DNA of 64,000 nucleotides from an uncultured virus (IMG/VR IMGVR_UViG_3300012347_000246) (IMGVR_UViG_3300012347_000246), one strand, 5' to 3'; positions 1-64,000 are shown, counted from the first letter of the stretch. Numbers and translations are program-made. The notes: generated by a model from the sequence alone, not told the origin.

Positions 1-52
1 CTACCTTATACCGAGTTTGCAATCCGGCGCATAAACGCTCTGCCAACCGCCC
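1..52 (-). tRNA. tRNA-Cys(GCA), 3' part outside window
   Basis: Minus strand GGGCGGTTGGCAGAGCGTTTATGCGCCGGA-TTGCAAA-CTCGG; D arm and anticodon arm visible. Confidence 0.75.
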
Positions 53-59
53 ATAATTT

Positions 60-160
60 ACTATTTTAAAACACACTAACTAACTTGGCGTTGTAAGTCC
101 GCTTTCGGGGATGATTACACCGTTGGGTCCAAGCTAGTGGCCAATGTGTTTTAAAATAGT
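60..160 (-). repeat. Conserved-stem RNA cassette 1 (18-bp stem, 65-nt payload)
   Basis: Arms actattttaaaacacact (60-77) and aatgtgttttaaaatagt (143-160). Confidence 0.85.
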
Positions 161-283
161 TCCTAGCAGCCTAACCCTCACGCTCTCTTACTCTTGGGTT
201 AATGCGCCTTGCCTTCTCGTGAACAACGTCGAATAGCGATCCACCTTGTTCCGGGCCAGTGCCTTGCGGGCACACTACTATAA

Positions 284-371
284 ACTATTTTGAAACACAC
301 TACAGAACGACCACAATGTCCAAAAAGACCTGGAAGTCAAAACACTGTGCAGTAATGTGCTTTTAAATAAC
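284..371 (-). repeat. Conserved-stem RNA cassette 2 (52-nt payload)
   Basis: Arms actattttgaaacacact (284-301) and aatgtgcttttaaataac (354-371), imperfect. Confidence 0.75.
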
Positions 372-455
372 CTATATGTAAACACACTGACTCTCCAGTA
401 TTGCTACCTTCGCCGAGTTTGACGTCTTAGGTCGTGCAATGTGTTTGCATATAAG
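371..455 (-). repeat. Conserved-stem RNA cassette 3 (49-nt payload)
   Basis: Arms cctatatgtaaacacact (371-388) and aatgtgtttgcatataag (438-455). Confidence 0.85.
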
Positions 456-1347
456 TGGAGGACTGAGAATACATCTCTCCCAACAACACCTCGAGCATTA
501 TTACAAACCTTGCGAGTCTGCTTTCTCTCGACTTCCACTACAACCATATTGCTATGTATCATAGTCTGCTGTCAGCATCGCCGTTTTTAAAGCCAGGCAG
601 TAGGCTTGTCGTCACATGCTATTCTATGCTTTCTATCCCGTTGACCTTGCGAGCCATTAAGTCTTGCGAACTACGAAACTTCCTGCATAAACAGATTTCA
701 CCTTGCGAGTTACGTCTGACTAGATTCACTTGCGTGTCTAGTATTAGATGCTTTTCACATATGACCGAGTCAGTCTTTGCGTTTTAATGATAGTGAGAAT
801 CGAACCCACCGCATTCTGTTTAAGAGACAGATGTTCTACCAATGAACTATATCAACCTACTGCGATGTGCTGACTCAGTTGCTGCGTAAAGTTTTGGCTC
901 TACACAATACAACACACCACGTACCTTTCCTCTTGCGGAGTAATCAGTCGTCTTTCGCGACCAGCGTCTGCATTACTACAGCCACCACCCACTAAAACTG
1001 CATACGAGCTCTTAGGTGCAACCCTTCGAACCAATACACTACCCTTTCTCATACCAATTAACAAAGTTGGTTTCGCATAGAAGTCAGCACCACCTGTTAC
1101 TTTCCATCTACTCAAGTTCCCCTTGATGCAATCTCAGGCTTGTAAGCAAACGTTCTTCCCTATGCACTTTGCGTCACTGTTACATCCACCCGTCGCTGAG
1201 TGAACGCTCCCTCACAGGAGTGAGCAGGCTTGTCTAAATGAACCATTGCTGGCGGAGTTATGTAGGCATACCTCCTTTGGCTGTGTCACCACAGTTATTC
1301 TTCGTCTAGCTGGGCTAACCATACTATCCAGGACATTAAACTGCCCC
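456..1347 (-). ncRNA. GOLLD-like large structured RNA with embedded tRNA
   Basis: About 890 nt with no credible ORF; at least six C-GCAA-G tetraloop hairpins on the minus strand; 3' end TGTATTCTCAG resembles the GOLLD 3' terminus as recalled; tRNA-array context. Confidence 0.7.
785..856 (-). tRNA. tRNA-Lys(CTT) embedded in the GOLLD-like RNA, weak acceptor stem, no CCA
   Basis: TCTGT-CTCTTAA-ACAGA anticodon arm; GTGGG-TTCGATT-CTCAC T arm. Confidence 0.75.
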
Positions 1348-1350
1348 AAA

Positions 1351-1502
1351 TTCTTATACATCTGCACACACGCAGGAATCGAAACCTGCTGCACTTATTT
1401 TAAGAAAGTGCATGTAGCCTTATAGCAAACAGTTTCGAACCTGCTTACTACCACATCAATTCTGTTTTCGACGCAGAACCTCTATGTGCATGTGTATAAG
1501 AA
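1351..1502 (-). ncRNA. Stem-bounded RNA candidate with two T-loop-like motifs
   Basis: Ends ttcttataca / tgtataagaa pair; internal GCAGGTTCGAAAC and GCAGG-TTTCGATT-CCTGC. Confidence 0.45.
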
Positions 1503-1519
1503 CTTCTTATACGTATCTA

Positions 1520-1593
1520 TTTTAAAGAACTTTGTTAGTTAGCACAATGTCTAACTAAGCTTCTATTGTAGCAAACTTTTCATTTGCTGTCAA
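1520..1593 (-). promoter_or_regulatory. Sigma70 promoter followed by boxB-like hairpin and boxA-like element
   Basis: TTGACA-17-TACAAT (1593-1565); hairpin TTAGTTAG/CTAACTAA; GTTCTTTAAAA. Confidence 0.8.
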
Positions 1594-1610
1594 CAGTTAT
1601 TTAGAAATTT

Positions 1611-1888
1611 ATTTTGATGCCTCTTTTTACCTGCTTACAAGGTTACGGGTAAGACTTGCGTCTTTCAGTTGACCCTCATGCAACCAGTAGAGCGTTACTC
1701 TACTTTATTGCAATCCTGGTTCCTGCGTATTGCTACGTGGAACAGATCGTTTCTAACTCATAGGTGTTAGACGCCACAGTAGCCGCTTACAGACTACACA
1801 AGAGTTCCCAGCTTTCTATCTGGACCGGATTTTCGGCAAGAGTTACGCAACCTATTAGCGTAGTACGCCTGCTTACTTTGCATCAAAA
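1611..1888 (-). ncRNA. Structured ~280-nt ncRNA candidate
   Basis: Terminal pairing TTTTGATGC/GCATCAAAA; several GNRA hairpins; own promoter upstream; no ORF. Confidence 0.55.
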
Positions 1889-1893
1889 CAAAT

Positions 1894-1958
1894 TTTTAAA
1901 GAACGTTTGTTAATTGCTTAACATGAGTGTATTGTAACACATTTTTCTTTATTGTCAA
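1894..1958 (-). promoter_or_regulatory. Sigma70 promoter followed by boxB-like hairpin and boxA-like element
   Basis: TTGACA-16-TACAAT with TGn (1958-1931); TGTTAA-GCAA-TTAACA; GTTCTTTAAAAA. Confidence 0.8.
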
Positions 1959-1977
1959 CTACTGTTGAAAACAAACT

Positions 1978-2062
1978 TGGTGCGGATGGTCGGACTCGAA
2001 CCGACACGCCTTTCGGCGCTAGAACCTAAATCTAGTGCGGCTACCAATTACGCCACATCCGC
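1978..2062 (-). tRNA. tRNA-Leu(TAG)
   Basis: Full cloverleaf, long variable arm, CCA. Confidence 0.95.
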
Positions 2063-2070
2063 TTAGATAA

Positions 2071-3237
2071 TTACTTATCGTTTAAGCTAGTATTATATGC
2101 GAAGTTGATTTTACTGTCAACATGTTTTTGCATGATTTTAGTGAAATCTTCAAACTTCTCTGCTTTTGGAGCACAGTAGCCGCATATACATCTAACTTGC
2201 TTGCATTGTATAACAGGAACAGTATTCCCGTCAAGCAGTTTTTGTTGATCGTCTAGAATTTTTTTGGTATCACTTAGGTTCCCGATTGGGCCTATGCCAC
2301 CGTCGAAGTTCATTTGACAATCTTTGTTTACATAAACATCACCATTGTGTTGTCTAATGTATAAGAAGTACCAGTTTACACTGCAATACCAATCTTTAAA
2401 ATCCGCATGTGGTACAAAGCCCATTGGATGTTTTAAGTCTTGGTTAGTACATAATCCTCTGCCGCCACAACAGCTACGACCAATCTTGCCCATACCAACT
2501 GTATCATCTGTTACTTCTTTTAACATGATGATCTTGTTGCGACTCTTTTCGGGCGTCTTGCTTTCGTAATAGTCTGCAAAGAACTTGAACTGATCTTTAT
2601 TGTATTGCCACTTAGGTGTAGGTGTGTCGTTGGCTTTAACTACATGCTTGATATCATGCTGTTTGCAAAACTCCACAGCTTGCATGCTTATATCCCACAT
2701 TTGAGGATCGTTATGCATCACAAACACTACTTTTTGCTTCCTGTTGATGGCCTTATTGTAGAGGATGTTGTCTAGCACTTGCTGGCGCTGCTTAGGCAGT
2801 GCTTCGCTGTGAAAACTAACTGTAAACTCATCTACGTGTTTGGTAACCTCGGTCCACAAGTTCTTTCCTGCTACGCCGTTAGTGGTTACTGTAACTGTTA
2901 ATGTCCAGTCATCCTTGAATGCTTCATGGCGCTTTCTAAGCTCTTGCAGAATCTCTACAATGTTAGGATGATAGATAGCTTCGCCGCCGTAAAGATTTAG
3001 AACCACGATGCGTTGCCACTTAGGCTTGAGCATCATGTAACGATGAACATAATCGAACATAAAGTCGATTGTGTTTAAGCATTCATCTAGCGGAGGGTGT
3101 GAGCTATGGTTGTCATGCCACTGCGGTCCACAATAGCTGCAATCAAGATTACAGCGTAGAGTTAACTCCCAATCCAATAGCAGAATTGGCCTATTAGACG
3201 GATCAATTGCTGGCTCAACGCTTACAATCTTATCCAT
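2071..3237 (-). CDS. Radical SAM protein with C-terminal Cys cluster
   Basis: CNLDCSYC motif, YGGE, TTNG, C-terminal CxxxxCxCxxC. Confidence 0.9.
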   Translation of the reverse strand: MDKIVSVEPAIDPSNRPILLLDWELTLRCNLDCSYCGPQWHDNHSSHPPLDECLNTIDFMFDYVHRYMMLKPKWQRIVVLNLYGGEAIYHPNIVEILQELRKRHEAFKDDWTLTVTVTTNGVAGKNLWTEVTKHVDEFTVSFHSEALPKQRQQVLDNILYNKAINRKQKVVFVMHNDPQMWDISMQAVEFCKQHDIKHVVKANDTPTPKWQYNKDQFKFFADYYESKTPEKSRNKIIMLKEVTDDTVGMGKIGRSCCGGRGLCTNQDLKHPMGFVPHADFKDWYCSVNWYFLYIRQHNGDVYVNKDCQMNFDGGIGPIGNLSDTKKILDDQQKLLDGNTVPVIQCKQVRCICGYCAPKAEKFEDFTKIMQKHVDSKINFAYNTSLNDK

Positions 3238-3808
3238 ATACCATTACCAGTTGTTGTTCAAACCATTCTTTGCATTCTGCAAAGGGTTTAGCAAATCGCA
3301 AGTTAAACCAAACTCGAGATCCTGTATTGTTGATGCCATGCATCTTTTGAATGTCCAGTAACCAACCTTCTCCAGCGTTACTCGGATACACTTCTATGTA
3401 GTCTTGGTCCTTTACATAGGTAAGACTGTCTGTGGTGTTAATGAAATAGTTAAACCCAGTATTCTGGCCGGGTTGGTCTTTGTGCTCTGCACCATTGCCC
3501 ACTAGTTTGTTCACGGACACTATGGTAGGCTCTAGCTCACTTAAACTTGCTAACATTAGCGGAAGAAAGGGCATTGACTTTTCGATCAATGGGCCTGTCA
3601 TATTATACCAGTAACTGCTACCGTTAGTAACGTGGCTAATTGTGCCAGCAGATCCTAGTTCATAGTGGTATCCATACTCACTATACTTGTATTGCTTTGT
3701 GATTTTATCACTGTTTGAGGTAACTAGACCAATGCCATGCTCTAATACTGCAATGGTATTTTTCCAATTATGATCAATTCTGATCGGGGTTTTGTATGTT
3801 AGTAACAT
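3230..3808 (-). CDS. Hypothetical protein, possible 2OG-Fe(II)/cupin fold
   Basis: HKD...HGINN...RVW pattern resembles the HxD...H facial triad. Confidence 0.55.
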   Translation of the reverse strand: MLLTYKTPIRIDHNWKNTIAVLEHGIGLVTSNSDKITKQYKYSEYGYHYELGSAGTISHVTNGSSYWYNMTGPLIEKSMPFLPLMLASLSELEPTIVSVNKLVGNGAEHKDQPGQNTGFNYFINTTDSLTYVKDQDYIEVYPSNAGEGWLLDIQKMHGINNTGSRVWFNLRFAKPFAECKEWFEQQLVMVYG

Positions 3809-3811
3809 GTA

Positions 3812-4092
3812 TCTATAAAGAGGTGGAGCATATAAAACTTATTTTTCAACCGTGGACTGATGCACGGCCGGTAGCTATCCGGCTCGCTTCGTAAGCTCAA
3901 ACGGGTAATTGCCATGCCCTAACTTACACATCTTCTCAGAGTCTCAATAATTCGCGATTTTAAAATCCATTTGTTGCCTCGGAGGTTTCCGATATTTGAT
4001 CACGGGCCACTATTCTCAGGCAAGAAAGATCGCTACTAAATCTACCACAGGTAATAAGTCACTGCCTTGTGTATGCTCCACCTCTTTATAGA
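3812..4092 (-). ncRNA. ncRNA or leader candidate bounded by a perfect 21-bp inverted repeat
   Basis: tctataaagaggtggagcata (3812-3832) / tatgctccacctctttataga (4072-4092); promoter directly upstream. Confidence 0.55.
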
Positions 4093-4106
4093 CAAATTGT
4101 TGAGTT

Positions 4107-4134
4107 ATTATAACAAAATTTGAATTTAAGTCAA
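4107..4134 (-). promoter_or_regulatory. Sigma70 promoter
   Basis: TTGACT-16-TATAAT with TGn. Confidence 0.7.
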
Positions 4135-4141
4135 CTGGAAT

Positions 4142-5335
4142 TTACGTAGTTAGGTCCAGTAAGTGGAACAATGGAGTAGAATTCAACTTTAATCCAAATC
4201 CATAAGTTCCTTCTACTAGGCTCATTGGGCTTACCCCACTTGTAAATTCTTTTGATCCATGGTAGAACGCTTTCCGCAATGAATCTAGCTCAGGAAGTTC
4301 GTGCAGCCAAAAATACCAATCGCTTCGTTCTTTATTTGGCTTCACAACTTGAAATTTATTATTATCCCACGTATCTTTATACAACACTGAATTAAAAATT
4401 CGACGCTGAGCAGCATCATAGTGAGACTTGTTGTGATTATTAGTTAAAAACCAAATTGGGCTTTCTAATAAAGGTCTTGCTGCTTTGTTATGATTAAAAT
4501 ACAGTGCAATTTGATAAGCCTGCTCCACTGGCAACAGAGGCAGGTCCGCAGACCAATAAAATAGTTCAACTCTGTCCTCTCCCATTGCTTCAACCATGCT
4601 TGCATTAGTGTGAAAGCTGTCTAGGAACTTAAAGTATACCTTTCCATCAACTGCTGTAACATACGGTTTGTCAGTTCCAATTACATGACCAACTTTTCTA
4701 CTTGTTGGCGATACCAACGATAACTTAGTCTCACAGTTGGGATCAAGACGAATAACCGTACTGCCCAGACTTAAGTGACCGATATTGATTTGGGACAATC
4801 TATTTGTAAGTTGATCCACTCCCAAGGACTGGTTTCCTAAATACTCTGCATAATCAACAATGTTGATTTTTATTTCAGGATTGGATATTTTTAATCTATC
4901 AAGAGTTGGCTTAATGGAATAGTTCCATTCGCTTGCTGCATTCCTTGCAGAAGTATCCTTAGTGTTAGGAGTGTAACCATTTCCATCAATAAGATGTTTT
5001 GGCCAACGCACCATTACTTCGTCAAGTTTAATATTGTTTGTTAAAAACGTTTCCAATATGTTATGACTATCGGCCCCGCCTGAATAATGCAATACTACAT
5101 AATCGTATTTGTCTCTAATTTGTAAAGCACGTTCCTTGTACAAAGTTGTTAGTGGGATTTTTCCCAACAACGATTTGTCAAACTTTTCCCAAACTTGATT
5201 GTGAAAATAAAAAGAAACTGGGCCGGATCTGTTTGCATACGCATGTCGATATGCATCAATTTTTGCAGTGAATGGCACTGAGTTAGAAACCCAACATCCA
5301 TATTTACTACTGAGTGTTTTTGAGATATTAACCAT
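4142..5335 (-). CDS. PP-loop (adenine nucleotide alpha hydrolase-like) protein, paralog 1
   Basis: LYKERALQIRDKYDYVVLHYSGGADS; ELFYW motif shared with paralogs. Confidence 0.8.
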   Translation of the reverse strand: MVNISKTLSSKYGCWVSNSVPFTAKIDAYRHAYANRSGPVSFYFHNQVWEKFDKSLLGKIPLTTLYKERALQIRDKYDYVVLHYSGGADSHNILETFLTNNIKLDEVMVRWPKHLIDGNGYTPNTKDTSARNAASEWNYSIKPTLDRLKISNPEIKINIVDYAEYLGNQSLGVDQLTNRLSQINIGHLSLGSTVIRLDPNCETKLSLVSPTSRKVGHVIGTDKPYVTAVDGKVYFKFLDSFHTNASMVEAMGEDRVELFYWSADLPLLPVEQAYQIALYFNHNKAARPLLESPIWFLTNNHNKSHYDAAQRRIFNSVLYKDTWDNNKFQVVKPNKERSDWYFWLHELPELDSLRKAFYHGSKEFTSGVSPMSLVEGTYGFGLKLNSTPLFHLLDLTT

Positions 5336-5362
5336 TAGTTGTTGACGTTAACACTATTTATA

Positions 5363-5436
5363 TGGTGCTCCTACAAAGAATCGAACTTTGGATTACGCTA
5401 TACCACAGCGTCGGTATGCCATTTACCTATAAGAGC
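5363..5436 (-). tRNA. tRNA-Thr(GGT), atypical loop bases
   Basis: ACGCT-GTGGTAT-AGCGT, T arm, CCA. Confidence 0.8.
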
Positions 5437-5437
5437 T

Positions 5438-5514
5438 TGGTGCCCCGGGCGAGACTCGAACTCGCAAAATTTGGATTTTGAATCCAACACGTATACCAAT
5501 TCCGTCACCGGGGC
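5438..5514 (-). tRNA. tRNA-Leu(CAA) with short variable loop
   Basis: TTGGA-TTCAAAA-TCCAA, Leu-type D arm, CCA. Confidence 0.9.
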
Positions 5515-5518
5515 AGGA

Positions 5519-6727
5519 TTAGTTGGTGCGTACTGCAAATACTTCTTGAAAGGACTCTCCCCTAATCACATCATATTTTTTTGTATAATCAAAAAATGCT
5601 ATTGGATCATGCGGGGTTGATTCAATTAGCCCCTTCTTTACATTTAACAACTCTGTACGCAATACTAGATAATTTGGCGCAGTTAAAATCTCTACCGATT
5701 TATCAATTTCAGTGATTGCTTTACTTCGTAGCTGCTTTGGTAAATTGTTAAAATGCATGCCAGGCGGCGAAGTCACATTGTAACATTTTATACCAATTGA
5801 TGCATTTTCATTGTATAGTTTCATTAGAAAAGAGGCAAGTGCAGAAAAGTCCATTAAACTATATGCAGATATAGCAGTGGTCACTTCTAAATTAAATGGA
5901 GCAGGCAACTGATTTAATTTAAGAACATTACTTTCGACTTTAGGCCAATCAGTGCCGCTGCGAATATATTCCGCAGATTTTCCTACTGCGTCAATGCTCA
6001 TTACTAACTCTACTTTTTTAAACTCACTAAGTCGAGTAATAAAAAGTGGATTATACACACTACAATTGGTATATAACTCTAACTCCATATTCCTACTAAA
6101 CCCATTGCTAATTAAGTAGTCTAGATAGTCGTAATATTCTTTTATCAAAAATGGTTCGCCACCGGTTAAACATACCTTTCGAACTGACGCCAACAACGAC
6201 TTGTCCTTGAGACTTTCAATTACCGCAGGGTCTGCTTTAGTTATTGGAATTATACTGTGCTCGAGATGACTTCCGGCTTTATCCGGCTTGATCTTATGTT
6301 CAATTTTTTCTGCTGCAAAGCTGGAACTAGATGTTTCATCGCACATCCTGCATTTCATATTACATAGATTGCTAAATCTAAGTTCAATTCTTGTTGGTAC
6401 TGTTGGACTGTCAGCAGTAAACTTGTTTGCAAACCACTGGTCTTCATACTCAGGTTCGGGTCCTACATTGTAGTAATTCCAAATTGCTCCGCGTGTGCTT
6501 TTTAGTCCATGACGCTCACGCTCTTTGCAACCAGAACATGCAGCAGGAACGATCCCTTGCTGCATTTCTTGTTTTATATTCTTGAGCCATTCGCTATTAA
6601 AATAATCAGACGGGGTTGCTTCCATCTCTAAATTTTTAATCATGTGACACGGACTGGGCGAGTTAGCATGGTAATACAACAATGACCACGGGGCAGGACA
6701 GAAGAACTTCTCCGAAAACTTTGCCAT
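5519..6727 (-). CDS. Radical SAM protein with N-terminal twitch/SPASM-like Cys domain
   Basis: CPAPW...CSGC, CNMKCRMC, TGGEP; start moved to the ATG at 6727 (AGGAG RBS) because the longer ORF overlaps a tRNA. Confidence 0.9.
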   Translation of the reverse strand: MAKFSEKFFCPAPWSLLYYHANSPSPCHMIKNLEMEATPSDYFNSEWLKNIKQEMQQGIVPAACSGCKERERHGLKSTRGAIWNYYNVGPEPEYEDQWFANKFTADSPTVPTRIELRFSNLCNMKCRMCDETSSSSFAAEKIEHKIKPDKAGSHLEHSIIPITKADPAVIESLKDKSLLASVRKVCLTGGEPFLIKEYYDYLDYLISNGFSRNMELELYTNCSVYNPLFITRLSEFKKVELVMSIDAVGKSAEYIRSGTDWPKVESNVLKLNQLPAPFNLEVTTAISAYSLMDFSALASFLMKLYNENASIGIKCYNVTSPPGMHFNNLPKQLRSKAITEIDKSVEILTAPNYLVLRTELLNVKKGLIESTPHDPIAFFDYTKKYDVIRGESFQEVFAVRTN

Positions 6728-6742
6728 ACTACTCCTATAATT

Positions 6743-6818
6743 TGGTGCCTCTAACCGGGGTCGAACCAGTGACACACGGATTTTCAATCCGCTGCTCTAC
6801 CAACTGAGCTATAGAGGC
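6743..6818 (-). tRNA. tRNA-Phe(GAA)
   Basis: Canonical cloverleaf, CCA. Confidence 0.95.
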
Positions 6819-6917
6819 AAATTTTAAATGGTTGTGGGTTTTTACCACTCCTGAACCTTGTTCCACCGCTCGGTCAAAGACTTATGTGGCGATCCCGTGC
6901 AGCTCGCATTACACTAT

Positions 6918-7038
6918 ACCATATAGAAGCACTCTCAAATGCAGGCCTAGGAGGAGTCAAGCTCTGAAACCGTTGCGTATGCATCCACTAAGGTCTCTTC
7001 TCCCGCTTTGTCTTATGCTAAGAATACTTCTATATGGC
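6918..7038 (-). repeat. Conserved-stem RNA cassette 4 (85-nt payload)
   Basis: Arms accatatagaagcactct (6918-6935) and agaatacttctatatggc (7021-7038); compensatory changes. Confidence 0.85.
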
Positions 7039-7137
7039 GGTGCATAAGTTAACCTAAAACTAGTCTAATATCGCGGCCGCAATATTTCGTCTATGTCTTA
7101 GGATATACACGTTGGTACCTTGCGTACCTTACGCACC
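7035..7137 (-). ncRNA. CCA-ended stem-bounded small RNA candidate
   Basis: GGTGCGTAAG ... CTTATGCACC-GCCA. Confidence 0.5.
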
Positions 7138-7237
7138 ATATAAAAACACACTACGTGGAATCGAACCACTGACCCTTTCACTCCGTAGAGACCGCATTAA
7201 TTACGCTTAGTCGCCGACTAGTATGTTTTTATATGGT
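7135..7237 (-). repeat. Conserved-stem RNA cassette 5 (67-nt payload with T-arm)
   Basis: Arms 7135-7152 and 7220-7237; payload contains GTGG-TTCGATT-CCAC. Confidence 0.9.
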
Positions 7238-7345
7238 GACAGTTTAGTCCGATAACTGTCAAAGAGTTGTTGTAGTTTGCTCTAGAAACAACATACATTT
7301 GGTCGTCATGACCGGGCACTCCACGTTTGAGCCTTCTGGTTAGAT

Positions 7346-7421
7346 ACCATATAGAAGCACACTAACCATCATTGGTACTGTTTGCAACCAGTACGGATTT
7401 GAAAATGTGTTTCTATATAGG
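7346..7421 (-). repeat. Conserved-stem RNA cassette 6 (40-nt payload)
   Basis: Arms 7346-7363 and 7404-7421. Confidence 0.85.
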
Positions 7422-7505
7422 CTCCACCGTTAACGACAGCATTCGTCCTGGCTTTATTTTATGTCGGTTAATGCACGGTGGACACACATGCCGACGGGGT
7501 TACAG

Positions 7506-7644
7506 TTTCAATGATGGGATTCGAACCCACTAACTACCCGTGCGATGCGGGTTGTGCTACGCTCGCCATACATTCAGTTTACTCCGTTACGTACCGGACC
7601 AATTGTATGACTTTGCACTATCTTTCCATGTCGTCTTCATTGTT
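7506..7644 (-). ncRNA. tRNA-like element with expanded D region
   Basis: CAATG/CATTG acceptor-like pairing; ACCCG-CATCGCA-CGGGT arm; GTGGG-TTCGAAT-CCCAT; no CCA. Confidence 0.45.
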
Positions 7645-7730
7645 ACCATATAAAAACATACTGCTGGCTATGCCCTTGGCGTCCCAGAAGCTATCAGAGT
7701 CTAACTGAATGCAATATGTTTTTATATGGT
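7645..7730 (-). repeat. Conserved-stem RNA cassette 7 (50-nt payload)
   Basis: Arms 7645-7662 and 7713-7730. Confidence 0.9.
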
Positions 7731-7827
7731 CGGTGCAGGTGAAATCGCATCACCGAGCCAAGTTATGTCTTTTGTACATTATGCACAGAACTCGCTGAGG
7801 CTTCCTCAGTACCTAGGATATGCACCA
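7727..7827 (-). ncRNA. tRNA-shell RNA with CCA
   Basis: TGGTGCA / TGCACCG-A-CCA acceptor; GGTGA-TGCGATT-TCACC T-like arm; non-tRNA interior. Confidence 0.55.
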
Positions 7828-7905
7828 TATGTAAACACACTATTAGTTTCGCCATCATCCGACTTTAAAATCAGCTGCGGTTTAAATAATGTGTTTGCAT
7901 ATGGT
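7824..7905 (-). repeat. Conserved-stem RNA cassette 8 (46-nt payload)
   Basis: Arms accatatgtaaacacact (7824-7841) and aatgtgtttgcatatggt (7888-7905). Confidence 0.9.
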
Positions 7906-7977
7906 GGGACTGTTCGGGCTCGAACCGAAAACCTACCGGTTAAAAGCCGGTTGCTCTAACCATTGAGCTACAATCCC
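7902..7977 (-). tRNA. tRNA-Lys(TTT)
   Basis: Canonical cloverleaf, CCA. Confidence 0.95.
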
Positions 7978-7980
7978 GTA

Positions 7981-8054
7981 TGGTCCTCCGCCTAGGTATC
8001 GATCCTAGTTTTACTGGTTAAGAGCCAGTTACATCACCTTAATGTTTGCGAAGG
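7981..8054 (-). tRNA. tRNA-Lys(CTT), atypical D and T arms
   Basis: ACTGG-CTCTTAA-CCAGT; T loop ATCGATA; CCA. Confidence 0.75.
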
Positions 8055-8139
8055 TTGGTGTATTAAATTTTAGTTTAACGTGCCAACCTTAGACCAATAC
8101 GGGATCTAAAGTTGACACTAACGTTTACCACGTTTCATG

Positions 8140-8271
8140 TCATTCACCTTTGTCAAATTTTCTACCACTCTTCTTACTCTTCACACCTATTGTGAATAGT
8201 ATCTTCTTACCAAACCCTGCACGATATACTCGACAGTCATGGTATGTACGCTTAGAACCAAATGCTCGCAT
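8140..8271 (-). CDS. Small basic protein, 43 aa
   Basis: AGGAG RBS; MRAFGSKRTYHDCRVYRAGFGKK...; below the ORF-track cutoff. Confidence 0.5.
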   Translation of the reverse strand: MRAFGSKRTYHDCRVYRAGFGKKILFTIGVKSKKSGRKFDKGE

Positions 8272-8280
8272 TGCCTGCTC

Positions 8281-8763
8281 CTACATGTTTCTAAATTGAA
8301 TTGTACGCCAGGCTTCAGGATCGGGTTGTTCATTCTCATCGTATGTCCAACCTAGTGCCTTCATCATCTTGTGCTTAACACGCAAGTTAGGTATACGTGT
8401 ACGTTCAGTATCACTGAACCCCATCATGATTCCAACTTCTGCTACTGCACCACTGCGACATAAGCCAGCCATACAGTGTACTACAACATTCATTTTATTG
8501 TCAAGTGCATGTTGAAGTAGTTTCACTATTTCATTTGCTTGTTCGTCTGTAATTTTAGCTTCGTCCGGAAACCCATCTTTATCTTCGGCATCTAAAAACT
8601 CGAAACGATGTGCTTCCTTAAAAGTGTGTGCAGGTGTTGGCCACCAACTCGGACACGGATCCATAATTTGAATCAACATAGAATTGTCCCCAGCATCATG
8701 ATGCAATTTCATCGGTACATCGGCTGCTGCTACGTTTTCAATCCAAGGCATTTTATTCTCCAT
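8281..8763 (-). CDS. Cys-based (PTP/dual-specificity) phosphatase
   Basis: VVVHCMAGLCRS CX5R motif. Confidence 0.85.
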   Translation of the reverse strand: MENKMPWIENVAAADVPMKLHHDAGDNSMLIQIMDPCPSWWPTPAHTFKEAHRFEFLDAEDKDGFPDEAKITDEQANEIVKLLQHALDNKMNVVVHCMAGLCRSGAVAEVGIMMGFSDTERTRIPNLRVKHKMMKALGWTYDENEQPDPEAWRTIQFRNM

Positions 8764-8803
8764 TCTGCATTATAACATCGATTCTATTATAACGCAAGAG
8801 TAT

Positions 8804-8880
8804 TGGTCGGTCCTGAGGGACTCGAACCCCCAACCTACGATTTCGAAGACCGGAACTCTATCCAGTTGAGCTAAGGACCG
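8804..8880 (-). tRNA. tRNA-Arg(TCG)
   Basis: Cloverleaf, loop CTTCGAA, CCA. Confidence 0.9.
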
Positions 8881-8993
8881 AGGTGAAGGTTTTAATGGTG
8901 CCGGGATTACCTTCAACCCCGTGTACACAGCCCATCCCACGTTTCGTGTACAGCGGACGCTGATATCTTCTCTTGCGAGTTAGTGGGTCAGCG
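8881..8993 (-). ncRNA. Three-hairpin small RNA candidate
   Basis: CGCTGA/TCAGCG, TGTACAC/GTGTACA and TGAAGGT/ACCTTCA stems. Confidence 0.45.
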
Positions 8994-8995
8994 AA

Positions 8996-9601
8996 TTACA
9001 TTGTAGGCGCAGAACCATTGCCGTAAACTTCTTCACGACGTTTCATACCCACAGTGCCACCCTCTGCTTCAATACGTTTGATAACGTCTTCAAACAAGAT
9101 AGGCGCAAAGTTAGTGTGCTCTACACATACACAATGGTATCGTGGATCGATAATTTCACCACCGTAGCCATTTGATTTCATTACACGACGATCATGTAAG
9201 TGACCGTGAATGTTAACACCAAAGCGACCTAACGACGATTCATGTAAAGGGATATGACTCAAGATCATTCCGTTCAATACATGATACCCACGCACATCAC
9301 GAAAGTGTTCGGTATATTCCTCTAAGCGAAAAATATCGTGGTTGCCTTTGATTAACACCTTGTCGCCATTTAGGCGGCGCATGATGCCTAATGCTTTACG
9401 GTTAATAACAACGTCACCTAAGTGATATACTTTGTCATTTGGGCGCACTGTGTCATTCCAACGGCGCACCATTTCTTCGTCCATTTCGTCAGGATTGTCC
9501 CACGGACGCAATTTTACGTTAGGGTCATCTTTACTCATAAACTTGCAGACACCCATGTGCCCGAAATGAGTATCACTGACTAAAAAACTTGCCGGCATCA
9601 C
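8996..9601 (-). CDS. Calcineurin-like metallophosphoesterase
   Basis: SDTHFGH, HLGD, GNHD, HGHLH motifs. Confidence 0.9.
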   Translation of the reverse strand: MMPASFLVSDTHFGHMGVCKFMSKDDPNVKLRPWDNPDEMDEEMVRRWNDTVRPNDKVYHLGDVVINRKALGIMRRLNGDKVLIKGNHDIFRLEEYTEHFRDVRGYHVLNGMILSHIPLHESSLGRFGVNIHGHLHDRRVMKSNGYGGEIIDPRYHCVCVEHTNFAPILFEDVIKRIEAEGGTVGMKRREEVYGNGSAPTM

Positions 9602-9678
9602 AGCCTCCTTATTACTCTATAAAGTACATACATTATAACACCAATTACAATTAAAGCCATTGCATGTACTCCTAATTT

Positions 9679-9755
9679 TGGTGCCCTGGGAGAGACTCGA
9701 ACTCTCAGCTTACGGCTTCTTAGACCGCTGCGTTTACCAATTTCGCCACCGGGGC
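9679..9755 (-). tRNA. tRNA-Leu(AAG) with short variable loop
   Basis: GCGGT-CTAAGAA-GCCGT; Leu-type D arm; CCA. Confidence 0.85.
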
Positions 9756-9770
9756 CTGATAAATAAACTT

Positions 9771-10325
9771 ATGAACTACGATAAATTCCGCCAACTCTTA
9801 AGTCTGTTTGAAGCCCGCAATCCTGATCTCGAATACCAGGAAACTGAGAAGCAAGTTATTGCTATCCTTAGAGGATCTAACAGCCAAGTATTCACCAAGC
9901 TAGCACAAAAAGTTGAACGCATTAGTCAACTTGAAGCAGAACTAAAAATCCTCAAAGAAGAAGTTAAGCAAAGCACTAGAGACGATGTAGCTGCATTGTT
10001 TAATGCAGAAGATGGCGCTAAAACTCGTATTATTCAAACTCTAAGTTTTATCTTGCAACTAAGCAAAGATCCAGAAGAAACTAAATCTCCAAAGTACAAG
10101 GACATCCTTGCTGTACTCGAAACCAAGTTAACTCCAGAGCTAATCAAAGTTCTTGAAGAGCTTAAAAAGACTATGGTTACTGTTACACAAAAAGAAGCAG
10201 GTCTTAAAATCAAGCCACTCGACGAAGGACAAGACGCAATGCTGTTCAATCGTTTAAACGAGTTAGTTCAAGACTGGGGCCAACGTTATGACCAAAAGCT
10301 AAACGCATTAATGCAACAGGTATAA
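9771..10325 (+). CDS. Hypothetical coiled-coil protein
   Basis: ATG just after an ATAAATA late motif; the longer ORF overlaps a tRNA. Confidence 0.75.
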   Translation: MNYDKFRQLLSLFEARNPDLEYQETEKQVIAILRGSNSQVFTKLAQKVERISQLEAELKILKEEVKQSTRDDVAALFNAEDGAKTRIIQTLSFILQLSKDPEETKSPKYKDILAVLETKLTPELIKVLEELKKTMVTVTQKEAGLKIKPLDEGQDAMLFNRLNELVQDWGQRYDQKLNALMQQV

Positions 10326-10327
10326 TC

Positions 10328-10747
10328 ATGAAGATCAAACCATTAAAAGAATATATCCGCGAAGCAGAAGTTGCGGACCGCCCACCAGAACTAGCAAAGC
10401 CTCCTGTGGGGCAGCAACAAGAAAAGCCAGCCGATAAACCAGGTGGTTTTACTGTTATGATTCTTAACGATGGTATGACGCCAGCTGAAGTAGTTATTGA
10501 AGCTATTGTTAGCGTAACTGGAATGAGCTCAGACGCTGCATTCACTAAAATGATGCGAGCACACCAAGGCGGATGGGCGCCAATTAAATCATATGCCAGC
10601 AAAGACGTTGCCGAGACTATTGCACATGGCATTATGCGTCATGCACAACAAAATGATCGCTACGATCATTATCGTCAACACCCACACTTCCGTAACTTTA
10701 AAGGCCCCTGGCCTCTTACTGCCGAAGTAATGGATGCTGCTCAGTAA
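10328..10747 (+). CDS. clpS: ClpS-like Clp protease adaptor
   Basis: VMILNDGMTPAEVV...MMRAHQGG...KDVAET matches the ClpS core. Confidence 0.8.
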   Translation: MKIKPLKEYIREAEVADRPPELAKPPVGQQQEKPADKPGGFTVMILNDGMTPAEVVIEAIVSVTGMSSDAAFTKMMRAHQGGWAPIKSYASKDVAETIAHGIMRHAQQNDRYDHYRQHPHFRNFKGPWPLTAEVMDAAQ

Positions 10748-10749
10748 TT

Positions 10750-10823
10750 TGGGGTGAAGCCGGGAATCGAACCCTGGTCCCTTGTTTCACAGACAAGTAT
10801 TCTACCACTGAACTAGCGACACC
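10750..10823 (-). tRNA. tRNA-His(GTG)
   Basis: G-1, loop CTGTGAA, C73, CCA. Confidence 0.9.
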
Positions 10824-10935
10824 ATAACGGCACTAAGGGCTTTCCTCTCAAGCGTGTGCCACACATATAACAGTAAACTATTTCTCATCTGTTATACATC
10901 CCAGTTGACTGCTGGTTCAGTGAAAATAGTTTTGA

Positions 10936-11047
10936 GTTAATGCGATGGGATTCGAACCCAACCATCCCGCCCGGTTTCGCTAGTTACTTGCCCTGCAAGG
11001 CTTTCCCTAGGTACTCGGGGCCGGTATGCCAGCCAGTACATCTCACA
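10936..11047 (-). ncRNA. tRNA-like element with expanded anticodon region
   Basis: TGTGA/TCGCA acceptor-like pairing; GGG-TTCGAAT-CCC; no CCA. Confidence 0.45.
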
Positions 11048-11084
11048 ACCTGTCGTTCAGTCTTGCAGGACCTCCCGAGCAGTC

Positions 11085-11513
11085 TCAAAAGTCTTCTGTG
11101 ATTTGACGTAGATCTTCTATGTTTTCTACGCTGCCGTCTTCGTTATATTTCACTGATCCGCCGTAGTATCCATTGTGGCTATTACGCACTTCAATGTCAA
11201 TGTACCCACGATCAGTTTTGATAGTCCAGAACGCATCCTGGACCACTTCGTGTCCTTCTTCTTCGTGATCCTCACCCCAACCTTTGTCTTCAACACCGGT
11301 TACTAGTGCCCCACGTAATAGATCAAAGCTGTTGCCTTCACCCAAGATAGTAACGCCGTTAATGTGGTTGAACCACACGCTGTTGCAGCAATCATTTTCG
11401 GTATCATAGCGATGAAACTTACCATCGATGGTTCTAACCACCAACGCCCAGCTATCATTACCCAGGAAAATACCGTTAATACGTTGTCCAACTAAATTTT
11501 TAAAAACGCTCAT
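11085..11513 (-). CDS. Hypothetical phage protein
   Basis: Clean ORF; DCC and HNGYYGG motifs seen in phage proteins. Confidence 0.75.
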   Translation of the reverse strand: MSVFKNLVGQRINGIFLGNDSWALVVRTIDGKFHRYDTENDCCNSVWFNHINGVTILGEGNSFDLLRGALVTGVEDKGWGEDHEEEGHEVVQDAFWTIKTDRGYIDIEVRNSHNGYYGGSVKYNEDGSVENIEDLRQITEDF

Positions 11514-11728
11514 TGCTGCTCCTTGCAGTTATTATACTGCTTTATTCTTTTTGAGTTGTTGTACAACTCCAGATTGTAGTCAAGTAATTCCCCTGGAATC
11601 GATTCACTTGTACACACGTTACAGACGTTCTTTTTAAAGCCTTTAACATATGGTCCGGTTTCGGGCCGAAAGGTGTATGTAACTACTTTAGTATCTTCAG
11701 ACCCACAGTATGCACATGAATGTTTCAT
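11510..11728 (-). CDS. YgiT/MqsA-type zinc-finger protein without HTH domain
   Basis: CAYC...YTFR...VKG...CNVC; AGGA RBS. Confidence 0.65.
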   Translation of the reverse strand: MKHSCAYCGSEDTKVVTYTFRPETGPYVKGFKKNVCNVCTSESIPGELLDYNLELYNNSKRIKQYNNCKEQQ

Positions 11729-11739
11729 AAAGTCCTTAA

Positions 11740-11816
11740 TGGTATCTCTGGCAGGAGTCGAACCTGCTACCCCTAAGTTCGTAGCCTAGTGCTCTATCCA
11801 GATGAGCTACAGAGAT
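11740..11816 (-). tRNA. tRNA-Arg(ACG)
   Basis: Cloverleaf, loop CTACGAA, CCA. Confidence 0.9.
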
Positions 11817-11828
11817 AAATATTTTACT

Positions 11829-12371
11829 ATGACACAACTATTCACCGAAACCGCAAGACACCATTCAAACAGCATAAGTCGTGCTAATCCAAATTGGCGC
11901 AACGACTCAGTTTACGCTTTCTATAAAAGCAACGGAGAAGTGCTAACTTTAGCTGAGTTAGTAAATAGTTTAAACCCGCAATCTGTCCTTGATTTTGGGT
12001 GCGGCAACGGGTTAGCATTACCTTCAATTGCAGGAGTTAATGCAAAAGGGTACGATCCATTTGTAGACGAATTTTCTACTTGGGAACCTGCTGTGTATGA
12101 TTTAATAGTGTCGCATTTTGCAATTTTGCACGTCGAAGATCAATTCTTCAGCGACACAATTAAAATGTTACGTAATGCATGTGGTAAAAATTTTGTTGCC
12201 ACGTTTGCTCTTACTAAACATATACCACATCGCGATACTGAATGGTATATTAATCATCTTAAATCCCACTTTACCATTGACGACCAGTACACTAGTGCGC
12301 CAATAGAATGGACTGATTCCAACAATGTTACTACTACAAAGCAAATAGTAACCATATGGTGTTCAGTTTAA
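11829..12371 (+). CDS. Class I SAM-dependent methyltransferase
   Basis: VLDFGCGNG, GYDP, YDLIV; start after ATAAATA. Confidence 0.8.
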   Translation: MTQLFTETARHHSNSISRANPNWRNDSVYAFYKSNGEVLTLAELVNSLNPQSVLDFGCGNGLALPSIAGVNAKGYDPFVDEFSTWEPAVYDLIVSHFAILHVEDQFFSDTIKMLRNACGKNFVATFALTKHIPHRDTEWYINHLKSHFTIDDQYTSAPIEWTDSNNVTTTKQIVTIWCSV

Positions 12372-12376
12372 GTTAT

Positions 12377-12453
12377 TGGTCCGTGTGACACGATTCGAAC
12401 ATGCGACCACCTGGTCCCAAACCAGGAGCTCTACCAGGCTGAGCTACACACGG
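12377..12453 (-). tRNA. tRNA-Pro(TGG)
   Basis: Cloverleaf, CCA. Confidence 0.95.
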
Positions 12454-12460
12454 ATAATTT

Positions 12461-12536
12461 TGGTGGAGGTAAGGAGGATCGAACTCCTGACCTTTAGCTT
12501 GCAAAGCTACTGCTCTCCCAGCTGAGCTATACCCCC
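12461..12536 (-). tRNA. tRNA-Ala(TGC)
   Basis: Cloverleaf, G3:U70, CCA. Confidence 0.95.
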
Positions 12537-12543
12537 ACTATGC

Positions 12544-12617
12544 TGGTGCCCCATAACAGAATCGAACTGCTATCCCCGGATTACAAAACCGGTGTTCTAC
12601 CATTTAACTAATGGGGC
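12544..12617 (-). tRNA. tRNA-Thr(TGT)
   Basis: Cloverleaf, CCA. Confidence 0.9.
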
Positions 12618-12704
12618 GAAATGCTTCCAACTGTGACCTTACGCTCTCTCCGTTGGCGATTGAGCAGCCGACATTCTTAAAGTCTTCTCGGAACTGACTT
12701 AAAT

Positions 12705-12780
12705 TGGCTCCCCAGCGTGGGATCGAACCACGGACACCTTGATTAACAGTCAAGTGCAACTACCGCTGTGCTACTGGGGA
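12705..12780 (-). tRNA. tRNA-Asn(GTT)
   Basis: Cloverleaf, GCCA. Confidence 0.95.
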
Positions 12781-12788
12781 ATGATACA

Positions 12789-12817
12789 ATTATATATGAC
12801 AAACATTACCTTGTCAA
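12789..12817 (-). promoter_or_regulatory. Consensus sigma70 promoter
   Basis: TTGACA-17-TATAAT. Confidence 0.85.
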
Positions 12818-12824
12818 TAAATTT

Positions 12825-12899
12825 TGGTAGCCATGGACAATTTCGAAATGTCGACCTAACGCTTATCAAGCGTTTGCTCTTCCTCTGAGCTACACGGCT
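12825..12899 (-). tRNA. tRNA-Ile(GAT)
   Basis: Cloverleaf, loop TTGATAA, CCA. Confidence 0.9.
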
Positions 12900-12914
12900 A
12901 AAAATAAATACAGT

Positions 12915-13118
12915 ATGAGTAAACCCAATCCAGGATTTGAAGAATTACAACAGCTCGGTTACGGAACATACCGCAACACTGTGAGCTATTCGTGCATCAA
13001 AGATTTCACTCTTACATATGCTAAAAAGACTAACGAGCTTTTTGTCCCCGACGGTCTTCCTAAACAAATTGGCAGGGGTAATCGGATTCGAACCGATGAT
13101 ACTAATTTCAAAGACTAG
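12915..13118 (+). CDS. Small hypothetical protein; 3' end antisense to tRNA-Gln
   Basis: ATAAATA-CAGT-ATG start like other plus-strand late genes. Confidence 0.45.
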   Translation: MSKPNPGFEELQQLGYGTYRNTVSYSCIKDFTLTYAKKTNELFVPDGLPKQIGRGNRIRTDDTNFKD

Positions 13119-13147
13119 TGCTTTAGGCCAGACTAAGCTATACCCCA
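13070..13147 (-). tRNA. tRNA-Gln(TTG)
   Basis: Cloverleaf, GCCA. Confidence 0.9.
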
Positions 13148-13160
13148 ACAAAATTAACCT

Positions 13161-13235
13161 TGGTACTGAGTACGGGAATCGAACCCGTCTTTGCGACTTG
13201 AAAGGCCACCGTCCTTACCGATAGACGAACCCAGT
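13161..13235 (-). tRNA. tRNA-Glu(TTC)
   Basis: Cloverleaf, CCA. Confidence 0.9.
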
Positions 13236-13243
13236 ACAAAAAT

Positions 13244-13319
13244 TGGCGCCTCGTAGGGGTTTCGATCCCCTTGCCTCTACAGTGACAGTGTAGTGCTCTC
13301 CCGATTGAGCTAACGAAGC
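13244..13319 (-). tRNA. tRNA-Asp(GTC)
   Basis: Cloverleaf, loop CTGTCAC, T loop ATCGAAA, GCCA. Confidence 0.9.
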
Positions 13320-13586
13320 ATATAAAAGCAATAGCGTTACTGCAAACAGAATGAACTGAGTGGCTCGCACTATCGCGGATGTTTGTGTTAAGTTGTTTGC
13401 CGCACAACCATAACAAAGCGGGGGTCTGTGTTTGTCAACAATTTATCTCATTATACGCCGCTGACAAGGGCGAGGCTCAGTAGCAGCATTAAACAATACT
13501 GCAAAATTTGTGGAAGTTCCGATAGCACCCATCGTCACTTACAACCGTTGAGTAACCATGCATCAAAACAAGATTACTATTTGCTC

Positions 13587-13672
13587 TGGTGGAGGCGACT
13601 GGAGTTGAACCAGTAGTGTCATAAGACGGCGGATTTACAGTCCACTGGGGTTACCAATTTTCCTACACCTCC
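13587..13672 (-). tRNA. tRNA-Tyr(GTA)
   Basis: Cloverleaf with long variable arm, CCA. Confidence 0.95.
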
Positions 13673-13681
13673 AAAAACTTT

Positions 13682-13783
13682 ACCATATGTAAACACACTA
13701 GCGTTTTACGATAAACTACGCTCCCGAGTTTCTGCTCAGGACCCCATAGGTTTGCCTATGTTTCTAATGTGTTTGCATATGGT
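13682..13783 (-). repeat. Conserved-stem RNA cassette 9 (66-nt three-hairpin payload)
   Basis: Arms identical to cassette 8 (13682-13699, 13766-13783). Confidence 0.9.
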
Positions 13784-13877
13784 GTAGTAACTGAGAGTTG
13801 AACTCAGAACGAATACTGTCATTTTACAATGGGTAATATTACCTCCCACCGCTGTATGCCCCTCGGATAATTACTTC
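13780..13877 (-). ncRNA. tRNA-shell RNA with aberrant anticodon arm
   Basis: GAAGTAA/TTACTAC-A-CCA; CTGAG-TTCAACT-CTCAG; extended central stem with no 7-nt loop. Confidence 0.6.
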
Positions 13878-13922
13878 CTACTCACATACAGGCACAGTCG
13901 TTACGCCTGTTTACCACAAACT

Positions 13923-13998
13923 TGGTACTGCGTATGGGAATCGAACCCATCTTACTAACGTGAAAGGCTAGTGTCCTAAACCGATAGACGAACGCAGC
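13923..13998 (-). tRNA. tRNA-Glu(TTC), second copy
   Basis: Cloverleaf, CCA. Confidence 0.9.
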
Positions 13999-14044
13999 AT
14001 TATTTCTAACATGTGTGTATTGTAACACACTTCTTCTTTTATTT

Positions 14045-14121
14045 TGGCGACCCCGAAAGGATTTGAACCTCTGACATTTGGTTTTGGAGACCAACGTTCT
14101 GCCGGACTGAACTACGGAGCC
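14045..14121 (-). tRNA. tRNA-Trp(CCA)
   Basis: Cloverleaf, loop CTCCAAA, GCCA. Confidence 0.95.
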
Positions 14122-14129
14122 ACTAAACA

Positions 14130-14205
<76 letters not shown>

Positions 14206-14215
14206 ATCTGATTCT

Positions 14216-14306
14216 TGGCGGAGACCGTGGGAATCGAACCCACTCACCTGCTCATCACAAGTGTACACCTTAGCAGGGTGCTGCATTACCGGCCTGCCCG
14301 GTCTCC
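14216..14306 (-). tRNA. tRNA-Ser(GCT)
   Basis: Long variable arm, GCCA. Confidence 0.9.
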
Positions 14307-14361
14307 AATGTTCTATTGTTACATACATTTAGATATGTGTCAACAGATATTTTTAAAAATT

Positions 14362-14453
14362 TGGCGGAAAGCAGAGGAGTCGAACCCCATCCCCGTTAAG
14401 AGAACCTGGTTTTCAAGGCCAGTCGCAGGACCATCCCCGCTGCATTACTTTCC
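14362..14453 (-). tRNA. tRNA-Ser(TGA)
   Basis: Long variable arm, enlarged D arm, GCCA. Confidence 0.85.
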
Positions 14454-14458
14454 ATATT

Positions 14459-14534
14459 TGGTGCCACGAACTGGAGTTGAACCAGTGACGCATAACTTTT
14501 CAGGCTATCGCTCTACCAACTGAGCTACCGCGGC
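14459..14534 (-). tRNA. tRNA-Phe(GAA), second copy
   Basis: Cloverleaf, CCA. Confidence 0.95.
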
Positions 14535-14542
14535 ATATTGTT

Positions 14543-14627
14543 TGGTGGAGTTTGTCAGGGCTTTCACCTGATACTGCCCACGTGAGTTACACGCAGTTTC
14601 GTCCTATATGTTACGTATTCAAACCCC
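14543..14627 (-). ncRNA. Ala-identity tRNA-like RNA resembling the tmRNA tRNA-like domain
   Basis: GGGGTTTG/CAAACTCC-ACCA with G3:U70; TCAGG-TGAAAGC-CCTGA; no standard D or anticodon arm. Confidence 0.6.
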
Positions 14628-14630
14628 AAA

Positions 14631-14769
14631 TAGGTTTTTGAGAGCCCAACTATCCTTCGGCAGGACTCACTGGATTGTCTCGTATGGGCAAGTTTAAACT
14701 ACCATAGCTGCAATGTGGCTTTGTCACATACCAGACGATATGCTATGCACTATGGGACTCAAACCCTAC
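14631..14769 (-). ncRNA. Stem-bounded RNA candidate
   Basis: TAGGGTTTGAGTCCCA pairs imperfectly with TGGGCTCTCAAAAACCTA. Confidence 0.4.
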
Positions 14770-14784
14770 GTCTATCTCAAAACT

Positions 14785-15038
14785 TGGCTTCGTTAGCAGG
14801 ACTCGAACCTGCGATAAGGGGCTTAAAATCGCGTATGCTGGGTGCCCCCCGTGTTTCCCAAAGTTACCCTCACATCCCCTCAATGCCTTATCTTACGTTC
14901 AAATAGTTAGACCTGTTCCGCACTTCCCGGACTCACAGTGTTTGGTTTTAAAGCCTACGCGATTGTTATCTAACTATCATACTAGCACATTATCTCATCT
15001 ACTCAATGCTACTCTACCTTCCTCTACACTATAACGAA
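14785..15038 (-). ncRNA. 254-nt tRNA-shell RNA
   Basis: Perfect acceptor TTCGTTA/TAACGAA-GCCA and T arm GCAGG-TTCGAGT-CCTGC around ~200 nt of foreign sequence. Confidence 0.65.
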
Positions 15039-15045
15039 ATAAACT

Positions 15046-15121
15046 TGGTGGAAATAAGAGGGGTTGAACCTCTGACCGTCAACGTATGAAGCTGCTGCTC
15101 TACCAACTGAGCTATATTTCC
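15046..15121 (-). tRNA. tRNA with CAT anticodon (Met or Ile2)
   Basis: Cloverleaf, loop TTCATAC, CCA. Confidence 0.9.
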
Positions 15122-15200
15122 AAATAAAACCCTTAAGGTTTCCGGCACTGGGCTCGGACATACGATAGAATCAGTATCTATATATGATCGTCATCCTTAA

Positions 15201-15279
15201 GGTATTCATAAACAAACTAGTGGGACGCTGCCAAAATTATATAACATATACTGATTCGTCTAGTTTGTTTGTGAATACC
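15201..15279 (-). repeat. Divergent conserved-stem cassette (20-bp stem, 39-nt payload)
   Basis: ggtattcataaacaaactag / ctagtttgtttgtgaatacc; shares the taaaca.act core. Confidence 0.55.
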
Positions 15280-15442
15280 CTGTATTTCTACAGGATATGT
15301 TAGGGTCGATACCCTAACCAGTTATTTGTACTCTGCTGTTACCGCCAGCATTTCATCCAACTGTCCGCCCGTTTAAAGATTATTATAGTGTTCTTTCAGG
15401 TCCTCGTTACCTGGCCATATAGGTCTTATTAACACTGTTAAA

Positions 15443-15601
15443 CTATGCGTAAGTTCGATTCAACTGTTTGCGTTTGTCAAATTCGATTTGAGCACGTTCC
15501 AACTTGTCCTGAATCAACTGTTTACGTTGTTCTGGGGTTAGTTCATTTTCAGTTACAAACCTTACCTCACGCATACGTTTTCTTAAATCAATCTTCTTCA
15601 T
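15443..15601 (-). CDS. Small basic helical protein, 52 aa
   Basis: AAAGGA RBS; MKKIDLRKRMREVRFVTENELTPEQRKQ... Confidence 0.6.
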   Translation of the reverse strand: MKKIDLRKRMREVRFVTENELTPEQRKQLIQDKLERAQIEFDKRKQLNRTYA

Positions 15602-15615
15602 AATTCCTTTTTACA

Positions 15616-15650
15616 AAACAAAAAACCCTGGGTGTTTAGTCCAGGGTTCT
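15616..15650 (-). terminator. Intrinsic terminator, putative attenuator
   Basis: AACCCTGG/CCAGGGTT stem followed by TTTTGTTTT. Confidence 0.8.
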
Positions 15651-15672
15651 TAAGTTTGTAAGTTACTTGTTA

Positions 15673-15822
15673 TTAACAGTAACCATCTCCCTCTCGAACC
15701 CCAATTCCAAATCCCTCTGAACTGCGATCACTTTTATTAATTGCAATCGTAGACCACAAGGCTGGCATGCCTAGTGTGGGCTGTTGTTGTTTGCAATAAT
15801 GATTAAAAGTGTTGTTCATCAT
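15673..15822 (-). CDS. Putative leaderless leader peptide, 49 aa
   Basis: ATG 7 nt after the -10 box; stop ~22 nt before the terminator. Confidence 0.5.
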   Translation of the reverse strand: MMNNTFNHYCKQQQPTLGMPALWSTIAINKSDRSSEGFGIGVREGDGYC

Positions 15823-15829
15823 AGTACCT

Positions 15830-15858
15830 ATTGTATATTTATTTACCTTTCGTGTCAA
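15830..15858 (-). promoter_or_regulatory. Sigma70 promoter with overlapping TAAATA late motif
   Basis: TTGACA-17-TACAAT; spacer contains GTAAATAAATA. Confidence 0.8.
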
Positions 15859-15897
15859 CCACGAACTGTAATTTATTTACCTTTTTCTTAAATTTAT

Positions 15898-17034
15898 TTA
15901 TGATCCGAGATCATAAAACTTACTTGACAAGCGTTTAACGTTAGCATTTCCGGCCCACGTACCCAATTTGTGTTGTTGCGGCAATGTGTTCCAAAGATGC
16001 TCTATTCCAACTTTCCACGCATGCTTTGCAGCATCGCTATCTGGTAGTTTAAAAAACCACTGATCTCTCGGAGAGTGTATCAGTGACATCGGTTTAACCT
16101 GAAAGTCAACTGGTTTCCACCCCGGGTAAACAATGCTGTTTAATAGCTCTATTGTAAGCCATTTAACTTTTTTGTCAACCACTGTGCTGTTCATAAAGAT
16201 TCTTTCTTTATCCTGGCTCAGCCCTTCTGCTTTCTTTAAAAAGTTTTTAACTGCATGTCCTTGCTTGGTCAGCAACTTAACGCAGCTTGGATCCCAATAA
16301 AATAATTCATTGTGATCCCACTCATCATTCTTTGATTGTACAGCACTACTTACTGCATTGTCAACCGAGTCTGTGAATTTAAAGTAATAATTTTTTCCAA
16401 ACCCGTGTACCATTGGTTTTTCGAGCCCGTAAATGAATCCTACCCGTTTTCCACTTTCTATTAAACGCATCCAGTGCGGCACTGTTTGTTTAATTACTTG
16501 TTTTACTGCTGAATTAGGGTTAACAAAATTGTTTAACCCGTATACCCATTCACTTGCGGATTGCTTACTAAAATAATCTACAGTAGGCTGAGCAATGTCA
16601 ACTAATGTGTGCTGCATCCACGGCTGCTGCTGCTTTGCTACAGAAACCTTTGGTACCGCTACATTGTAAATCTCACCATTTAACCAATCTTCTTTGCTTC
16701 CAGTGGCAGCAAAGTTCACTAGACTTGCACATTCGTCTAGCCTAATGTTGTTGGTTACGAACGTATGTAGTATGTTGTCTGAGTCGCTACCACCGCTGTA
16801 CCACAAAACCAAATAATCGTATTTGTCTCGAAGCTGTTGGGCTCGTTCGCGATACAACTCTTCTAAACTCTCAATCGGTTCCACGGACCAGTCATGTAAC
16901 CCGAACTCCACATCATTAAAATGCCAACTAACTTTTTGATTAGTCCGGATACTAAATTCAATTGCTTCTAGCTTACTGTAGAACTTTACTAACCCTACTA
17001 GATAGTACCCAAATTTATCCTGCCTATTATTCAT
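15898..17034 (-). CDS. PP-loop protein, paralog 2
   Basis: LYRERAQQLRDKYDYLVLWYSGGSDS. Confidence 0.8.
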   Translation of the reverse strand: MNNRQDKFGYYLVGLVKFYSKLEAIEFSIRTNQKVSWHFNDVEFGLHDWSVEPIESLEELYRERAQQLRDKYDYLVLWYSGGSDSDNILHTFVTNNIRLDECASLVNFAATGSKEDWLNGEIYNVAVPKVSVAKQQQPWMQHTLVDIAQPTVDYFSKQSASEWVYGLNNFVNPNSAVKQVIKQTVPHWMRLIESGKRVGFIYGLEKPMVHGFGKNYYFKFTDSVDNAVSSAVQSKNDEWDHNELFYWDPSCVKLLTKQGHAVKNFLKKAEGLSQDKERIFMNSTVVDKKVKWLTIELLNSIVYPGWKPVDFQVKPMSLIHSPRDQWFFKLPDSDAAKHAWKVGIEHLWNTLPQQHKLGTWAGNANVKRLSSKFYDLGS

Positions 17035-18188
17035 AGCCCAATGTTATATACTTTTTCAAAATTCTTAAGCCCATAAGACAAGACTTTGTTACGTTTGTAC
17101 TCATCTGGTACTACTGCCCACATATGCTCTAATCCAGTACGCCAGTTCGCAATCTCGGCAGAATGTTCCGACATACCATAAAACCAATCGTCCCTGTAGG
17201 TAAAAACAATAGATATCGCTTTGAACTGATAGGGTTCAAGTTTCCACTTAGGGTACACAAGTTTATTAACCATATTTAAATCGAGCCATCGAACTTTTTT
17301 GTTAATAACTGTGAAGTTCCCAAACGCCTTGTCAACCCTGTTGTCGGTTAACCATTCCTCGTCTCCTGTGGCTGATTTTAAAAAATTTTTAATCACATGA
17401 GCCTGTTTAATCATTAACGGCACACAATCCGGGCTCCAATAAAACAACTCAACGTTTTCTCTAGGATCGTTATTACGCTGCACTTGCGGACTTACTACGC
17501 GGTCAAACATATCAAAGAATCGCACCTGATACCCAGACGACGACCAAGCAATACAAGGTTTATCAATTCCGTATATAAATCCAACTTTTTTACCACTGTC
17601 CATTAACTTTACCCATTCAGGGACTTTAAGTCTCGAGTCTTGACTAGTCATGCTGTAGGGATTAAAGAATGCGTTCATATTATACGCCCAGTCTATGGAT
17701 TTTTTATCTTTAAAGAAATCCATGGTATATGCTGGAACATCAACTAAGCGGTGTATTAACCAAGGTTGTTTAACCTTGACTTCTTCAATTTTCGGAACTG
17801 TTACTTTGTAAATTTCCGCATTTAATCTGTTTGTTTGGTTGCCAGTTGCTTCGTAGTTAACTGCTCCAACCACTTCGTCTAGTTTGATATTGTTATCAAC
17901 AAACGTATCCAAAATATTTGTGCTGTCGGCGCCGCCGCTGTACCACAAAACCAAATAATCGTATTTGTCACGAAGCTGTTGGGCTCGTTCGCGATACAAC
18001 TCATTCAATGACTGTGTAGGTTCTACCTTCCAATTGTATGCACTAAATGCCTGGTCGTTAAAGTTCCAATAAACTTTTGATTGGGTCTTTGCTGCAACCT
18101 CTAATGCCTCGACTTTGCTGTAGAATTTTAAATTATCAACAGTATAAAATCCGTAAGCATCTTGTCTTGATGTAGGTGTAAGGAACAT
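17031..18188 (-). CDS. PP-loop protein, paralog 3
   Basis: LYRERAQQLRDKYDYLVLWYSGGADS; start trimmed to avoid tRNA overlap. Confidence 0.8.
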   Translation of the reverse strand: MFLTPTSRQDAYGFYTVDNLKFYSKVEALEVAAKTQSKVYWNFNDQAFSAYNWKVEPTQSLNELYRERAQQLRDKYDYLVLWYSGGADSTNILDTFVDNNIKLDEVVGAVNYEATGNQTNRLNAEIYKVTVPKIEEVKVKQPWLIHRLVDVPAYTMDFFKDKKSIDWAYNMNAFFNPYSMTSQDSRLKVPEWVKLMDSGKKVGFIYGIDKPCIAWSSSGYQVRFFDMFDRVVSPQVQRNNDPRENVELFYWSPDCVPLMIKQAHVIKNFLKSATGDEEWLTDNRVDKAFGNFTVINKKVRWLDLNMVNKLVYPKWKLEPYQFKAISIVFTYRDDWFYGMSEHSAEIANWRTGLEHMWAVVPDEYKRNKVLSYGLKNFEKVYNIGL

Positions 18189-18191
18189 TGT

Positions 18192-18283
18192 TGGTAGGAG
18201 TGGCCGGAATCGAACCGACATTGGCCAATTATCTGTTGCACACGGGATATAAATCCGCTGTTTTACCGTTAAACTACACTCCC
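18192..18283 (-). tRNA. tRNA-Ile(TAT) with long variable region
   Basis: GCGGA-TTTATAT-CCCGT; ~21-nt variable region; CCA. Confidence 0.7.
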
Positions 18284-18343
18284 ACTAAATCAGTGAGTTA
18301 TATGTATTCGTTTAAAAGTAAAATGATTCATATCTTTAAAATT

Positions 18344-18429
18344 TGGTGCGACTGGCCGGAATCGAACCGGCACGCCATTACAGCGTCAGATTTTAAGTCT
18401 GATGTGGCTACCAATTACACCACAGTCGC
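18344..18429 (-). tRNA. tRNA-Leu(TAA)
   Basis: Long variable arm, CCA. Confidence 0.95.
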
Positions 18430-18440
18430 ATAAGTTTTCT

Positions 18441-18469
18441 ATTATAGCTGGTAAGTTTATTTATGTCAA
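18441..18469 (-). promoter_or_regulatory. Consensus sigma70 promoter
   Basis: TTGACA-17-TATAAT. Confidence 0.85.
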
Positions 18470-18489
18470 CTTGCCTAGCATTTTTATTT

Positions 18490-18567
18490 TGGTGCGACTG
18501 GAGGGACTCGAACCCCCGACCTACTGGGTAGAAGCCAGCTGCTCTAATTCCACTGAGCTACAGTCGC
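18490..18567 (-). tRNA. tRNA-Arg(TCT)
   Basis: Cloverleaf, CCA. Confidence 0.95.
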
Positions 18568-18572
18568 ATGTT

Positions 18573-18648
18573 TGGTGCGCCCACTTGGATTTGAACCAAG
18601 GGCCAAAGGATTATGAGTCCTCTGCTCTTACCGCTGAGCTATAGGCGC
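18573..18648 (-). tRNA. tRNA with CAT anticodon, probably Ile2 (lysidine type)
   Basis: GACTCATAATC arm resembles bacterial ileX-type tRNAs. Confidence 0.85.
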
Positions 18649-18685
18649 GAATACTTATTTACACAAATTGTAGCATAAAAATCTA

Positions 18686-19435
18686 TTAGGTCAAGTTCTC
18701 TTTTAGAAATTTTTTAACTCTCTCTTTTGACCTGTTAGCAGCATCGCCGTTGGGTTCATATCGGCAGGTTGCCCCAAAGTAACAACGGGCCGCGCCAGTA
18801 AGATGACCATCGAACATGTGATGTGCATTTTGGTAAAAGTAAAACTCTACTTTACTAAAGTTTTTTGATTGGGCCAAATCCTGGCACTGCGAAACAGGGG
18901 CCCACTCATCTGCTGTTCCAATATGCACTTGTATTGGCACAGGCACCGGAGCATTATCTTTAATAAAAATACAATTAGGATAGTAGGATATCGCTCCATT
19001 GAATACCGGGCGATCATTTACTGTGTTTGCTAGCAGTGCCGTTAGCCCGCCCACCGAAAACCCAATAACTACTATTTTTCCATTGCTCCACTGTTGTTGT
19101 TTTACCCAGGTCCCGGCACTTTGAACGTCTGATACAGCATCAAACGAATATCGTGCGGTTTTGTTGGTCCCGCATATTGATGAATACCCACGAGAAGAAA
19201 AAGAATCTACAATAATTGTATTGTATCCTAGATCTGCGATGTAGGATGCCCAGTTGCGATAGTGTTGCCCTTGCGGACCATCGCACCCATTTAGAACTAG
19301 CACGGTGCCACGCTTTACATCTTCGTTGACATTTAGTGTTAGATGCGCCGTGTGACCGTTATTTGGCACTGGTACTGATACTGTAGAGCAGCCAGCAAGT
19401 AATGCACTTAACAGTAACCCAAAAAGTTTTGTCAT
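18686..19435 (-). CDS. Dienelactone hydrolase-family lipoprotein
   Basis: LAGC lipobox; GFSVGG nucleophile elbow; GTADE; AHHMFD. Confidence 0.85.
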   Translation of the reverse strand: MTKLFGLLLSALLAGCSTVSVPVPNNGHTAHLTLNVNEDVKRGTVLVLNGCDGPQGQHYRNWASYIADLGYNTIIVDSFSSRGYSSICGTNKTARYSFDAVSDVQSAGTWVKQQQWSNGKIVVIGFSVGGLTALLANTVNDRPVFNGAISYYPNCIFIKDNAPVPVPIQVHIGTADEWAPVSQCQDLAQSKNFSKVEFYFYQNAHHMFDGHLTGAARCYFGATCRYEPNGDAANRSKERVKKFLKENLT

Positions 19436-19475
19436 ACTCTACTGTAGCACAACTTTGATTTTTACTGTTGTATAA

Positions 19476-20225
19476 TTACAACACTCTATGGAAATCTTTG
19501 TCAAGCCACAGTGTAACTAAATCTGTTTGCTTTACATAATTGTGTACGTTTAGGCTTTCTTTTGCACGATCGCTAATAACATTAAGTTCCGCTAGCGTAT
19601 GCCACGTTGTTGTTTTAGGGTCCAGTGGTTCACTTGCTTTGTAGACTGCTGCATATATCCACGGCTCATTTTGCGGCCTATAAAAATATGCATCTCTGCA
19701 ATCAAACCCATTTGCACCTAACATGTACATGAGATTCACAATGTCGTAATTATGATATGCCCCATTGTGGCTGTTGACTTGTATTTTGTTGTACTGATAG
19801 AATGTAGATACCGGAATACTTAATACCAACATACCATTGAGGTTCATTTGTTGATTCCAATACTTGAGTGTTTGCATTGGATTTACAGCATACTGAAAAC
19901 TATCGTGACTCCACAGCAAATCGCATTTACGTGGAATTACAATGTCGTCTTCAAAGTCTTTTTGAAATAGATGCACGTTTGGTAGTGCAGCAACATCAGC
20001 GTCAACTTGTGCTATGTTTGTGTCAACTCCATAGACAAGATAGTTACGTGGTTCGGGAGGATCTTCTCTTGAAGCAAGTGTTGCCCACCACTTTACATCT
20101 AGGCCAGAGCCGCACCCAAAGTCTGCTACAACGTTTATACTGTCAAGAAAACTATCATACTCGTATAGTAGGTTTAAAACGTTTTGACTATGGGCGTGAC
20201 TATCATGTGGATTCTTAAACGCCAT
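19476..20225 (-). CDS. Class I SAM-dependent methyltransferase
   Basis: VADFGCGSG motif. Confidence 0.8.
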   Translation of the reverse strand: MAFKNPHDSHAHSQNVLNLLYEYDSFLDSINVVADFGCGSGLDVKWWATLASREDPPEPRNYLVYGVDTNIAQVDADVAALPNVHLFQKDFEDDIVIPRKCDLLWSHDSFQYAVNPMQTLKYWNQQMNLNGMLVLSIPVSTFYQYNKIQVNSHNGAYHNYDIVNLMYMLGANGFDCRDAYFYRPQNEPWIYAAVYKASEPLDPKTTTWHTLAELNVISDRAKESLNVHNYVKQTDLVTLWLDKDFHRVL

Positions 20226-20463
20226 GTTTTAATACTTCGAATATAAGTTTTTCTTGTAGTCTGTTTAGCTTAGGGGCGAGTATTTTGCAAGTTTCTGCAA
20301 TCTCTTCTTCTGTGCCCCATGCAATTAGATTGTTTAGCTTCCCTGCTATTATTTCACACTGGTCTTTTTCCAGTCTAAAATCTACTGCATTGTGTTTTGG
20401 GCGGGCCCGCATACACAAATAAAATTCGTTTAATAAATCTATTGCGTGTGCTCTAATGTCCAT
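20215..20463 (-). CDS. Hypothetical protein
   Basis: TAATG coupling to the upstream gene; MDIRAHAIDLL... Confidence 0.6.
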   Translation of the reverse strand: MDIRAHAIDLLNEFYLCMRARPKHNAVDFRLEKDQCEIIAGKLNNLIAWGTEEEIAETCKILAPKLNRLQEKLIFEVLKHGV

Positions 20464-20921
20464 TATTGACTGATGACAATATCTTCCATGCCCGCGGTTC
20501 TTAATCGCACAACATGGCCCATCATGAAGTTTTTGCTTTCTAGGCCTTTCATGACGCCTAGCCATTTATTTCTGAGTAATGCTACTTCGTTAATAATGGT
20601 TTCAAAATCAACTACTTCATCTTCGCCATCTACGTACTTTTCAGCATCTCTTGAAGTTAGTGCCCTTTGATACGCTTCAAGATACTTTTGAAAGTGTTTG
20701 CGTCGAATCTTGCGTAGTTGTATATTGAGGTAGTTTAGCACTGCCTCAATCTCTTGTAGTTGATTGAAGCGATGCTCAGTAATACCCGGAAGATTACTAG
20801 CAGCACGTTCTACATTACCGCGAATGTTTATTTCTCCCTTTGCGGTGAGAAGCTCACGTTCGTAATAATCAATGAACCCAGGAATCTCGCCCAGGTTAGC
20901 CACTATCTTGTTATACCACAT
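20463..20921 (-). CDS. uvsY: UvsY-like recombination mediator
   Basis: Helical protein, LTSRDAEKYVDGE; close to uvsX. Confidence 0.7.
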   Translation of the reverse strand: MWYNKIVANLGEIPGFIDYYERELLTAKGEINIRGNVERAASNLPGITEHRFNQLQEIEAVLNYLNIQLRKIRRKHFQKYLEAYQRALTSRDAEKYVDGEDEVVDFETIINEVALLRNKWLGVMKGLESKNFMMGHVVRLRTAGMEDIVISQ

Positions 20922-20923
20922 GC

Positions 20924-21154
20924 TTAGTTTTCGTAGTCAGTGTAATCTTCGTCTTCGTCGTACTCACTTGAGTACTCTTTGAATGCTCTGCTTAATGCAG
21001 CATCCGTGCTTGCAAATTCTTTAAGGTCTAGATCGTTTAAAACGTCGACCATAATACTCATCAAGTTGTCAGCAACCTCTTGCCTGTCCTTTTGTGAGAT
21101 GTACTGTTTCATGGTAGTGTACACTTCACTTAGTACTTCAACTTCAATACTCAT
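20924..21154 (-). CDS. Small acidic hypothetical protein
   Basis: Operonic ORF. Confidence 0.7.
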   Translation of the reverse strand: MSIEVEVLSEVYTTMKQYISQKDRQEVADNLMSIMVDVLNDLDLKEFASTDAALSRAFKEYSSEYDEDEDYTDYEN

Positions 21155-22082
21155 TTGATTTCCTTAACCTTGTTAATTGAACTATTTTTCGTTCCATCTT
21201 TAGCCCGGCGCATGCAAATACACATAACGGCCTTGGCTGGGTATTTATTTCGTTTGCAATGTCTAGTTGTTCAGTTTCTTGTATAGTATCAAACCCAATT
21301 GGTTCAAATCTATCATCAAACGGATCAAAATGACAGCACAACGTATACTTGCCACTTGCTGTAATATATAGTCCTGGCGCCTCTAGGTGGGCACAATTCT
21401 TTGTTGTTAGTTTTCGTTCAGGCGTTACTCTAAAGTTAAAGGTACTATCTTTACTCCAGGGCTCTAACATATATTGCTCGCCTGTTTGATAATTGTACGC
21501 TGTTTCAACGTTACGCACACCCTCGATTAGTTCAAAATCATCGAATCCCAATTCTTTAGCCATTTTAATGCAGGCATTGAGTTGATGTTCGTTATGCTTA
21601 AAGGGGATAAACTGCCAAACTGCGTGACCACCAGCTTGAATGAAGGCTGTGGCGTTTGCAATTATTTTGTTAAAGTCTGTGCCTTGGCGGTATATCTCAT
21701 GCACACCTGCTAGCCCGTCGATACCAAACCACACTTTGTGATTTACGTTTGCTAACTTTTGTCCCATCTCGGTCCACCATTCAGTGTTACGTAAACTACC
21801 GTTAGTGTGTATCTGGATGTACTGAACTTTAGGTGCTACCCACTCTAATATTTCATTTAGTTCAGGATGAATTGCAGGATCGCCGTAGCGACCACAGAAC
21901 TGAATGTCACGTAAGTTTGGCAACGCTTCAACTGCTGCCTTTAACTTGTTTACATCTAGATTCTGTGGTACTAGGTTATCTTTGAGACCGTAACCGTTTT
22001 TGTTCCGAGCACAGCTAGGACACCAAGCATTACATTTTGAGCTTAACTCAACGTGTAAGCTCTTGATGTCCTTTAACAGCAT
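21144..22082 (-). CDS. Radical SAM protein
   Basis: CNAWCPSC, GDP, HTNG, FGIDG. Confidence 0.9.
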   Translation of the reverse strand: MLLKDIKSLHVELSSKCNAWCPSCARNKNGYGLKDNLVPQNLDVNKLKAAVEALPNLRDIQFCGRYGDPAIHPELNEILEWVAPKVQYIQIHTNGSLRNTEWWTEMGQKLANVNHKVWFGIDGLAGVHEIYRQGTDFNKIIANATAFIQAGGHAVWQFIPFKHNEHQLNACIKMAKELGFDDFELIEGVRNVETAYNYQTGEQYMLEPWSKDSTFNFRVTPERKLTTKNCAHLEAPGLYITASGKYTLCCHFDPFDDRFEPIGFDTIQETEQLDIANEINTQPRPLCVFACAGLKMERKIVQLTRLRKSNEY

Positions 22083-23170
22083 TACTCAGCGGCTACAGAA
22101 TCTTCTTCAGGTGCATCTTCAGCAGATGACTTTTTATCGAAGATATGTGGATTAGCAGTAATGTCTTTCATCACTGTGTCTAAACAACCGTCATCATTAC
22201 GTTCCCATGCTTTGCGGAACTTCTTGATAATCTCGCCTTCAGTTGTTGTGTAAACAAGACTATTGCCTTCTTTCTTCAACAGCTCTTTGGCTTCAATCAA
22301 ATCAGTTAGGCCCGAGTATGGGTTCATACCTGTTTCGTATGGAATCTTAACTTGAACACTTTCAAAAGGTTTAGCATAACGTGTCTTCATGATCTTACAT
22401 GCAGCACGAATACCTTTTACTTCTGAAATCTTGTTTCCGTCTTCATCTTCTTTCAGCTTGAGCTTACGCATAGCAACTACAATAGAGCTAGCGTAGATAA
22501 AGCCTTGACCACCAGAGATCTTGTCATCAGGGTCAAACATGTCTTGACTTGCGTAGGTGTGGTTTGTAGCCACCAAGCCAATGTTTAGATCGCCAAACAT
22601 GTTTACACAGTTACGAACAAGTGCTGTAAGTGCTTTAGGCTTACGACCCAAGTCACCTTTCAAATCACCAGCAGTAAACTGGTTAACGTCTGTTGGAGTT
22701 AGCAACATGCCTAGCGAGTCAAGTACAAACAAGACCTTTGGTCGTTGATCTTCTGGTAGTGTTTTGTATTCTTTAACGAACTCGCTAATCATTTTAGCAA
22801 CGTCATCAATCATTGCCATGTTTAGCTTTAGTAGCTTGTCGTCACTAGTATCTACGCCGAGGGCGTGGAGCCATGCTTCGTCAAGTGCGTTCTCAGTATC
22901 AATGAGAATAGGATAAATGCCCTGTTCCTGTGCATTCTTGACCAAGTTACCCGAACATATGTAGGACTTACCAGCGCCTGACTCTCCAGCAAACACTGTA
23001 ACCTTTCCCATCGGTATACCACGGTTAAAATCCCCGCTAATAAGGTAGTTAAGAGCGAAGTTGTTTGTCGAGATCCAGTCTGTTGGATCGTTAAATCCAA
23101 TGCTGATCCCATCAATGCTTTTTGTAATGCTTTTACGAAATTTACTTACGTCGAATGGTTTTGTTGCCAT
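22082..23170 (-). CDS. uvsX: RecA-like recombinase UvsX
   Basis: AGESGAGKS Walker A; IDTENA; LDSLG; ISGG. Confidence 0.95.
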   Translation of the reverse strand: MATKPFDVSKFRKSITKSIDGISIGFNDPTDWISTNNFALNYLISGDFNRGIPMGKVTVFAGESGAGKSYICSGNLVKNAQEQGIYPILIDTENALDEAWLHALGVDTSDDKLLKLNMAMIDDVAKMISEFVKEYKTLPEDQRPKVLFVLDSLGMLLTPTDVNQFTAGDLKGDLGRKPKALTALVRNCVNMFGDLNIGLVATNHTYASQDMFDPDDKISGGQGFIYASSIVVAMRKLKLKEDEDGNKISEVKGIRAACKIMKTRYAKPFESVQVKIPYETGMNPYSGLTDLIEAKELLKKEGNSLVYTTTEGEIIKKFRKAWERNDDGCLDTVMKDITANPHIFDKKSSAEDAPEEDSVAAE

Positions 23171-23191
23171 ATTTTGTTCCTTGAAATAGAA

Positions 23192-23254
23192 AAGCCAAGT
23201 ACGGGGCCTGACGCAGTTTATCTATCTGCCGGCTTTTATCTTCGTACTTGGCTT
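23192..23254. other. 12-bp intergenic stem between gp32 and uvsX
   Basis: aagccaagtacg / cgtacttggctt. Confidence 0.6.
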
Positions 23255-23262
23255 AATGCAGA

Positions 23263-24267
23263 TTACTGCTTACGGTTGCGAATCATCGCTAGGATGTCTT
23301 CCGCACGTTGGCTGCTTGGCTTTGCTGCTGCTGGAGCAACAGGTTCATCTGCTGCTGGTGCATCGGCTTCCCAAGGCTCAGGTTCTGCTGCTGCTGGCGC
23401 TGCTGGTGCTGCCACTGCTGGACGAGCTTGTGCAACAGGTTTAGCTGCTGCTTCGTCACCAGTAGAACCAGTGCCTGCTTGCAAGCCTGCTGGCTTGAAG
23501 TAGTTGGCCCAACGATCTGCATCGTATGGTTGACCATCAACAGATGCTTCGAACATCTCTTTGATAACCTTCAACGCAGTTTCATCTGGCTTCTTAGGCA
23601 AGAAGTCGCTCAAGTTGTACAGACCATGCTGTTCAATTGCTGCTGCTTCGTCTGCTGTAAGAGCAGATTCTTTACGGCTCCAGCTAGATGTGCTGTAATC
23701 AGCGTAACCACCTTTGCTAGTTTTCTTGACAGAGAAGTCAAGACCAGCTTGGTAGTCAGTTGGCATACTATCCATTTCAGGATCCAACAATGCATTACGC
23801 ACCAAGTTGAAAATCTGTGGGCTGATGATGAATCGACGGATCGGGTTCTCTGGATTCTTGTCATCATTTAGTGGATTGTCGCGAACGAAACCTTGGAACA
23901 AGTAGCTTTTCTTTTTCCAGTACTTGCGACCCATTTCTTCCAAGTTAGGGTCCTTAAACCAAGTGCGAACTTCTGCAAGGATCGGGCAAGCGTCACCGTA
24001 CATTTCAACGCAAGGTACTTGCACGATAACTGGTTTGCTATCTGCTTGACCTTTGATGCCAGCAAAAGGCAACTTGATCATAAGTCTTTCGACCCAGAAG
24101 AAGTCATTTTTTGTGTTTGCATCAGGAAGGAATCTTACGCGAGCTGTGGTGTTTTCTGGAATGTTCCAGTGAGCGTAAACGGCGCTGTCGCCTTGTGGTC
24201 GATTACCGCCAGTGCGGTTCTCTTGAGCTTGTAGTTTTGCACGAATTTCTGCTAATGTCATTGCCAT
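23263..24267 (-). CDS. gp32-like single-stranded DNA-binding protein
   Basis: VRFLP, CP, YWKK, GYADYSTS; low-complexity tail. Confidence 0.9.
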   Translation of the reverse strand: MAMTLAEIRAKLQAQENRTGGNRPQGDSAVYAHWNIPENTTARVRFLPDANTKNDFFWVERLMIKLPFAGIKGQADSKPVIVQVPCVEMYGDACPILAEVRTWFKDPNLEEMGRKYWKKKSYLFQGFVRDNPLNDDKNPENPIRRFIISPQIFNLVRNALLDPEMDSMPTDYQAGLDFSVKKTSKGGYADYSTSSWSRKESALTADEAAAIEQHGLYNLSDFLPKKPDETALKVIKEMFEASVDGQPYDADRWANYFKPAGLQAGTGSTGDEAAAKPVAQARPAVAAPAAPAAAEPEPWEADAPAADEPVAPAAAKPSSQRAEDILAMIRNRKQ

Positions 24268-24347
24268 GATGTATTTCCTTTATTAATAATTTAAGATGGT
24301 CTTTATATGTGCCTAATCATATAACAGCACAGTGGCTAGTATATGAT
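24268..24347 (-). promoter_or_regulatory. Putative gene-32-type autoregulatory pseudoknot and AU-rich operator
   Basis: ATCATATA/TATATGAT stem; loop TGTGCT pairs with downstream GGCACA. Confidence 0.55.
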
Positions 24348-24368
24348 AAAGTATTTACCTAAGTCAAA

Positions 24369-24395
24369 AGAAAAGGCACAAAAATTTGTGCCTTT
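24369..24395 (-). terminator. Intrinsic terminator
   Basis: AAAGGCACAAA/TTTGTGCCTTT followed by T tract. Confidence 0.7.
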
Positions 24396-24414
24396 GGTGA
24401 AACGTTTTTTGGCG

Positions 24415-25881
24415 TTATCTTACTAAGCCTGCTAGGCGTTTCATAAAGTCTAACGGATCCGTAGACTCAGCTACAGGCGGCTGCACTTGTTGGTCTGTGC
24501 CAGGTGCCGCCACTTGCTGTTGCGGCTGTTGGGTTGGTACCGGGCTTTGTGTTGCTGGTGTTGGTTGGGCAGGAGCTTGCGACTGAGCCAATTTTGCTTC
24601 AATGCGGCTAGCAACAATCTTCATACCATTTTGTTTCATCCAGCTCAGTACTAGTTGACGAGCATCAGCATCCGGTCCTTGCTCTTGCGAAAACTTTGTT
24701 AATTCTTGATCTAATCCGTCATTGTTAAACAAACGAATTAGAGCATGTCTTGCATCCACCCCGTCTTGGCCTACACGCAATGCAGTTGCCATAATTTTTT
24801 CTAACTCGGCGTACTCTTGATCTTGTGTCTCAAACGCATCTTCGGAGATTTCGTTTGCCCAGTTTTCAAAGTCTTCGCCCATCGGAGTATGAATACGTTC
24901 TTGACGATTCTTGTAGGCTTTGTACACATATGGCAACGCATCAGTGAAACGATCATCATAGATCTTCTTAACAAAGCGTTCACGTAGTGCATCAACATCC
25001 ACTTCTTCTTCAATATCGTGCGATGGTACATATTCTTGTTTATATGTGCCGTATCCTCTGCGGCCACCTAAGTGCTTTAGCTTGTTCTTTAGTTCGCCGT
25101 AACGCTCAACTGCACTCTTTGCCATTTCGTCTGTTTCGGCGTCTTCGAATTGGCGGCGTTTAGCTTCACGAACAAAGTGAGCCATGGCTCCCATTTCTTT
25201 GCCCATTTCCATAATACCACAGCCCAACTCATCATCAACTGTGCCACCTTCGCTAACGTGGCGTGCCATTGCACGGGCAACGTGTAGGTTTTTAGTGTCT
25301 AGTAAGCGGCGTTCGCCTACATGGTTTTCAATAAACACGGATTCAATCTTGCGGCTACGATCGCCACGTTTCTCATCACTTACATTGTCACTGTGACGTA
25401 CAATAATACGTGCCGGGCCCATTTCTTGATAGCTGCTGCGAGTTGTGCCCCACATACGGCTTTCAGTAACGGCTGCGGTAACATCAGTGTCAACAAACGT
25501 ACCATCTGCTTTACTTTGTTGCTTGATATCGCGAATGTCCAAATTGCTCTTGTTAATATCACGTACATCAAACTTCATAAGGTTGCCACGGGCAAACTTA
25601 CGGATGTTCTTTAAGAATTCAAACCATTGTTCTTGTTGAGTATCATCAAGTTGGTCTGTGATGTTCTTGCTAAAGTAAACTTTAAGACCATCATCGTCAA
25701 CAATACTCATAGTAACGTTGCCGTAGTTTTTACCATTTGAATCAATGTAATCAAAGTTGAAAAAACGGGCCTTAGATGGATCGTTTGTACGTTTGGCGTT
25801 TTCGTCGCCTAAGTTCACGTTCTCAAAACGAGTACGGATCTTGTCAAATAAATTTTCTGCAATTTTGTCTAATTCACGCAT
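24415..25881 (-). CDS. Hypothetical, probably virion/head-associated protein
   Basis: Long ORF after terminase with TAAATA upstream; C-terminal KRLAGL. Confidence 0.75.
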   Translation of the reverse strand: MRELDKIAENLFDKIRTRFENVNLGDENAKRTNDPSKARFFNFDYIDSNGKNYGNVTMSIVDDDGLKVYFSKNITDQLDDTQQEQWFEFLKNIRKFARGNLMKFDVRDINKSNLDIRDIKQQSKADGTFVDTDVTAAVTESRMWGTTRSSYQEMGPARIIVRHSDNVSDEKRGDRSRKIESVFIENHVGERRLLDTKNLHVARAMARHVSEGGTVDDELGCGIMEMGKEMGAMAHFVREAKRRQFEDAETDEMAKSAVERYGELKNKLKHLGGRRGYGTYKQEYVPSHDIEEEVDVDALRERFVKKIYDDRFTDALPYVYKAYKNRQERIHTPMGEDFENWANEISEDAFETQDQEYAELEKIMATALRVGQDGVDARHALIRLFNNDGLDQELTKFSQEQGPDADARQLVLSWMKQNGMKIVASRIEAKLAQSQAPAQPTPATQSPVPTQQPQQQVAAPGTDQQVQPPVAESTDPLDFMKRLAGLVR

Positions 25882-25906
25882 GGGTTAAACCTGTCTATTT
25901 GTATAT

Positions 25907-27478
25907 TTAGCTGAAGCTAGCCAGGAACGGCATAGGTTGTACATAATCCTCTGCTTTGTCCTTCATAGTTTCGTCTAAGTTGCTATCATAGCTTTGTAGT
26001 GCTTGAATAATACGTACAGCCAACATCAAGCTCATAACCAAATCGTCTGTTTCGCCCATTTTAGCTTCAAAGCTGCTGCCCGCTGCTACAAAGGTCTTAA
26101 GCTCAGATATTAGGTTTTTACTTGCAATGGTTAGCTTTTTGGATTCAATTAACGCCTTAACTTTTGCACACACTGCTAGCTTGGTTTTGTTGGTTGTAGT
26201 AAACCCTTTGCGATACGAACGTCCTTTGCCCATTGTGCGTGGTTCACTAATAAACACACCCTTGATGTTTTCTTCGCCCATTTCGCTGATACTGATTAGT
26301 GCCGCTTCACCTAAGGTGTTGTTTTCAACACTGTAGTAAATTTCGGTTTCAGTTCCAATTTGGTCGTATATATGTTGTGTAATTTCTTTAAGAATAACAA
26401 TCTGCCGCTGGATTGGTGTTTTGTTATGCTGCCATTCGCCCACTTGCATTAAGCTAGGAACTTCAATAACTTGTATTGCAGCAGGGTCGCCACCTGTTCC
26501 CAAGCTAGGGTCTAGTGCAACTACGTAAGTGTTACCCTTGGTTGGACGTTTATACCAACGCACCTGCCCTTGGCGCTCAATTGGGTCAACGCCTGCCATT
26601 TCAATTAAGGTAGCAGCATTAATAAGAGTTTCGTCATAAATCAAGAACTCGCAACCGTGTTCACGACGGAAACGTTCTTCACCAATGCGTCCAATTTCAT
26701 CTGCTTTCCATGCTTCGTCCCGGTCCGGATGTTCCCACCAGTTAGCTTGGTAAGCACGGAAACCGTTTTGTCCAAGTGCTGTTTCGTTACCAAACTCATC
26801 AATGCACTTGTTGGCACCTTTCCAAATCAACGCAAATTGGTCTTCGTCACTGTTTGGTGTTGATGTAATAATCGCTTTACCACCAGTAGATAGTGTAGGC
26901 GAAATGGAAGTCCAGAATTCTGTAGCAATAGTAGGTCTAACGAATGCAAACTCGTCACAATATAGTAGCGAAATAGACATACCACGACCAGTTGTTTCAG
27001 TTGTGGTTTGCGAAACAATACGTGACCCGTTTTCAAATTCTAAGCTACCTTTGTTGTAGCTTGTACAACCTGCTCTAATATGATCGGGGCATAGTTCGTA
27101 TGCATAACGGATACGCTGCATAATTTCCTGGGCACCAGTGTACTTGTGTGCAGCAATAAGAATTGTGCTGTCCGGAACAAACATAGCGTACCAAAGTAAG
27201 TACCCTGCTGCACTTGTAGATTTACCCGTTTGACGTGGCATCAAGCTAATTGAGAAACGATAGTTGTGATACGAGTCAATTAGTTTCTTTTGGTAATCAA
27301 ACGGGTGATACAACATCTTACCTTTTGTGGGATGTTGAATGTAGAAGTAGTTGTCCATGAAATACTCTGGACCAGTAATTGGATCTGCACATCTTGCAAA
27401 CTCAATGATTTGCTTTTCGGTGTAGCTGTCTTTTTTATGCGGCGTCTTTACGATCGTCGTTTCTAATGGTTTACTCAT
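25907..27478 (-). CDS. Terminase large subunit (gp17-like)
   Basis: PRQTGKST, LLYCDEFAF, STPN, ALDPS, ENN, DDLVM. Confidence 0.95.
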   Translation of the reverse strand: MSKPLETTIVKTPHKKDSYTEKQIIEFARCADPITGPEYFMDNYFYIQHPTKGKMLYHPFDYQKKLIDSYHNYRFSISLMPRQTGKSTSAAGYLLWYAMFVPDSTILIAAHKYTGAQEIMQRIRYAYELCPDHIRAGCTSYNKGSLEFENGSRIVSQTTTETTGRGMSISLLYCDEFAFVRPTIATEFWTSISPTLSTGGKAIITSTPNSDEDQFALIWKGANKCIDEFGNETALGQNGFRAYQANWWEHPDRDEAWKADEIGRIGEERFRREHGCEFLIYDETLINAATLIEMAGVDPIERQGQVRWYKRPTKGNTYVVALDPSLGTGGDPAAIQVIEVPSLMQVGEWQHNKTPIQRQIVILKEITQHIYDQIGTETEIYYSVENNTLGEAALISISEMGEENIKGVFISEPRTMGKGRSYRKGFTTTNKTKLAVCAKVKALIESKKLTIASKNLISELKTFVAAGSSFEAKMGETDDLVMSLMLAVRIIQALQSYDSNLDETMKDKAEDYVQPMPFLASFS

Positions 27479-27517
27479 ACATGTATTTACATAATATGTG
27501 CCGTTTATGTTAATTTG

Positions 27518-27547
27518 ATTGACAAAAAAGGGCATTTCTGCTAAACT
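27518..27547 (+). promoter_or_regulatory. Sigma70 promoter for the HNH gene
   Basis: TTGACA...TAAACT. Confidence 0.55.
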
Positions 27548-27595
27548 GAACAGGTTAAATACATTGGGTCTTTAACTTTTCGAAATGAGAACAAT

Positions 27596-28129
27596 ATGGC
27601 AGATACATTACTACTTAATGCAGACCACCAACCAATTAGCATTCTACCGCTAAGTGTTATCGGGTGGCAGCATGCTTTAAAATTGTACTTCTTGGATCGT
27701 ATTACGGTTCTAGAATCCTACGAAGACCGCGTTATTCGCAGCGAACATATGAGTATCAATGTTCCAGCGGTTGCGGTTACGAAGGAATATTACAATTTTA
27801 AAAAGGGTGTGAAGTTCAGTCGCCATAACTTGTATTTGCGTGACCTATATCAGTGCCAATACTGCGGCGACACCTTTCACACTAGCGAACTAACTATTGA
27901 CCACGTAATTCCACGTGCAATGGGTGGCGGAACAAGCTGGGAAAACTGTGTAACAAGCTGCAAGGCATGTAACAGCAAAAAGGGCCATAAGTTGCAGAAA
28001 CCTCTGCGTATGCCTTTTATCCCAAGCTACCACAGCCTAATTAAAACCTGGAAGGATCGTCCATTCCACGTAGGCCACGAAAGCTGGTTGCGTTATTTGG
28101 GTGTTGACCGTAAAGTAGTCAACGGTTAA
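27596..28129 (+). CDS. HNH endonuclease
   Basis: LLLNAD; RDxxxCQYC; LTIDHVIP; CKACNSKK. Confidence 0.9.
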   Translation: MADTLLLNADHQPISILPLSVIGWQHALKLYFLDRITVLESYEDRVIRSEHMSINVPAVAVTKEYYNFKKGVKFSRHNLYLRDLYQCQYCGDTFHTSELTIDHVIPRAMGGGTSWENCVTSCKACNSKKGHKLQKPLRMPFIPSYHSLIKTWKDRPFHVGHESWLRYLGVDRKVVNG

Positions 28130-28509
28130 TTACTACTAGGTTTAGAGAAAAGCGTATTGCCAGTGGGTGCAGTTTTGCCCACTGGCTTTTCGCCTGTTAG
28201 GTACGGTCTAGAGAACCACAACTGGAACCATTCTGGGCTACCAGGCTTGATGTGATGTTCGTGCTCTAACTGTTTCTTTTCCATCGCTGTGTCGCTAATG
28301 TTGCTGCCCACAGGACTCATTTTTCCACTAGGATTGTGGTTGCCAGCATGTGCAGCTTTATCACGAGTTTCTGTGATTCCTGCCAATTCCTGCATACGTG
28401 CCAAGTCGTGCATACCAACTGCGGCAGGATCATGTAACACTGCATCAGGAATCAATGACTCTTCTGCAGATGGTACATAATCAGCTGACGTAATTCGGTA
28501 CTGTTTCAT
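28126..28509 (-). CDS. Hypothetical virion-associated protein
   Basis: ELAGITE; IKPGSPEWFQLWF. Confidence 0.7.
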   Translation of the reverse strand: MKQYRITSADYVPSAEESLIPDAVLHDPAAVGMHDLARMQELAGITETRDKAAHAGNHNPSGKMSPVGSNISDTAMEKKQLEHEHHIKPGSPEWFQLWFSRPYLTGEKPVGKTAPTGNTLFSKPSSN

Positions 28510-28889
28510 TAAACGCCGTACTTGTTTTTCTTTACTTTCGGTACAGCACTTAATTTATTAGTATCAGATAATTCCATACTGTTAAGGTTGCCACCGTTTA
28601 AGTCGTCCACGTTAGCCCCGGCAATTTTATATGCTTGAGCCAACATGTCTGCTTCTTCCTGTGTATATGGATGAGCAGTGTGTTTTTTTCCATAAAAGGA
28701 CTTTGGATCCATGTCCACTAATGGAGTTTTACCGTCGCAGCTAGCAAGAGCTAACCCTAGTCTATAATGCGTATAGTCAGTGTTGTTATGCTCTTTGTCG
28801 CTAAACGTATGAATGCCAGTGCTGGCTTCTTTATACCCTTTTGGTATTTTGCCAGCCCTGGCTTCAACGATAATTTCGTTTATTTTCAT
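28509..28889 (-). CDS. Hypothetical virion-associated protein
   Basis: MKINEIIVE N-terminus. Confidence 0.7.
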   Translation of the reverse strand: MKINEIIVEARAGKIPKGYKEASTGIHTFSDKEHNNTDYTHYRLGLALASCDGKTPLVDMDPKSFYGKKHTAHPYTQEEADMLAQAYKIAGANVDDLNGGNLNSMELSDTNKLSAVPKVKKNKYGV

Positions 28890-30451
28890 TTACGTAACTT
28901 CAAAGACTGGTAATCACGCATTAGTCGACGACCCATGTCGTCCATTGGATCCATACTTTCCAATGTTTGCAATGTAGGAGTTGCCATTGGGTTGTCACCG
29001 GGATACTCACGCTTGAACTGCTTCTTCTCGCGGTTCATGTCATCGCCTTGATGTGTAATAACATCTTGGCCTTGATAACATTCTTCAGGAGTGTTAGCAT
29101 ACTGCTCTTCAGCTTCGTCCATTTCAATTTCAATTGCTTCTGGCTCTGCGGTTGCTAAACGAGCGTGGGCATCACTGTCGCCCATGCCTGCCATTTTTAG
29201 CATAGACATTAATTGGTCTGCTGCATCGCCGTCTGCTGTGATAGTAACGTTCTTGTTGCCATCTGTGCTAGCGTTTGTGCTGATGTTAACACGGCCTTGC
29301 TTTTGTTCCATGCCCAATGCTTCTTGCCCAATGGACATTTCGCAGTTCTCAGTTAAGCCAGCTAAACGTGCCAACTCATTTAACTCAGCATCTTCGAAGG
29401 TGCTCTTGTTACGCAAATCAGCTAGCAATTCGTCATCGCTGCCGTGACCAATTGCTTTATTAATACCGCTAGCAACAGAACCAACTGCGTCCTTGGCACG
29501 ATCTAAAATAGATGGCTTGCCTTGTACACGGCTTGGTTCAAATGGTGCAGTAGGTTTAGATAGTGCCATTGCATCTTGTGGAGCAAAGCTAGGACCTTTT
29601 GGCACTGCTTCGCCCATTAAACGCTTGCCATGGTTATGAATCTTTAGGAACGCTTCTAGCTTGTCGCTGCAATGTCCTGTTTTCTTAAAGGAATCAATGT
29701 CAGCTTGGATTTCGCTTAACATTTCTGCAATGCCAGAATCAGTTTCCTTCATCATTTCAGCAAAGTTAATGCCTTCGGCGATTTTACGCTTACGGCTTTC
29801 TTCTACTTTACCAGCATTGTGTGCTTTCCATGCTGTAGCATAAGCAATGCCTTTTTCTTTGTCTGTTAGTTTGCCGTCATTGGCGTAGCCGGCTTTAATG
29901 GACTTAACCATTTTTTCAGCTTTCTTGCCAGGAGGGGCAACTTCATTCTTAACGTTGTCGTACTTGTTAGTTGGCTTGTCTAAACGTTTAACGTGTCCAG
30001 GCTTGTTAGCTGGATTGTAAACAGACTTAGCTTTCTTTTCAGTGCCCTTGATCGTTGGGTTCTCTTCACGCTCTTCATCTAGTCCAGCAGCTTTACGACG
30101 ACTACCAATAACTTCATCCTTTTCGGACTCAATCTCGCCGTCTTTGTCGTAGTCTTTGCTGGCTTTCTTAGAGGCTTCATCTAGTCCGGCTGCTTTACGA
30201 CGACTACCAATGACTTCATCTTTTTCAGTTTCAACTTTACCGTCTTTGTCGTAGTCTTTGTCGGCTTTCTTAGACTTTTCAAATTGCTCACGCAATTTTT
30301 GCTCGACGCCTTTTACGCCTTCAAGGATAGATCCTTTGGCCTCAACACTTTCATAAATTGATTGTGCTTCTGCTTTAACTTGTTGTTCTTGTGTAGGTTC
30401 TAATTTTTTAAAAATGTTTAGAACGTTGTACATTCCGTTACTGTTGCTCAT
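28886..30451 (-). CDS. Hypothetical charged protein with tandem 34-aa repeats
   Basis: Two KDYDKDG..EKDEVIGSRRKAAGLDE repeats. Confidence 0.75.
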   Translation of the reverse strand: MSNSNGMYNVLNIFKKLEPTQEQQVKAEAQSIYESVEAKGSILEGVKGVEQKLREQFEKSKKADKDYDKDGKVETEKDEVIGSRRKAAGLDEASKKASKDYDKDGEIESEKDEVIGSRRKAAGLDEEREENPTIKGTEKKAKSVYNPANKPGHVKRLDKPTNKYDNVKNEVAPPGKKAEKMVKSIKAGYANDGKLTDKEKGIAYATAWKAHNAGKVEESRKRKIAEGINFAEMMKETDSGIAEMLSEIQADIDSFKKTGHCSDKLEAFLKIHNHGKRLMGEAVPKGPSFAPQDAMALSKPTAPFEPSRVQGKPSILDRAKDAVGSVASGINKAIGHGSDDELLADLRNKSTFEDAELNELARLAGLTENCEMSIGQEALGMEQKQGRVNISTNASTDGNKNVTITADGDAADQLMSMLKMAGMGDSDAHARLATAEPEAIEIEMDEAEEQYANTPEECYQGQDVITHQGDDMNREKKQFKREYPGDNPMATPTLQTLESMDPMDDMGRRLMRDYQSLKLRK

Positions 30452-31041
30452 CGTACTGATCCTTTTGGTGGTGTCGGTAATTTAACTTGTTTGCTGCCAA
30501 CAGGACTATCAGTACCTGCAGGTGATGCGTCCATTGTTTTGCCATCTGCTTCGCTCTTAGCTGCAAACTCGTATGAACGTGAAGATAGCTCTTTTAGCAT
30601 ACTATCGCGGCGTGCCTGACCAACTAGCTCTTGGCCGCCAGCATCTGCTTTTAGTTCAGGTTGATCTAGTAATGCACCTTCGTGATCTTTGCCGTGAGCT
30701 TCAAACTCTTCATTAAAGTCGCGTTGGTTCTTGGGCCAAACGCACACGCACTCAGGGTTAATGCCAGCACGTTCTTTAATAAGTTGGCGTAATTGTTCTG
30801 GAGTGGTTGGGTACTTAATTGTTACCTCAAAAATCCAGCACTCGCATGCACCCATTTTAGGAAACTCTCTATGTTCCTGAATAGGCATGCTCTTAGGGCT
30901 GGATACGCTCTCCAATTCGTGAGCATTTAAAGCGTTTTTGATACGCTCCATAACGTCACCTTGTGGGTTAGTGCCTGCAATCTTAACCGTGTAGTCATAC
31001 GACTTATTAAGATCAAACACATACTGTTGGTATGATTTCAT
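30448..31041 (-). CDS. Hypothetical protein
   Basis: Operonic ORF, AGAGGA RBS. Confidence 0.75.
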   Translation of the reverse strand: MKSYQQYVFDLNKSYDYTVKIAGTNPQGDVMERIKNALNAHELESVSSPKSMPIQEHREFPKMGACECWIFEVTIKYPTTPEQLRQLIKERAGINPECVCVWPKNQRDFNEEFEAHGKDHEGALLDQPELKADAGGQELVGQARRDSMLKELSSRSYEFAAKSEADGKTMDASPAGTDSPVGSKQVKLPTPPKGSVR

Positions 31042-31063
31042 TGCGAATTCCTCTATTGTATAT

Positions 31064-31558
31064 TTATTGTTTCTTAGACTTTTCCAGGATAGACGCTAGT
31101 AAAGCATTACGATCTAGTAACATTCCCTTACCATCTTCTGGTTCTTCCTCAACTTTGCCAGAATCCTTTTGAACTTGGTGATCAAATTTGGCTTTTTGTA
31201 ACTGTAACTGTATTTGCTTCAGCTTCTTATCCATTTTAGCTGTTTTAGCTGTGATGCTATGCCCTAGTAGCTGGCTTGCAGTTTGAAAAATAACCCCACC
31301 AAAGCGTGGGTCTACATTCATGCCTAAGTCTAGTAGGTCTTCTGCTTTGTCCTTTGCTAGCTTTGCTAACTCGTCAAGGTCTGCATCAATGGAATCCAAG
31401 TCTGTGATTCCCGGCAGTGCGGCATCAATTTTATCAATGGCTTCATCGACTTGTGTAATAATGTCGCGATTTTCTTCAATTACTTGTTTAACTTCGGCGC
31501 TAGTTGCACCTTCGCCAACTTCTGGTAAATTGAATAAGGATTCTAATTTTTTAGTCAT
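31064..31558 (-). CDS. Possible terminase small subunit (gp16-like)
   Basis: Helical; LLDLGMNVDPRF pattern reminiscent of gp16. Confidence 0.45.
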   Translation of the reverse strand: MTKKLESLFNLPEVGEGATSAEVKQVIEENRDIITQVDEAIDKIDAALPGITDLDSIDADLDELAKLAKDKAEDLLDLGMNVDPRFGGVIFQTASQLLGHSITAKTAKMDKKLKQIQLQLQKAKFDHQVQKDSGKVEEEPEDGKGMLLDRNALLASILEKSKKQ

Positions 31559-31565
31559 AATGTAT

Positions 31566-32267
31566 TTAACCAATATTTTCAGAGTGTATTTCGTCTTTAA
31601 ACCATTTATGTATATTGGCGAAAACTTCTGCTTCTTGCCCGGTGTAAAAATGTGGGCCTGGCTCGGTTCCTGGATTTCCTAAATGCGGAAATCCGTTTCT
31701 AACTGTAATACTTGGTAGTGCTTGCATATGTTGCTCGGCTGCATTGTACGGGCACTGCTCAGTTTGATCATTTACATGATGCAATATTAATGTCGGAGTA
31801 GAAATTTTATCCGATTCAAAGTGTTGAACATATGCATCTTTATACATAATATCAGTTTCTTTAGTTGGCACCCAGGTTCCGTTGCTGATTACAATTTTTT
31901 GTATCACTGGGTCCTCACGCATTGCCAGGTAAGCAGCTTCCAATGCGCCGAAACTATGCCCAAAACACATAATCGGGATACCGGGATATTGAGTTGCTAG
32001 ATAATCTATTGCTTTAGATAACATTAACTGTCGGTCTTTGCTTAGACGGAATTTAGCAGGCATCCCAGTTGTTTCAAAGTTTTTAGTTAACTCAAACACT
32101 GCCACTGATACATTCATTTTTAAGCACCAGGGTATTAGATAAAACGGAAGAGAGTATCTCTTAACTCCGCCCGGGATAAACAATAGTATGTATTCAGGGC
32201 GATCCACGGTATGCAACGTTAAATCTGTTTCGTAGTTCCCAGATAACAGGGGTATTCTTTTAAGCAT
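31566..32267 (-). CDS. Alpha/beta hydrolase
   Basis: GHSFG nucleophile motif; PTLILHH.ND; C-terminal His. Confidence 0.8.
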   Translation of the reverse strand: MLKRIPLLSGNYETDLTLHTVDRPEYILLFIPGGVKRYSLPFYLIPWCLKMNVSVAVFELTKNFETTGMPAKFRLSKDRQLMLSKAIDYLATQYPGIPIMCFGHSFGALEAAYLAMREDPVIQKIVISNGTWVPTKETDIMYKDAYVQHFESDKISTPTLILHHVNDQTEQCPYNAAEQHMQALPSITVRNGFPHLGNPGTEPGPHFYTGQEAEVFANIHKWFKDEIHSENIG

Positions 32268-32280
32268 CACATATTTAAAG

Positions 32281-32306
32281 AAAAAAGGCACCTAGGTGCC
32301 TTTTTT
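32281..32306. terminator. Bidirectional intrinsic terminator
   Basis: aaaaaaggcac-ctag-gtgcctttttt. Confidence 0.75.
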
Positions 32307-32320
32307 GGGGTAGTTAACGT

Positions 32321-33268
32321 TTATTGTTTTTTGATGCTATCTACTAAACCAGCAGTAAAGTAGTCTTGGTACTTGGCATAAACACCCTGTGTTGCTTCAG
32401 CAAAGCGAGCTTGTTCAGCTTCGCTCATTTTAACAACTTCAATGCCGTCTGCTGCTGCACGGTCTTGGACCAATGCGATGTCAGCAATGCTCAACTCACG
32501 TTCGTGGCGTGCTGCAACTAATGCTGCGTCAGCAACTACTTGTTGCAAGTCTGCATCTAGTGTAGCCCAGAAGTCGCTACCAACTAAGATGCTTGTCAAG
32601 AACAAGCTGTGCTCAGTGTGGTTGATAACTTTAGACACTTTATCTTGACCTAGTGCATAAACACGTGGGTAAGTGCTTTCGCCGATTGTGACATCAGCTT
32701 GCTCTAAACCAGTAGTTAGTTCTTCAAGTTCCATAGGAACTACGTCTGCACCAACTGCTTTGAATGTATCAATAGCAACTGGGCTGTGACTTGTGCGAAC
32801 TCGCATACCACGTAGATCTTCGATCTTAGCAACTGCTTCGTTACCAGGGATGATACGGAAACCACCTGAGTACGTGAAAGCTAGTCCTTTGATCTTCTTG
32901 CTTTCTTGTAGGCTGTCTAGTAGTTGCTTACCAATTGCGCCTTCAAATACACGACCAGCGTGTGCGTGGTCTTTGAACAAGAATGGTAGGTCTAGTGCGA
33001 AGAAGTCCTTATTAACATTACCCAATGTGATTGTGTAAGTTTGACTCATTTCGATACGGCCGCTGTCTAGTAAGTCTACTAGTTCGTGTTTGGTAACTAG
33101 AACGCCGTCGTTATACTTTTCTGAGTATTCACTCATAGTCATAACTTCAATGTCTAACTTACCCGGTGCCTTAGCTTCTACCTCTGCGGCAAATACCTTA
33201 GCCGCACGGATGAATAATTCGATAGGTTCGTGTGCAAGAACCCAGCGTACTTTAATTGCTTGTGTCAT
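32321..33268 (-). CDS. TRAP transporter substrate-binding protein (DctP family)
   Basis: LDLPFLF, GFR, DLRGMRVR, PM...EL; no obvious signal peptide. Confidence 0.9.
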   Translation of the reverse strand: MTQAIKVRWVLAHEPIELFIRAAKVFAAEVEAKAPGKLDIEVMTMSEYSEKYNDGVLVTKHELVDLLDSGRIEMSQTYTITLGNVNKDFFALDLPFLFKDHAHAGRVFEGAIGKQLLDSLQESKKIKGLAFTYSGGFRIIPGNEAVAKIEDLRGMRVRTSHSPVAIDTFKAVGADVVPMELEELTTGLEQADVTIGESTYPRVYALGQDKVSKVINHTEHSLFLTSILVGSDFWATLDADLQQVVADAALVAARHERELSIADIALVQDRAAADGIEVVKMSEAEQARFAEATQGVYAKYQDYFTAGLVDSIKKQ

Positions 33269-33343
33269 TTCATTTTCCTTTGTTTAAATTTAGCCACTTG
33301 AGTTTGCAGTGAGTTTAGATTGCTGTGGCCGGAGTGTGTAGTA

Positions 33344-34225
33344 TTATTTAGCTATTTTATGATCAAACTTAGTTTGCATTTTTTTAACTTGTGACACAGA
33401 TTGGTGATAGAACTGCTCCGCTGTTACACCATCAAATATCGGCGGGTGCATTGCTGACAATCTATATATTTCATGCAACCCAACTTGAATAGTTGCATCA
33501 TTTAAAATTTTCGAGATTGCAATACGTCGAGCCAATGGCATATCTTTATGTGCAATTGTGATATTAAAAATGTAAGGTGCATCAATGCCCATCTCTTTTA
33601 ATGTTTTAACCTGAGGAGCTTGGGGTAAACGGACCGGGCAACTTGCTGCAACCATTCTCAATTTATTGTTTTTAGTATGCAACGACTCGTAGGATTCGTA
33701 CTTGTCAATCACAAATTCAACACCATTATTGCCGGCCATATTTACTAATCCATCAAAATTTGATTTAAAAATAATGTATCTAACATCAAAATTAAACTTT
33801 TCCCCCAATGCAAGTGCTGTCAGATGTGTTGCATTACCTAACCCAACTCCACCAACAACAAATTCAGATTGTTGAGCAAGGGGTTTGTTTGTTATCACTG
33901 CCCAGCATGCATTTCCGAATGCATGGACTGGGATATAGTCCCTCTCGTCTAGCTTGCCAGACAATACATTCTCAACATATGCTGGTGCAATAATTGCAAG
34001 ACTATTTGCATCTAATGCCTTAACTGCAATAATCTGGTTACCCCCTGGCTTAAATTCCGGAACAAATTTATAAATGTTTTGATTTTCGTTTGCTGCCTCT
34101 AATACCCGAAACAATGCAGGTGTGCCCGAATGCCCGGGACTGTATGGTGAGTAAATTTTAATAGTCTCAGCGGCTTGAGCCGAAACTGCTATTAGTGCTG
34201 TTAAGATGTAAAATATATATTTCAT
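33344..34225 (-). CDS. Bug/TctC-like substrate-binding protein
   Basis: Signal peptide; PYSPG, KPGGNQ, GNATHL, RLP..P.VKTLKE.G. Confidence 0.8.
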   Translation of the reverse strand: MKYIFYILTALIAVSAQAAETIKIYSPYSPGHSGTPALFRVLEAANENQNIYKFVPEFKPGGNQIIAVKALDANSLAIIAPAYVENVLSGKLDERDYIPVHAFGNACWAVITNKPLAQQSEFVVGGVGLGNATHLTALALGEKFNFDVRYIIFKSNFDGLVNMAGNNGVEFVIDKYESYESLHTKNNKLRMVAASCPVRLPQAPQVKTLKEMGIDAPYIFNITIAHKDMPLARRIAISKILNDATIQVGLHEIYRLSAMHPPIFDGVTAEQFYHQSVSQVKKMQTKFDHKIAK

Positions 34226-34229
34226 AATA

Positions 34230-35465
34230 TTAAGTTAGAACAATACTTTCTCGCATATCACCTATGCAATATGCATTACTGACACAAATTTTATATTCCC
34301 AGGACATTCCTGAAATTTCATTGTGTACTCCTGATAGTCCGGTTGCATTTAAGGTTAAAAATTTGTAGTCAATATTTTTGTAAAGATGCAGCATCCCTCG
34401 CATGAATGTCTTGTATCCTTTGCTGTCCTTAAAATTGTTAATCCAGTAGTCCCATTCTTGATAAACCGATCTAATCGGTTTGTCACATTGAAATGTTGAT
34501 AAATCATAATCTGGGTAAATGATTCCTTTAATTAACGATTCATACGCAGTACGGTTACTTGTTCTTCGTAACCAAAATCTATCAAACATAAACCAGAATC
34601 GACGATTTTGAGGGACCTCAAGCCATCTCTTTATTAAATGACATTGTTTTGCAAGTAATTGCATTGAGTTTGGGTGCCAGTAAAATAGTTCAACCTCGGT
34701 GTTTGTGTAACCATTATTTACTGCGGCCGGTGTAGCGGAGTGAGTAGCCCTATCTACAAACATTAAATGCAATTTGTTATCTTCGATGTACACCCGAGGT
34801 TTATCAATACCAAACAAAATGCCAATCCGCTTACCCTTGTCGAATACATTTAAACTGTCTTTTTGGCTTGCATGAGTGTATCTTACTACACACCCAGGAG
34901 TAACATAATCGCCGCACCAATGTATAAAGTTCTCGTCCCATGTTAGATTTTCATCAATGATGTCCGCACTGAAATCGTGTACAGTTATTTTTGTATTTGG
35001 GCTAGCCGTCTTTAACCATTTTAGCAAAGGTAGTGCTGCAAATTCAAACTCGCTAAATTCATTACTGGCACTGTAATTTAAATCGTTTGTACCAAAGTTA
35101 CTGGTACCAGTGGTAGCATGTCTGACAAAAACTTCATCAACGTGTAGCCCTTGATTAATAAAAGCATACAACATTGTTGTGGAATCAGCTCCGCCGCTAC
35201 AATTTAAAATAAGGTAATCGTACTTCTCTCTTAGCTCACGGGCCCGAGCATTATAATATTCTCTTATATCGCCAGGGGGCTCATCAGTCCAATTAAAATT
35301 ACCGAACTCAGTATCATTGAAATTCCAGTGTAAGTCATCATGAGATAGCCCCATCTTGGATCCACTAAGCAATGCACTTGCTTTGTCCCAGTATATTTTA
35401 TTGCCGATTTCGTAAAAGCCGAGAGTTGGATCTCGTGCCAGAGTTGTGTGATCAATTTTTATCAT
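34230..35465 (-). CDS. PP-loop protein, paralog 4
   Basis: RARELREKYDYLILNCSGGADS; GIDKP; ELFYW. Confidence 0.8.
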   Translation of the reverse strand: MIKIDHTTLARDPTLGFYEIGNKIYWDKASALLSGSKMGLSHDDLHWNFNDTEFGNFNWTDEPPGDIREYYNARARELREKYDYLILNCSGGADSTTMLYAFINQGLHVDEVFVRHATTGTSNFGTNDLNYSASNEFSEFEFAALPLLKWLKTASPNTKITVHDFSADIIDENLTWDENFIHWCGDYVTPGCVVRYTHASQKDSLNVFDKGKRIGILFGIDKPRVYIEDNKLHLMFVDRATHSATPAAVNNGYTNTEVELFYWHPNSMQLLAKQCHLIKRWLEVPQNRRFWFMFDRFWLRRTSNRTAYESLIKGIIYPDYDLSTFQCDKPIRSVYQEWDYWINNFKDSKGYKTFMRGMLHLYKNIDYKFLTLNATGLSGVHNEISGMSWEYKICVSNAYCIGDMRESIVLT

Positions 35466-35540
35466 TTAATGATGAGGTGAATGTAGGTGAGATAGCGAGA
35501 GCAGTAAGGTTGCCTTACTTGTGGTAAAGTATTTACTGAT

Positions 35541-35972
35541 TTATTTTCCTTGATGGAAAATTTCTTGTTCAGTAACTACCCTAAAAACAAGCCCTTGGTT
35601 TTTACACCATGCTCGAGCGGCCTCCCACTTGGCCATATTTACAATAGCTGCGGCTTGTGCTTTAGTACTCCGGCCAGCAGCTTCAAGGGTTGTTTCCTTA
35701 GTGGGTTTTACTTCAATGACTTCTGCATGCTTTTGTCCTGTCTTATCTGTATAGATAATCAAAAAGTCAGGAACATAAATTGTGTTTCTGTTAGTCAATG
35801 GGTTTCTATAATTGATATGTATAGCTTCGCTGGCCCATTGTAGAATTGCAGGATTGTTGTCACAAAACTGCATGAATACAAATTCCCACCCGGAGCGGTA
35901 AGTCGGCGTTTTATTGCCCACATACTTTTCAGGGTTCTTCATTTGGAACTTGCCATTTGCATACTTACTCAT
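35541..35972 (-). CDS. Head completion nuclease (gp4-like)
   Basis: NPEKY.G, YRSGWE, WASE, YVPDF, IEVKP, KWEAA. Confidence 0.9.
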   Translation of the reverse strand: MSKYANGKFQMKNPEKYVGNKTPTYRSGWEFVFMQFCDNNPAILQWASEAIHINYRNPLTNRNTIYVPDFLIIYTDKTGQKHAEVIEVKPTKETTLEAAGRSTKAQAAAIVNMAKWEAARAWCKNQGLVFRVVTEQEIFHQGK

Positions 35973-36352
35973 GGTAAAATTGATCGGTTAATATATTTAT
36001 TTGTAATTGGCTGATTAGTAATACCTAGATAACTAGTGCCTTTTCTTTGCATGTTTAGGAACATAACTAGGTAGGCATTAAGCTCGCCTTTTGGCAGCTT
36101 AGTAAACTCTTGCAAAGTTTGCATAGGGTTAACGCCTTGGCTTTTGCTTGTGTAGATAACCGCACTGGCCAATGCCTTGGCTGCTTCTGAGTTAAATGAT
36201 ACTGATTCAAAGTACGACAAGATTGCTGCATCAACATTTGAGCTTACCACAAACGTTGGATCAAAATAGTTGTTAAAATATCTATTAGGATCAGTGTTAT
36301 CGTTAACTGATTGATCCACTGCCCCTAAGTTTGTCATTGTTCCGTTTGCCAT
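35969..36352 (-). CDS. Hypothetical structural-region protein
   Basis: Operonic ORF. Confidence 0.7.
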   Translation of the reverse strand: MANGTMTNLGAVDQSVNDNTDPNRYFNNYFDPTFVVSSNVDAAILSYFESVSFNSEAAKALASAVIYTSKSQGVNPMQTLQEFTKLPKGELNAYLVMFLNMQRKGTSYLGITNQPITNKYINRSILP

Positions 36353-37998
36353 TAAAAGTCCCAATTCTCAGAATCATTTTGATTTGTTGCACTGTCGGTA
36401 TTATCTTCGCCCATCGATAGATTATTTTCTTGTGCTCTAGCTTCAGCATCGTTTGCAATCTGTGCAGCAATATCTGCAGGTGTTTCTATCGGTTTATTAA
36501 GTTGATCAGCTGTAAATACCGGGACGTTGCTAGATAGCAATGCTGGGTTAGTTGGCATGTCTGCATCTGCATATTCATTTGCAGCATTCTTGTCATTTAA
36601 TGCAACATTAGAAGCACCTGACACAGCATCAGGGTTGTCTAAATAGCTATCCATGTATGTGTTTGCTGCACGATTTGGCATGTTGCTTATTTGCGTTTCG
36701 GCTGCGGTTTTGCTCGGGAGAGTGGATACTGATTCAACTGCTCCTGTTTTTGGATCAACTTTCAGCAATTTATTCAACGCACCAGCACCAGCAACAAGAC
36801 CCCCGACTGTTGCTAATGCACCTAGCCCGCCACCTTTACCAAGTAATACACTTGCACCTAGCCCGCCGAGTACTGTTCCTGCAACGCCTAGCCCAATAGA
36901 CGAACCAACTTTTTCCCCGTTGCTGGTCGCACCGTTTGCTCCGTTACCTGCACTACCGTTACCAGCTTTGCTGTTTTTGTTGTATTGATAAATCGGACTA
37001 CCGTCTGCTAGATTGCCGCTGTTTGGCACAAACAATCTATTCAATGGGTTGTTACCACGTAACATATCTGTGCCCATTTGCGTAAGTTCTGCTTTGGCTA
37101 CCGCAACTAAGTTTGTATTCTTGAGATTTTGGTATCCACGGAATGCTTTAAAGAATGCACTTGCACTGCCGCCTTCTTTGCCAAGGTCGCTTACCACATC
37201 GTTTGCTGTATCCAACAAGCCGCCCGGACCAATGATACTCTTTGTACCACCACCAGCAGGGGTCAATGGGCTCGGGCTGTTGTCATAATGAATATCAGCA
37301 AAACCTTGTACTGTATTTTTGCTTACCCAACCTGCACCGTATAACACAGTTTCAAACGACAATGTCATTTCGTGTTGCAATGCGTCACTAGAACCGGCTG
37401 TATGCTGCCCGTGTTTAAAGCTGGTAATAATTGGATTGATTAGTGTGTATTCCGCAAAACGCTTTTGACTCATGCTATAGATGCGTACTGCGTTAATCGG
37501 ATGTGTGTTTGGCGTTTTAGGTGAATAACCCCAGTTGTTATTTTCTCGCGGAGTATACTTTGTATTTTGTCTGTACCCTGGGTTAATAACACCATCGGGC
37601 CCCTGGTAGCCTAAATCAGTGTCACGGTAGAAGTGGCTAAAATACTGGAACCATAATCCACGAACAACGTCTGCATGATCGTCATGGAACTGAATGTTGA
37701 TTGGGTCGTACTTGATTTTTGTTTGTACAATATTTGGTTTGTTGTAGCTGTTAAGAGTTTTAGCATCAATTGTAAACTTTGGCAAGTCTACCATTTTTAC
37801 TAGCATGCCAGCTTCGACTTGTTGGTTGCGACCAAACTTAGCCGAAAACTCAGGTGCTAAGTCAAAGAACACATGATACAAAAATCCCTGGCGAGGTGCC
37901 AGCTTGAAGTTGTCTCCAACAAACAACTTACTAGCGTGTTGGAAATCCTTAATTTGGTCGCCTTTTCCAACTTCTTGTAAAAACTGATTAATGCTCAT
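36352..37998 (-). CDS. Tail-tube-fold baseplate protein (gp54/gp48-like)
   Basis: VDLPKF...YDPINIQFHDD tube-like motif; adjacent to the tube gene. Confidence 0.6.
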   Translation of the reverse strand: MSINQFLQEVGKGDQIKDFQHASKLFVGDNFKLAPRQGFLYHVFFDLAPEFSAKFGRNQQVEAGMLVKMVDLPKFTIDAKTLNSYNKPNIVQTKIKYDPINIQFHDDHADVVRGLWFQYFSHFYRDTDLGYQGPDGVINPGYRQNTKYTPRENNNWGYSPKTPNTHPINAVRIYSMSQKRFAEYTLINPIITSFKHGQHTAGSSDALQHEMTLSFETVLYGAGWVSKNTVQGFADIHYDNSPSPLTPAGGGTKSIIGPGGLLDTANDVVSDLGKEGGSASAFFKAFRGYQNLKNTNLVAVAKAELTQMGTDMLRGNNPLNRLFVPNSGNLADGSPIYQYNKNSKAGNGSAGNGANGATSNGEKVGSSIGLGVAGTVLGGLGASVLLGKGGGLGALATVGGLVAGAGALNKLLKVDPKTGAVESVSTLPSKTAAETQISNMPNRAANTYMDSYLDNPDAVSGASNVALNDKNAANEYADADMPTNPALLSSNVPVFTADQLNKPIETPADIAAQIANDAEARAQENNLSMGEDNTDSATNQNDSENWDF

Positions 37999-38026
37999 AG
38001 TATCCTCTTATAAACTATTTAGCCAT

Positions 38027-38052
38027 AAAAAAGCCCGGTCGAAACCGGGCTT
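38027..38052 (-). terminator. Intrinsic terminator
   Basis: AAGCCCGGT-TTCG-ACCGGGCTTTTTT. Confidence 0.8.
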
Positions 38053-38069
38053 GAGTTTGTCATCTGGTA

Positions 38070-38690
38070 TTAACCAGTTACCATTGTTCCCAATGTACGT
38101 CCGACTAGTGTACCAACACCAGTACCAGTTGGGGTTTGCACGGCATTGTCAAAACGCAATGTTAATGCAATCTGTACAGGATCATTGGAGCTGTATGCCA
38201 TATCGCCGTAATCAACTTGACTGATCATGCAACCATACAATTCCCATGTCTCTAATACATTCGGTTCATTAGCGCCGTTGCCGCCGTCTAATACTTCATA
38301 ACGTAACAAGAACTTATAGTCGATACCGGAAGCTGCTGAACTTTGTTCTGCAAAGTCGAATTGCTTTTGAATCTGCTCGCCAACCATTCTGCTAACGTTG
38401 CCTGCGGCATCGTCACGTAAGTTAACTGTAGTTTCTTGCCATTCTGGCTTGCCTTGCAAATAAACTTTACTGTTATAAACATCCAATGTGATTGGGTTAA
38501 AGTTTACGCTTGGACGCTTAATATCCACGACTTGTTTTGTTAATTCTACTCGTTTGTCAGCACTTACACCAAAGCCTTCGAATGTCGCACGGAAGCGATA
38601 TTTTAGTTTTGGCATCAGCAAACCTTGTGCAGATGCACTTTGGTTAGTTGCTAATGGTACTGTTAATCTTGTTAGTGACGATACTGCCAT
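38070..38690 (-). CDS. Tail tube protein (gp19-like)
   Basis: KYRFR...GKPEW..LRDD...WELYGC; follows the sheath gene. Confidence 0.85.
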   Translation of the reverse strand: MAVSSLTRLTVPLATNQSASAQGLLMPKLKYRFRATFEGFGVSADKRVELTKQVVDIKRPSVNFNPITLDVYNSKVYLQGKPEWQETTVNLRDDAAGNVSRMVGEQIQKQFDFAEQSSAASGIDYKFLLRYEVLDGGNGANEPNVLETWELYGCMISQVDYGDMAYSSNDPVQIALTLRFDNAVQTPTGTGVGTLVGRTLGTMVTG

Positions 38691-38766
38691 CTTATTCTCC
38701 TGTTAAGGTATTTACCTAATTTTTGGTAAGTTAACGGGACCGTTATGGCCCCGTTATATACCTACT

Positions 38767-41700
38767 TTATGCGCCTAATTTAGCGACTTCGCCTGGGTTG
38801 TATAAGCGAATTGGAATGTAGATAAATTCAACATCCTTCATTGGCTCAATAGCAATATCCACATACAACTCATTGCGAGCAATACGCTCTGGTGTGTTGT
38901 TGCTTTCGTCGCAAACTACCAAGTAGTCGTATACGCCACGCTTGCTTACCAAGTCGTTAACAGCACCGCTGATGATAGTCTTTAATTGATCACGAGTGAT
39001 CTTGTCGTTTGGTTCAAACAAGAAGCCGTTACCAACGCTAGCAAGGATAGTACGAATGTAGTTCACTAAACGAGCTACGTTTACACGATCCATTGCACTT
39101 GCAAATGGGTTACGAGTCTTTTGGCCCCATACAACTAAACCTACGCCTGGCAAGTTAGTGATTGGGTTAATCTTGTTTTCATACAAGCTGTCACGTAGAC
39201 CTTGGTTAACACCAATTGGGTTATACTCGCCGCTTGTAGAGTCAATATATCCAACGCTTGTAGCATTGTCTACCATGCCACGACGTGTACCAGCTGGAGC
39301 AAACCATGGATAGCTCAAGTTGTCACTGTGTAAGAATGTACGCAATGCAATATGGCTCGGTGGCACTACAATAGTGTTACCTTGCACATCGTTAGTTTGT
39401 GCAGCACCTGGGTAGTAAACACCTAGGTACGGATCGTTAGTTGTTAAACCAGTTGCATTATCAGTGTTGTTGCTCCAGTTCACTAAGTCAATAGTGTTAG
39501 GTGCTAAACGGAATGGTGTGTCGCCGATAATGAATGCTGTGTTAGCACGATCATTGTTCAATGCAACCATGTTGCTGATCAACTCTGGATAACCAGGAGC
39601 TGCAATCAAGTTAAATCCATATTGGTCTTCACGTACTGCTGAGTTTCCATCAACTGCTGCCTTCAATGCACTAACAACCATATGACGTTGTGCTTGACGA
39701 CCTGCATACATGCTGCCATTGTCTTTTAGACCACTTGCACTTACCCATGCACTTGGTACTGATGGTAACGAAGCATTTGCAAAGTTAGCTTCAGTGAAGT
39801 ACTCGTTAACAAAACGCTTAACGTTATAACCGCTGCGACGAGTGTTAAACAACATTGTACCACGTGGGTATAAACGATAGTCTGGAGCATCTAAGTCGAT
39901 GTTATCGCTTGTTAGCAATTCAACAACAGATGGCATGCTGTCGCTGATCGGGTCAACGTTGCCGTCTGTGCCCCAACGTGCATCAGCAAATACAATACCG
40001 TTCTGGCCAATTTGGTCAGTGTTGTCAATCTTGGCCCATGTTGTGCCAGTATAACGGCTCAATGCTGGCCAGTTCTCTAAGTCGCTTGTGTCTAACCACA
40101 AGTCACCTGCTACTAGAGCTGAACTGTCTGTTTGAGTAGTCGGCTTGCTTGCACTAACAATAACACCCAATGGGTCTGTTAAGCTCAAATCGTATCCACG
40201 AGCATCGCTTAATTCATTTTGGTAACCTTTCCAACCTGTGGTTGTGTTAACCATAATGTCAACTTCTGTTGCAGAACCATAATACCACAATGTACCATCG
40301 ACTGGGTCTTGTGTTGGCTCAACTACGCTGAATGTATATGTTAGAGGTTCCCATGTGCTTAACTCTAATTCGCTTGCTGCGTTACTTTGTACACCTGTTA
40401 CTGCCAATGTAAAGCCTGCATCTGCTACTGGGCTACCAGTTACGTTAGCTAAACGGATTACGCCACCGTACTTGTGTGTTAAGCTGATTGCACCTGTAGT
40501 TTCAACTGCTGCTGTAACTTCAGGGATGTTTGCTGCCAATACAGCAGAAACAAACGCTGCACGGCTTGTACCACTTAATGTAACAGTGTATGCAGTATAT
40601 GTAGACTCACCAATGGATGTAGTATACAAAGTGAATGCATTGTTTAATGTAAATGGGTTTGCAGTATCTGTTACTTCTGCAACGATTTTAGTTGCGCCAG
40701 ATACACGGCGAACGTATGGCTTAAATGTTACTGTACCGTCTGCACTTGTGTCAAAACGTGTATAGATTGTACCAGCAGCAATGTTAAAGCCGCCTGCACT
40801 TGGATCCATCCCATAGATTGCATCAGATGGTGTGTTGTACAACGGAGCAGCTTGGGCAGTCCAAGTATCTGTTCCTGCACTATATTTCTTAATAACAACA
40901 TCTGCGCCGCTACCAATTGCACTAGTCTTAATGTATACGCTACCTGTTGGACGTGGTGCTGTGTCTGTGCTTCTCCATGCTGGAATAGCAACATAAGAAC
41001 CATAGCTAACTGTTGGACGATAGTAAGTACCGGCAGCAATACCTAGGCTGCTCAATGGAGTCTGTGTTGTGTTTGCAATGATAACCTTACCGTCTGCAGA
41101 TGCAGATGGGCCACCACTCTTAGCTAAATCAGTTGCTAAAATTTGCAACTTACCGTTAACTCCGCGGGCTGTAACACCAGTGATAGCTGCTGTGTTAATA
41201 GCAGTAACAATGTCGCTTAGACTCTTGTCAACACCAGTAGCACCTACAGTAACGTCAACACCGTTAATACGCAATACAGCGGCTGGTGTGGACATCGGAA
41301 CTTCAACTGGACTAGATACAGAACCGTTAGCACCAATAATAGTTGCTTGGTCTACCATCCATGTGCGGTCACCAACTTTAGCCCAAGAGTTATCAGATAA
41401 CTTCTTGAAGATATTCCAAACGTGACCAGTATATGCGCCGCTGTTAGCAGGGCTTAGAGCTGCTGCATATGAACCAATGTCGCCTACGCTTGATGTTGGG
41501 TAATTAACACCACTAACGTTAGTCAAGTTAGAAGCGTCAGTGATAACTAATAGAGATTTCTTAACGAATGCACTTGCTGTTGCATCCCATTCGTTTAGAC
41601 CCCAATCTGTGTCTAACAAATCAACCCAGTATGTGCCATCGGCGACAATACCTGTTGGACGGTTAGAAGTTGCATTTAGTTGAGCTAGGTCAATGTCTGC

Positions 41701-42030
41701 ACGGATAGCGTACACACGATTGCTAATGCCTAGTGCAGAGTATGCAGCCATTAAACCAAATTCGTTACGTTCATCACCGTGTAGAGCTGTTCCAGCACTA
41801 CTTTGTTGGAATACAGGATAACCAAAAGCACTTACCAACTCACGTTGGCTAGCATATGCTTGTAATTTACCGGCATTTGCCTTTGTAGTACCTGCGGCTA
41901 CTGCGCCTGCAGGATTTGTTTTGTCTTGAGCTGTTGCCAAAACAACCAATGGTACAGAACCAACTGCGCCTGGTACGTATTGACTTTCGTCGGTTACACT
42001 TAACTGTAAACCTGGAGATACTAGTGCCAT
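38767..42030 (-). CDS. Tail sheath protein (gp18-like)
   Basis: LVSPG; WFAPAG.RRG; NPI; WGQKT; FEPND; VCDESNNT. Confidence 0.95.
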   Translation of the reverse strand: MALVSPGLQLSVTDESQYVPGAVGSVPLVVLATAQDKTNPAGAVAAGTTKANAGKLQAYASQRELVSAFGYPVFQQSSAGTALHGDERNEFGLMAAYSALGISNRVYAIRADIDLAQLNATSNRPTGIVADGTYWVDLLDTDWGLNEWDATASAFVKKSLLVITDASNLTNVSGVNYPTSSVGDIGSYAAALSPANSGAYTGHVWNIFKKLSDNSWAKVGDRTWMVDQATIIGANGSVSSPVEVPMSTPAAVLRINGVDVTVGATGVDKSLSDIVTAINTAAITGVTARGVNGKLQILATDLAKSGGPSASADGKVIIANTTQTPLSSLGIAAGTYYRPTVSYGSYVAIPAWRSTDTAPRPTGSVYIKTSAIGSGADVVIKKYSAGTDTWTAQAAPLYNTPSDAIYGMDPSAGGFNIAAGTIYTRFDTSADGTVTFKPYVRRVSGATKIVAEVTDTANPFTLNNAFTLYTTSIGESTYTAYTVTLSGTSRAAFVSAVLAANIPEVTAAVETTGAISLTHKYGGVIRLANVTGSPVADAGFTLAVTGVQSNAASELELSTWEPLTYTFSVVEPTQDPVDGTLWYYGSATEVDIMVNTTTGWKGYQNELSDARGYDLSLTDPLGVIVSASKPTTQTDSSALVAGDLWLDTSDLENWPALSRYTGTTWAKIDNTDQIGQNGIVFADARWGTDGNVDPISDSMPSVVELLTSDNIDLDAPDYRLYPRGTMLFNTRRSGYNVKRFVNEYFTEANFANASLPSVPSAWVSASGLKDNGSMYAGRQAQRHMVVSALKAAVDGNSAVREDQYGFNLIAAPGYPELISNMVALNNDRANTAFIIGDTPFRLAPNTIDLVNWSNNTDNATGLTTNDPYLGVYYPGAAQTNDVQGNTIVVPPSHIALRTFLHSDNLSYPWFAPAGTRRGMVDNATSVGYIDSTSGEYNPIGVNQGLRDSLYENKINPITNLPGVGLVVWGQKTRNPFASAMDRVNVARLVNYIRTILASVGNGFLFEPNDKITRDQLKTIISGAVNDLVSKRGVYDYLVVCDESNNTPERIARNELYVDIAIEPMKDVEFIYIPIRLYNPGEVAKLGA

Positions 42031-42131
42031 AATCATTTTTCCTTTATGTTACACGATATCAATATTTACCAGGGTTTGGATAAAATGGGCCGTTATGGTG
42101 CCCTTAATTAAGGTTTACCCATAAATACAGC

Positions 42132-42482
42132 ATGACTCAACGCCCTATGTGCCCTGTATGTAACGCTAGACCCGTTGCTATCAACTGCAAGAAGAACGAC
42201 ATTACGTATTATCGCAAACTGTGTGATAGCTGTCTGCGTAAAGGTAAAAGGCTTGCACCCAAAAGGCCAGCATGGGCATTAAGTGGATACAAGAAAAAGC
42301 CGCACTGTGAGAAATGCGGCTTTGTTGCTAAACATTCGGAACAGTTAAACGTGTTCCATGTCGACGGTAACTTAAAGAATAACGATTGGGTTAATCTAAA
42401 AACAATTTGCTTAAACTGCTCAACGGAAATATCCAAGAGCAAGTTACGTTGGAAAGCAAGTCTTACTCCACCTGAGCTTTGA
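42132..42482 (+). CDS. Zinc-finger/HNH-like small protein
   Basis: Four CxxC pairs; HVDGN..N....NL. Confidence 0.7.
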   Translation: MTQRPMCPVCNARPVAINCKKNDITYYRKLCDSCLRKGKRLAPKRPAWALSGYKKKPHCEKCGFVAKHSEQLNVFHVDGNLKNNDWVNLKTICLNCSTEISKSKLRWKASLTPPEL

Positions 42483-43074
42483 GCTGTGTGTATAAGTGAT
42501 CAATTGAACTGTTGTTGTCAATGATTGCATCAAAGTTGGTTCCTGCCCAACTATACTCACTTGCATGAATACCATTGAGTCCTAGCCATTCACGTGCTTT
42601 GTTATCCCCACGGTTAGCAGATTCTGCAATGCTGTACCAATGAGGGATAATGCCACGCTGTACCCATAGCATTTTTGCACCTTGGGCCTTTAGTCCTGTA
42701 ATTTCGTTAGGAAAACGGCAGTCTGTAATAACAATGTTGTCTTTGCTGTTACGCAATTTGTTTTCTAAGCTAGCGATCCAGATGTCATCATGAAAGTGTG
42801 CTCTAAGAACGTTTGTGCCCCAGTTTTGTAAAACCCAACGCGGTGTAATGTGCATGCCCAATCGTTGGGTCCACCATAAGTCAGTTTCTTCCCGCCACAG
42901 TCTACTTTGATCTGTACGGCCTTCTAGCATATCTCTGTCCCAGCCAAATATCTTAGCAACAGCATCCTTTAATGTTGCTGCAAATGACTCTCGTTTAAAT
43001 CCGTGAAAGTTAACTAAGTAGTCTGCTGCTGTATCTTTGCCCGAACCTATTAAACCTGTAATACCTATAATCAT
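42463..43074 (-). CDS. Deoxynucleoside monophosphate kinase (gp1-like)
   Basis: GLIGSGKDT; FA..LKD; TPR..LQ..GT; DCRFPNE; HASE. Confidence 0.9.
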   Translation of the reverse strand: MIIGITGLIGSGKDTAADYLVNFHGFKRESFAATLKDAVAKIFGWDRDMLEGRTDQSRLWREETDLWWTQRLGMHITPRWVLQNWGTNVLRAHFHDDIWIASLENKLRNSKDNIVITDCRFPNEITGLKAQGAKMLWVQRGIIPHWYSIAESANRGDNKAREWLGLNGIHASEYSWAGTNFDAIIDNNSSIDHLYTQLKAQVE

Positions 43075-43125
43075 AAAAAATGCCCCAATAAGGAGCATTT
43101 TTACATACTGCATTAGCAAAGTCAA

Positions 43126-44304
43126 TTACATTAGGAAGATTTGACCATTGCACATACTCAAAACATCGCCAAACAATAGTTGCATATCGTAGCCCAATGT
43201 TTCAGCGGCTTGCGTTAAGTCTTCTTCGCCACGGGCTTTCATTTGTAGTTGATTGCCAAATGTATACTTGCCGTACCCTATCTGTGCAGGGAATGGATTT
43301 AGGGTAACGGTACCTGTTTGAATATACTGTGCAAACATCTCGTATATGAATTCGTATGGTCGTTTGATTTGATTTTCACGGCTGCTACGCTGTGTACCAA
43401 TAGCATTAAACAATGCATTGTATAAATCAGATCGCATGTAATCTAAGTCGCTACCAAATGTATCTCGGCGAGACGGTTTACTATATACTGCTGCTAGCTT
43501 TTGGTTTATGACGTTAACAAAATGATGTTCAACTGTGCGCCACTGTTCCATACTAGACACTTGGATAGCATGTCCAATTCGATGCGCCATAATCCACGGC
43601 GTTATCATTACTTTTTGTGCGCCATAGTTGCCCAAGAATACCACGGTAATGGCATCTTCACTACCAGCAATAACTTGTTCAGCAGCATCTCCAAGTATGT
43701 TACGAACTTGATCATGGCTTGCTGCACCTAGCTCTGCACTTTTTCCTGTTCCTGGAATGTTAGAGAAGAACAAGCGGAAGTCGTATGGAGTTTTTTCAAA
43801 GAACTTTGCAGTCTTTAACTGAGCAGTTGGGTGCATGACTAGCTTCTTGTCAACTTTACTTCTAAACGGACCAGGCTTGTCAAAATTTCCGAGCGGAACG
43901 TAATCAGTTAACGGAGCTTCAGATAACTCATCTTCCCAAATTCTTGCATCTTCGCCGCGGTGCTTATCCCAAAATCCTGCGCCTGCATCTGTTTGCTGCT
44001 CACTGCGGCAAATTCTATAACCTTTGCTCTTTACGTAGTCATACATTGTTTTAGCAATGCCCTGGCCACGGAATCTCTCTTCTACTTCTAAATCTTGTGG
44101 CACTAGAACCTGGCCCCGGGAATCCTGCTCTATTGAGAATATTACATATCCTAGATCTTTTCCGTTGGCAGTGGCTTTTACAAATACAACTTGATTTTCA
44201 GTATCTTCGTCATCAACATACTCGTCGTCTTTTTGTACTTCAAGCGACAGGTCTATGCCATTGAAGTGCTCTTTATATTCTGTAATAAATTCACTTGCTC
44301 GCAT
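43126..44304 (-). CDS. Protein with N-terminal GNAT acetyltransferase domain
   Basis: VEERFRGQGIAKTMY acetyl-CoA motif; MRASEFITE N-terminus. Confidence 0.7.
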   Translation of the reverse strand: MRASEFITEYKEHFNGIDLSLEVQKDDEYVDDEDTENQVVFVKATANGKDLGYVIFSIEQDSRGQVLVPQDLEVEERFRGQGIAKTMYDYVKSKGYRICRSEQQTDAGAGFWDKHRGEDARIWEDELSEAPLTDYVPLGNFDKPGPFRSKVDKKLVMHPTAQLKTAKFFEKTPYDFRLFFSNIPGTGKSAELGAASHDQVRNILGDAAEQVIAGSEDAITVVFLGNYGAQKVMITPWIMAHRIGHAIQVSSMEQWRTVEHHFVNVINQKLAAVYSKPSRRDTFGSDLDYMRSDLYNALFNAIGTQRSSRENQIKRPYEFIYEMFAQYIQTGTVTLNPFPAQIGYGKYTFGNQLQMKARGEEDLTQAAETLGYDMQLLFGDVLSMCNGQIFLM

Positions 44305-45200
44305 TAGCCAGTAATCCATGTCATTGGCATTCCGCCGTCTTGGAAGCGTTTCAATTCTTCTTCAAGGCCCGCCATTTCTTCTTTGGCTTCTGCAATCAAT
44401 GCAGGACCGTTAAGTGTTGTTCCACCTTGTGGGCCAGCAACAGTACTAAACTTGCCGCGACCTTCACCTAAGATTCGTTTAGCAAAGCTATAGGCGTATT
44501 CTTGCAACCACGGAAATACCATGTAATCGTTAAACAGTTGCCAGTCTGGTTTGTAGTTGTAGCACCATAGCAAGCATGATTCTGCATCATCGATATTAGA
44601 TTGACCGGTGCCCTGGAATGGCATTTTACGCATAATTGTTAGCTTGCGAGTGGTACGGTTCCACGAAAAGTTCATAAAGCCGCCAAACATCTTCATTGCT
44701 AACTCTTGATATTGGGTAAACAACTCGTAGTTTACTAGGCCGCCTACACGCCCTGCTACCAACATATATGTGTTCAGGTAGCCCGATGCAAATGGTTCAA
44801 ACTGACTTGCAGTCGTACCGCTTACGCTACCAATACCACGGCGGTTAACTTGGCGAACTTCAATGATTTCTTTTGGAAGGATGTATTCTTGGGTTTCCGG
44901 CAATAGCTGTAAGAATGCATAAGATTCTTCAACAGCGTTGCTGCTACGTTGGCGGTACTTAATTAACGCTTGGTTAATCGCCATTTCATAATGTTCTTTG
45001 TCTAGTTCAACGTCTACAATACCGTCTGCTAAACGCATACGAATGTAGTCAGTGATTTCTGCACGTTTGGCGTTGGCGCTAGTGTAATCGTCTGTATTGT
45101 AAGCAATGTGCCCAGATCCTGTTCCAGTGTTTGCTTGGAACAATGAATCTGTTATTAAATTGCCTTTTGCATCATAGATGCTAGTATCTTGTGTGGCCAT
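44304..45200 (-). CDS. Neck protein (gp13-like)
   Basis: RL..IVDVEL; KF..V.GP.GG.TLNG..L..EA.EE...LE. Confidence 0.85.
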   Translation of the reverse strand: MATQDTSIYDAKGNLITDSLFQANTGTGSGHIAYNTDDYTSANAKRAEITDYIRMRLADGIVDVELDKEHYEMAINQALIKYRQRSSNAVEESYAFLQLLPETQEYILPKEIIEVRQVNRRGIGSVSGTTASQFEPFASGYLNTYMLVAGRVGGLVNYELFTQYQELAMKMFGGFMNFSWNRTTRKLTIMRKMPFQGTGQSNIDDAESCLLWCYNYKPDWQLFNDYMVFPWLQEYAYSFAKRILGEGRGKFSTVAGPQGGTTLNGPALIAEAKEEMAGLEEELKRFQDGGMPMTWITG

Positions 45201-45237
45201 AGAAAAGTCCTGTTACAGTATTTATTACTGACAGGAC

Positions 45238-45492
45238 TTATCTAGTTAGGCTTTCCCATATCCCGTACTTCTCGTACTTGGCCCACTCGGGCCCCTTAAA
45301 CGTTAACTCAAGCTCTCTATGCCGCAGCTGATATTCTAGGGTACGAATTTCCTTAACTGCACTGGGCTTCCTGTGCAATTTTGTGGACGTTAACAGTTGT
45401 ATTCTGTTTTGGGTCCACTCAATTTCACTGTGAAGCCTAGATAAGAATAGCTGGTTAGTGTTAGGCGGTTCTAAGTAAAACGACATCTTCAC
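45238..45492 (-). CDS. Hypothetical protein
   Basis: Short operonic ORF. Confidence 0.5.
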   Translation of the reverse strand: MKMSFYLEPPNTNQLFLSRLHSEIEWTQNRIQLLTSTKLHRKPSAVKEIRTLEYQLRHRELELTFKGPEWAKYEKYGIWESLTR

Positions 45493-46633
45493 TGATCCGA
45501 CCAGTAAGTTTAGTTTCTGTTGCTTTGATATCGTCCAAGAACTTGCGAAGTTGGATTTTACCTGCTTTAGCGAACTCTTTTAGCTTTTCGTCCGGTTTAC
45601 GTAGAGTCTTGCTGGTCGATTTGTCTGTGTCGAAGCCTTCAATGCTAGTACCTTTGATGCTGAGCTGCTTATATGCTGCTGCCACGTATTTTCCCAGCTT
45701 TCGGGTCTTGGTGTTATAAACCCAGAGTTCACTTGCGCCAATAATGTCTGCAGGATTAATCGAGACAATTTTAAGCCCTGGATCAGTTTTTGCATACTTG
45801 AGTTTTGCCACCAGCTTTTCTTTGCTTGGAGCTTTCTTAACTCGTGCCTTTTTCGTAGCCTTTTTAACACCTCGGTACTGATCCACGGCTGAGAGGAGGT
45901 CGTCGATCCAGGCGATAATTCGTTTGAAGTCAGTGGCTTTAAGATAGCTGTAGCCTTCTCGTACTTGCTCGTCTTTCTTTGACTGTGCGAGTAATAGTTC
46001 GTCTTTACGCCTGTTGTATAGATCTTCATACTTTCCTAGCTGGCTTTGCACCACGTTGTTTGCAGTAAGCCAATCATATGGCTTAAACTTTTCTGCTTTG
46101 TTTGCAAACACATCGTCAAACATGCCTTCAAGTTCACCGATGAGCTCACTGGTTTTTTCGTTTAGTCTGTCCTGAATAGTGGGCACGTATGCTTTTGGAG
46201 CATCCGATTCGGCTACTGCTTCGACTTCGGGCTCTGCTGTGCTAATAGCTTCACGGATAGCTTCCTTGAGAAAGCTAACGTGACGTGGCTTTAGTGGCAT
46301 GCCTTGTTTATGCGCCATTACCAAGCTGCATGCAGTCATGCTCAACGAACGATCACTGCTGCGAACAAAGGCTTTAACTTCGTCTTTGGTAAATTCGTTC
46401 TCTGGTTTTTGTACCCATGCCACTACGTGTTTCTTACAATCCTTTTGATTGTAATGATAGTTGTAGTAGTAAAAGCTGCGACGAAGGTGATGATCAAAGG
46501 TTGCATCATCAAACTGTAGAGCTTCTTCGGTATTCCATTCTGGTTCTCCGCCGGTGTACTTTTCATCAGCGAAGGCAACCCGCTTCTCGCGAGGTGCTTT
46601 AGTTTTAATCTTAATACCGGCTACGGTAGCCAT
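45461..46633 (-). CDS. Conserved hypothetical phage protein
   Basis: Long ORF with AAGGA RBS; LWVYNTKTRKL, KTLRKP. Confidence 0.8.
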   Translation of the reverse strand: MATVAGIKIKTKAPREKRVAFADEKYTGGEPEWNTEEALQFDDATFDHHLRRSFYYYNYHYNQKDCKKHVVAWVQKPENEFTKDEVKAFVRSSDRSLSMTACSLVMAHKQGMPLKPRHVSFLKEAIREAISTAEPEVEAVAESDAPKAYVPTIQDRLNEKTSELIGELEGMFDDVFANKAEKFKPYDWLTANNVVQSQLGKYEDLYNRRKDELLLAQSKKDEQVREGYSYLKATDFKRIIAWIDDLLSAVDQYRGVKKATKKARVKKAPSKEKLVAKLKYAKTDPGLKIVSINPADIIGASELWVYNTKTRKLGKYVAAAYKQLSIKGTSIEGFDTDKSTSKTLRKPDEKLKEFAKAGKIQLRKFLDDIKATETKLTGRISEDVVLLRTA

Positions 46634-46641
46634 AATATTCC

Positions 46642-47025
46642 TTAATAAAGTGGTAGATGCCCAGTCACCGCGTTAATTTTATCTTCACGATCTGGGCCAA
46701 CTCCTACAGCAGTCAAGGTTTTTACACCATTGAACTCTGTTAGTCCTGCATCCTCAATGATTGAGCAGATGAGTCCTGCATCCTTAGCTGCATTATACAC
46801 ATCTATCAATTCTTGTTCACTATTTACATAAACACAAATCTTCTTAAATCTTCCAGTTACCCACGGCTCTAAGCGAGCATCATTTAAGTCAAGAGTTAGT
46901 TTGTTACCATCCCGGGTCGTTTGCCCTAAAATTGCACCCATTGATGCATGTGCGCCTTGAGCAACTAACTTGCCCTTACGCATATTTAGGTCCTTACGCA
47001 TTACAATGACCTGTTTGTGTTCCAT
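46642..47025 (-). CDS. pth2: Peptidyl-tRNA hydrolase, Pth2 type
   Basis: KQVIVMRKDL.MRKGK..AQGAHA; DAGLTE; GP; VTGHL.L. Confidence 0.95.
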   Translation of the reverse strand: MEHKQVIVMRKDLNMRKGKLVAQGAHASMGAILGQTTRDGNKLTLDLNDARLEPWVTGRFKKICVYVNSEQELIDVYNAAKDAGLICSIIEDAGLTEFNGVKTLTAVGVGPDREDKINAVTGHLPLY

Positions 47026-47252
47026 TAAATTCGGCGCTTCTTCCAGGTGTATTCTGAACCATCTGGCAGCACACCTTCTTTGATGTCGTCTACGCCCATT
47101 TTACCAACTTGGTTTGGGTTTTCTGTTGCAATAACAACAAACGAGCCACCTGCGTCACGGGCGTCTTTGGCCACGTTTAATGCTTCGCCTAGCTCAGTGC
47201 GAAACAAGCTGTGCTCTTGCCCTGTTTTATCTGTCCAATATATTTTATGCAT
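47025..47252 (-). CDS. Hypothetical protein
   Basis: Operonic ORF ending YTWKKRR. Confidence 0.7.
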   Translation of the reverse strand: MHKIYWTDKTGQEHSLFRTELGEALNVAKDARDAGGSFVVIATENPNQVGKMGVDDIKEGVLPDGSEYTWKKRRI

Positions 47253-47254
47253 CT

Positions 47255-47707
47255 TTATGCCTGTTCGAATTTTGGGTTACCCCAGAGTTTACGCTCAACT
47301 GCAATTGATAGCAAGCGTTCTTTTTTCCATGCGTCAATTTCCCATGGGCGATCAAAATACTTGTCAGTATTCTTTTCGCCACGCCAGTAATATGTAGCAA
47401 AGCCGTATTCGTCTGTTTCGATACGAAGTTGGCCCAACACAAACTGTTTTACATGCACCATTTCGTGTGCAATCACTTCAACCATTTTAGTTGCAGTGAG
47501 TGCAGAATCCACAAACATCACATAGCCGCCATCTGCATGCGGCTGAACAGCACCATTGTACCCACCGTTTTTAGCAAGCCCAGGGCGAACGCAAACGTCA
47601 AGTTCAAAGTTACGTTTATCCAACTTGAGTTCTTTTGCAAGAATCCCAATCACTTGTTGGATAAATTCACGTTTAACTTTGCTGCGGAAGTGTACTTGTG
47701 TGTTCAT
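47255..47707 (-). CDS. HExxH metallopeptidase-like protein
   Basis: AHEMVHVKQ ... PWEIDA. Confidence 0.8.
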   Translation of the reverse strand: MNTQVHFRSKVKREFIQQVIGILAKELKLDKRNFELDVCVRPGLAKNGGYNGAVQPHADGGYVMFVDSALTATKMVEVIAHEMVHVKQFVLGQLRIETDEYGFATYYWRGEKNTDKYFDRPWEIDAWKKERLLSIAVERKLWGNPKFEQA

Positions 47708-47732
47708 GTGTTTATTATAGCACCATTTTGGG

Positions 47733-48014
47733 CTATGCGTACATCAGACACGCAATTAGCATGTGTTGATCAAAAACTGTAATACTTTCAGTAAACTTTT
47801 CTTCAAGTTCTCGATATCTTGTTGTAAATTTACCACGCTTTCTGCATTCAACCATTTCGTTATCCATCTCAGTCCAGTACTTACGCATCACATTGTAGAA
47901 CTTCCACATTGTGCTTTTGGTGCGGATATCAGTTAAACGTTGCAATTCAGCAAAACAACGCTCGTACTTAGCTCGATTTTGGTAGTGTGTGAGTGGCATC
48001 GCTGGATTGTACAT
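47733..48014 (-). CDS. Hypothetical protein
   Basis: Clean ORF. Confidence 0.6.
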   Translation of the reverse strand: MYNPAMPLTHYQNRAKYERCFAELQRLTDIRTKSTMWKFYNVMRKYWTEMDNEMVECRKRGKFTTRYRELEEKFTESITVFDQHMLIACLMYA

Positions 48015-48062
48015 AAAAACGGATTAAACGTCAAACCATAAATACTGCATTAGGGACGAAAC

Positions 48063-49163
48063 ATGGCTAGATTAAGTCTTTGGAAAGACGGCAGACACAG
48101 CAACGATTACAAATTTTTGGATAGACGCATATCCGAAATGTACACCATCGGCGGAACTGGGATTCTGCTGCACAAATACTTGGGCCCAGTTGAACAAACT
48201 GGCAGCGACGATGCTACTAAGCCAGTATATACAAATCAAAGTGAAATGAACATCCAGGACTTGTTGTTTTTGGAAAACCGTGATCGCAAGTACGATTCAG
48301 ATGTGTATACCATGCGTGGCATTTATCAAGTGTCAGACAATACTTTTGACTTGAGCCAATTTGGTTTGTTCCTTCAAACCGGAACACTGTTCATGACGTT
48401 TCACTTAAACGACATGATAGACACAATCGGACGCAAGATCATCAACGGTGACGTACTTGAACTACAGCACTTGATTGACTATAACCCACTAGACGTAGAA
48501 TTGCCTGTTGCATTAAAGCGTTTCTTTGTTTGTAGCGATGCTCAATTTGCCAGTGAGGGCTTTACACCAACATGGTTCCCTCACTTGTGGCGTGTAAAGT
48601 TAAACCCACTAACAGATAGCCAAGAGTACAAAGACATTTTGAATACTATCAAAGCAGGTAACAATACCAATTCAAGTATTGCTGATGTGTTAAGCACTAT
48701 CAGCAAGTACCAAAACATCAATGATGCAATTATTGCCCAAGCCGAAGTTGCTGTACCGCAAAGCGGATACGATACCAGTGGCTTATACATTAAGAGCAGC
48801 ACATTGCCTGACGGTACAGAAACTACTCCGGAAAACAAAGTACAAGGTTACTTAACTGGTGATGGCAAAGGTCCAAACAGCGTTCCTGTTGCGACCGGTA
48901 TCAACTTTCCAACACACCCAGACACTGGCGAATACTTCCTACGTGTTGACTATGTACCAAATCGTTTGTTCCGCTTTGATGGCAAGCGTTGGATCAAGAT
49001 CGAAGATGCTGTACGCACTAATTTAACCAATGGTGCAGCAGATAACCAAACATTACGTAGCAGCTTTGTTAACGATACCAGCACCTACACTGACAACAGT
49101 GGTGGTACCCATACTACATTACAGGGTCTAAGCAAGATCCTAAGACCAACGGCGGATAACTAA
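48063..49163 (+). CDS. Neck protein (gp14-like)
   Basis: DLLFLENRDRKY, LSQFG; late motif upstream; precedes gp15. Confidence 0.7.
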   Translation: MARLSLWKDGRHSNDYKFLDRRISEMYTIGGTGILLHKYLGPVEQTGSDDATKPVYTNQSEMNIQDLLFLENRDRKYDSDVYTMRGIYQVSDNTFDLSQFGLFLQTGTLFMTFHLNDMIDTIGRKIINGDVLELQHLIDYNPLDVELPVALKRFFVCSDAQFASEGFTPTWFPHLWRVKLNPLTDSQEYKDILNTIKAGNNTNSSIADVLSTISKYQNINDAIIAQAEVAVPQSGYDTSGLYIKSSTLPDGTETTPENKVQGYLTGDGKGPNSVPVATGINFPTHPDTGEYFLRVDYVPNRLFRFDGKRWIKIEDAVRTNLTNGAADNQTLRSSFVNDTSTYTDNSGGTHTTLQGLSKILRPTADN

Positions 49164-50530
49164 TGGCTCAACAATTTTTTTACGACGGGCAAATCCGTCG
49201 ATTTCTAACTCAGTTCATTCGCATGATGAGTAACTTCCAAGTAGAGTTTGGCAAGGACCGTAACGGCAACGTGACCTTACAACGTGTGCCTGTGTACTAC
49301 GGAGATGCTAGTAGACAAGCTGCAACTATCCTTCGTGGTAATAGTGAAAGCTCGTTAAACGCTGTACCTGCTATGGCTGTTTATATCAATGGCTTAACAT
49401 ATGATCAAAGTCGTATGCAGGAGCCATTCCACGTTAGTAAACTAAACCTGCGCCAAAAGAGCTACGATCCAAACACTGGCGAGTATGGCACAACACAAGA
49501 TACCGCATACACTGTTGAACGTCTAATGCCTGTGCCATATAAGCTAACGCTTAAGATGGACATTTGGACCAGCAACACTGAGCAGAAGCTACAACTACTT
49601 GAGCAAATACTAGTATTGTTTAATCCTAGTATGGAAATACAAAGCACTGACAACTATATTGACTGGACAAGTCTAACAGTTGTTACTCGCACTGACATTA
49701 ACTGGTCTAGTCGCAGCGTACCTGCAGGTGGCGAAGAGCCTATTGATATTTGTACAATGACTTTTGAGATTCCAATTTGGATTAGCGGTCCTGCTAAAGT
49801 TAAACAGCTTGGTGTTATCCAAAAGGTTGTTACAAGTATTTTTGATGCTAACGGAAACATCAACGAAGATTCATTGTTAGAAAGCAACTTGTTAGCACGT
49901 AAGATGTTAACCCCAATGGGCTACGGTGTGGTCTATGTCGGCAACACTCTAAAATTAATCAAAGCATCTGAGATCGTTAACGGCGATGAGAAGATTGGTA
50001 CACCGGATGATTGGCACAATCTAATTGATGTATACGGACAGTTACGTGATGGCACAAGCCAGATTAGACTTGAGCTAGCAGCCGAGTATGATGAAACTAC
50101 TGGCACCACAAGTCGTAACGAAATTATTGGCACAGTTGCATTCCATCCTTCAGATCCTACTGTAATGTTGTTTACTGTAGACACTGATACCTTACCAGCA
50201 AACACCCTTGCACCTATCAACGCTATTATCAACCCTCAATCAGTTGCTGTAGACAGTGGTATTACTACTCCATCAAGCGGATCACGTTATCTTATCTTAG
50301 ACAGCATTGGGGCCGATGTAGCGGTATGGGGAGGGGTATCTGCTAACGCAAACGATATTATTGAATATAACGGATCCTCGTGGTCCGTTGTACTTGACAG
50401 TACTAGCCATTCTCAGTTAGAATACGTAACTAACTTAACTACCACCGTTCAGTACAAATGGTCAAACGGTGCGTGGACTAAGAGTGTTGAAGGTGTATAT
50501 CGAGAAGGCGAATGGTCAATCATACTGTAG
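49163..50530 (+). CDS. Tail sheath stabilizer/terminator (gp15-like)
   Basis: FYD.QIRR, VPV.YG, PVPY, QLLEQI..FNP. Confidence 0.85.
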   Translation: MAQQFFYDGQIRRFLTQFIRMMSNFQVEFGKDRNGNVTLQRVPVYYGDASRQAATILRGNSESSLNAVPAMAVYINGLTYDQSRMQEPFHVSKLNLRQKSYDPNTGEYGTTQDTAYTVERLMPVPYKLTLKMDIWTSNTEQKLQLLEQILVLFNPSMEIQSTDNYIDWTSLTVVTRTDINWSSRSVPAGGEEPIDICTMTFEIPIWISGPAKVKQLGVIQKVVTSIFDANGNINEDSLLESNLLARKMLTPMGYGVVYVGNTLKLIKASEIVNGDEKIGTPDDWHNLIDVYGQLRDGTSQIRLELAAEYDETTGTTSRNEIIGTVAFHPSDPTVMLFTVDTDTLPANTLAPINAIINPQSVAVDSGITTPSSGSRYLILDSIGADVAVWGGVSANANDIIEYNGSSWSVVLDSTSHSQLEYVTNLTTTVQYKWSNGAWTKSVEGVYREGEWSIIL

Positions 50531-50934
50531 GCGTAGGCGTACTATTTTATAGTCAACAAACCAAAAGATACTTGTTCTTGCTGCGTAATGGCAATAAGCA
50601 CAATGGCCATTGGGGGTTAGTTGGCGGTAAAGTAGAAGCAAACGAAACAGCTATGCGAGCATTGACTAGAGAGATCACGGAGGAGATCGGAGCTGTTACT
50701 TACAGCAAAGTTATCCCGTTAGAACACTTCACTAGTGATAACTCACACTTTGAATACCACACATACATTATACCTGTGCCCAATGAGTTTGTGCCAACTC
50801 TCAATCACGAGCATCGTGGCTATGCTTGGACGCACATAGAAGATCACCCGAAGCCATTGCATCCGGGTGTTTGGAGAACTTTTAACTTTGCCAGCGTACT
50901 GGACAAGATTAAAACTTTAGAAGGTATTTTATAA
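50512..50934 (+). CDS. NUDIX hydrolase
   Basis: GGKVEANE...ALTREITEEIG. Confidence 0.9.
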   Translation: MVNHTVGVGVLFYSQQTKRYLFLLRNGNKHNGHWGLVGGKVEANETAMRALTREITEEIGAVTYSKVIPLEHFTSDNSHFEYHTYIIPVPNEFVPTLNHEHRGYAWTHIEDHPKPLHPGVWRTFNFASVLDKIKTLEGIL

Positions 50935-51663
50935 ATCAGCCTCTAGTACAAATTGATTGTAGTTAATTTGTCTAAAGTTTGAAGCATACTTCCATGCTTC
51001 CGGAATTCTATATGATGCTTCAGGCATTACTCTTACAAAGTCAACATCTGAGTATGCAGTAAACACTTCAAGCATAGAACGTACCCAATACTCTTCAGAA
51101 TAAATCTGTGCAGGATACCCAGGTGTTCCTTCATATATGTTGTAGCTGGACGCAGGATCGTCGATTCCATCAAACCCTAACAAGAATACTTTTTTATGCT
51201 CGTCAAATGCTGCCAAGTATGCGGCTGTGGCACCAGCGTTAAAAGGAGGGTTCTGTGGAATGTTATGAACTTGATTACCAATGACGCGGCGCTTTAAATG
51301 CCTAGATGCAAATACGTTAGTTCTGCTTGCAATACTAAGACTTGCAATCTCGTCTATCATGTCGTTGCCTGTTACAACTAAAAAGTCTGGCAGAAAATCT
51401 CTATATATCGCATTACATCCGTAGGTACGTAATATTTTAGTTGGGATGGTATTAAGAAGTCGGTTGCTCAACAAATTAGTATTGAAATTTTTTCTGCTGA
51501 TCCCGTTGCCAAACACTACTGCACACCGCCCGTAACTAGGATCGCCAGTCTCAGTAAACTTAATTTGAGTTGTTTCTCCCACCCATTGGCTATTACGGTA
51601 CACTAATTCAGTGACTGCTTCTTCGCTAGTGTACGTCGATCTGTAAAATTTGTTAATAGCCAT
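50929..51663 (-). CDS. Hypothetical Rossmann-like protein (glycosyltransferase-like)
   Basis: VFGNG.SR, YGCNAIYRD, G..A..LA, VFLLGFD. Confidence 0.65.
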   Translation of the reverse strand: MAINKFYRSTYTSEEAVTELVYRNSQWVGETTQIKFTETGDPSYGRCAVVFGNGISRKNFNTNLLSNRLLNTIPTKILRTYGCNAIYRDFLPDFLVVTGNDMIDEIASLSIASRTNVFASRHLKRRVIGNQVHNIPQNPPFNAGATAAYLAAFDEHKKVFLLGFDGIDDPASSYNIYEGTPGYPAQIYSEEYWVRSMLEVFTAYSDVDFVRVMPEASYRIPEAWKYASNFRQINYNQFVLEADL

Positions 51664-51668
51664 ATCTA

Positions 51669-53300
51669 TTATTTATTGTGGATATTGTCCCGCAGAAACT
51701 CGTAGTGAGTAGGCAAGGTATCAATATGTGCCAATACTTCTTCTTTGTGCTTTAACCAGTTATCGTACACTTGTTTACGTAGCTCCGGAGTTTCGCCAAG
51801 TCGAGCATCTTCGTAACGCAGGAAGTTTGGTTCTACCGGGTTGTACCCCATGCCTGCTGCGATGTAAATAATTCCGCCCATGTTGTTATCAAACCTGCGA
51901 ATTCTATGCATACGCATACCTAAGTCTGTAGTTGACCTAAGATCGTGGTCCAATGTTGATAGTCCCGACAAACTAGATAAATTAGACATAGTTCGAGAAT
52001 AACTAACATCACCGGATACTTCTTTCCAGTATGGAGTGTCATTTCGTACGCTCAATGCATAATGTTGACTAATGAAGTCCTTGAACCCCATAATTTGCTC
52101 TTGGAATCCAAAGTTAAACAAGTCAACATCGTAATTACTTACAACGCCGTTACGCATTGCTAGAGTGCTGCATAGTTTAACAATGCCTTCATGTGTTAGC
52201 ATCAATCCAGTAGATTCTAGTGGCTCAATAAAACCATTGGCAAGCCCAATGCCCACTACGTTTTTAACCCATGCACGTTCGTGTACACCGTGTTTAATTT
52301 TGATGTGACGTACTTCACACTTTTCTGCACGTTCTGCATCCGGAAATAGCATGCGATTGCTTTTTAGATGTTTACGTAACTGTGCTTCTGCTTCTGCTTC
52401 CGTTGCATGTTTACTGCTATAAACATATCCTGTGCCAATTCGATTCCACAAAGGAATGTTCCACACCCAGCCCGCTTCAATAGCAGTACAACTAGTATAG
52501 TTTTCCATCTCTGCTTCTTTGTCAATATATGGAATAACCGTTGCTACTGCTCTGTCATTTAACAGTGTATCGTTAAAACTAATAAAAGGAACCTTGAGTG
52601 TTTGATCTAATAATATACTGCGGAATCCCGAGCAATCGATAAACAAATCAGCGTGGATGTGATCGCCTTCTTTGGTGACAATTTTTTCAATACTCTCGTC
52701 GTCTCGTTGAATTATTTTGTCAACTGTTGCGACAATATGCTGCATCCCAGTTGGCAAACAAACATAATCACGCAGATACTCCCCAAACAATGCAGCATCC
52801 ATATGGTATGCAGTATCGTGATTAAAATTGAATCCCCTAACTTTAAAATCCTCGTTCCGAGTCATTTTGTTTCGGTCAGTCATTAAAATACTGTCGTGGT
52901 AAAATTCTGCAAAGTTTTCGTTAGGAATAGCCGGATTGTCGGCTTTTGCTAAAAACCACTCCATTGGGCCACGCGGCTTTTCTGTAAAATCCATAATACC
53001 AAACGGATAATGAAATTTATGTGGGTGTTCAGTTGGGTTTTCTCTAAAGTCAATAAACTTAATACTGGTCTTGTATGTTGCATTGCAATGATGCATCCAA
53101 TCCTCGTCCTTAAGACCAATCATTGTCAAGAATTGGTTAATATGACCAATAGTACTTTCACCAACACCAATTGTGGGAACTGTTGCACTTTCTACTAGAG
53201 TTAGTTTAATATTTGGCAGCAATCTAGATATTCCTGCTGCTGTCATCCACCCACTTGAACCGCCACCTACGATACAAATACTTTTTATATCATGTCTCAT
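51669..53300 (-). CDS. Tryptophan halogenase-family flavoprotein
   Basis: GGGSSG, GVGEST, K, FIDCSGF, GWVWNIP, FIEPLESTG. Confidence 0.9.
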   Translation of the reverse strand: MRHDIKSICIVGGGSSGWMTAAGISRLLPNIKLTLVESATVPTIGVGESTIGHINQFLTMIGLKDEDWMHHCNATYKTSIKFIDFRENPTEHPHKFHYPFGIMDFTEKPRGPMEWFLAKADNPAIPNENFAEFYHDSILMTDRNKMTRNEDFKVRGFNFNHDTAYHMDAALFGEYLRDYVCLPTGMQHIVATVDKIIQRDDESIEKIVTKEGDHIHADLFIDCSGFRSILLDQTLKVPFISFNDTLLNDRAVATVIPYIDKEAEMENYTSCTAIEAGWVWNIPLWNRIGTGYVYSSKHATEAEAEAQLRKHLKSNRMLFPDAERAEKCEVRHIKIKHGVHERAWVKNVVGIGLANGFIEPLESTGLMLTHEGIVKLCSTLAMRNGVVSNYDVDLFNFGFQEQIMGFKDFISQHYALSVRNDTPYWKEVSGDVSYSRTMSNLSSLSGLSTLDHDLRSTTDLGMRMHRIRRFDNNMGGIIYIAAGMGYNPVEPNFLRYEDARLGETPELRKQVYDNWLKHKEEVLAHIDTLPTHYEFLRDNIHNK

Positions 53301-53302
53301 GA

Positions 53303-54532
53303 TTAATTAATCTTTCTTAATTGTAAAGCTGAATCAATATCCTGGAATCCAAATGTGCGTTCACATTCATGACAGTCCCAGCACTGATTGCGGCAAGTTC
53401 GTAAAATCTTTTCTAACCTCTTACCAGGATCTGTTGCCCATATACCAGTGTATGGCTTATATGTTTTGCGCCAATCTTCTTTTGTATAGCGTGTATCGAT
53501 CCAGCCCGGTATCCAGTTATGAACTGGGCCCAAGTTATTATCAATCACTTCATCAAAATTGTCTGCATATACTGTTTGGCCAACAAAAGACACTGACTGC
53601 TTAAACTTGTTGATATTATCGTAATACCATACCGCCTTCATGTGTTTTGCATCCTCTGCTTTAAACATAGGAGTAGTTAAGCGGCCCGAATATTTAAAAA
53701 TGTCTACTAGATCCGCAAACTCCTTAAAGGTGTCCGCTTGTCCTGCTACTAGGTTAATTCCCGAACGTGGTAACTCTGCAAACTCGCTGTGACCTCTCCA
53801 GCCATTACAACTTAGGTCTGCAGGGCCACGGAAGTATTCAGTACCAATTACTTCGCCAACGCTGTCATGCTCTTTCTTAAACGGGCAGTGATAGATGCAA
53901 GCCTCGGCAACCAGCAAACTTGTCATCAACTTCTTCTGAGGGTTAAGACTGTTTAAATAATCCTGTGCTCGCTTGATACGCTTTAGTTCTCGGATGTTGC
54001 GATTCAGGCTACGATCCAATAGAATGGTGTTGTACCCTAAGTATGCGTAATCAATAAACTGCTGTGCATCAGAGACAATTTGATTCACTGTGCTTTTCCA
54101 CCGCATGTCAGGACAACGTTGTTGAAGGATGCCCATACGCAAAATGTGTTCACTGCTCATGGTGCAACTACGTAGGCCACGATCGTAATAGCCGCCAATC
54201 CATTCTACAAATTGGCCCCTGATTGTGTCGTCCCACACTAACTCATGTGGCACTTCAACAGTGTTAAATGTAAGACTAATTTCTACGCCAAGTTCTTCTT
54301 GTATTTTAAACAAGTAATCAATTTGCTCGTCGCTGGCTTCAACGCCCATTGGGTTGCCGGCACGTTTCTTTTGACCTTGCCATTCATAATAAAAGTACTT
54401 GCCAAAATAAATGTCATGCAGACTTTCCAGATAATCCGGATCTGCATTTTTCATTATTTCGTAATATGTACTAGAAAACTCGCCGTGAAATTGATCGTAG
54501 TGTGCGATCGAAAACCGCTTTTTGAAATTCAT
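53303..54532 (-). CDS. U32-family-like Fe-S protein
   Basis: DRSLNR, EAC...CP...H, FK.SGR, C-terminal CxxxCxxCxxC. Confidence 0.65.
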   Translation of the reverse strand: MNFKKRFSIAHYDQFHGEFSSTYYEIMKNADPDYLESLHDIYFGKYFYYEWQGQKKRAGNPMGVEASDEQIDYLFKIQEELGVEISLTFNTVEVPHELVWDDTIRGQFVEWIGGYYDRGLRSCTMSSEHILRMGILQQRCPDMRWKSTVNQIVSDAQQFIDYAYLGYNTILLDRSLNRNIRELKRIKRAQDYLNSLNPQKKLMTSLLVAEACIYHCPFKKEHDSVGEVIGTEYFRGPADLSCNGWRGHSEFAELPRSGINLVAGQADTFKEFADLVDIFKYSGRLTTPMFKAEDAKHMKAVWYYDNINKFKQSVSFVGQTVYADNFDEVIDNNLGPVHNWIPGWIDTRYTKEDWRKTYKPYTGIWATDPGKRLEKILRTCRNQCWDCHECERTFGFQDIDSALQLRKIN

Positions 54533-54542
54533 GTTTTACCCT

Positions 54543-54962
54543 TTATTGCGGGGCAACATTCCCTTGCATAGATTGCCAGTATTGCATATTCCATTCGTGA
54601 ACTGCATACGGATCATCTTTTGGTATTGCAGCTTTAACGCTAGCAATATGAGTTGCCCATGGCCCAGTATTACTTATCGTTCCTGTGGACTGTATCTCTT
54701 TAAAAAGCATATCCAATTGGTCGCCCATCGAGCCATACCCAATTCCCCGTGCAACTTTGTATGCATTTTCTGCAAAGCCCGGTTGTTTTGTGATATCAAA
54801 TTTAGTAATAGTGCCGTCGTCATTGACTGTGTCAGCTGTAGTTGTTCCATCTGGAAGATCTATCCACCGAAACGACTCATGTACTTCAAACTCACTACCT
54901 GCCTCTACAATCTCGCAAATTCGACCTGGTTCAGTGGTATTAATTAATCCTCTTAACGCCAT
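54543..54962 (-). CDS. Tail fibre assembly/chaperone-like protein
   Basis: R...Y.S.GDQLDML...W...I..VK...PK pattern; tail context. Confidence 0.6.
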   Translation of the reverse strand: MALRGLINTTEPGRICEIVEAGSEFEVHESFRWIDLPDGTTTADTVNDDGTITKFDITKQPGFAENAYKVARGIGYGSMGDQLDMLFKEIQSTGTISNTGPWATHIASVKAAIPKDDPYAVHEWNMQYWQSMQGNVAPQ

Positions 54963-54974
54963 ATTTGTTTCTCC

Positions 54975-55694
54975 TTATTTGTATGAATAAATGGTAACCA
55001 TTCCATTGGTTCCGTATTCCCCTGCTGAATGGCCGCGGGGGTGTTGATAACCCCAATCCGTGACATTGGCTGCGCCACCGGCGCCCGGTGCCCCGTTTCC
55101 AATTCCGTGCTGCACTGCCCATCCGAGATTGCCGTGATTTCTAATGTGATTTGCAGGCCCGCCATAATATCCGCTGCCGCCTACTACACTCGCAGTAGAG
55201 TGGCCTACACTATTAATGTGGCCACACCCAGCGCCACCTTGTACTGAAAATTGGGCACCGCCAAAGCTGTTTCCACCGTGGCCACCGCTGTGACTATAGT
55301 TTTGGTTAGCTCCATACCCTCCGCTGGCACTCAGATAGCCACCAAAACTGCTAGTACCACCGTTTCCTGCTGCTGCGTAGTAAGAGGCATAGCCGCCGCC
55401 GCCACCCACTGTAACTGCCACAGACCCCACACCAGTCACATTATAAAATCCCTCAGCATACCCGCCTGCACCACCGCCTTCGCAGTATCCGGCTCCGCCG
55501 CCACCGCCGCCGATTAACTTAACGTGAACCATTGTGGCCCCTGGGTTAGTCCAAGTACCGCTGTTAGTAAAGCATGCGATGTCTATGAGATCGCCGCGGT
55601 CTGTTCCGTTTAGGCCTATGCCATCTGTGTTACGAGATGTTTGACTAGATCCATCACTATATGTTATTCCACTTGAGCCTAATGTAACTGCCAT
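54975..55694 (-). CDS. Glycine-rich tail-associated protein, paralog 1
   Basis: FTNSGTW, GGGGGG, YCEGGGAGGY. Confidence 0.8.
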   Translation of the reverse strand: MAVTLGSSGITYSDGSSQTSRNTDGIGLNGTDRGDLIDIACFTNSGTWTNPGATMVHVKLIGGGGGGAGYCEGGGAGGYAEGFYNVTGVGSVAVTVGGGGGYASYYAAAGNGGTSSFGGYLSASGGYGANQNYSHSGGHGGNSFGGAQFSVQGGAGCGHINSVGHSTASVVGGSGYYGGPANHIRNHGNLGWAVQHGIGNGAPGAGGAANVTDWGYQHPRGHSAGEYGTNGMVTIYSYK

Positions 55695-55702
55695 ATTAAT
55701 CC

Positions 55703-56356
55703 TTATGTATATGCATAAACTACACACACGCCGGCAGCGCCTGTTGTTCCAGATCCACCATCATTTGTTCGGCCGCCTGTTGCACCAGATCCGAGCGCCG
55801 GGCTATAATTACTTGGGGTAGTGCTTCGATACTGCCCGCCGGGGCCACCAAAGAAGCTAGGGCCACCCCCAGAGGGTTGACCGTGGCTTGCACTATTGCC
55901 ATGGCCGCATCCAGTGCCGCCATCTAAGTTAATTTGTCCACCAGATCCTGATCCGCCGTGGCCGCCACCATGGCTATAATTATTATTTGCACCATATCCG
56001 CCAGTTGCACTTATTAATGATCCAAAGCTGGAAGTGCCGCCGCGGCCAGCTGCTGCATAATAACCTACGCCACCACCACCGCCACCAATGGTAACTGCGT
56101 AAGTCGCGCCAGGGGTAACTGAAAAGACTCCCTCGGCGAATCCACCTGCACCACCAGCTTCGCAATATCCCGCAGATCCGCCGCCGCCGCCCACTATTTG
56201 AACAAGGATCTTGCGACAGTTACTTGGCACTGTGTATGTTCCGTTGCTGGTGAATGTCTGTATACTAATCGGCTGGCCACGGTTAGCTGTATAACTAGAC
56301 GTTTGTGTCCCGCCTGTCGGATATGTAATTCCTGTTGATGTTAATGTAATTGCCAT
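55703..56356 (-). CDS. Glycine-rich tail-associated protein, paralog 2
   Basis: FTSNGTY, YCEAGGAGGF, GYYAAAG. Confidence 0.8.
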   Translation of the reverse strand: MAITLTSTGITYPTGGTQTSSYTANRGQPISIQTFTSNGTYTVPSNCRKILVQIVGGGGGSAGYCEAGGAGGFAEGVFSVTPGATYAVTIGGGGGGVGYYAAAGRGGTSSFGSLISATGGYGANNNYSHGGGHGGSGSGGQINLDGGTGCGHGNSASHGQPSGGGPSFFGGPGGQYRSTTPSNYSPALGSGATGGRTNDGGSGTTGAAGVCVVYAYT

Positions 56357-56365
56357 GTTTGTTCC

Positions 56366-57025
56366 TCAACTGTATGCATAAACAACAACCATGCCTGCAC
56401 GGCCTGCTTTGCCGCTGCCGCCATTACCGGTAGTGCCCGGACTTGCACCGGCACCGGGTGTGCCTGATCCAATTTGCTCACCTCCACTGTGTCTGGTACC
56501 AAAACTGCCACCCCAGTATGTAGGGACTCCTCGCGGGCCCCAACTGCCGAATCCGTTTGTGTGTCCAATGCCGCCGCCGCCTTGCAACGTTACTTGGCCG
56601 CCAGATCCAGTTCCGCCATGGCCGCCTGTGTGACTGTAATTTCTATTGGCACCATACCCGCCAGAAGCAGAACAGTAGCTACCAAAACTGCTAGTTCCGC
56701 CATCGCCTGCGGCAGCATAATAACCTACGCCACCACCGCCGCCACCAATTGTTACTGCAAATGTCATGCCGGGAGTAATTGCATGAATTAGTCGTTCACT
56801 ATACCCCCCTGCGCCGCCACCTTCGCAGTGCCCAGCTGAGCCACCACCACCACCTTGCACTTTAACCAAAAGTTTTCTACACGGTGTAGGTGCAGTGTAA
56901 GTCCCACTAGATGTAAATGTGGTAATAGAAACCAATTGCCCAAAATCGTAAGAACTATCTGGCGCAGAGTTTTGCACTGTTCCATCCGAGTATGTTATCC
57001 CGTTGTTACTTAATGTTACTGCCAT
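56366..57025 (-). CDS. Glycine-rich tail-associated protein, paralog 3
   Basis: FTSSGTY, HCEGGGAGGY, GYYAAAG. Confidence 0.8.
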   Translation of the reverse strand: MAVTLSNNGITYSDGTVQNSAPDSSYDFGQLVSITTFTSSGTYTAPTPCRKLLVKVQGGGGGSAGHCEGGGAGGYSERLIHAITPGMTFAVTIGGGGGGVGYYAAAGDGGTSSFGSYCSASGGYGANRNYSHTGGHGGTGSGGQVTLQGGGGIGHTNGFGSWGPRGVPTYWGGSFGTRHSGGEQIGSGTPGAGASPGTTGNGGSGKAGRAGMVVVYAYS

Positions 57026-57027
57026 AG

Positions 57028-58017
57028 TTATTTGAGTTGTTGCTTAATACTATTTACTTCTTGTCNNNNNNNNNNNNNNNNNNNNNNNNNNNNNNNNNNN
57101 NNNNNNNNNNNNNNNNNNNNNNNNNNNNNNNNNNNNNNNNNNNNNNNNNNNNNNNNNNNNNNNNNNNNNNNNNNNNNNNNNNNNNNNNNNNNNNNNNNNN
57201 NNNNNNNNNNNNNNNNNNNNNNNNNNNNNNNNNNNNNNNNNNNNNNNNNNNNNNNNNNNNNNNNNNNNNNNNNNNNNNNNNNNNNNNNNNNNNNNNNNNN
57301 NNNNNNNNNNNNNNNNNNNNNNNNNNNNNNNNNNNNNNNNNNNNNNNNNNNNNNNNNNNNNNNNNNNNNNNNNNNNNNNNNNNNNNNNNNNNNNNNNNNN
57401 NNNNNNNNNNNNNNNNNNNNNNNNNNNNNNNNNNNNNNNNNNNNNNNNNNNNNNNNNNNNNNNNNNNNNNNNNNNNNNNNNNNNNNNNNNNNNNNNNNNN
57501 NNNNNNNNNNNNNNNNNNNNNNNNNNNNNNNNNNNNNNNNNNNNNNNNNNNNNNNNNNNNNNNNNNNNNNNNNNNNNNNNNNNNNNNNNNNNNNNNNNNN
57601 NNNNNNNNNNNNNNNNNNNNNNNNNNNNNNNNNNNCTGCACCAGATGACGTTACGCTAGTTGCACTAACTGTACCACCACTTTGGTTTGTGGCTGTAGTT
57701 GCTGTAGTTGCTGACCCGGCTGTTAAATTACTAGCTGTGCCGGTAAGGCCTGTGCCTGCGCCAGAAAATGAACTTGCTGTTACTGTGCCACCAACTATGA
57801 AAGAGTTTGCTGCTGTTAATGTACTAGGAAACGTGCCACCGCCAATGTCAGCTGCTGTTAGAGTAACTGCACCAGTGCGACCTGCTACACTAGATACCGG
57901 ACTAGCACTTGCCGACGACCCTTGCGGATCCCAAACTCCCATTGCAGAGTCGTAGACATAAGTAACTCCGTTGACTGTGTATTGTTGTCCGTTTGTTGGA
58001 CTTACTGGAAAAGCCAT
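57028..58017 (-). CDS. Tail fibre-like protein spanning the gap; possible C-terminal chaperone coil
   Basis: FPVSPTNGQ, VSSVAGRTGAVTL; ends QEVNSIKQQLK; middle unsequenced. Confidence 0.6.
   Translation of the reverse strand: MAFPVSPTNGQQYTVNGVTYVYDSAMGVWDPQGSSASASPVSSVAGRTGAVTLTAADIGGGTFPSTLTAANSFIVGGTVTASSFSGAGTGLTGTASNLTAGSATTATTATNQSGGTVSATSVTSSGAXXXXXXXXXXXXXXXXXXXXXXXXXXXXXXXXXXXXXXXXXXXXXXXXXXXXXXXXXXXXXXXXXXXXXXXXXXXXXXXXXXXXXXXXXXXXXXXXXXXXXXXXXXXXXXXXXXXXXXXXXXXXXXXXXXXXXXXXXXXXXXXXXXXXXXXXXXXXXXXXXXXXXXXXXXXXXXXXXXXXXXXXXXXXXXXQEVNSIKQQLK
57066..57635. other. Assembly gap (570 N)
   Basis: Run of n. Confidence 1.
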
Positions 58018-60956
58018 TAAAATCTCCCTACTACCACTTCAATTGTGGCAAATTCATCGTCTGCTACTTCACCAAGAGCTTTACCTAATACGCAACCCGG
58101 ACGGTATAGAGTATCGTGCATACGCTCTGCATATTGTGCATACGCACTGGTTACTAACACATCACCTTTAGACACAGGTCCACGCACTTTACAAGGCACA
58201 CGCCCTGTGAATGCAACCGGCAATCCTTCTGCTTCACTATTCATCAAATACGCAGGGTTAGTGGAAATAACCCCAGCAACTCTTGTATCATGTGTTTTTG
58301 TTGTTACTGTAATCTCTTTAGCTCCGCCAAATACAACCACTGTTCCTGGTGCGTACTCTTGATCACTAGTGTACACTTCTGCCAAGTCGGCATACTTTGC
58401 ACTACTTGCAGTACCAATAAAGTTAGTTGCTGTCAAGTTTGCACTTGAATCACGTAGAGCCAGTGTGTTTGCTGTTGCACTGGTCGATGCGTTATATAAC
58501 GCACTGCTATAGTTAACCCAGTTGTATGTGTTGCTTACGTTGTCGTAAATGTATTTGTAAATTGCACCAGTATTACCACGGAACCATTCATCGCCCTGGA
58601 TTGGGTTTGCTGGAGCAACGTTACCTGAGAAGTTAGTAATTAACGGTCTACTTGAACGGGTTACGTTTCCAGTAAATGTGCCGCCCGCAAAGGTTGGACT
58701 TGCCGTTGTTCCGATATCTTGTGGGGCATTAATAGTAATAGTGCTACCACTTGCTGTTGCGGTTATACCGTTAGTGCTTGCAAAAGTTAATGTGCCTCCA
58801 CCGGATACTGAACCAGTGCCACTTGTTCCTGCTAAATTAATAGTCGAACTTGCTGCCGATGTAGTTACATTAGTGATACGACCTTTTGAGTCAACCGTGA
58901 TAACCGGAATAGCAGAACTGCTACCATATGTGTCAGCTGTTACGCCTGTAGTAGTTAAACTTAGACCTACGTTGTTGCCACTCGGTACGTTTGCAGTAAT
59001 GTCTGCGGTATTGCCCACTGTAGTAGATACAAAAGGATTGCCGTTGGCATACTTGTAATTGTCTGAATATAACGAACCCGCAAATATATCACCAGTGACA
59101 CCCAGGCCGCCCGCGACTCTAACCGCACCAGTTGACGTGCTTGTTGCTGCTGTACCTGTAGTTACCTGGAAGTAACCGTTACTGCTGGAGTTACCGTGGA
59201 ACCGGGCTACTTCAGATTCTGCAAAGAAACTACCAGTTGCAATAACAATGTCATTATAAGTTCCTGTGCTGTCGGTGGCTAACACCAAGTTACCACCAAG
59301 TGCAGACCCATTTCTTGCACTTGCAAACAAATATCCGTCGTTGGCTTTGGTAATAGTATACGCCGGGTCACTGAACAAGTTGCCAGTGAACCCCATGTCC
59401 ATAAATCCGGTAACACCGTCTGTGGTATTATTTGGATAAGCAACAATGTCAGATGATCCAGTGGCGTTGGTGTTAATTAACGCACTTTGTACATAGTACT
59501 GGCCCGCATTAACTGCTTGGCTAGAGCTTGTACCAACAATACTTGGGTTAATAAGTGGAGTGGCTGCGGCATTGTATCCGAAATAACCTGCACTGTTAAC
59601 GTTTAAGTTACCACTAATGCCTGCGCCGCCAGTTACTACTAAGGCCCCGCTAGTGGTGCTTGTGCTCGCTGTACTATTTGAAATCAATAAATCACCGACT
59701 TGCACAGTGTCGTATACTGTGCCCGGGTCCGTGAAATCTATAGTTGTTGAACTAGGCTCCGCAGCCACGTTACTAAAAAATACCCATCTATTATTGTTGT
59801 GGTTTCTAACTACACCAGTGTGACCATACACGTTGGCGCTGCCGCCAATGAAGTGGCCGTACATACCAATTTCAAAGTCGTAGGGATACGGAGACCCAGT
59901 TAAGTAAACCAATGGACTAGTAACACTTAGCGTAGATGTTGAAGTTGCAACTAAATTTGGTACATACAAATTACCAACAATGTGTACATCGTTACCAAAA
60001 TAAGAAACACCACCAACACCAGCACCTCCCGTAATAACCAACGCACCGTTTCCGGCGCCGGTACTTTGAGTAGAATTGGTAATAGATGTGATACCAGTCA
60101 CATCTAATGTATTATTAATTTGACTTGCACCCGTTGATGTAATTCCAGCAAACGTTGGGCTAGCTGTCGTTCTTAGGTCTTGTGGACTAGATAACGACAC
60201 TACGTTTCCGCTAACTGCTGCAACAAACCCGTTCGTACTTGTAAACGATAGTAATTGGCTAGACAAATCAACTGCGCCAGTGCCAGTTGTGCCACTTGTG
60301 TTGAGAGTTGTTGTTATGCTTGCAGAGCTTAATGCACTAACTCGACCGTACGCATCAGTAGTGATAATCGGAATTGCACTAGAACTACCAACTGTGGTTG
60401 CTCCTGGCCCTGTAGCAGGAAGAGCCAAAGTTACTGCGCCAGTGGCAGCACTCACTGATATGTTTCCGCCACCACTTGAGCTTAGTCCTGTTACACCAGA
60501 GTTAGTAATCGTAATCTCTTGTGCCACTGCACTAGTGTTAATACCTGTGCCAGCAGCAATAGTTAAACTTTGATTAGTTAATGAAACTGAACCTGTGCCT
60601 GATGCACCTGCAATGTTTAACGTAGAACTAACTGTTGCCGTGCTTAATGCACTAATGCGACCATATTCGTCTGTTGTAATTATCGGAATAGCTGTGCTGC
60701 TACCAGTTGTAGCTGCACCAGGCCCGTGAGCAGTTAAGTTTACACCAGTTCCTGAAATGGTTACGTTACCTGCACCCGACGATGTTGATACTACTCTTGT
60801 GCCATTATCGTACACCGAAGCTGCAACCACTGATGATGGAGTTGATATGTTACCAGAAGCATCAATTGCTCCGGTGGTTGTTATTGCACCCGATGATGCA
60901 ATGTTTGCGTTGCCGACTGTTAGCCCGTTGTGGACTACAAAATACCCATTAGCCAT
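58017..60956 (-). CDS. Tail fibre protein
   Basis: S/T/G-rich repeats (IPIITTD.YGR, GALVVTGGAG); C-terminal YADLAE domain. Confidence 0.85.
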   Translation of the reverse strand: MANGYFVVHNGLTVGNANIASSGAITTTGAIDASGNISTPSSVVAASVYDNGTRVVSTSSGAGNVTISGTGVNLTAHGPGAATTGSSTAIPIITTDEYGRISALSTATVSSTLNIAGASGTGSVSLTNQSLTIAAGTGINTSAVAQEITITNSGVTGLSSSGGGNISVSAATGAVTLALPATGPGATTVGSSSAIPIITTDAYGRVSALSSASITTTLNTSGTTGTGAVDLSSQLLSFTSTNGFVAAVSGNVVSLSSPQDLRTTASPTFAGITSTGASQINNTLDVTGITSITNSTQSTGAGNGALVITGGAGVGGVSYFGNDVHIVGNLYVPNLVATSTSTLSVTSPLVYLTGSPYPYDFEIGMYGHFIGGSANVYGHTGVVRNHNNNRWVFFSNVAAEPSSTTIDFTDPGTVYDTVQVGDLLISNSTASTSTTSGALVVTGGAGISGNLNVNSAGYFGYNAAATPLINPSIVGTSSSQAVNAGQYYVQSALINTNATGSSDIVAYPNNTTDGVTGFMDMGFTGNLFSDPAYTITKANDGYLFASARNGSALGGNLVLATDSTGTYNDIVIATGSFFAESEVARFHGNSSSNGYFQVTTGTAATSTSTGAVRVAGGLGVTGDIFAGSLYSDNYKYANGNPFVSTTVGNTADITANVPSGNNVGLSLTTTGVTADTYGSSSAIPVITVDSKGRITNVTTSAASSTINLAGTSGTGSVSGGGTLTFASTNGITATASGSTITINAPQDIGTTASPTFAGGTFTGNVTRSSRPLITNFSGNVAPANPIQGDEWFRGNTGAIYKYIYDNVSNTYNWVNYSSALYNASTSATANTLALRDSSANLTATNFIGTASSAKYADLAEVYTSDQEYAPGTVVVFGGAKEITVTTKTHDTRVAGVISTNPAYLMNSEAEGLPVAFTGRVPCKVRGPVSKGDVLVTSAYAQYAERMHDTLYRPGCVLGKALGEVADDEFATIEVVVGRF

Positions 60957-60986
60957 AGTTCCATATATCCCTGTTGGCTGTTAATA

Positions 60987-63900
60987 TCAAATTAACATGT
61001 ATTGTTTACTTATCCTTACGTTGGTTCCATTATTTGCAGCCACAAAGTTTACGCTTAATGTGCTGCCACTAATGCCAGTTGTTAGAACACCTAAATTACC
61101 GCTCGTTGCTACTACACCAAATGTTGTTACCGTTGGGGTAGTACCATCATGAATCACTAATGCTTCCATAGTTTGATACGAGCTACCAGATGTTGCCTGG
61201 ATCAAATACTTTGCACTGCGATATGTTGTTTTGCTGAAAGAGTCAATTGCTGTTTCAACGTTTGCTGTAGAAACTGTAACGTTTCCTAGCCCGCTTACTA
61301 ATGCCCCATTGGCATCAACTTTAAGGGTTGGTACCTTGCTAGAAGTTCCGCTATAGATAGTTACACCATCTGTATCAGTTGCAACTTCGTTGTATCCAGT
61401 TGAATCAGTGATTGCAATTACTGTTTGTGTTGTAGTTAATCTACGAACATCAATCTTTGCTGCGTTAGCCGGAGCAGATGTAAAGGTCAGTACTGCATCA
61501 GTTACATAGTAATCGAGTACAGGACTTTGTAGTAGCCCGTTAACGCTAACAATACAGCTATTAGTTGTCTGCGGGCTGCTTAACAAGAAGTTAACTTGCG
61601 ACCCTGTTCCTGTAAATTGGTTGTCACTAATAATAGTGAATTCACTAGTTGGAGTAACCCAACCTCGGCCAGCTGTGTACCATTCAACACCGTCATTTGT
61701 TGTGCTGAAGCGGATCATACCCGGTACATCAGTGGCGCCACTTGAGCTTGGGCGTTCAGAAGCAGTACCAATTGGCAGTAAAATACTGTCCTTACTGTTA
61801 ATATGTAACTTAGCACCATTTACAATCGAGCCTGTTGAAATGGTATTTCCAATAATTACTTGGTCATATGTGCCATTAGATCTTGCCCAGATCAAGTTGC
61901 TGGTGTTTACACCGTTAACCTTAAAGTCCATTCCTGCGGTGTTGGTGCTGTTAACAGTTAATGCCTGTTGAGTAGAAATATTGCCTGTTGCAGCAACAGT
62001 ATCGGTTGTAACACTAGTTGTAGTAAGTGTTCCGGTATACAAATTGCCCGAGATACCGGCCCCACCAGTTACACGCAATGCACCAGTTGTTGTGCTAGTT
62101 GCTGCGGTACCTTGAGTTAAACTAAAATACCCGCCATTACTTGCATCGCCATGGAAACGAGCAACTTCTTGTGAATCTGCAAAGCCACCGGTTGCAATAA
62201 CAATATCGTTATAAGTTCCAGCTTCGCTAGTTGCCAAGACTAAGTTTCCACCAAATCCACTTTGAGGTCTAACAAATACATAGCCGTCATTCGGCTTAGT
62301 AATCTCATAATTTGGATCGTTAAAGGCACTACCGGTCATGCCCATGTCTGCCCAGCCACCAGTGTCAGTCCCGTTGTCGCCGTATGCAGAGAAGTCTGCA
62401 GATCCAGTGCTGCTAGTGTTAAGCATGTACATCTGTGCAAAATCACCAACAGAGTTAACGGCTGCAATTGAAGAATTTACCAGTGCGGTAGATAACGATG
62501 CTGCACCTACGTTTAGTGTTCCACCAACATAAGTGTTTCCACCAAATGCTGCACCACCATTTGGAACTGTTAATGCAGCATTAGTAGGACTAATCAATTG
62601 TGTTGACGAGTCAATAACTACATTGCCAGTGGTAATTGCTGTTTGTGCAAATAACTCTGTGAAGTGTGCATGTGACGGGTTGGCTTGCCCAATTGTGGTG
62701 CTGTCTAAACTACCGCCAGTGATTACTGCGTTAGCAGAACTAAAATTAGTTGCTGTAAAATAATCAGCTTGTCCAGTGATGCCAGTGACACTGCCACCAA
62801 TGATTTGGGCACTATTAGTAAAAAAGTTTAACGAACTTAAATTTGTTAACCCTGTAATACTACCACTAGATATTTGTGCATTTGCTGCACTCACTGTCGC
62901 TGCCGAGATGTAGGTTACATTGCTTATGAAGCCACCTGTAATGAGTACATTCGGCGAAATTAAGTTAGAAGCAAAAGTAGAAAACGATGTTATAACCACG
63001 TTTGCAATATTGCCGCCGTGAATGTTTGCACTAACCGCAGTTAACTCTCCTACACCAAGTACTTGTGCATTACCAGTTATGTTATGCACTGAGCCGCCAG
63101 TGATCAACACATTACTAGAAATAAAATTCGTAATGTCGAATGTTGAAGCTGATCCTGTGATTCCGTTTACAGTGCCACTAGTTATACTTGCGGTACCACT
63201 AAACGTTCCACTGAATGTAGTAGCATTAATAGTATTAGTGCTAGGATTAAAATTAATACCTGGAGTGATATACGCCGCACTATTACCTGTTGTAGAACGA
63301 TCAGTGAAACTTGGGTAATATACACTGTTGTTTGTAGTCGCAGTGTAGTTTTCATATAAGGCTACGTTACCAGTGGATGCTGTACCAGATAGCGTACCAA
63401 CAATGTTTCCGGAACTAAAATTGGTTGCTGTCAAGTATGATGCAGCGCCAGTAAACCCTGTAATGCTGCCGCCGGTAATTTGAGCATTGCCGGTTGAGAA
63501 ATTAGTAGCTGTTAAATAAGATGCATCCCCGGTAATACCAGTTACGCTACCGCCAGTAATCTGTGCGTTACCAGTTGAGAAGTTTGTTGCAACCAGCGTA
63601 CTTGCAGCACCAGTAAAGTTTGTGATACTGCCGCCAGTGGCTTGTAAGTTACTGGTTGTAAATTGACCAATTACTTGTTTGTTAAAATTCCAGCTATCAG
63701 TAGCATTGGTATACAACAACGTTGCATTGGCGCCATCAACAGTAAGTCCAGCACCGTTAGCTGCTGCTCCATTTACTGCACCTTTGGCTACTGTGATGTT
63801 TAAATCAGTTACATCTAATGTTGCAGAGTTGATTGCTGTTGTTGTGCCTTGTACTGTTAAGTTACCAGTAACAACAATGTTTTCACCAACATACAAGTTA

Positions 63901-64000
63901 CCACCGATACCAGCTCCGCCAGTTACTACCAACGCACCAGATGCCGATGTTGTTGCAGCATCACTGCCTGTTACTCGGCCTAATGTAGTTGATAATGTAC
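60987..64000 (-). CDS. Tail fibre/baseplate protein, 5' end outside window
   Basis: Frame open to the window edge; ATNFSTGNAQITGGS repeats; YRSAKY C-terminal domain. Confidence 0.85.
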   Translation of the reverse strand, partial: TLSTTLGRVTGSDAATTSASGALVVTGGAGIGGNLYVGENIVVTGNLTVQGTTTAINSATLDVTDLNITVAKGAVNGAAANGAGLTVDGANATLLYTNATDSWNFNKQVIGQFTTSNLQATGGSITNFTGAASTLVATNFSTGNAQITGGSVTGITGDASYLTATNFSTGNAQITGGSITGFTGAASYLTATNFSSGNIVGTLSGTASTGNVALYENYTATTNNSVYYPSFTDRSTTGNSAAYITPGINFNPSTNTINATTFSGTFSGTASITSGTVNGITGSASTFDITNFISSNVLITGGSVHNITGNAQVLGVGELTAVSANIHGGNIANVVITSFSTFASNLISPNVLITGGFISNVTYISAATVSAANAQISSGSITGLTNLSSLNFFTNSAQIIGGSVTGITGQADYFTATNFSSANAVITGGSLDSTTIGQANPSHAHFTELFAQTAITTGNVVIDSSTQLISPTNAALTVPNGGAAFGGNTYVGGTLNVGAASLSTALVNSSIAAVNSVGDFAQMYMLNTSSTGSADFSAYGDNGTDTGGWADMGMTGSAFNDPNYEITKPNDGYVFVRPQSGFGGNLVLATSEAGTYNDIVIATGGFADSQEVARFHGDASNGGYFSLTQGTAATSTTTGALRVTGGAGISGNLYTGTLTTTSVTTDTVAATGNISTQQALTVNSTNTAGMDFKVNGVNTSNLIWARSNGTYDQVIIGNTISTGSIVNGAKLHINSKDSILLPIGTASERPSSSGATDVPGMIRFSTTNDGVEWYTAGRGWVTPTSEFTIISDNQFTGTGSQVNFLLSSPQTTNSCIVSVNGLLQSPVLDYYVTDAVLTFTSAPANAAKIDVRRLTTTQTVIAITDSTGYNEVATDTDGVTIYSGTSSKVPTLKVDANGALVSGLGNVTVSTANVETAIDSFSKTTYRSAKYLIQATSGSSYQTMEALVIHDGTTPTVTTFGVVATSGNLGVLTTGISGSTLSVNFVAANNGTNVRISKQYMLI

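Follow-up and report, generated by a model that had tools for sequence, protein, structure and literature searches.

A putative ribosome-operated attenuator with an all-amino-acid leaderless ORF upstream of the tRNA island of an uncultured giant phage

The window analyzed here, a 64,000-nt stretch of DNA from an uncultured virus, is a fragment of the genome of a giant tailed freshwater phage; its gene products include a large terminase and a tail sheath of 1089 aa. IMG/VR has an identical record, 62 kb in length, for which a completeness of 18% is given. Thirty tRNA genes are found in the window, all on the minus strand: 26 of them (785–15121) are located downstream of a compact genetic switch, and the other four (18192–18648) upstream. 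The elements of the switch are likewise all encoded on the minus strand. They comprise a promoter with a –35 hexamer TTGACA (15853–15858) and a –10 hexamer TACAAT (15830–15835), a leaderless 49-codon leader ORF termed ORF-A (15673–15822), and an intrinsic terminator (15612–15649) whose 5' arm can alternatively pair with an antiterminator strand within ORF-A. Beyond the terminator lie ORF-B (15443–15601), which encodes a conserved small protein of 52 aa, a conserved structured non-coding RNA of about 170 nt termed RNA X (15248–15417), and tRNA-Met (15046–15121), the first tRNA past the switch. The preliminary description of this DNA let the RNA array follow the terminator directly, which needs correction, as ORF-B and RNA X intervene before tRNA-Met at 15121.

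Related loci were gathered via three independent routes, relying on a neighbouring gene, a DNA pattern within ORF-A and a terminator pattern. Using the upstream 378-aa gene as bait, we retrieved 80 metagenome and 2 viral loci, nine of which possess the module. The DNA pattern within ORF-A gave 46 viral loci, including 43 with the small ORF, one false match in a large gene and two unrelated sequences. Of the 38 loci retrieved with the terminator pattern, 26 have a leaderless ORF ending just upstream of the terminator (12 of these being new), four more have a family ORF that is cut or outside the filter, and the remaining eight carry the terminator after an ordinary coding sequence. Furthermore, a HMMER search of 1.84 billion representative proteins with a seven-peptide ORF-A profile yielded 51 matches at E up to 0.001, 48 of which are 39–66 residues long, the window's own cluster among them. 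A word-indexed protein search recovered just ORF-A's own cluster; it took the full HMMER search with the profile to bring up the family. Across the region G001, the nearest record, has the same sequence and is thus uninformative for comparison. Near and distant BLAST searches of 15200–16000 against 50,697 phage records returned no match. No second copy of the ORF-A family was found in the window or in the 83 loci examined, and Pfam and PHROGs have no family for either ORF-A or ORF-B, nor for the upstream proteins of 378 and 396 aa. Each single feature of the module is weakly significant alone; the module stands above chance because every item is conserved in relatives. As judged from about 50 related loci, the device is conserved and chance is not its source.

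The two hexamers of the window promoter are separated by a 17-nt spacer and give 11 of 12 consensus matches, and the ATG lies 7 nt downstream of the –10 hexamer, with ATGATG beginning at 15822. In a scan of 10 kb, 23 sites resembled a promoter where 22.1 were expected, so that the window promoter alone is mildly unusual. In the relatives, where the –35 hexamer is also near-consensus, a near-consensus sigma-70 promoter (TTGACA-like, 17–18 nt, TAnAAT) with an ATG 6–10 nt past the –10 hexamer was found in 49 of the 52 modules, the gap being 6 nt in 16 modules, 7 nt in 15, 9 nt in 14 and 10 nt in four. One of the three exceptions is cut by a contig end. The other two, L065 and L068, have a leader of about 60 nt; here the device is kept though ORF-A is non-leaderless, which counts against the attenuator reading proposed below. 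The bases in the gap between the –10 hexamer and the ATG differ among relatives (AGGTACT, ACAAAC and others), and thus no Shine–Dalgarno (SD) sequence is conserved before ORF-A. Three near-consensus promoters in the window have a start codon 5–10 nt downstream followed by an ORF of more than 25 aa. ORF-A is the sole case within the tRNA region, where no other promoter showed this arrangement, and the other two are both outside it. A leaderless start is therefore, from this survey, not the phage's general style within the window, and ORF-B has an SD.

Sequence comparison revealed that the reading frame of ORF-A, whose codons span 15822–15676 and end at a TAA stop (15675–15673), is maintained. 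In 41 unique ORF-A sequences, which were found by the DNA pattern with gene calling not used, not one stop interrupts the frame, whereas 185 and 174 stops occur in the two alternative frames. Distances between anchors across the 41 ORFs (46/49/52/55, 44–59 and 24–54 nt) change in steps of 3 except for two isolated values (31 and 73), and a DNA-only alignment of the relatives has gaps in multiples of 3. In addition, third positions are variable at conserved Ser, Arg and Pro codons. With the frame open in 41/41, indels in multiples of three and the ATG fixed at the promoter, ORF-A has the in silico properties of a translated leader ORF.

The terminator consists of a 5' arm GAACCCUGG (15649–15641) and a 3' arm CCAGGGUU (15631–15624) followed by U6-G-U4. 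Its core is formed by AACCCTGG (15648–15641), a 9-nt loop and CCAGGGTT (15631–15624), preceding T6-G-T4 in the DNA, and has a calculated energy of –12.4 to –13.4 kcal/mol. The antiterminator 5' strand UUGGGGUUC (15696–15704) covers codons 40–43 of ORF-A and pairs with the terminator 5' arm: GGGGTTC at 15702–15696 is complementary to GAACCC(T) at 15649–15643, and the pairing extends to 9 bp (UUGGGGUUC:GAACCCUGG, three of them G-U). The antiterminator also contains an inner hairpin GGUUAC...GUAACU (15661–15684), which has the stop codon in its loop and is kept in the long-ORF class described below. The duplex energy of the pairing in the window was reached by 18 of 500 dinucleotide shuffles, and the window transcript as a whole folds better than shuffles (z = –3.24, 0/200). 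In RNAfold predictions, the antiterminator belongs to the minimum-energy fold of transcripts ending at 15641, 15633 and 15624, and the terminator to that of transcripts including the U-tract. When the U-tract and downstream bases are included and each fold is forced, the terminator fold reaches –28.6 kcal/mol versus –23.8 kcal/mol for the antiterminator. Given that the terminator fold is the more stable once the U-tract is present, the outcome of the switch would be kinetic.

The same switch was found across the relatives. All 51 modules with enough sequence have a terminator hairpin (–12 to –16 kcal/mol) and U-run 19–31 nt past the stop codon. For all 39 unique sequences examined, the segment running from the last part of the ORF through the terminator 5' arm folds into a single hairpin, whose energy of –15 to –31 kcal/mol (median –24) is in every case lower than that of the terminator hairpin (median –14.2 kcal/mol). 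This helix is mutually exclusive with the terminator and has one strand in the last 1–10 codons of the ORF. Two designs could be distinguished, both with the stop codon inside the antiterminator. In the short-ORF design (38–46 codons), the last codons and the stop codon make up the 5' strand of an almost perfect hairpin of 18–20 bp. In the long-ORF design (47–54 codons), to which the window belongs, an outer helix of 7–10 bp surrounds the inner hairpin, whose loop holds the stop codon. Five divergent leaderless ORFs encoding unrelated peptides precede the same switch design. The same terminator sequence also closes ordinary genes in 8 of 38 loci, and its flanks vary in RNA contigs.

The outer helix covaries, being found as GGGUUC:GAACCC, GGGUCC:GGACCC, GGGUCU:AGACCC and GGGUUU:AAACCC. 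That is, the purine triplet preceding CCC in the arm (GAA, GGA, AGA or AAA) is matched by UUC, UCC, UCU or UUU after GGG; the 3' arm of the terminator reads GGGUUU throughout and tolerates any purine. Among 38 unique sequences, the pair GGG+2:CCC–2 is U-A in 17, C-G in 19 and U-G in two, with no mismatch, and the pair GGG+3:CCC–3 is U-A in 14, C-G in 21 and C-A in three. L038 was left out of this table, its best duplex lying at a non-homologous site and its homologous site having one A-A mismatch. The observed arm pairing was reached by 0 of 10,000 permutations, a figure that is not a probability, since the pairing itself served to anchor the table and the sequences are relatives of one another. 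We used the anchored table for the long-ORF class because a MAFFT/RNAalifold alignment puts the GGG motif one base out of register and gives 6 pairs; the short-ORF class, aligned without a structure reference, gives 18 pairs, 7 of them with compensatory changes. Moreover, the ORF-A peptide alternates between GV, GF and RV where GGGUYC persists in shifted frames, which points to selection on the RNA. The elements on which the preliminary description was built, namely a TTGACA-17-TACAAT promoter with an ATG at the expected position, a leaderless 49-codon ORF, an intrinsic terminator after it and the pairing of GGGGTTC with GAACCC in the terminator 5' arm, are all present in the sequence. It had also suggested looking for conservation of the layout in related phages, and this was found for the promoter–ATG arrangement (49/52), the open frame (41/41), the terminator (51/51) and the antiterminator (39/39), the arm pairing covarying as described.

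The 49 codons of ORF-A in the window specify all 20 amino acids, for which a random 49-residue peptide has a chance of 2.7%; random peptides of the window's proteome composition contain all 20 with a probability of 0.4% (38 aa) to 4.7% (54 aa). The preliminary description cautioned that this composition may be chance, and the first five relatives, two of which lack Cys, suggested the same. The family counts overturned that view, lying far above the expected 0.4%–5%. Among the 41 unique DNA-derived peptides, 19 have 20 different amino acids, 18 have 19 and four have 18, the absent ones being Cys (20/41), Val (4) and Phe (2). The 47 small representatives are mutually less than 50% identical, and in some of them the start chosen by the gene caller adds residues at the N-terminus; all 20 amino acids occur in 36 of the 47 and 19 in the other 11. 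In a column-preserving shuffle, the mean number of different residues is 18.61 versus 19.37 observed and the number of complete peptides 7.4 versus 19; 0 of 5000 shuffles reach either observed value, a contrast that relatedness inflates. Cys occurs in 7 different alignment columns of ORF-A and His in 5, which suggests that their presence is maintained and their position is not. The divergent leaderless ORFs in front of this switch design contain 20, 19, 18, 18 and 17 distinct amino acids in 42, 42, 45, 43 and 30 residues, respectively; ORF-B has 15 in 52 residues. On these counts, an all-20 or nearly all-20 composition is a trait of the family. Of the 49 codons, 38 are read by the window's phage tRNAs, versus 81.5% of codons in long ORFs; this lack of enrichment counts against the attenuator reading.

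The device thus has, in silico, a promoter–ATG layout, a maintained frame, mutually exclusive covarying helices, amino-acid completeness and conserved downstream genes. We consider it fairly probable that the switch works as a transcription attenuator operated by the ribosome, a test of general translation capacity. The structural side of this interpretation, which the preliminary description had put forward, gains support from the leaderless start, the open frame, the covarying antiterminator and the near all-20 composition of peptides less than 50% identical. In the proposed model, host sigma-70 RNA polymerase would start at or within about 3 nt of the AUG. With the putative transcription start next to the AUG, a ribosome could load on the leaderless ORF-A once the 5' end emerges. 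The last codons of ORF-A would act as the antiterminator 5' strand, the 3' strand of which is the terminator 5' arm. A ribosome keeping pace to the end of ORF-A would melt or cover the antiterminator, so that the terminator forms and transcription stops 20–30 nt past the stop codon. With no ribosome, or with a ribosome stalled at a codon whose charged tRNA is scarce, the antiterminator would form first and transcription would read through into ORF-B, RNA X and the tRNAs. Since (nearly) every amino acid is encoded in ORF-A, a shortage of almost any charged tRNA could be sensed.

The direction of this response, which like its size is a prediction, would follow from the geometry of the switch. 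The terminating ribosome should be unable to melt the terminator, because the terminator arm is at least 19 nt from the stop codon. It would instead sit on or inside the antiterminator, so that translation in good time is expected to release the arm and bring about termination. If the ribosome is late or missing, the more stable, earlier-made antiterminator would stay in place and give read-through. The predicted direction agrees with experiments on the whiB7 uORF of mycobacteria, where stalling lets an antiterminator form, the terminator is read through and many amino acids are sensed (PMC10274678). The whiB7 uORF of M. smegmatis codes for all amino acids but Cys, and its composition decides which starvation is sensed (PMC10274678). 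The ORF-A family likewise has all or nearly all amino acids in its leader ORF, and the two systems share a multi-amino-acid leader ORF, a choice between antiterminator and terminator and the same predicted direction; this likeness is functional only. The phage device differs in being placed before a small protein, a structured RNA and tRNA genes, whereas the whiB7 device precedes a transcription factor. It also differs in its leaderless start at a sigma-70 consensus promoter, and in a peptide without Ala enrichment (Ala makes up 6.2% of the pooled ORF-A residues).

Alternatively, the switch might be a timer of ribosome availability or infection stage. It would then report prompt initiation on a leaderless mRNA, with free 70S ribosomes, initiation factors and competition from phage mRNAs as its inputs; amino-acid diversity would be secondary and aminoacyl-tRNA supply would not be sensed. 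The leaderless starts in 49 of 52 modules make initiation the first step of the race between ribosome and polymerase, and the antiterminator is the default fold in the absence of a ribosome. Furthermore, loss of the start codon raises basal read-through in whiB7, as shown by mutation (PMC10274678). We nevertheless judge this explanation unlikely: it leaves unexplained why 19–20 amino acids are found within 39–66 residues in peptides less than 50% identical, and L065 and L068 retain the device with a 60-nt leader.

A further possibility, to which we assign a rather low probability, is that promoter, ORF-A and terminator make up an ordinary gene for a small protein. The peptide would then do a job of its own, and the hairpin at the stop codon of ORF-A would only tune translation or mRNA stability. 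Some residues are indeed well conserved: over 40 sequences, W23 and R33 never vary and conservation reaches at least 90% at G18 and D32, and the motif AYWS...DR.PE extends across 40–50 divergent members. L136 keeps the amino acids LG..YWS with different codons, and the use of the same terminator behind ordinary genes in some loci would also fit. These residues, kept beyond what a pure speed test would demand, leave room for a peptide function or a nascent-chain effect. On the other hand, among close relatives the dN/dS of ORF-A is 0.5–1.3 versus 0.02–0.29 for the neighbouring ORF-B, and entropies by codon position are nearly flat (0.87, 0.87 and 1.00). Peptide-level constraint on ORF-A, as measured by these values, is weak. 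AlphaFold predictions for 40 family peptides (mean pLDDT 59.5, pTM 0.13) gave no confident fold, which neither supports nor excludes a folded peptide. Furthermore, ORF-A belongs to no Pfam or PHROGs family, and an ordinary small-protein gene would leave unexplained the overlap of the covarying hairpin with the terminator arm, the all-20 composition and the SD-led ORF-B past the terminator.

Arrest peptides that control downstream genes, such as TnaC, are known in other systems. ORF-A might accordingly encode a nascent-peptide arrest sensor of the TnaC type, in which the conserved Trp, Asp-Arg and Pro-Glu would stall the ribosome in response to a small molecule or the state of the exit tunnel, and the stall would set the switch. 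The W...DR.PE residues do lie at fixed spacing upstream of the antiterminator strand. We find such a sensor improbable, as a stall at DR.PE, 4–8 codons before the antiterminator strand, would give read-through with no new logic and the all-20 trait would go unexplained; such an arrest could coexist with the attenuator.

That the module is instead a non-coding RNA of about 200 nt with an incidental ORF is extremely improbable: the folding of the transcript (z = –3.24, 0/200 shuffles) and its strong nucleotide-level conservation would suit such an RNA, but it is contradicted by the stop-free frame and the indels in multiples of three of the 41 DNA-pattern sequences, and it does not account for an ATG fixed at the putative transcription start or for an amino-acid completeness that belongs to translation and not to RNA.

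If the switch is a ribosome-operated attenuator, the genes behind the terminator are its putative targets. The SD of ORF-B (AAGGA) begins 10 nt past the U-run of the terminator, and the promoter scan found no consensus-like promoter in the interval between the terminator and ORF-B. From its dN/dS of 0.02–0.29, ORF-B is under purifying selection. Since ORF-B is constrained, lies directly past the terminator and has no consensus-like promoter in between, its expression is predicted to need read-through. Among 39 unique modules, an ORF-B homologue follows the switch in about 29 and the conserved RNA follows it directly in nine, one module being cut. RNA X was found by nhmmer after the switch in 50 loci; compensatory changes occur at 20 of the 29 pairs of its consensus fold, and it also has invariant single-stranded motifs. 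A search of Rfam 15 over 15122–15860 gave no match at E up to 1; over 14530–15460, with E up to 10, tRNA-Met alone was credible, the rest being chance-level miRNA and snoRNA hits far below gathering scores. RNA X is immediately followed by tRNAs in L003, L004, L031 and the window, and in L065 the distance is no more than about 40 nt. From this gene order, the first read-through products would be the small protein encoded by ORF-B and the structured RNA X, with the bulk of the tRNAs later. The preliminary description had put the leader upstream of most of the tRNA array. This is correct as to position, with 26 of 30 tRNAs downstream, and overstated as to dependence: the array itself contains promoter-like sites, at 14343, 12817 and 11200, so that many later tRNAs need not depend on read-through.

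RNA evidence came from the assembled contigs of four runs, which show neither ends nor strand and may include carried-over DNA. One contig (15385–15709) bridges the terminator, showing neither regulation nor a single transcript, and others cover 15351–15415 in RNA X and 14900–15050. Two contigs, 15642–15859 (depth 2.5) and 15704–15847 (depth 6.2), extend upstream of the predicted transcription start; they represent either promoter-containing transcripts or carried-over DNA, and are counted against the attenuator reading. The segment 15869–16400 is uncovered by RNA contigs, which proves nothing.

In the classical attenuators trpL, hisL and pheL, a promoter precedes a short translated leader, the antiterminator and terminator share a strand, and the position of the ribosome decides between them. 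The phage switch resembles them in having a promoter, a leader ORF and an antiterminator and terminator that share a strand, and to this extent the trp/his layout claimed in the preliminary description holds. It does not extend to the run of codons for a single amino acid, in place of which the phage leader has 18–20 different amino acids, nor to a clear 1:2 anti-antiterminator. A candidate for an upstream element of this kind is a conserved internal hairpin of ORF-A (15755–15776, CAC-U-AGGC, a 6-nt loop and GCCU-U-GUG), which overlies the codons for L-G-x-x-A-L/Y-W and whose stem is retained with variable loops in L008, L004, L038 and L068. It has no pairing with the antiterminator strand, and its stem shows no covariation in the sample. 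Its conservation is partly peptide-level, because L136 encodes LG..YWS by other codons; the hairpin is a possible pause or synchronising element. Without a clear 1:2 element, an untranslated phage leader should read through rather than super-attenuate. The phage ORF is in addition leaderless and, with 38–54 codons, longer than most such leaders, and the Rfam leader families have no match in the switch region. In a further group of leader-ORF attenuators, among them vmlR of B. subtilis, translation inhibitors are the signal: generally slower translation is sensed through the leader ORF, and the terminator is turned off. They belong to bacterial resistance genes and respond to drugs at particular codons. 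The phage ORF differs from these in a composition that points to aminoacyl-tRNA supply, and in having phage RNA genes as targets. Leader-ORF attenuation of the whiB7-like kind is therefore already known. New are its occurrence in a phage, the leaderless start, an amino-acid completeness that is a trait of the family, and the putative RNA and tRNA targets; no published description of such a switch was found in open-access papers and bioRxiv, two papers on freshwater jumbo phages included.

In summary, this study describes a conserved device with which a giant phage would probably gauge translation before transcribing a small protein, a structured RNA and tRNAs. We propose more tentatively, as a possibility we hold at somewhat under even, that the phage test-translates an all-amino-acid mini-gene to detect the loss of usable tRNAs, and answers via RNA X, ORF-B and the tRNA island. 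The loss sensed could stem from the phage's own host shut-off, codon mismatch in a new host, anticodon nucleases or other tRNA-targeting defences. The benefit to the phage would bear on the question of why phages carry large tRNA sets and when they are used; codon compensation and the evasion of tRNA-targeting defences are current ideas on their purpose (PMC13573597). Because the promoter is of the sigma-70 consensus type, the question could be tested with simple reporter constructs. If the proposal is true, ORF-B and RNA X would be tied to translation stress, and the switch would be the first regulatory logic described for phage tRNA islands. General translation sensing of the whiB7-like kind would then extend from mycobacteria to viruses, and the expression of phage tRNAs would be a feedback-controlled counter-measure, not a constitutive supplement.

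Directly 3' of the terminator of the switch, the proposed transcription attenuator with its leaderless ORF, lies ORF-B (15443–15601, minus strand), which belongs to a family of charged small proteins of 46–60 residues sharing the motif L-T/S-x-E-Q-R/K...K-L/V-x-R-A. The family is under purifying selection, and roughly 29 of the 39 unique modules, the copies of the switch in related loci, have a homologue behind the terminator; Pfam and PHROGs hold no family for it. Between ORF-B and tRNA-Met, we identified a conserved structured RNA, termed RNA X (15248–15417, in its wider extent 15122–15442, minus strand). Its consensus fold comprises 29 pairs, 20 of which show compensatory changes, and its invariant motifs include AACGAGG and AAACGGGCGGAC. 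RNA X is always found 3' of the switch, immediately ahead of the first tRNA. Its 5' half is covered by contigs assembled from RNA libraries, and Rfam contains no match to it.

The following 510-nt gap between tRNA-Met and tRNA-Phe (14535–15045, minus strand) carries no called gene, and ARAGORN and Rfam returned nothing except a weak permuted-tmRNA match (E 4.8). RNA contigs reach a high summed depth of 118–146 at 14900–15050. A tRNA-like T-arm motif, GCAGGTTCGAGTCCTGC, is present in the gap at 14812–14796 (minus strand). Two related loci each have an ARAGORN call for a phage-encoded tmRNA, some 3 kb 5' of the switch (L065, 925–1362; L068, 1633–2051); the predicted tag peptides end in ALAA or AIAA.

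Interspersed with the tRNA genes of the window are three minus-strand paralogues (15898–17034, 17031–18221 and 4142–5335; identities of 48% and 28–33%) sharing an SGGxDS motif, a putative PP-loop ATP-pyrophosphatase signature; Pfam gave no match backing this identity. The first has 483 relatives in metagenomes. Within the 378-aa gene upstream of the switch, there is a second TTGACA-18-TACAAT site (16364–16335, minus strand); 6 nt beyond it, ATGATG opens a 19-codon ORF in a frame different from that of the gene.

The 27-nt terminator sequence of the switch also closes ordinary protein genes in related phages (L131, L137, L141, L142, L147, L148, L152 and L159), and many different flanks surround it in the RNA contigs. 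Thus, the switch terminator is a shared, re-used cassette.
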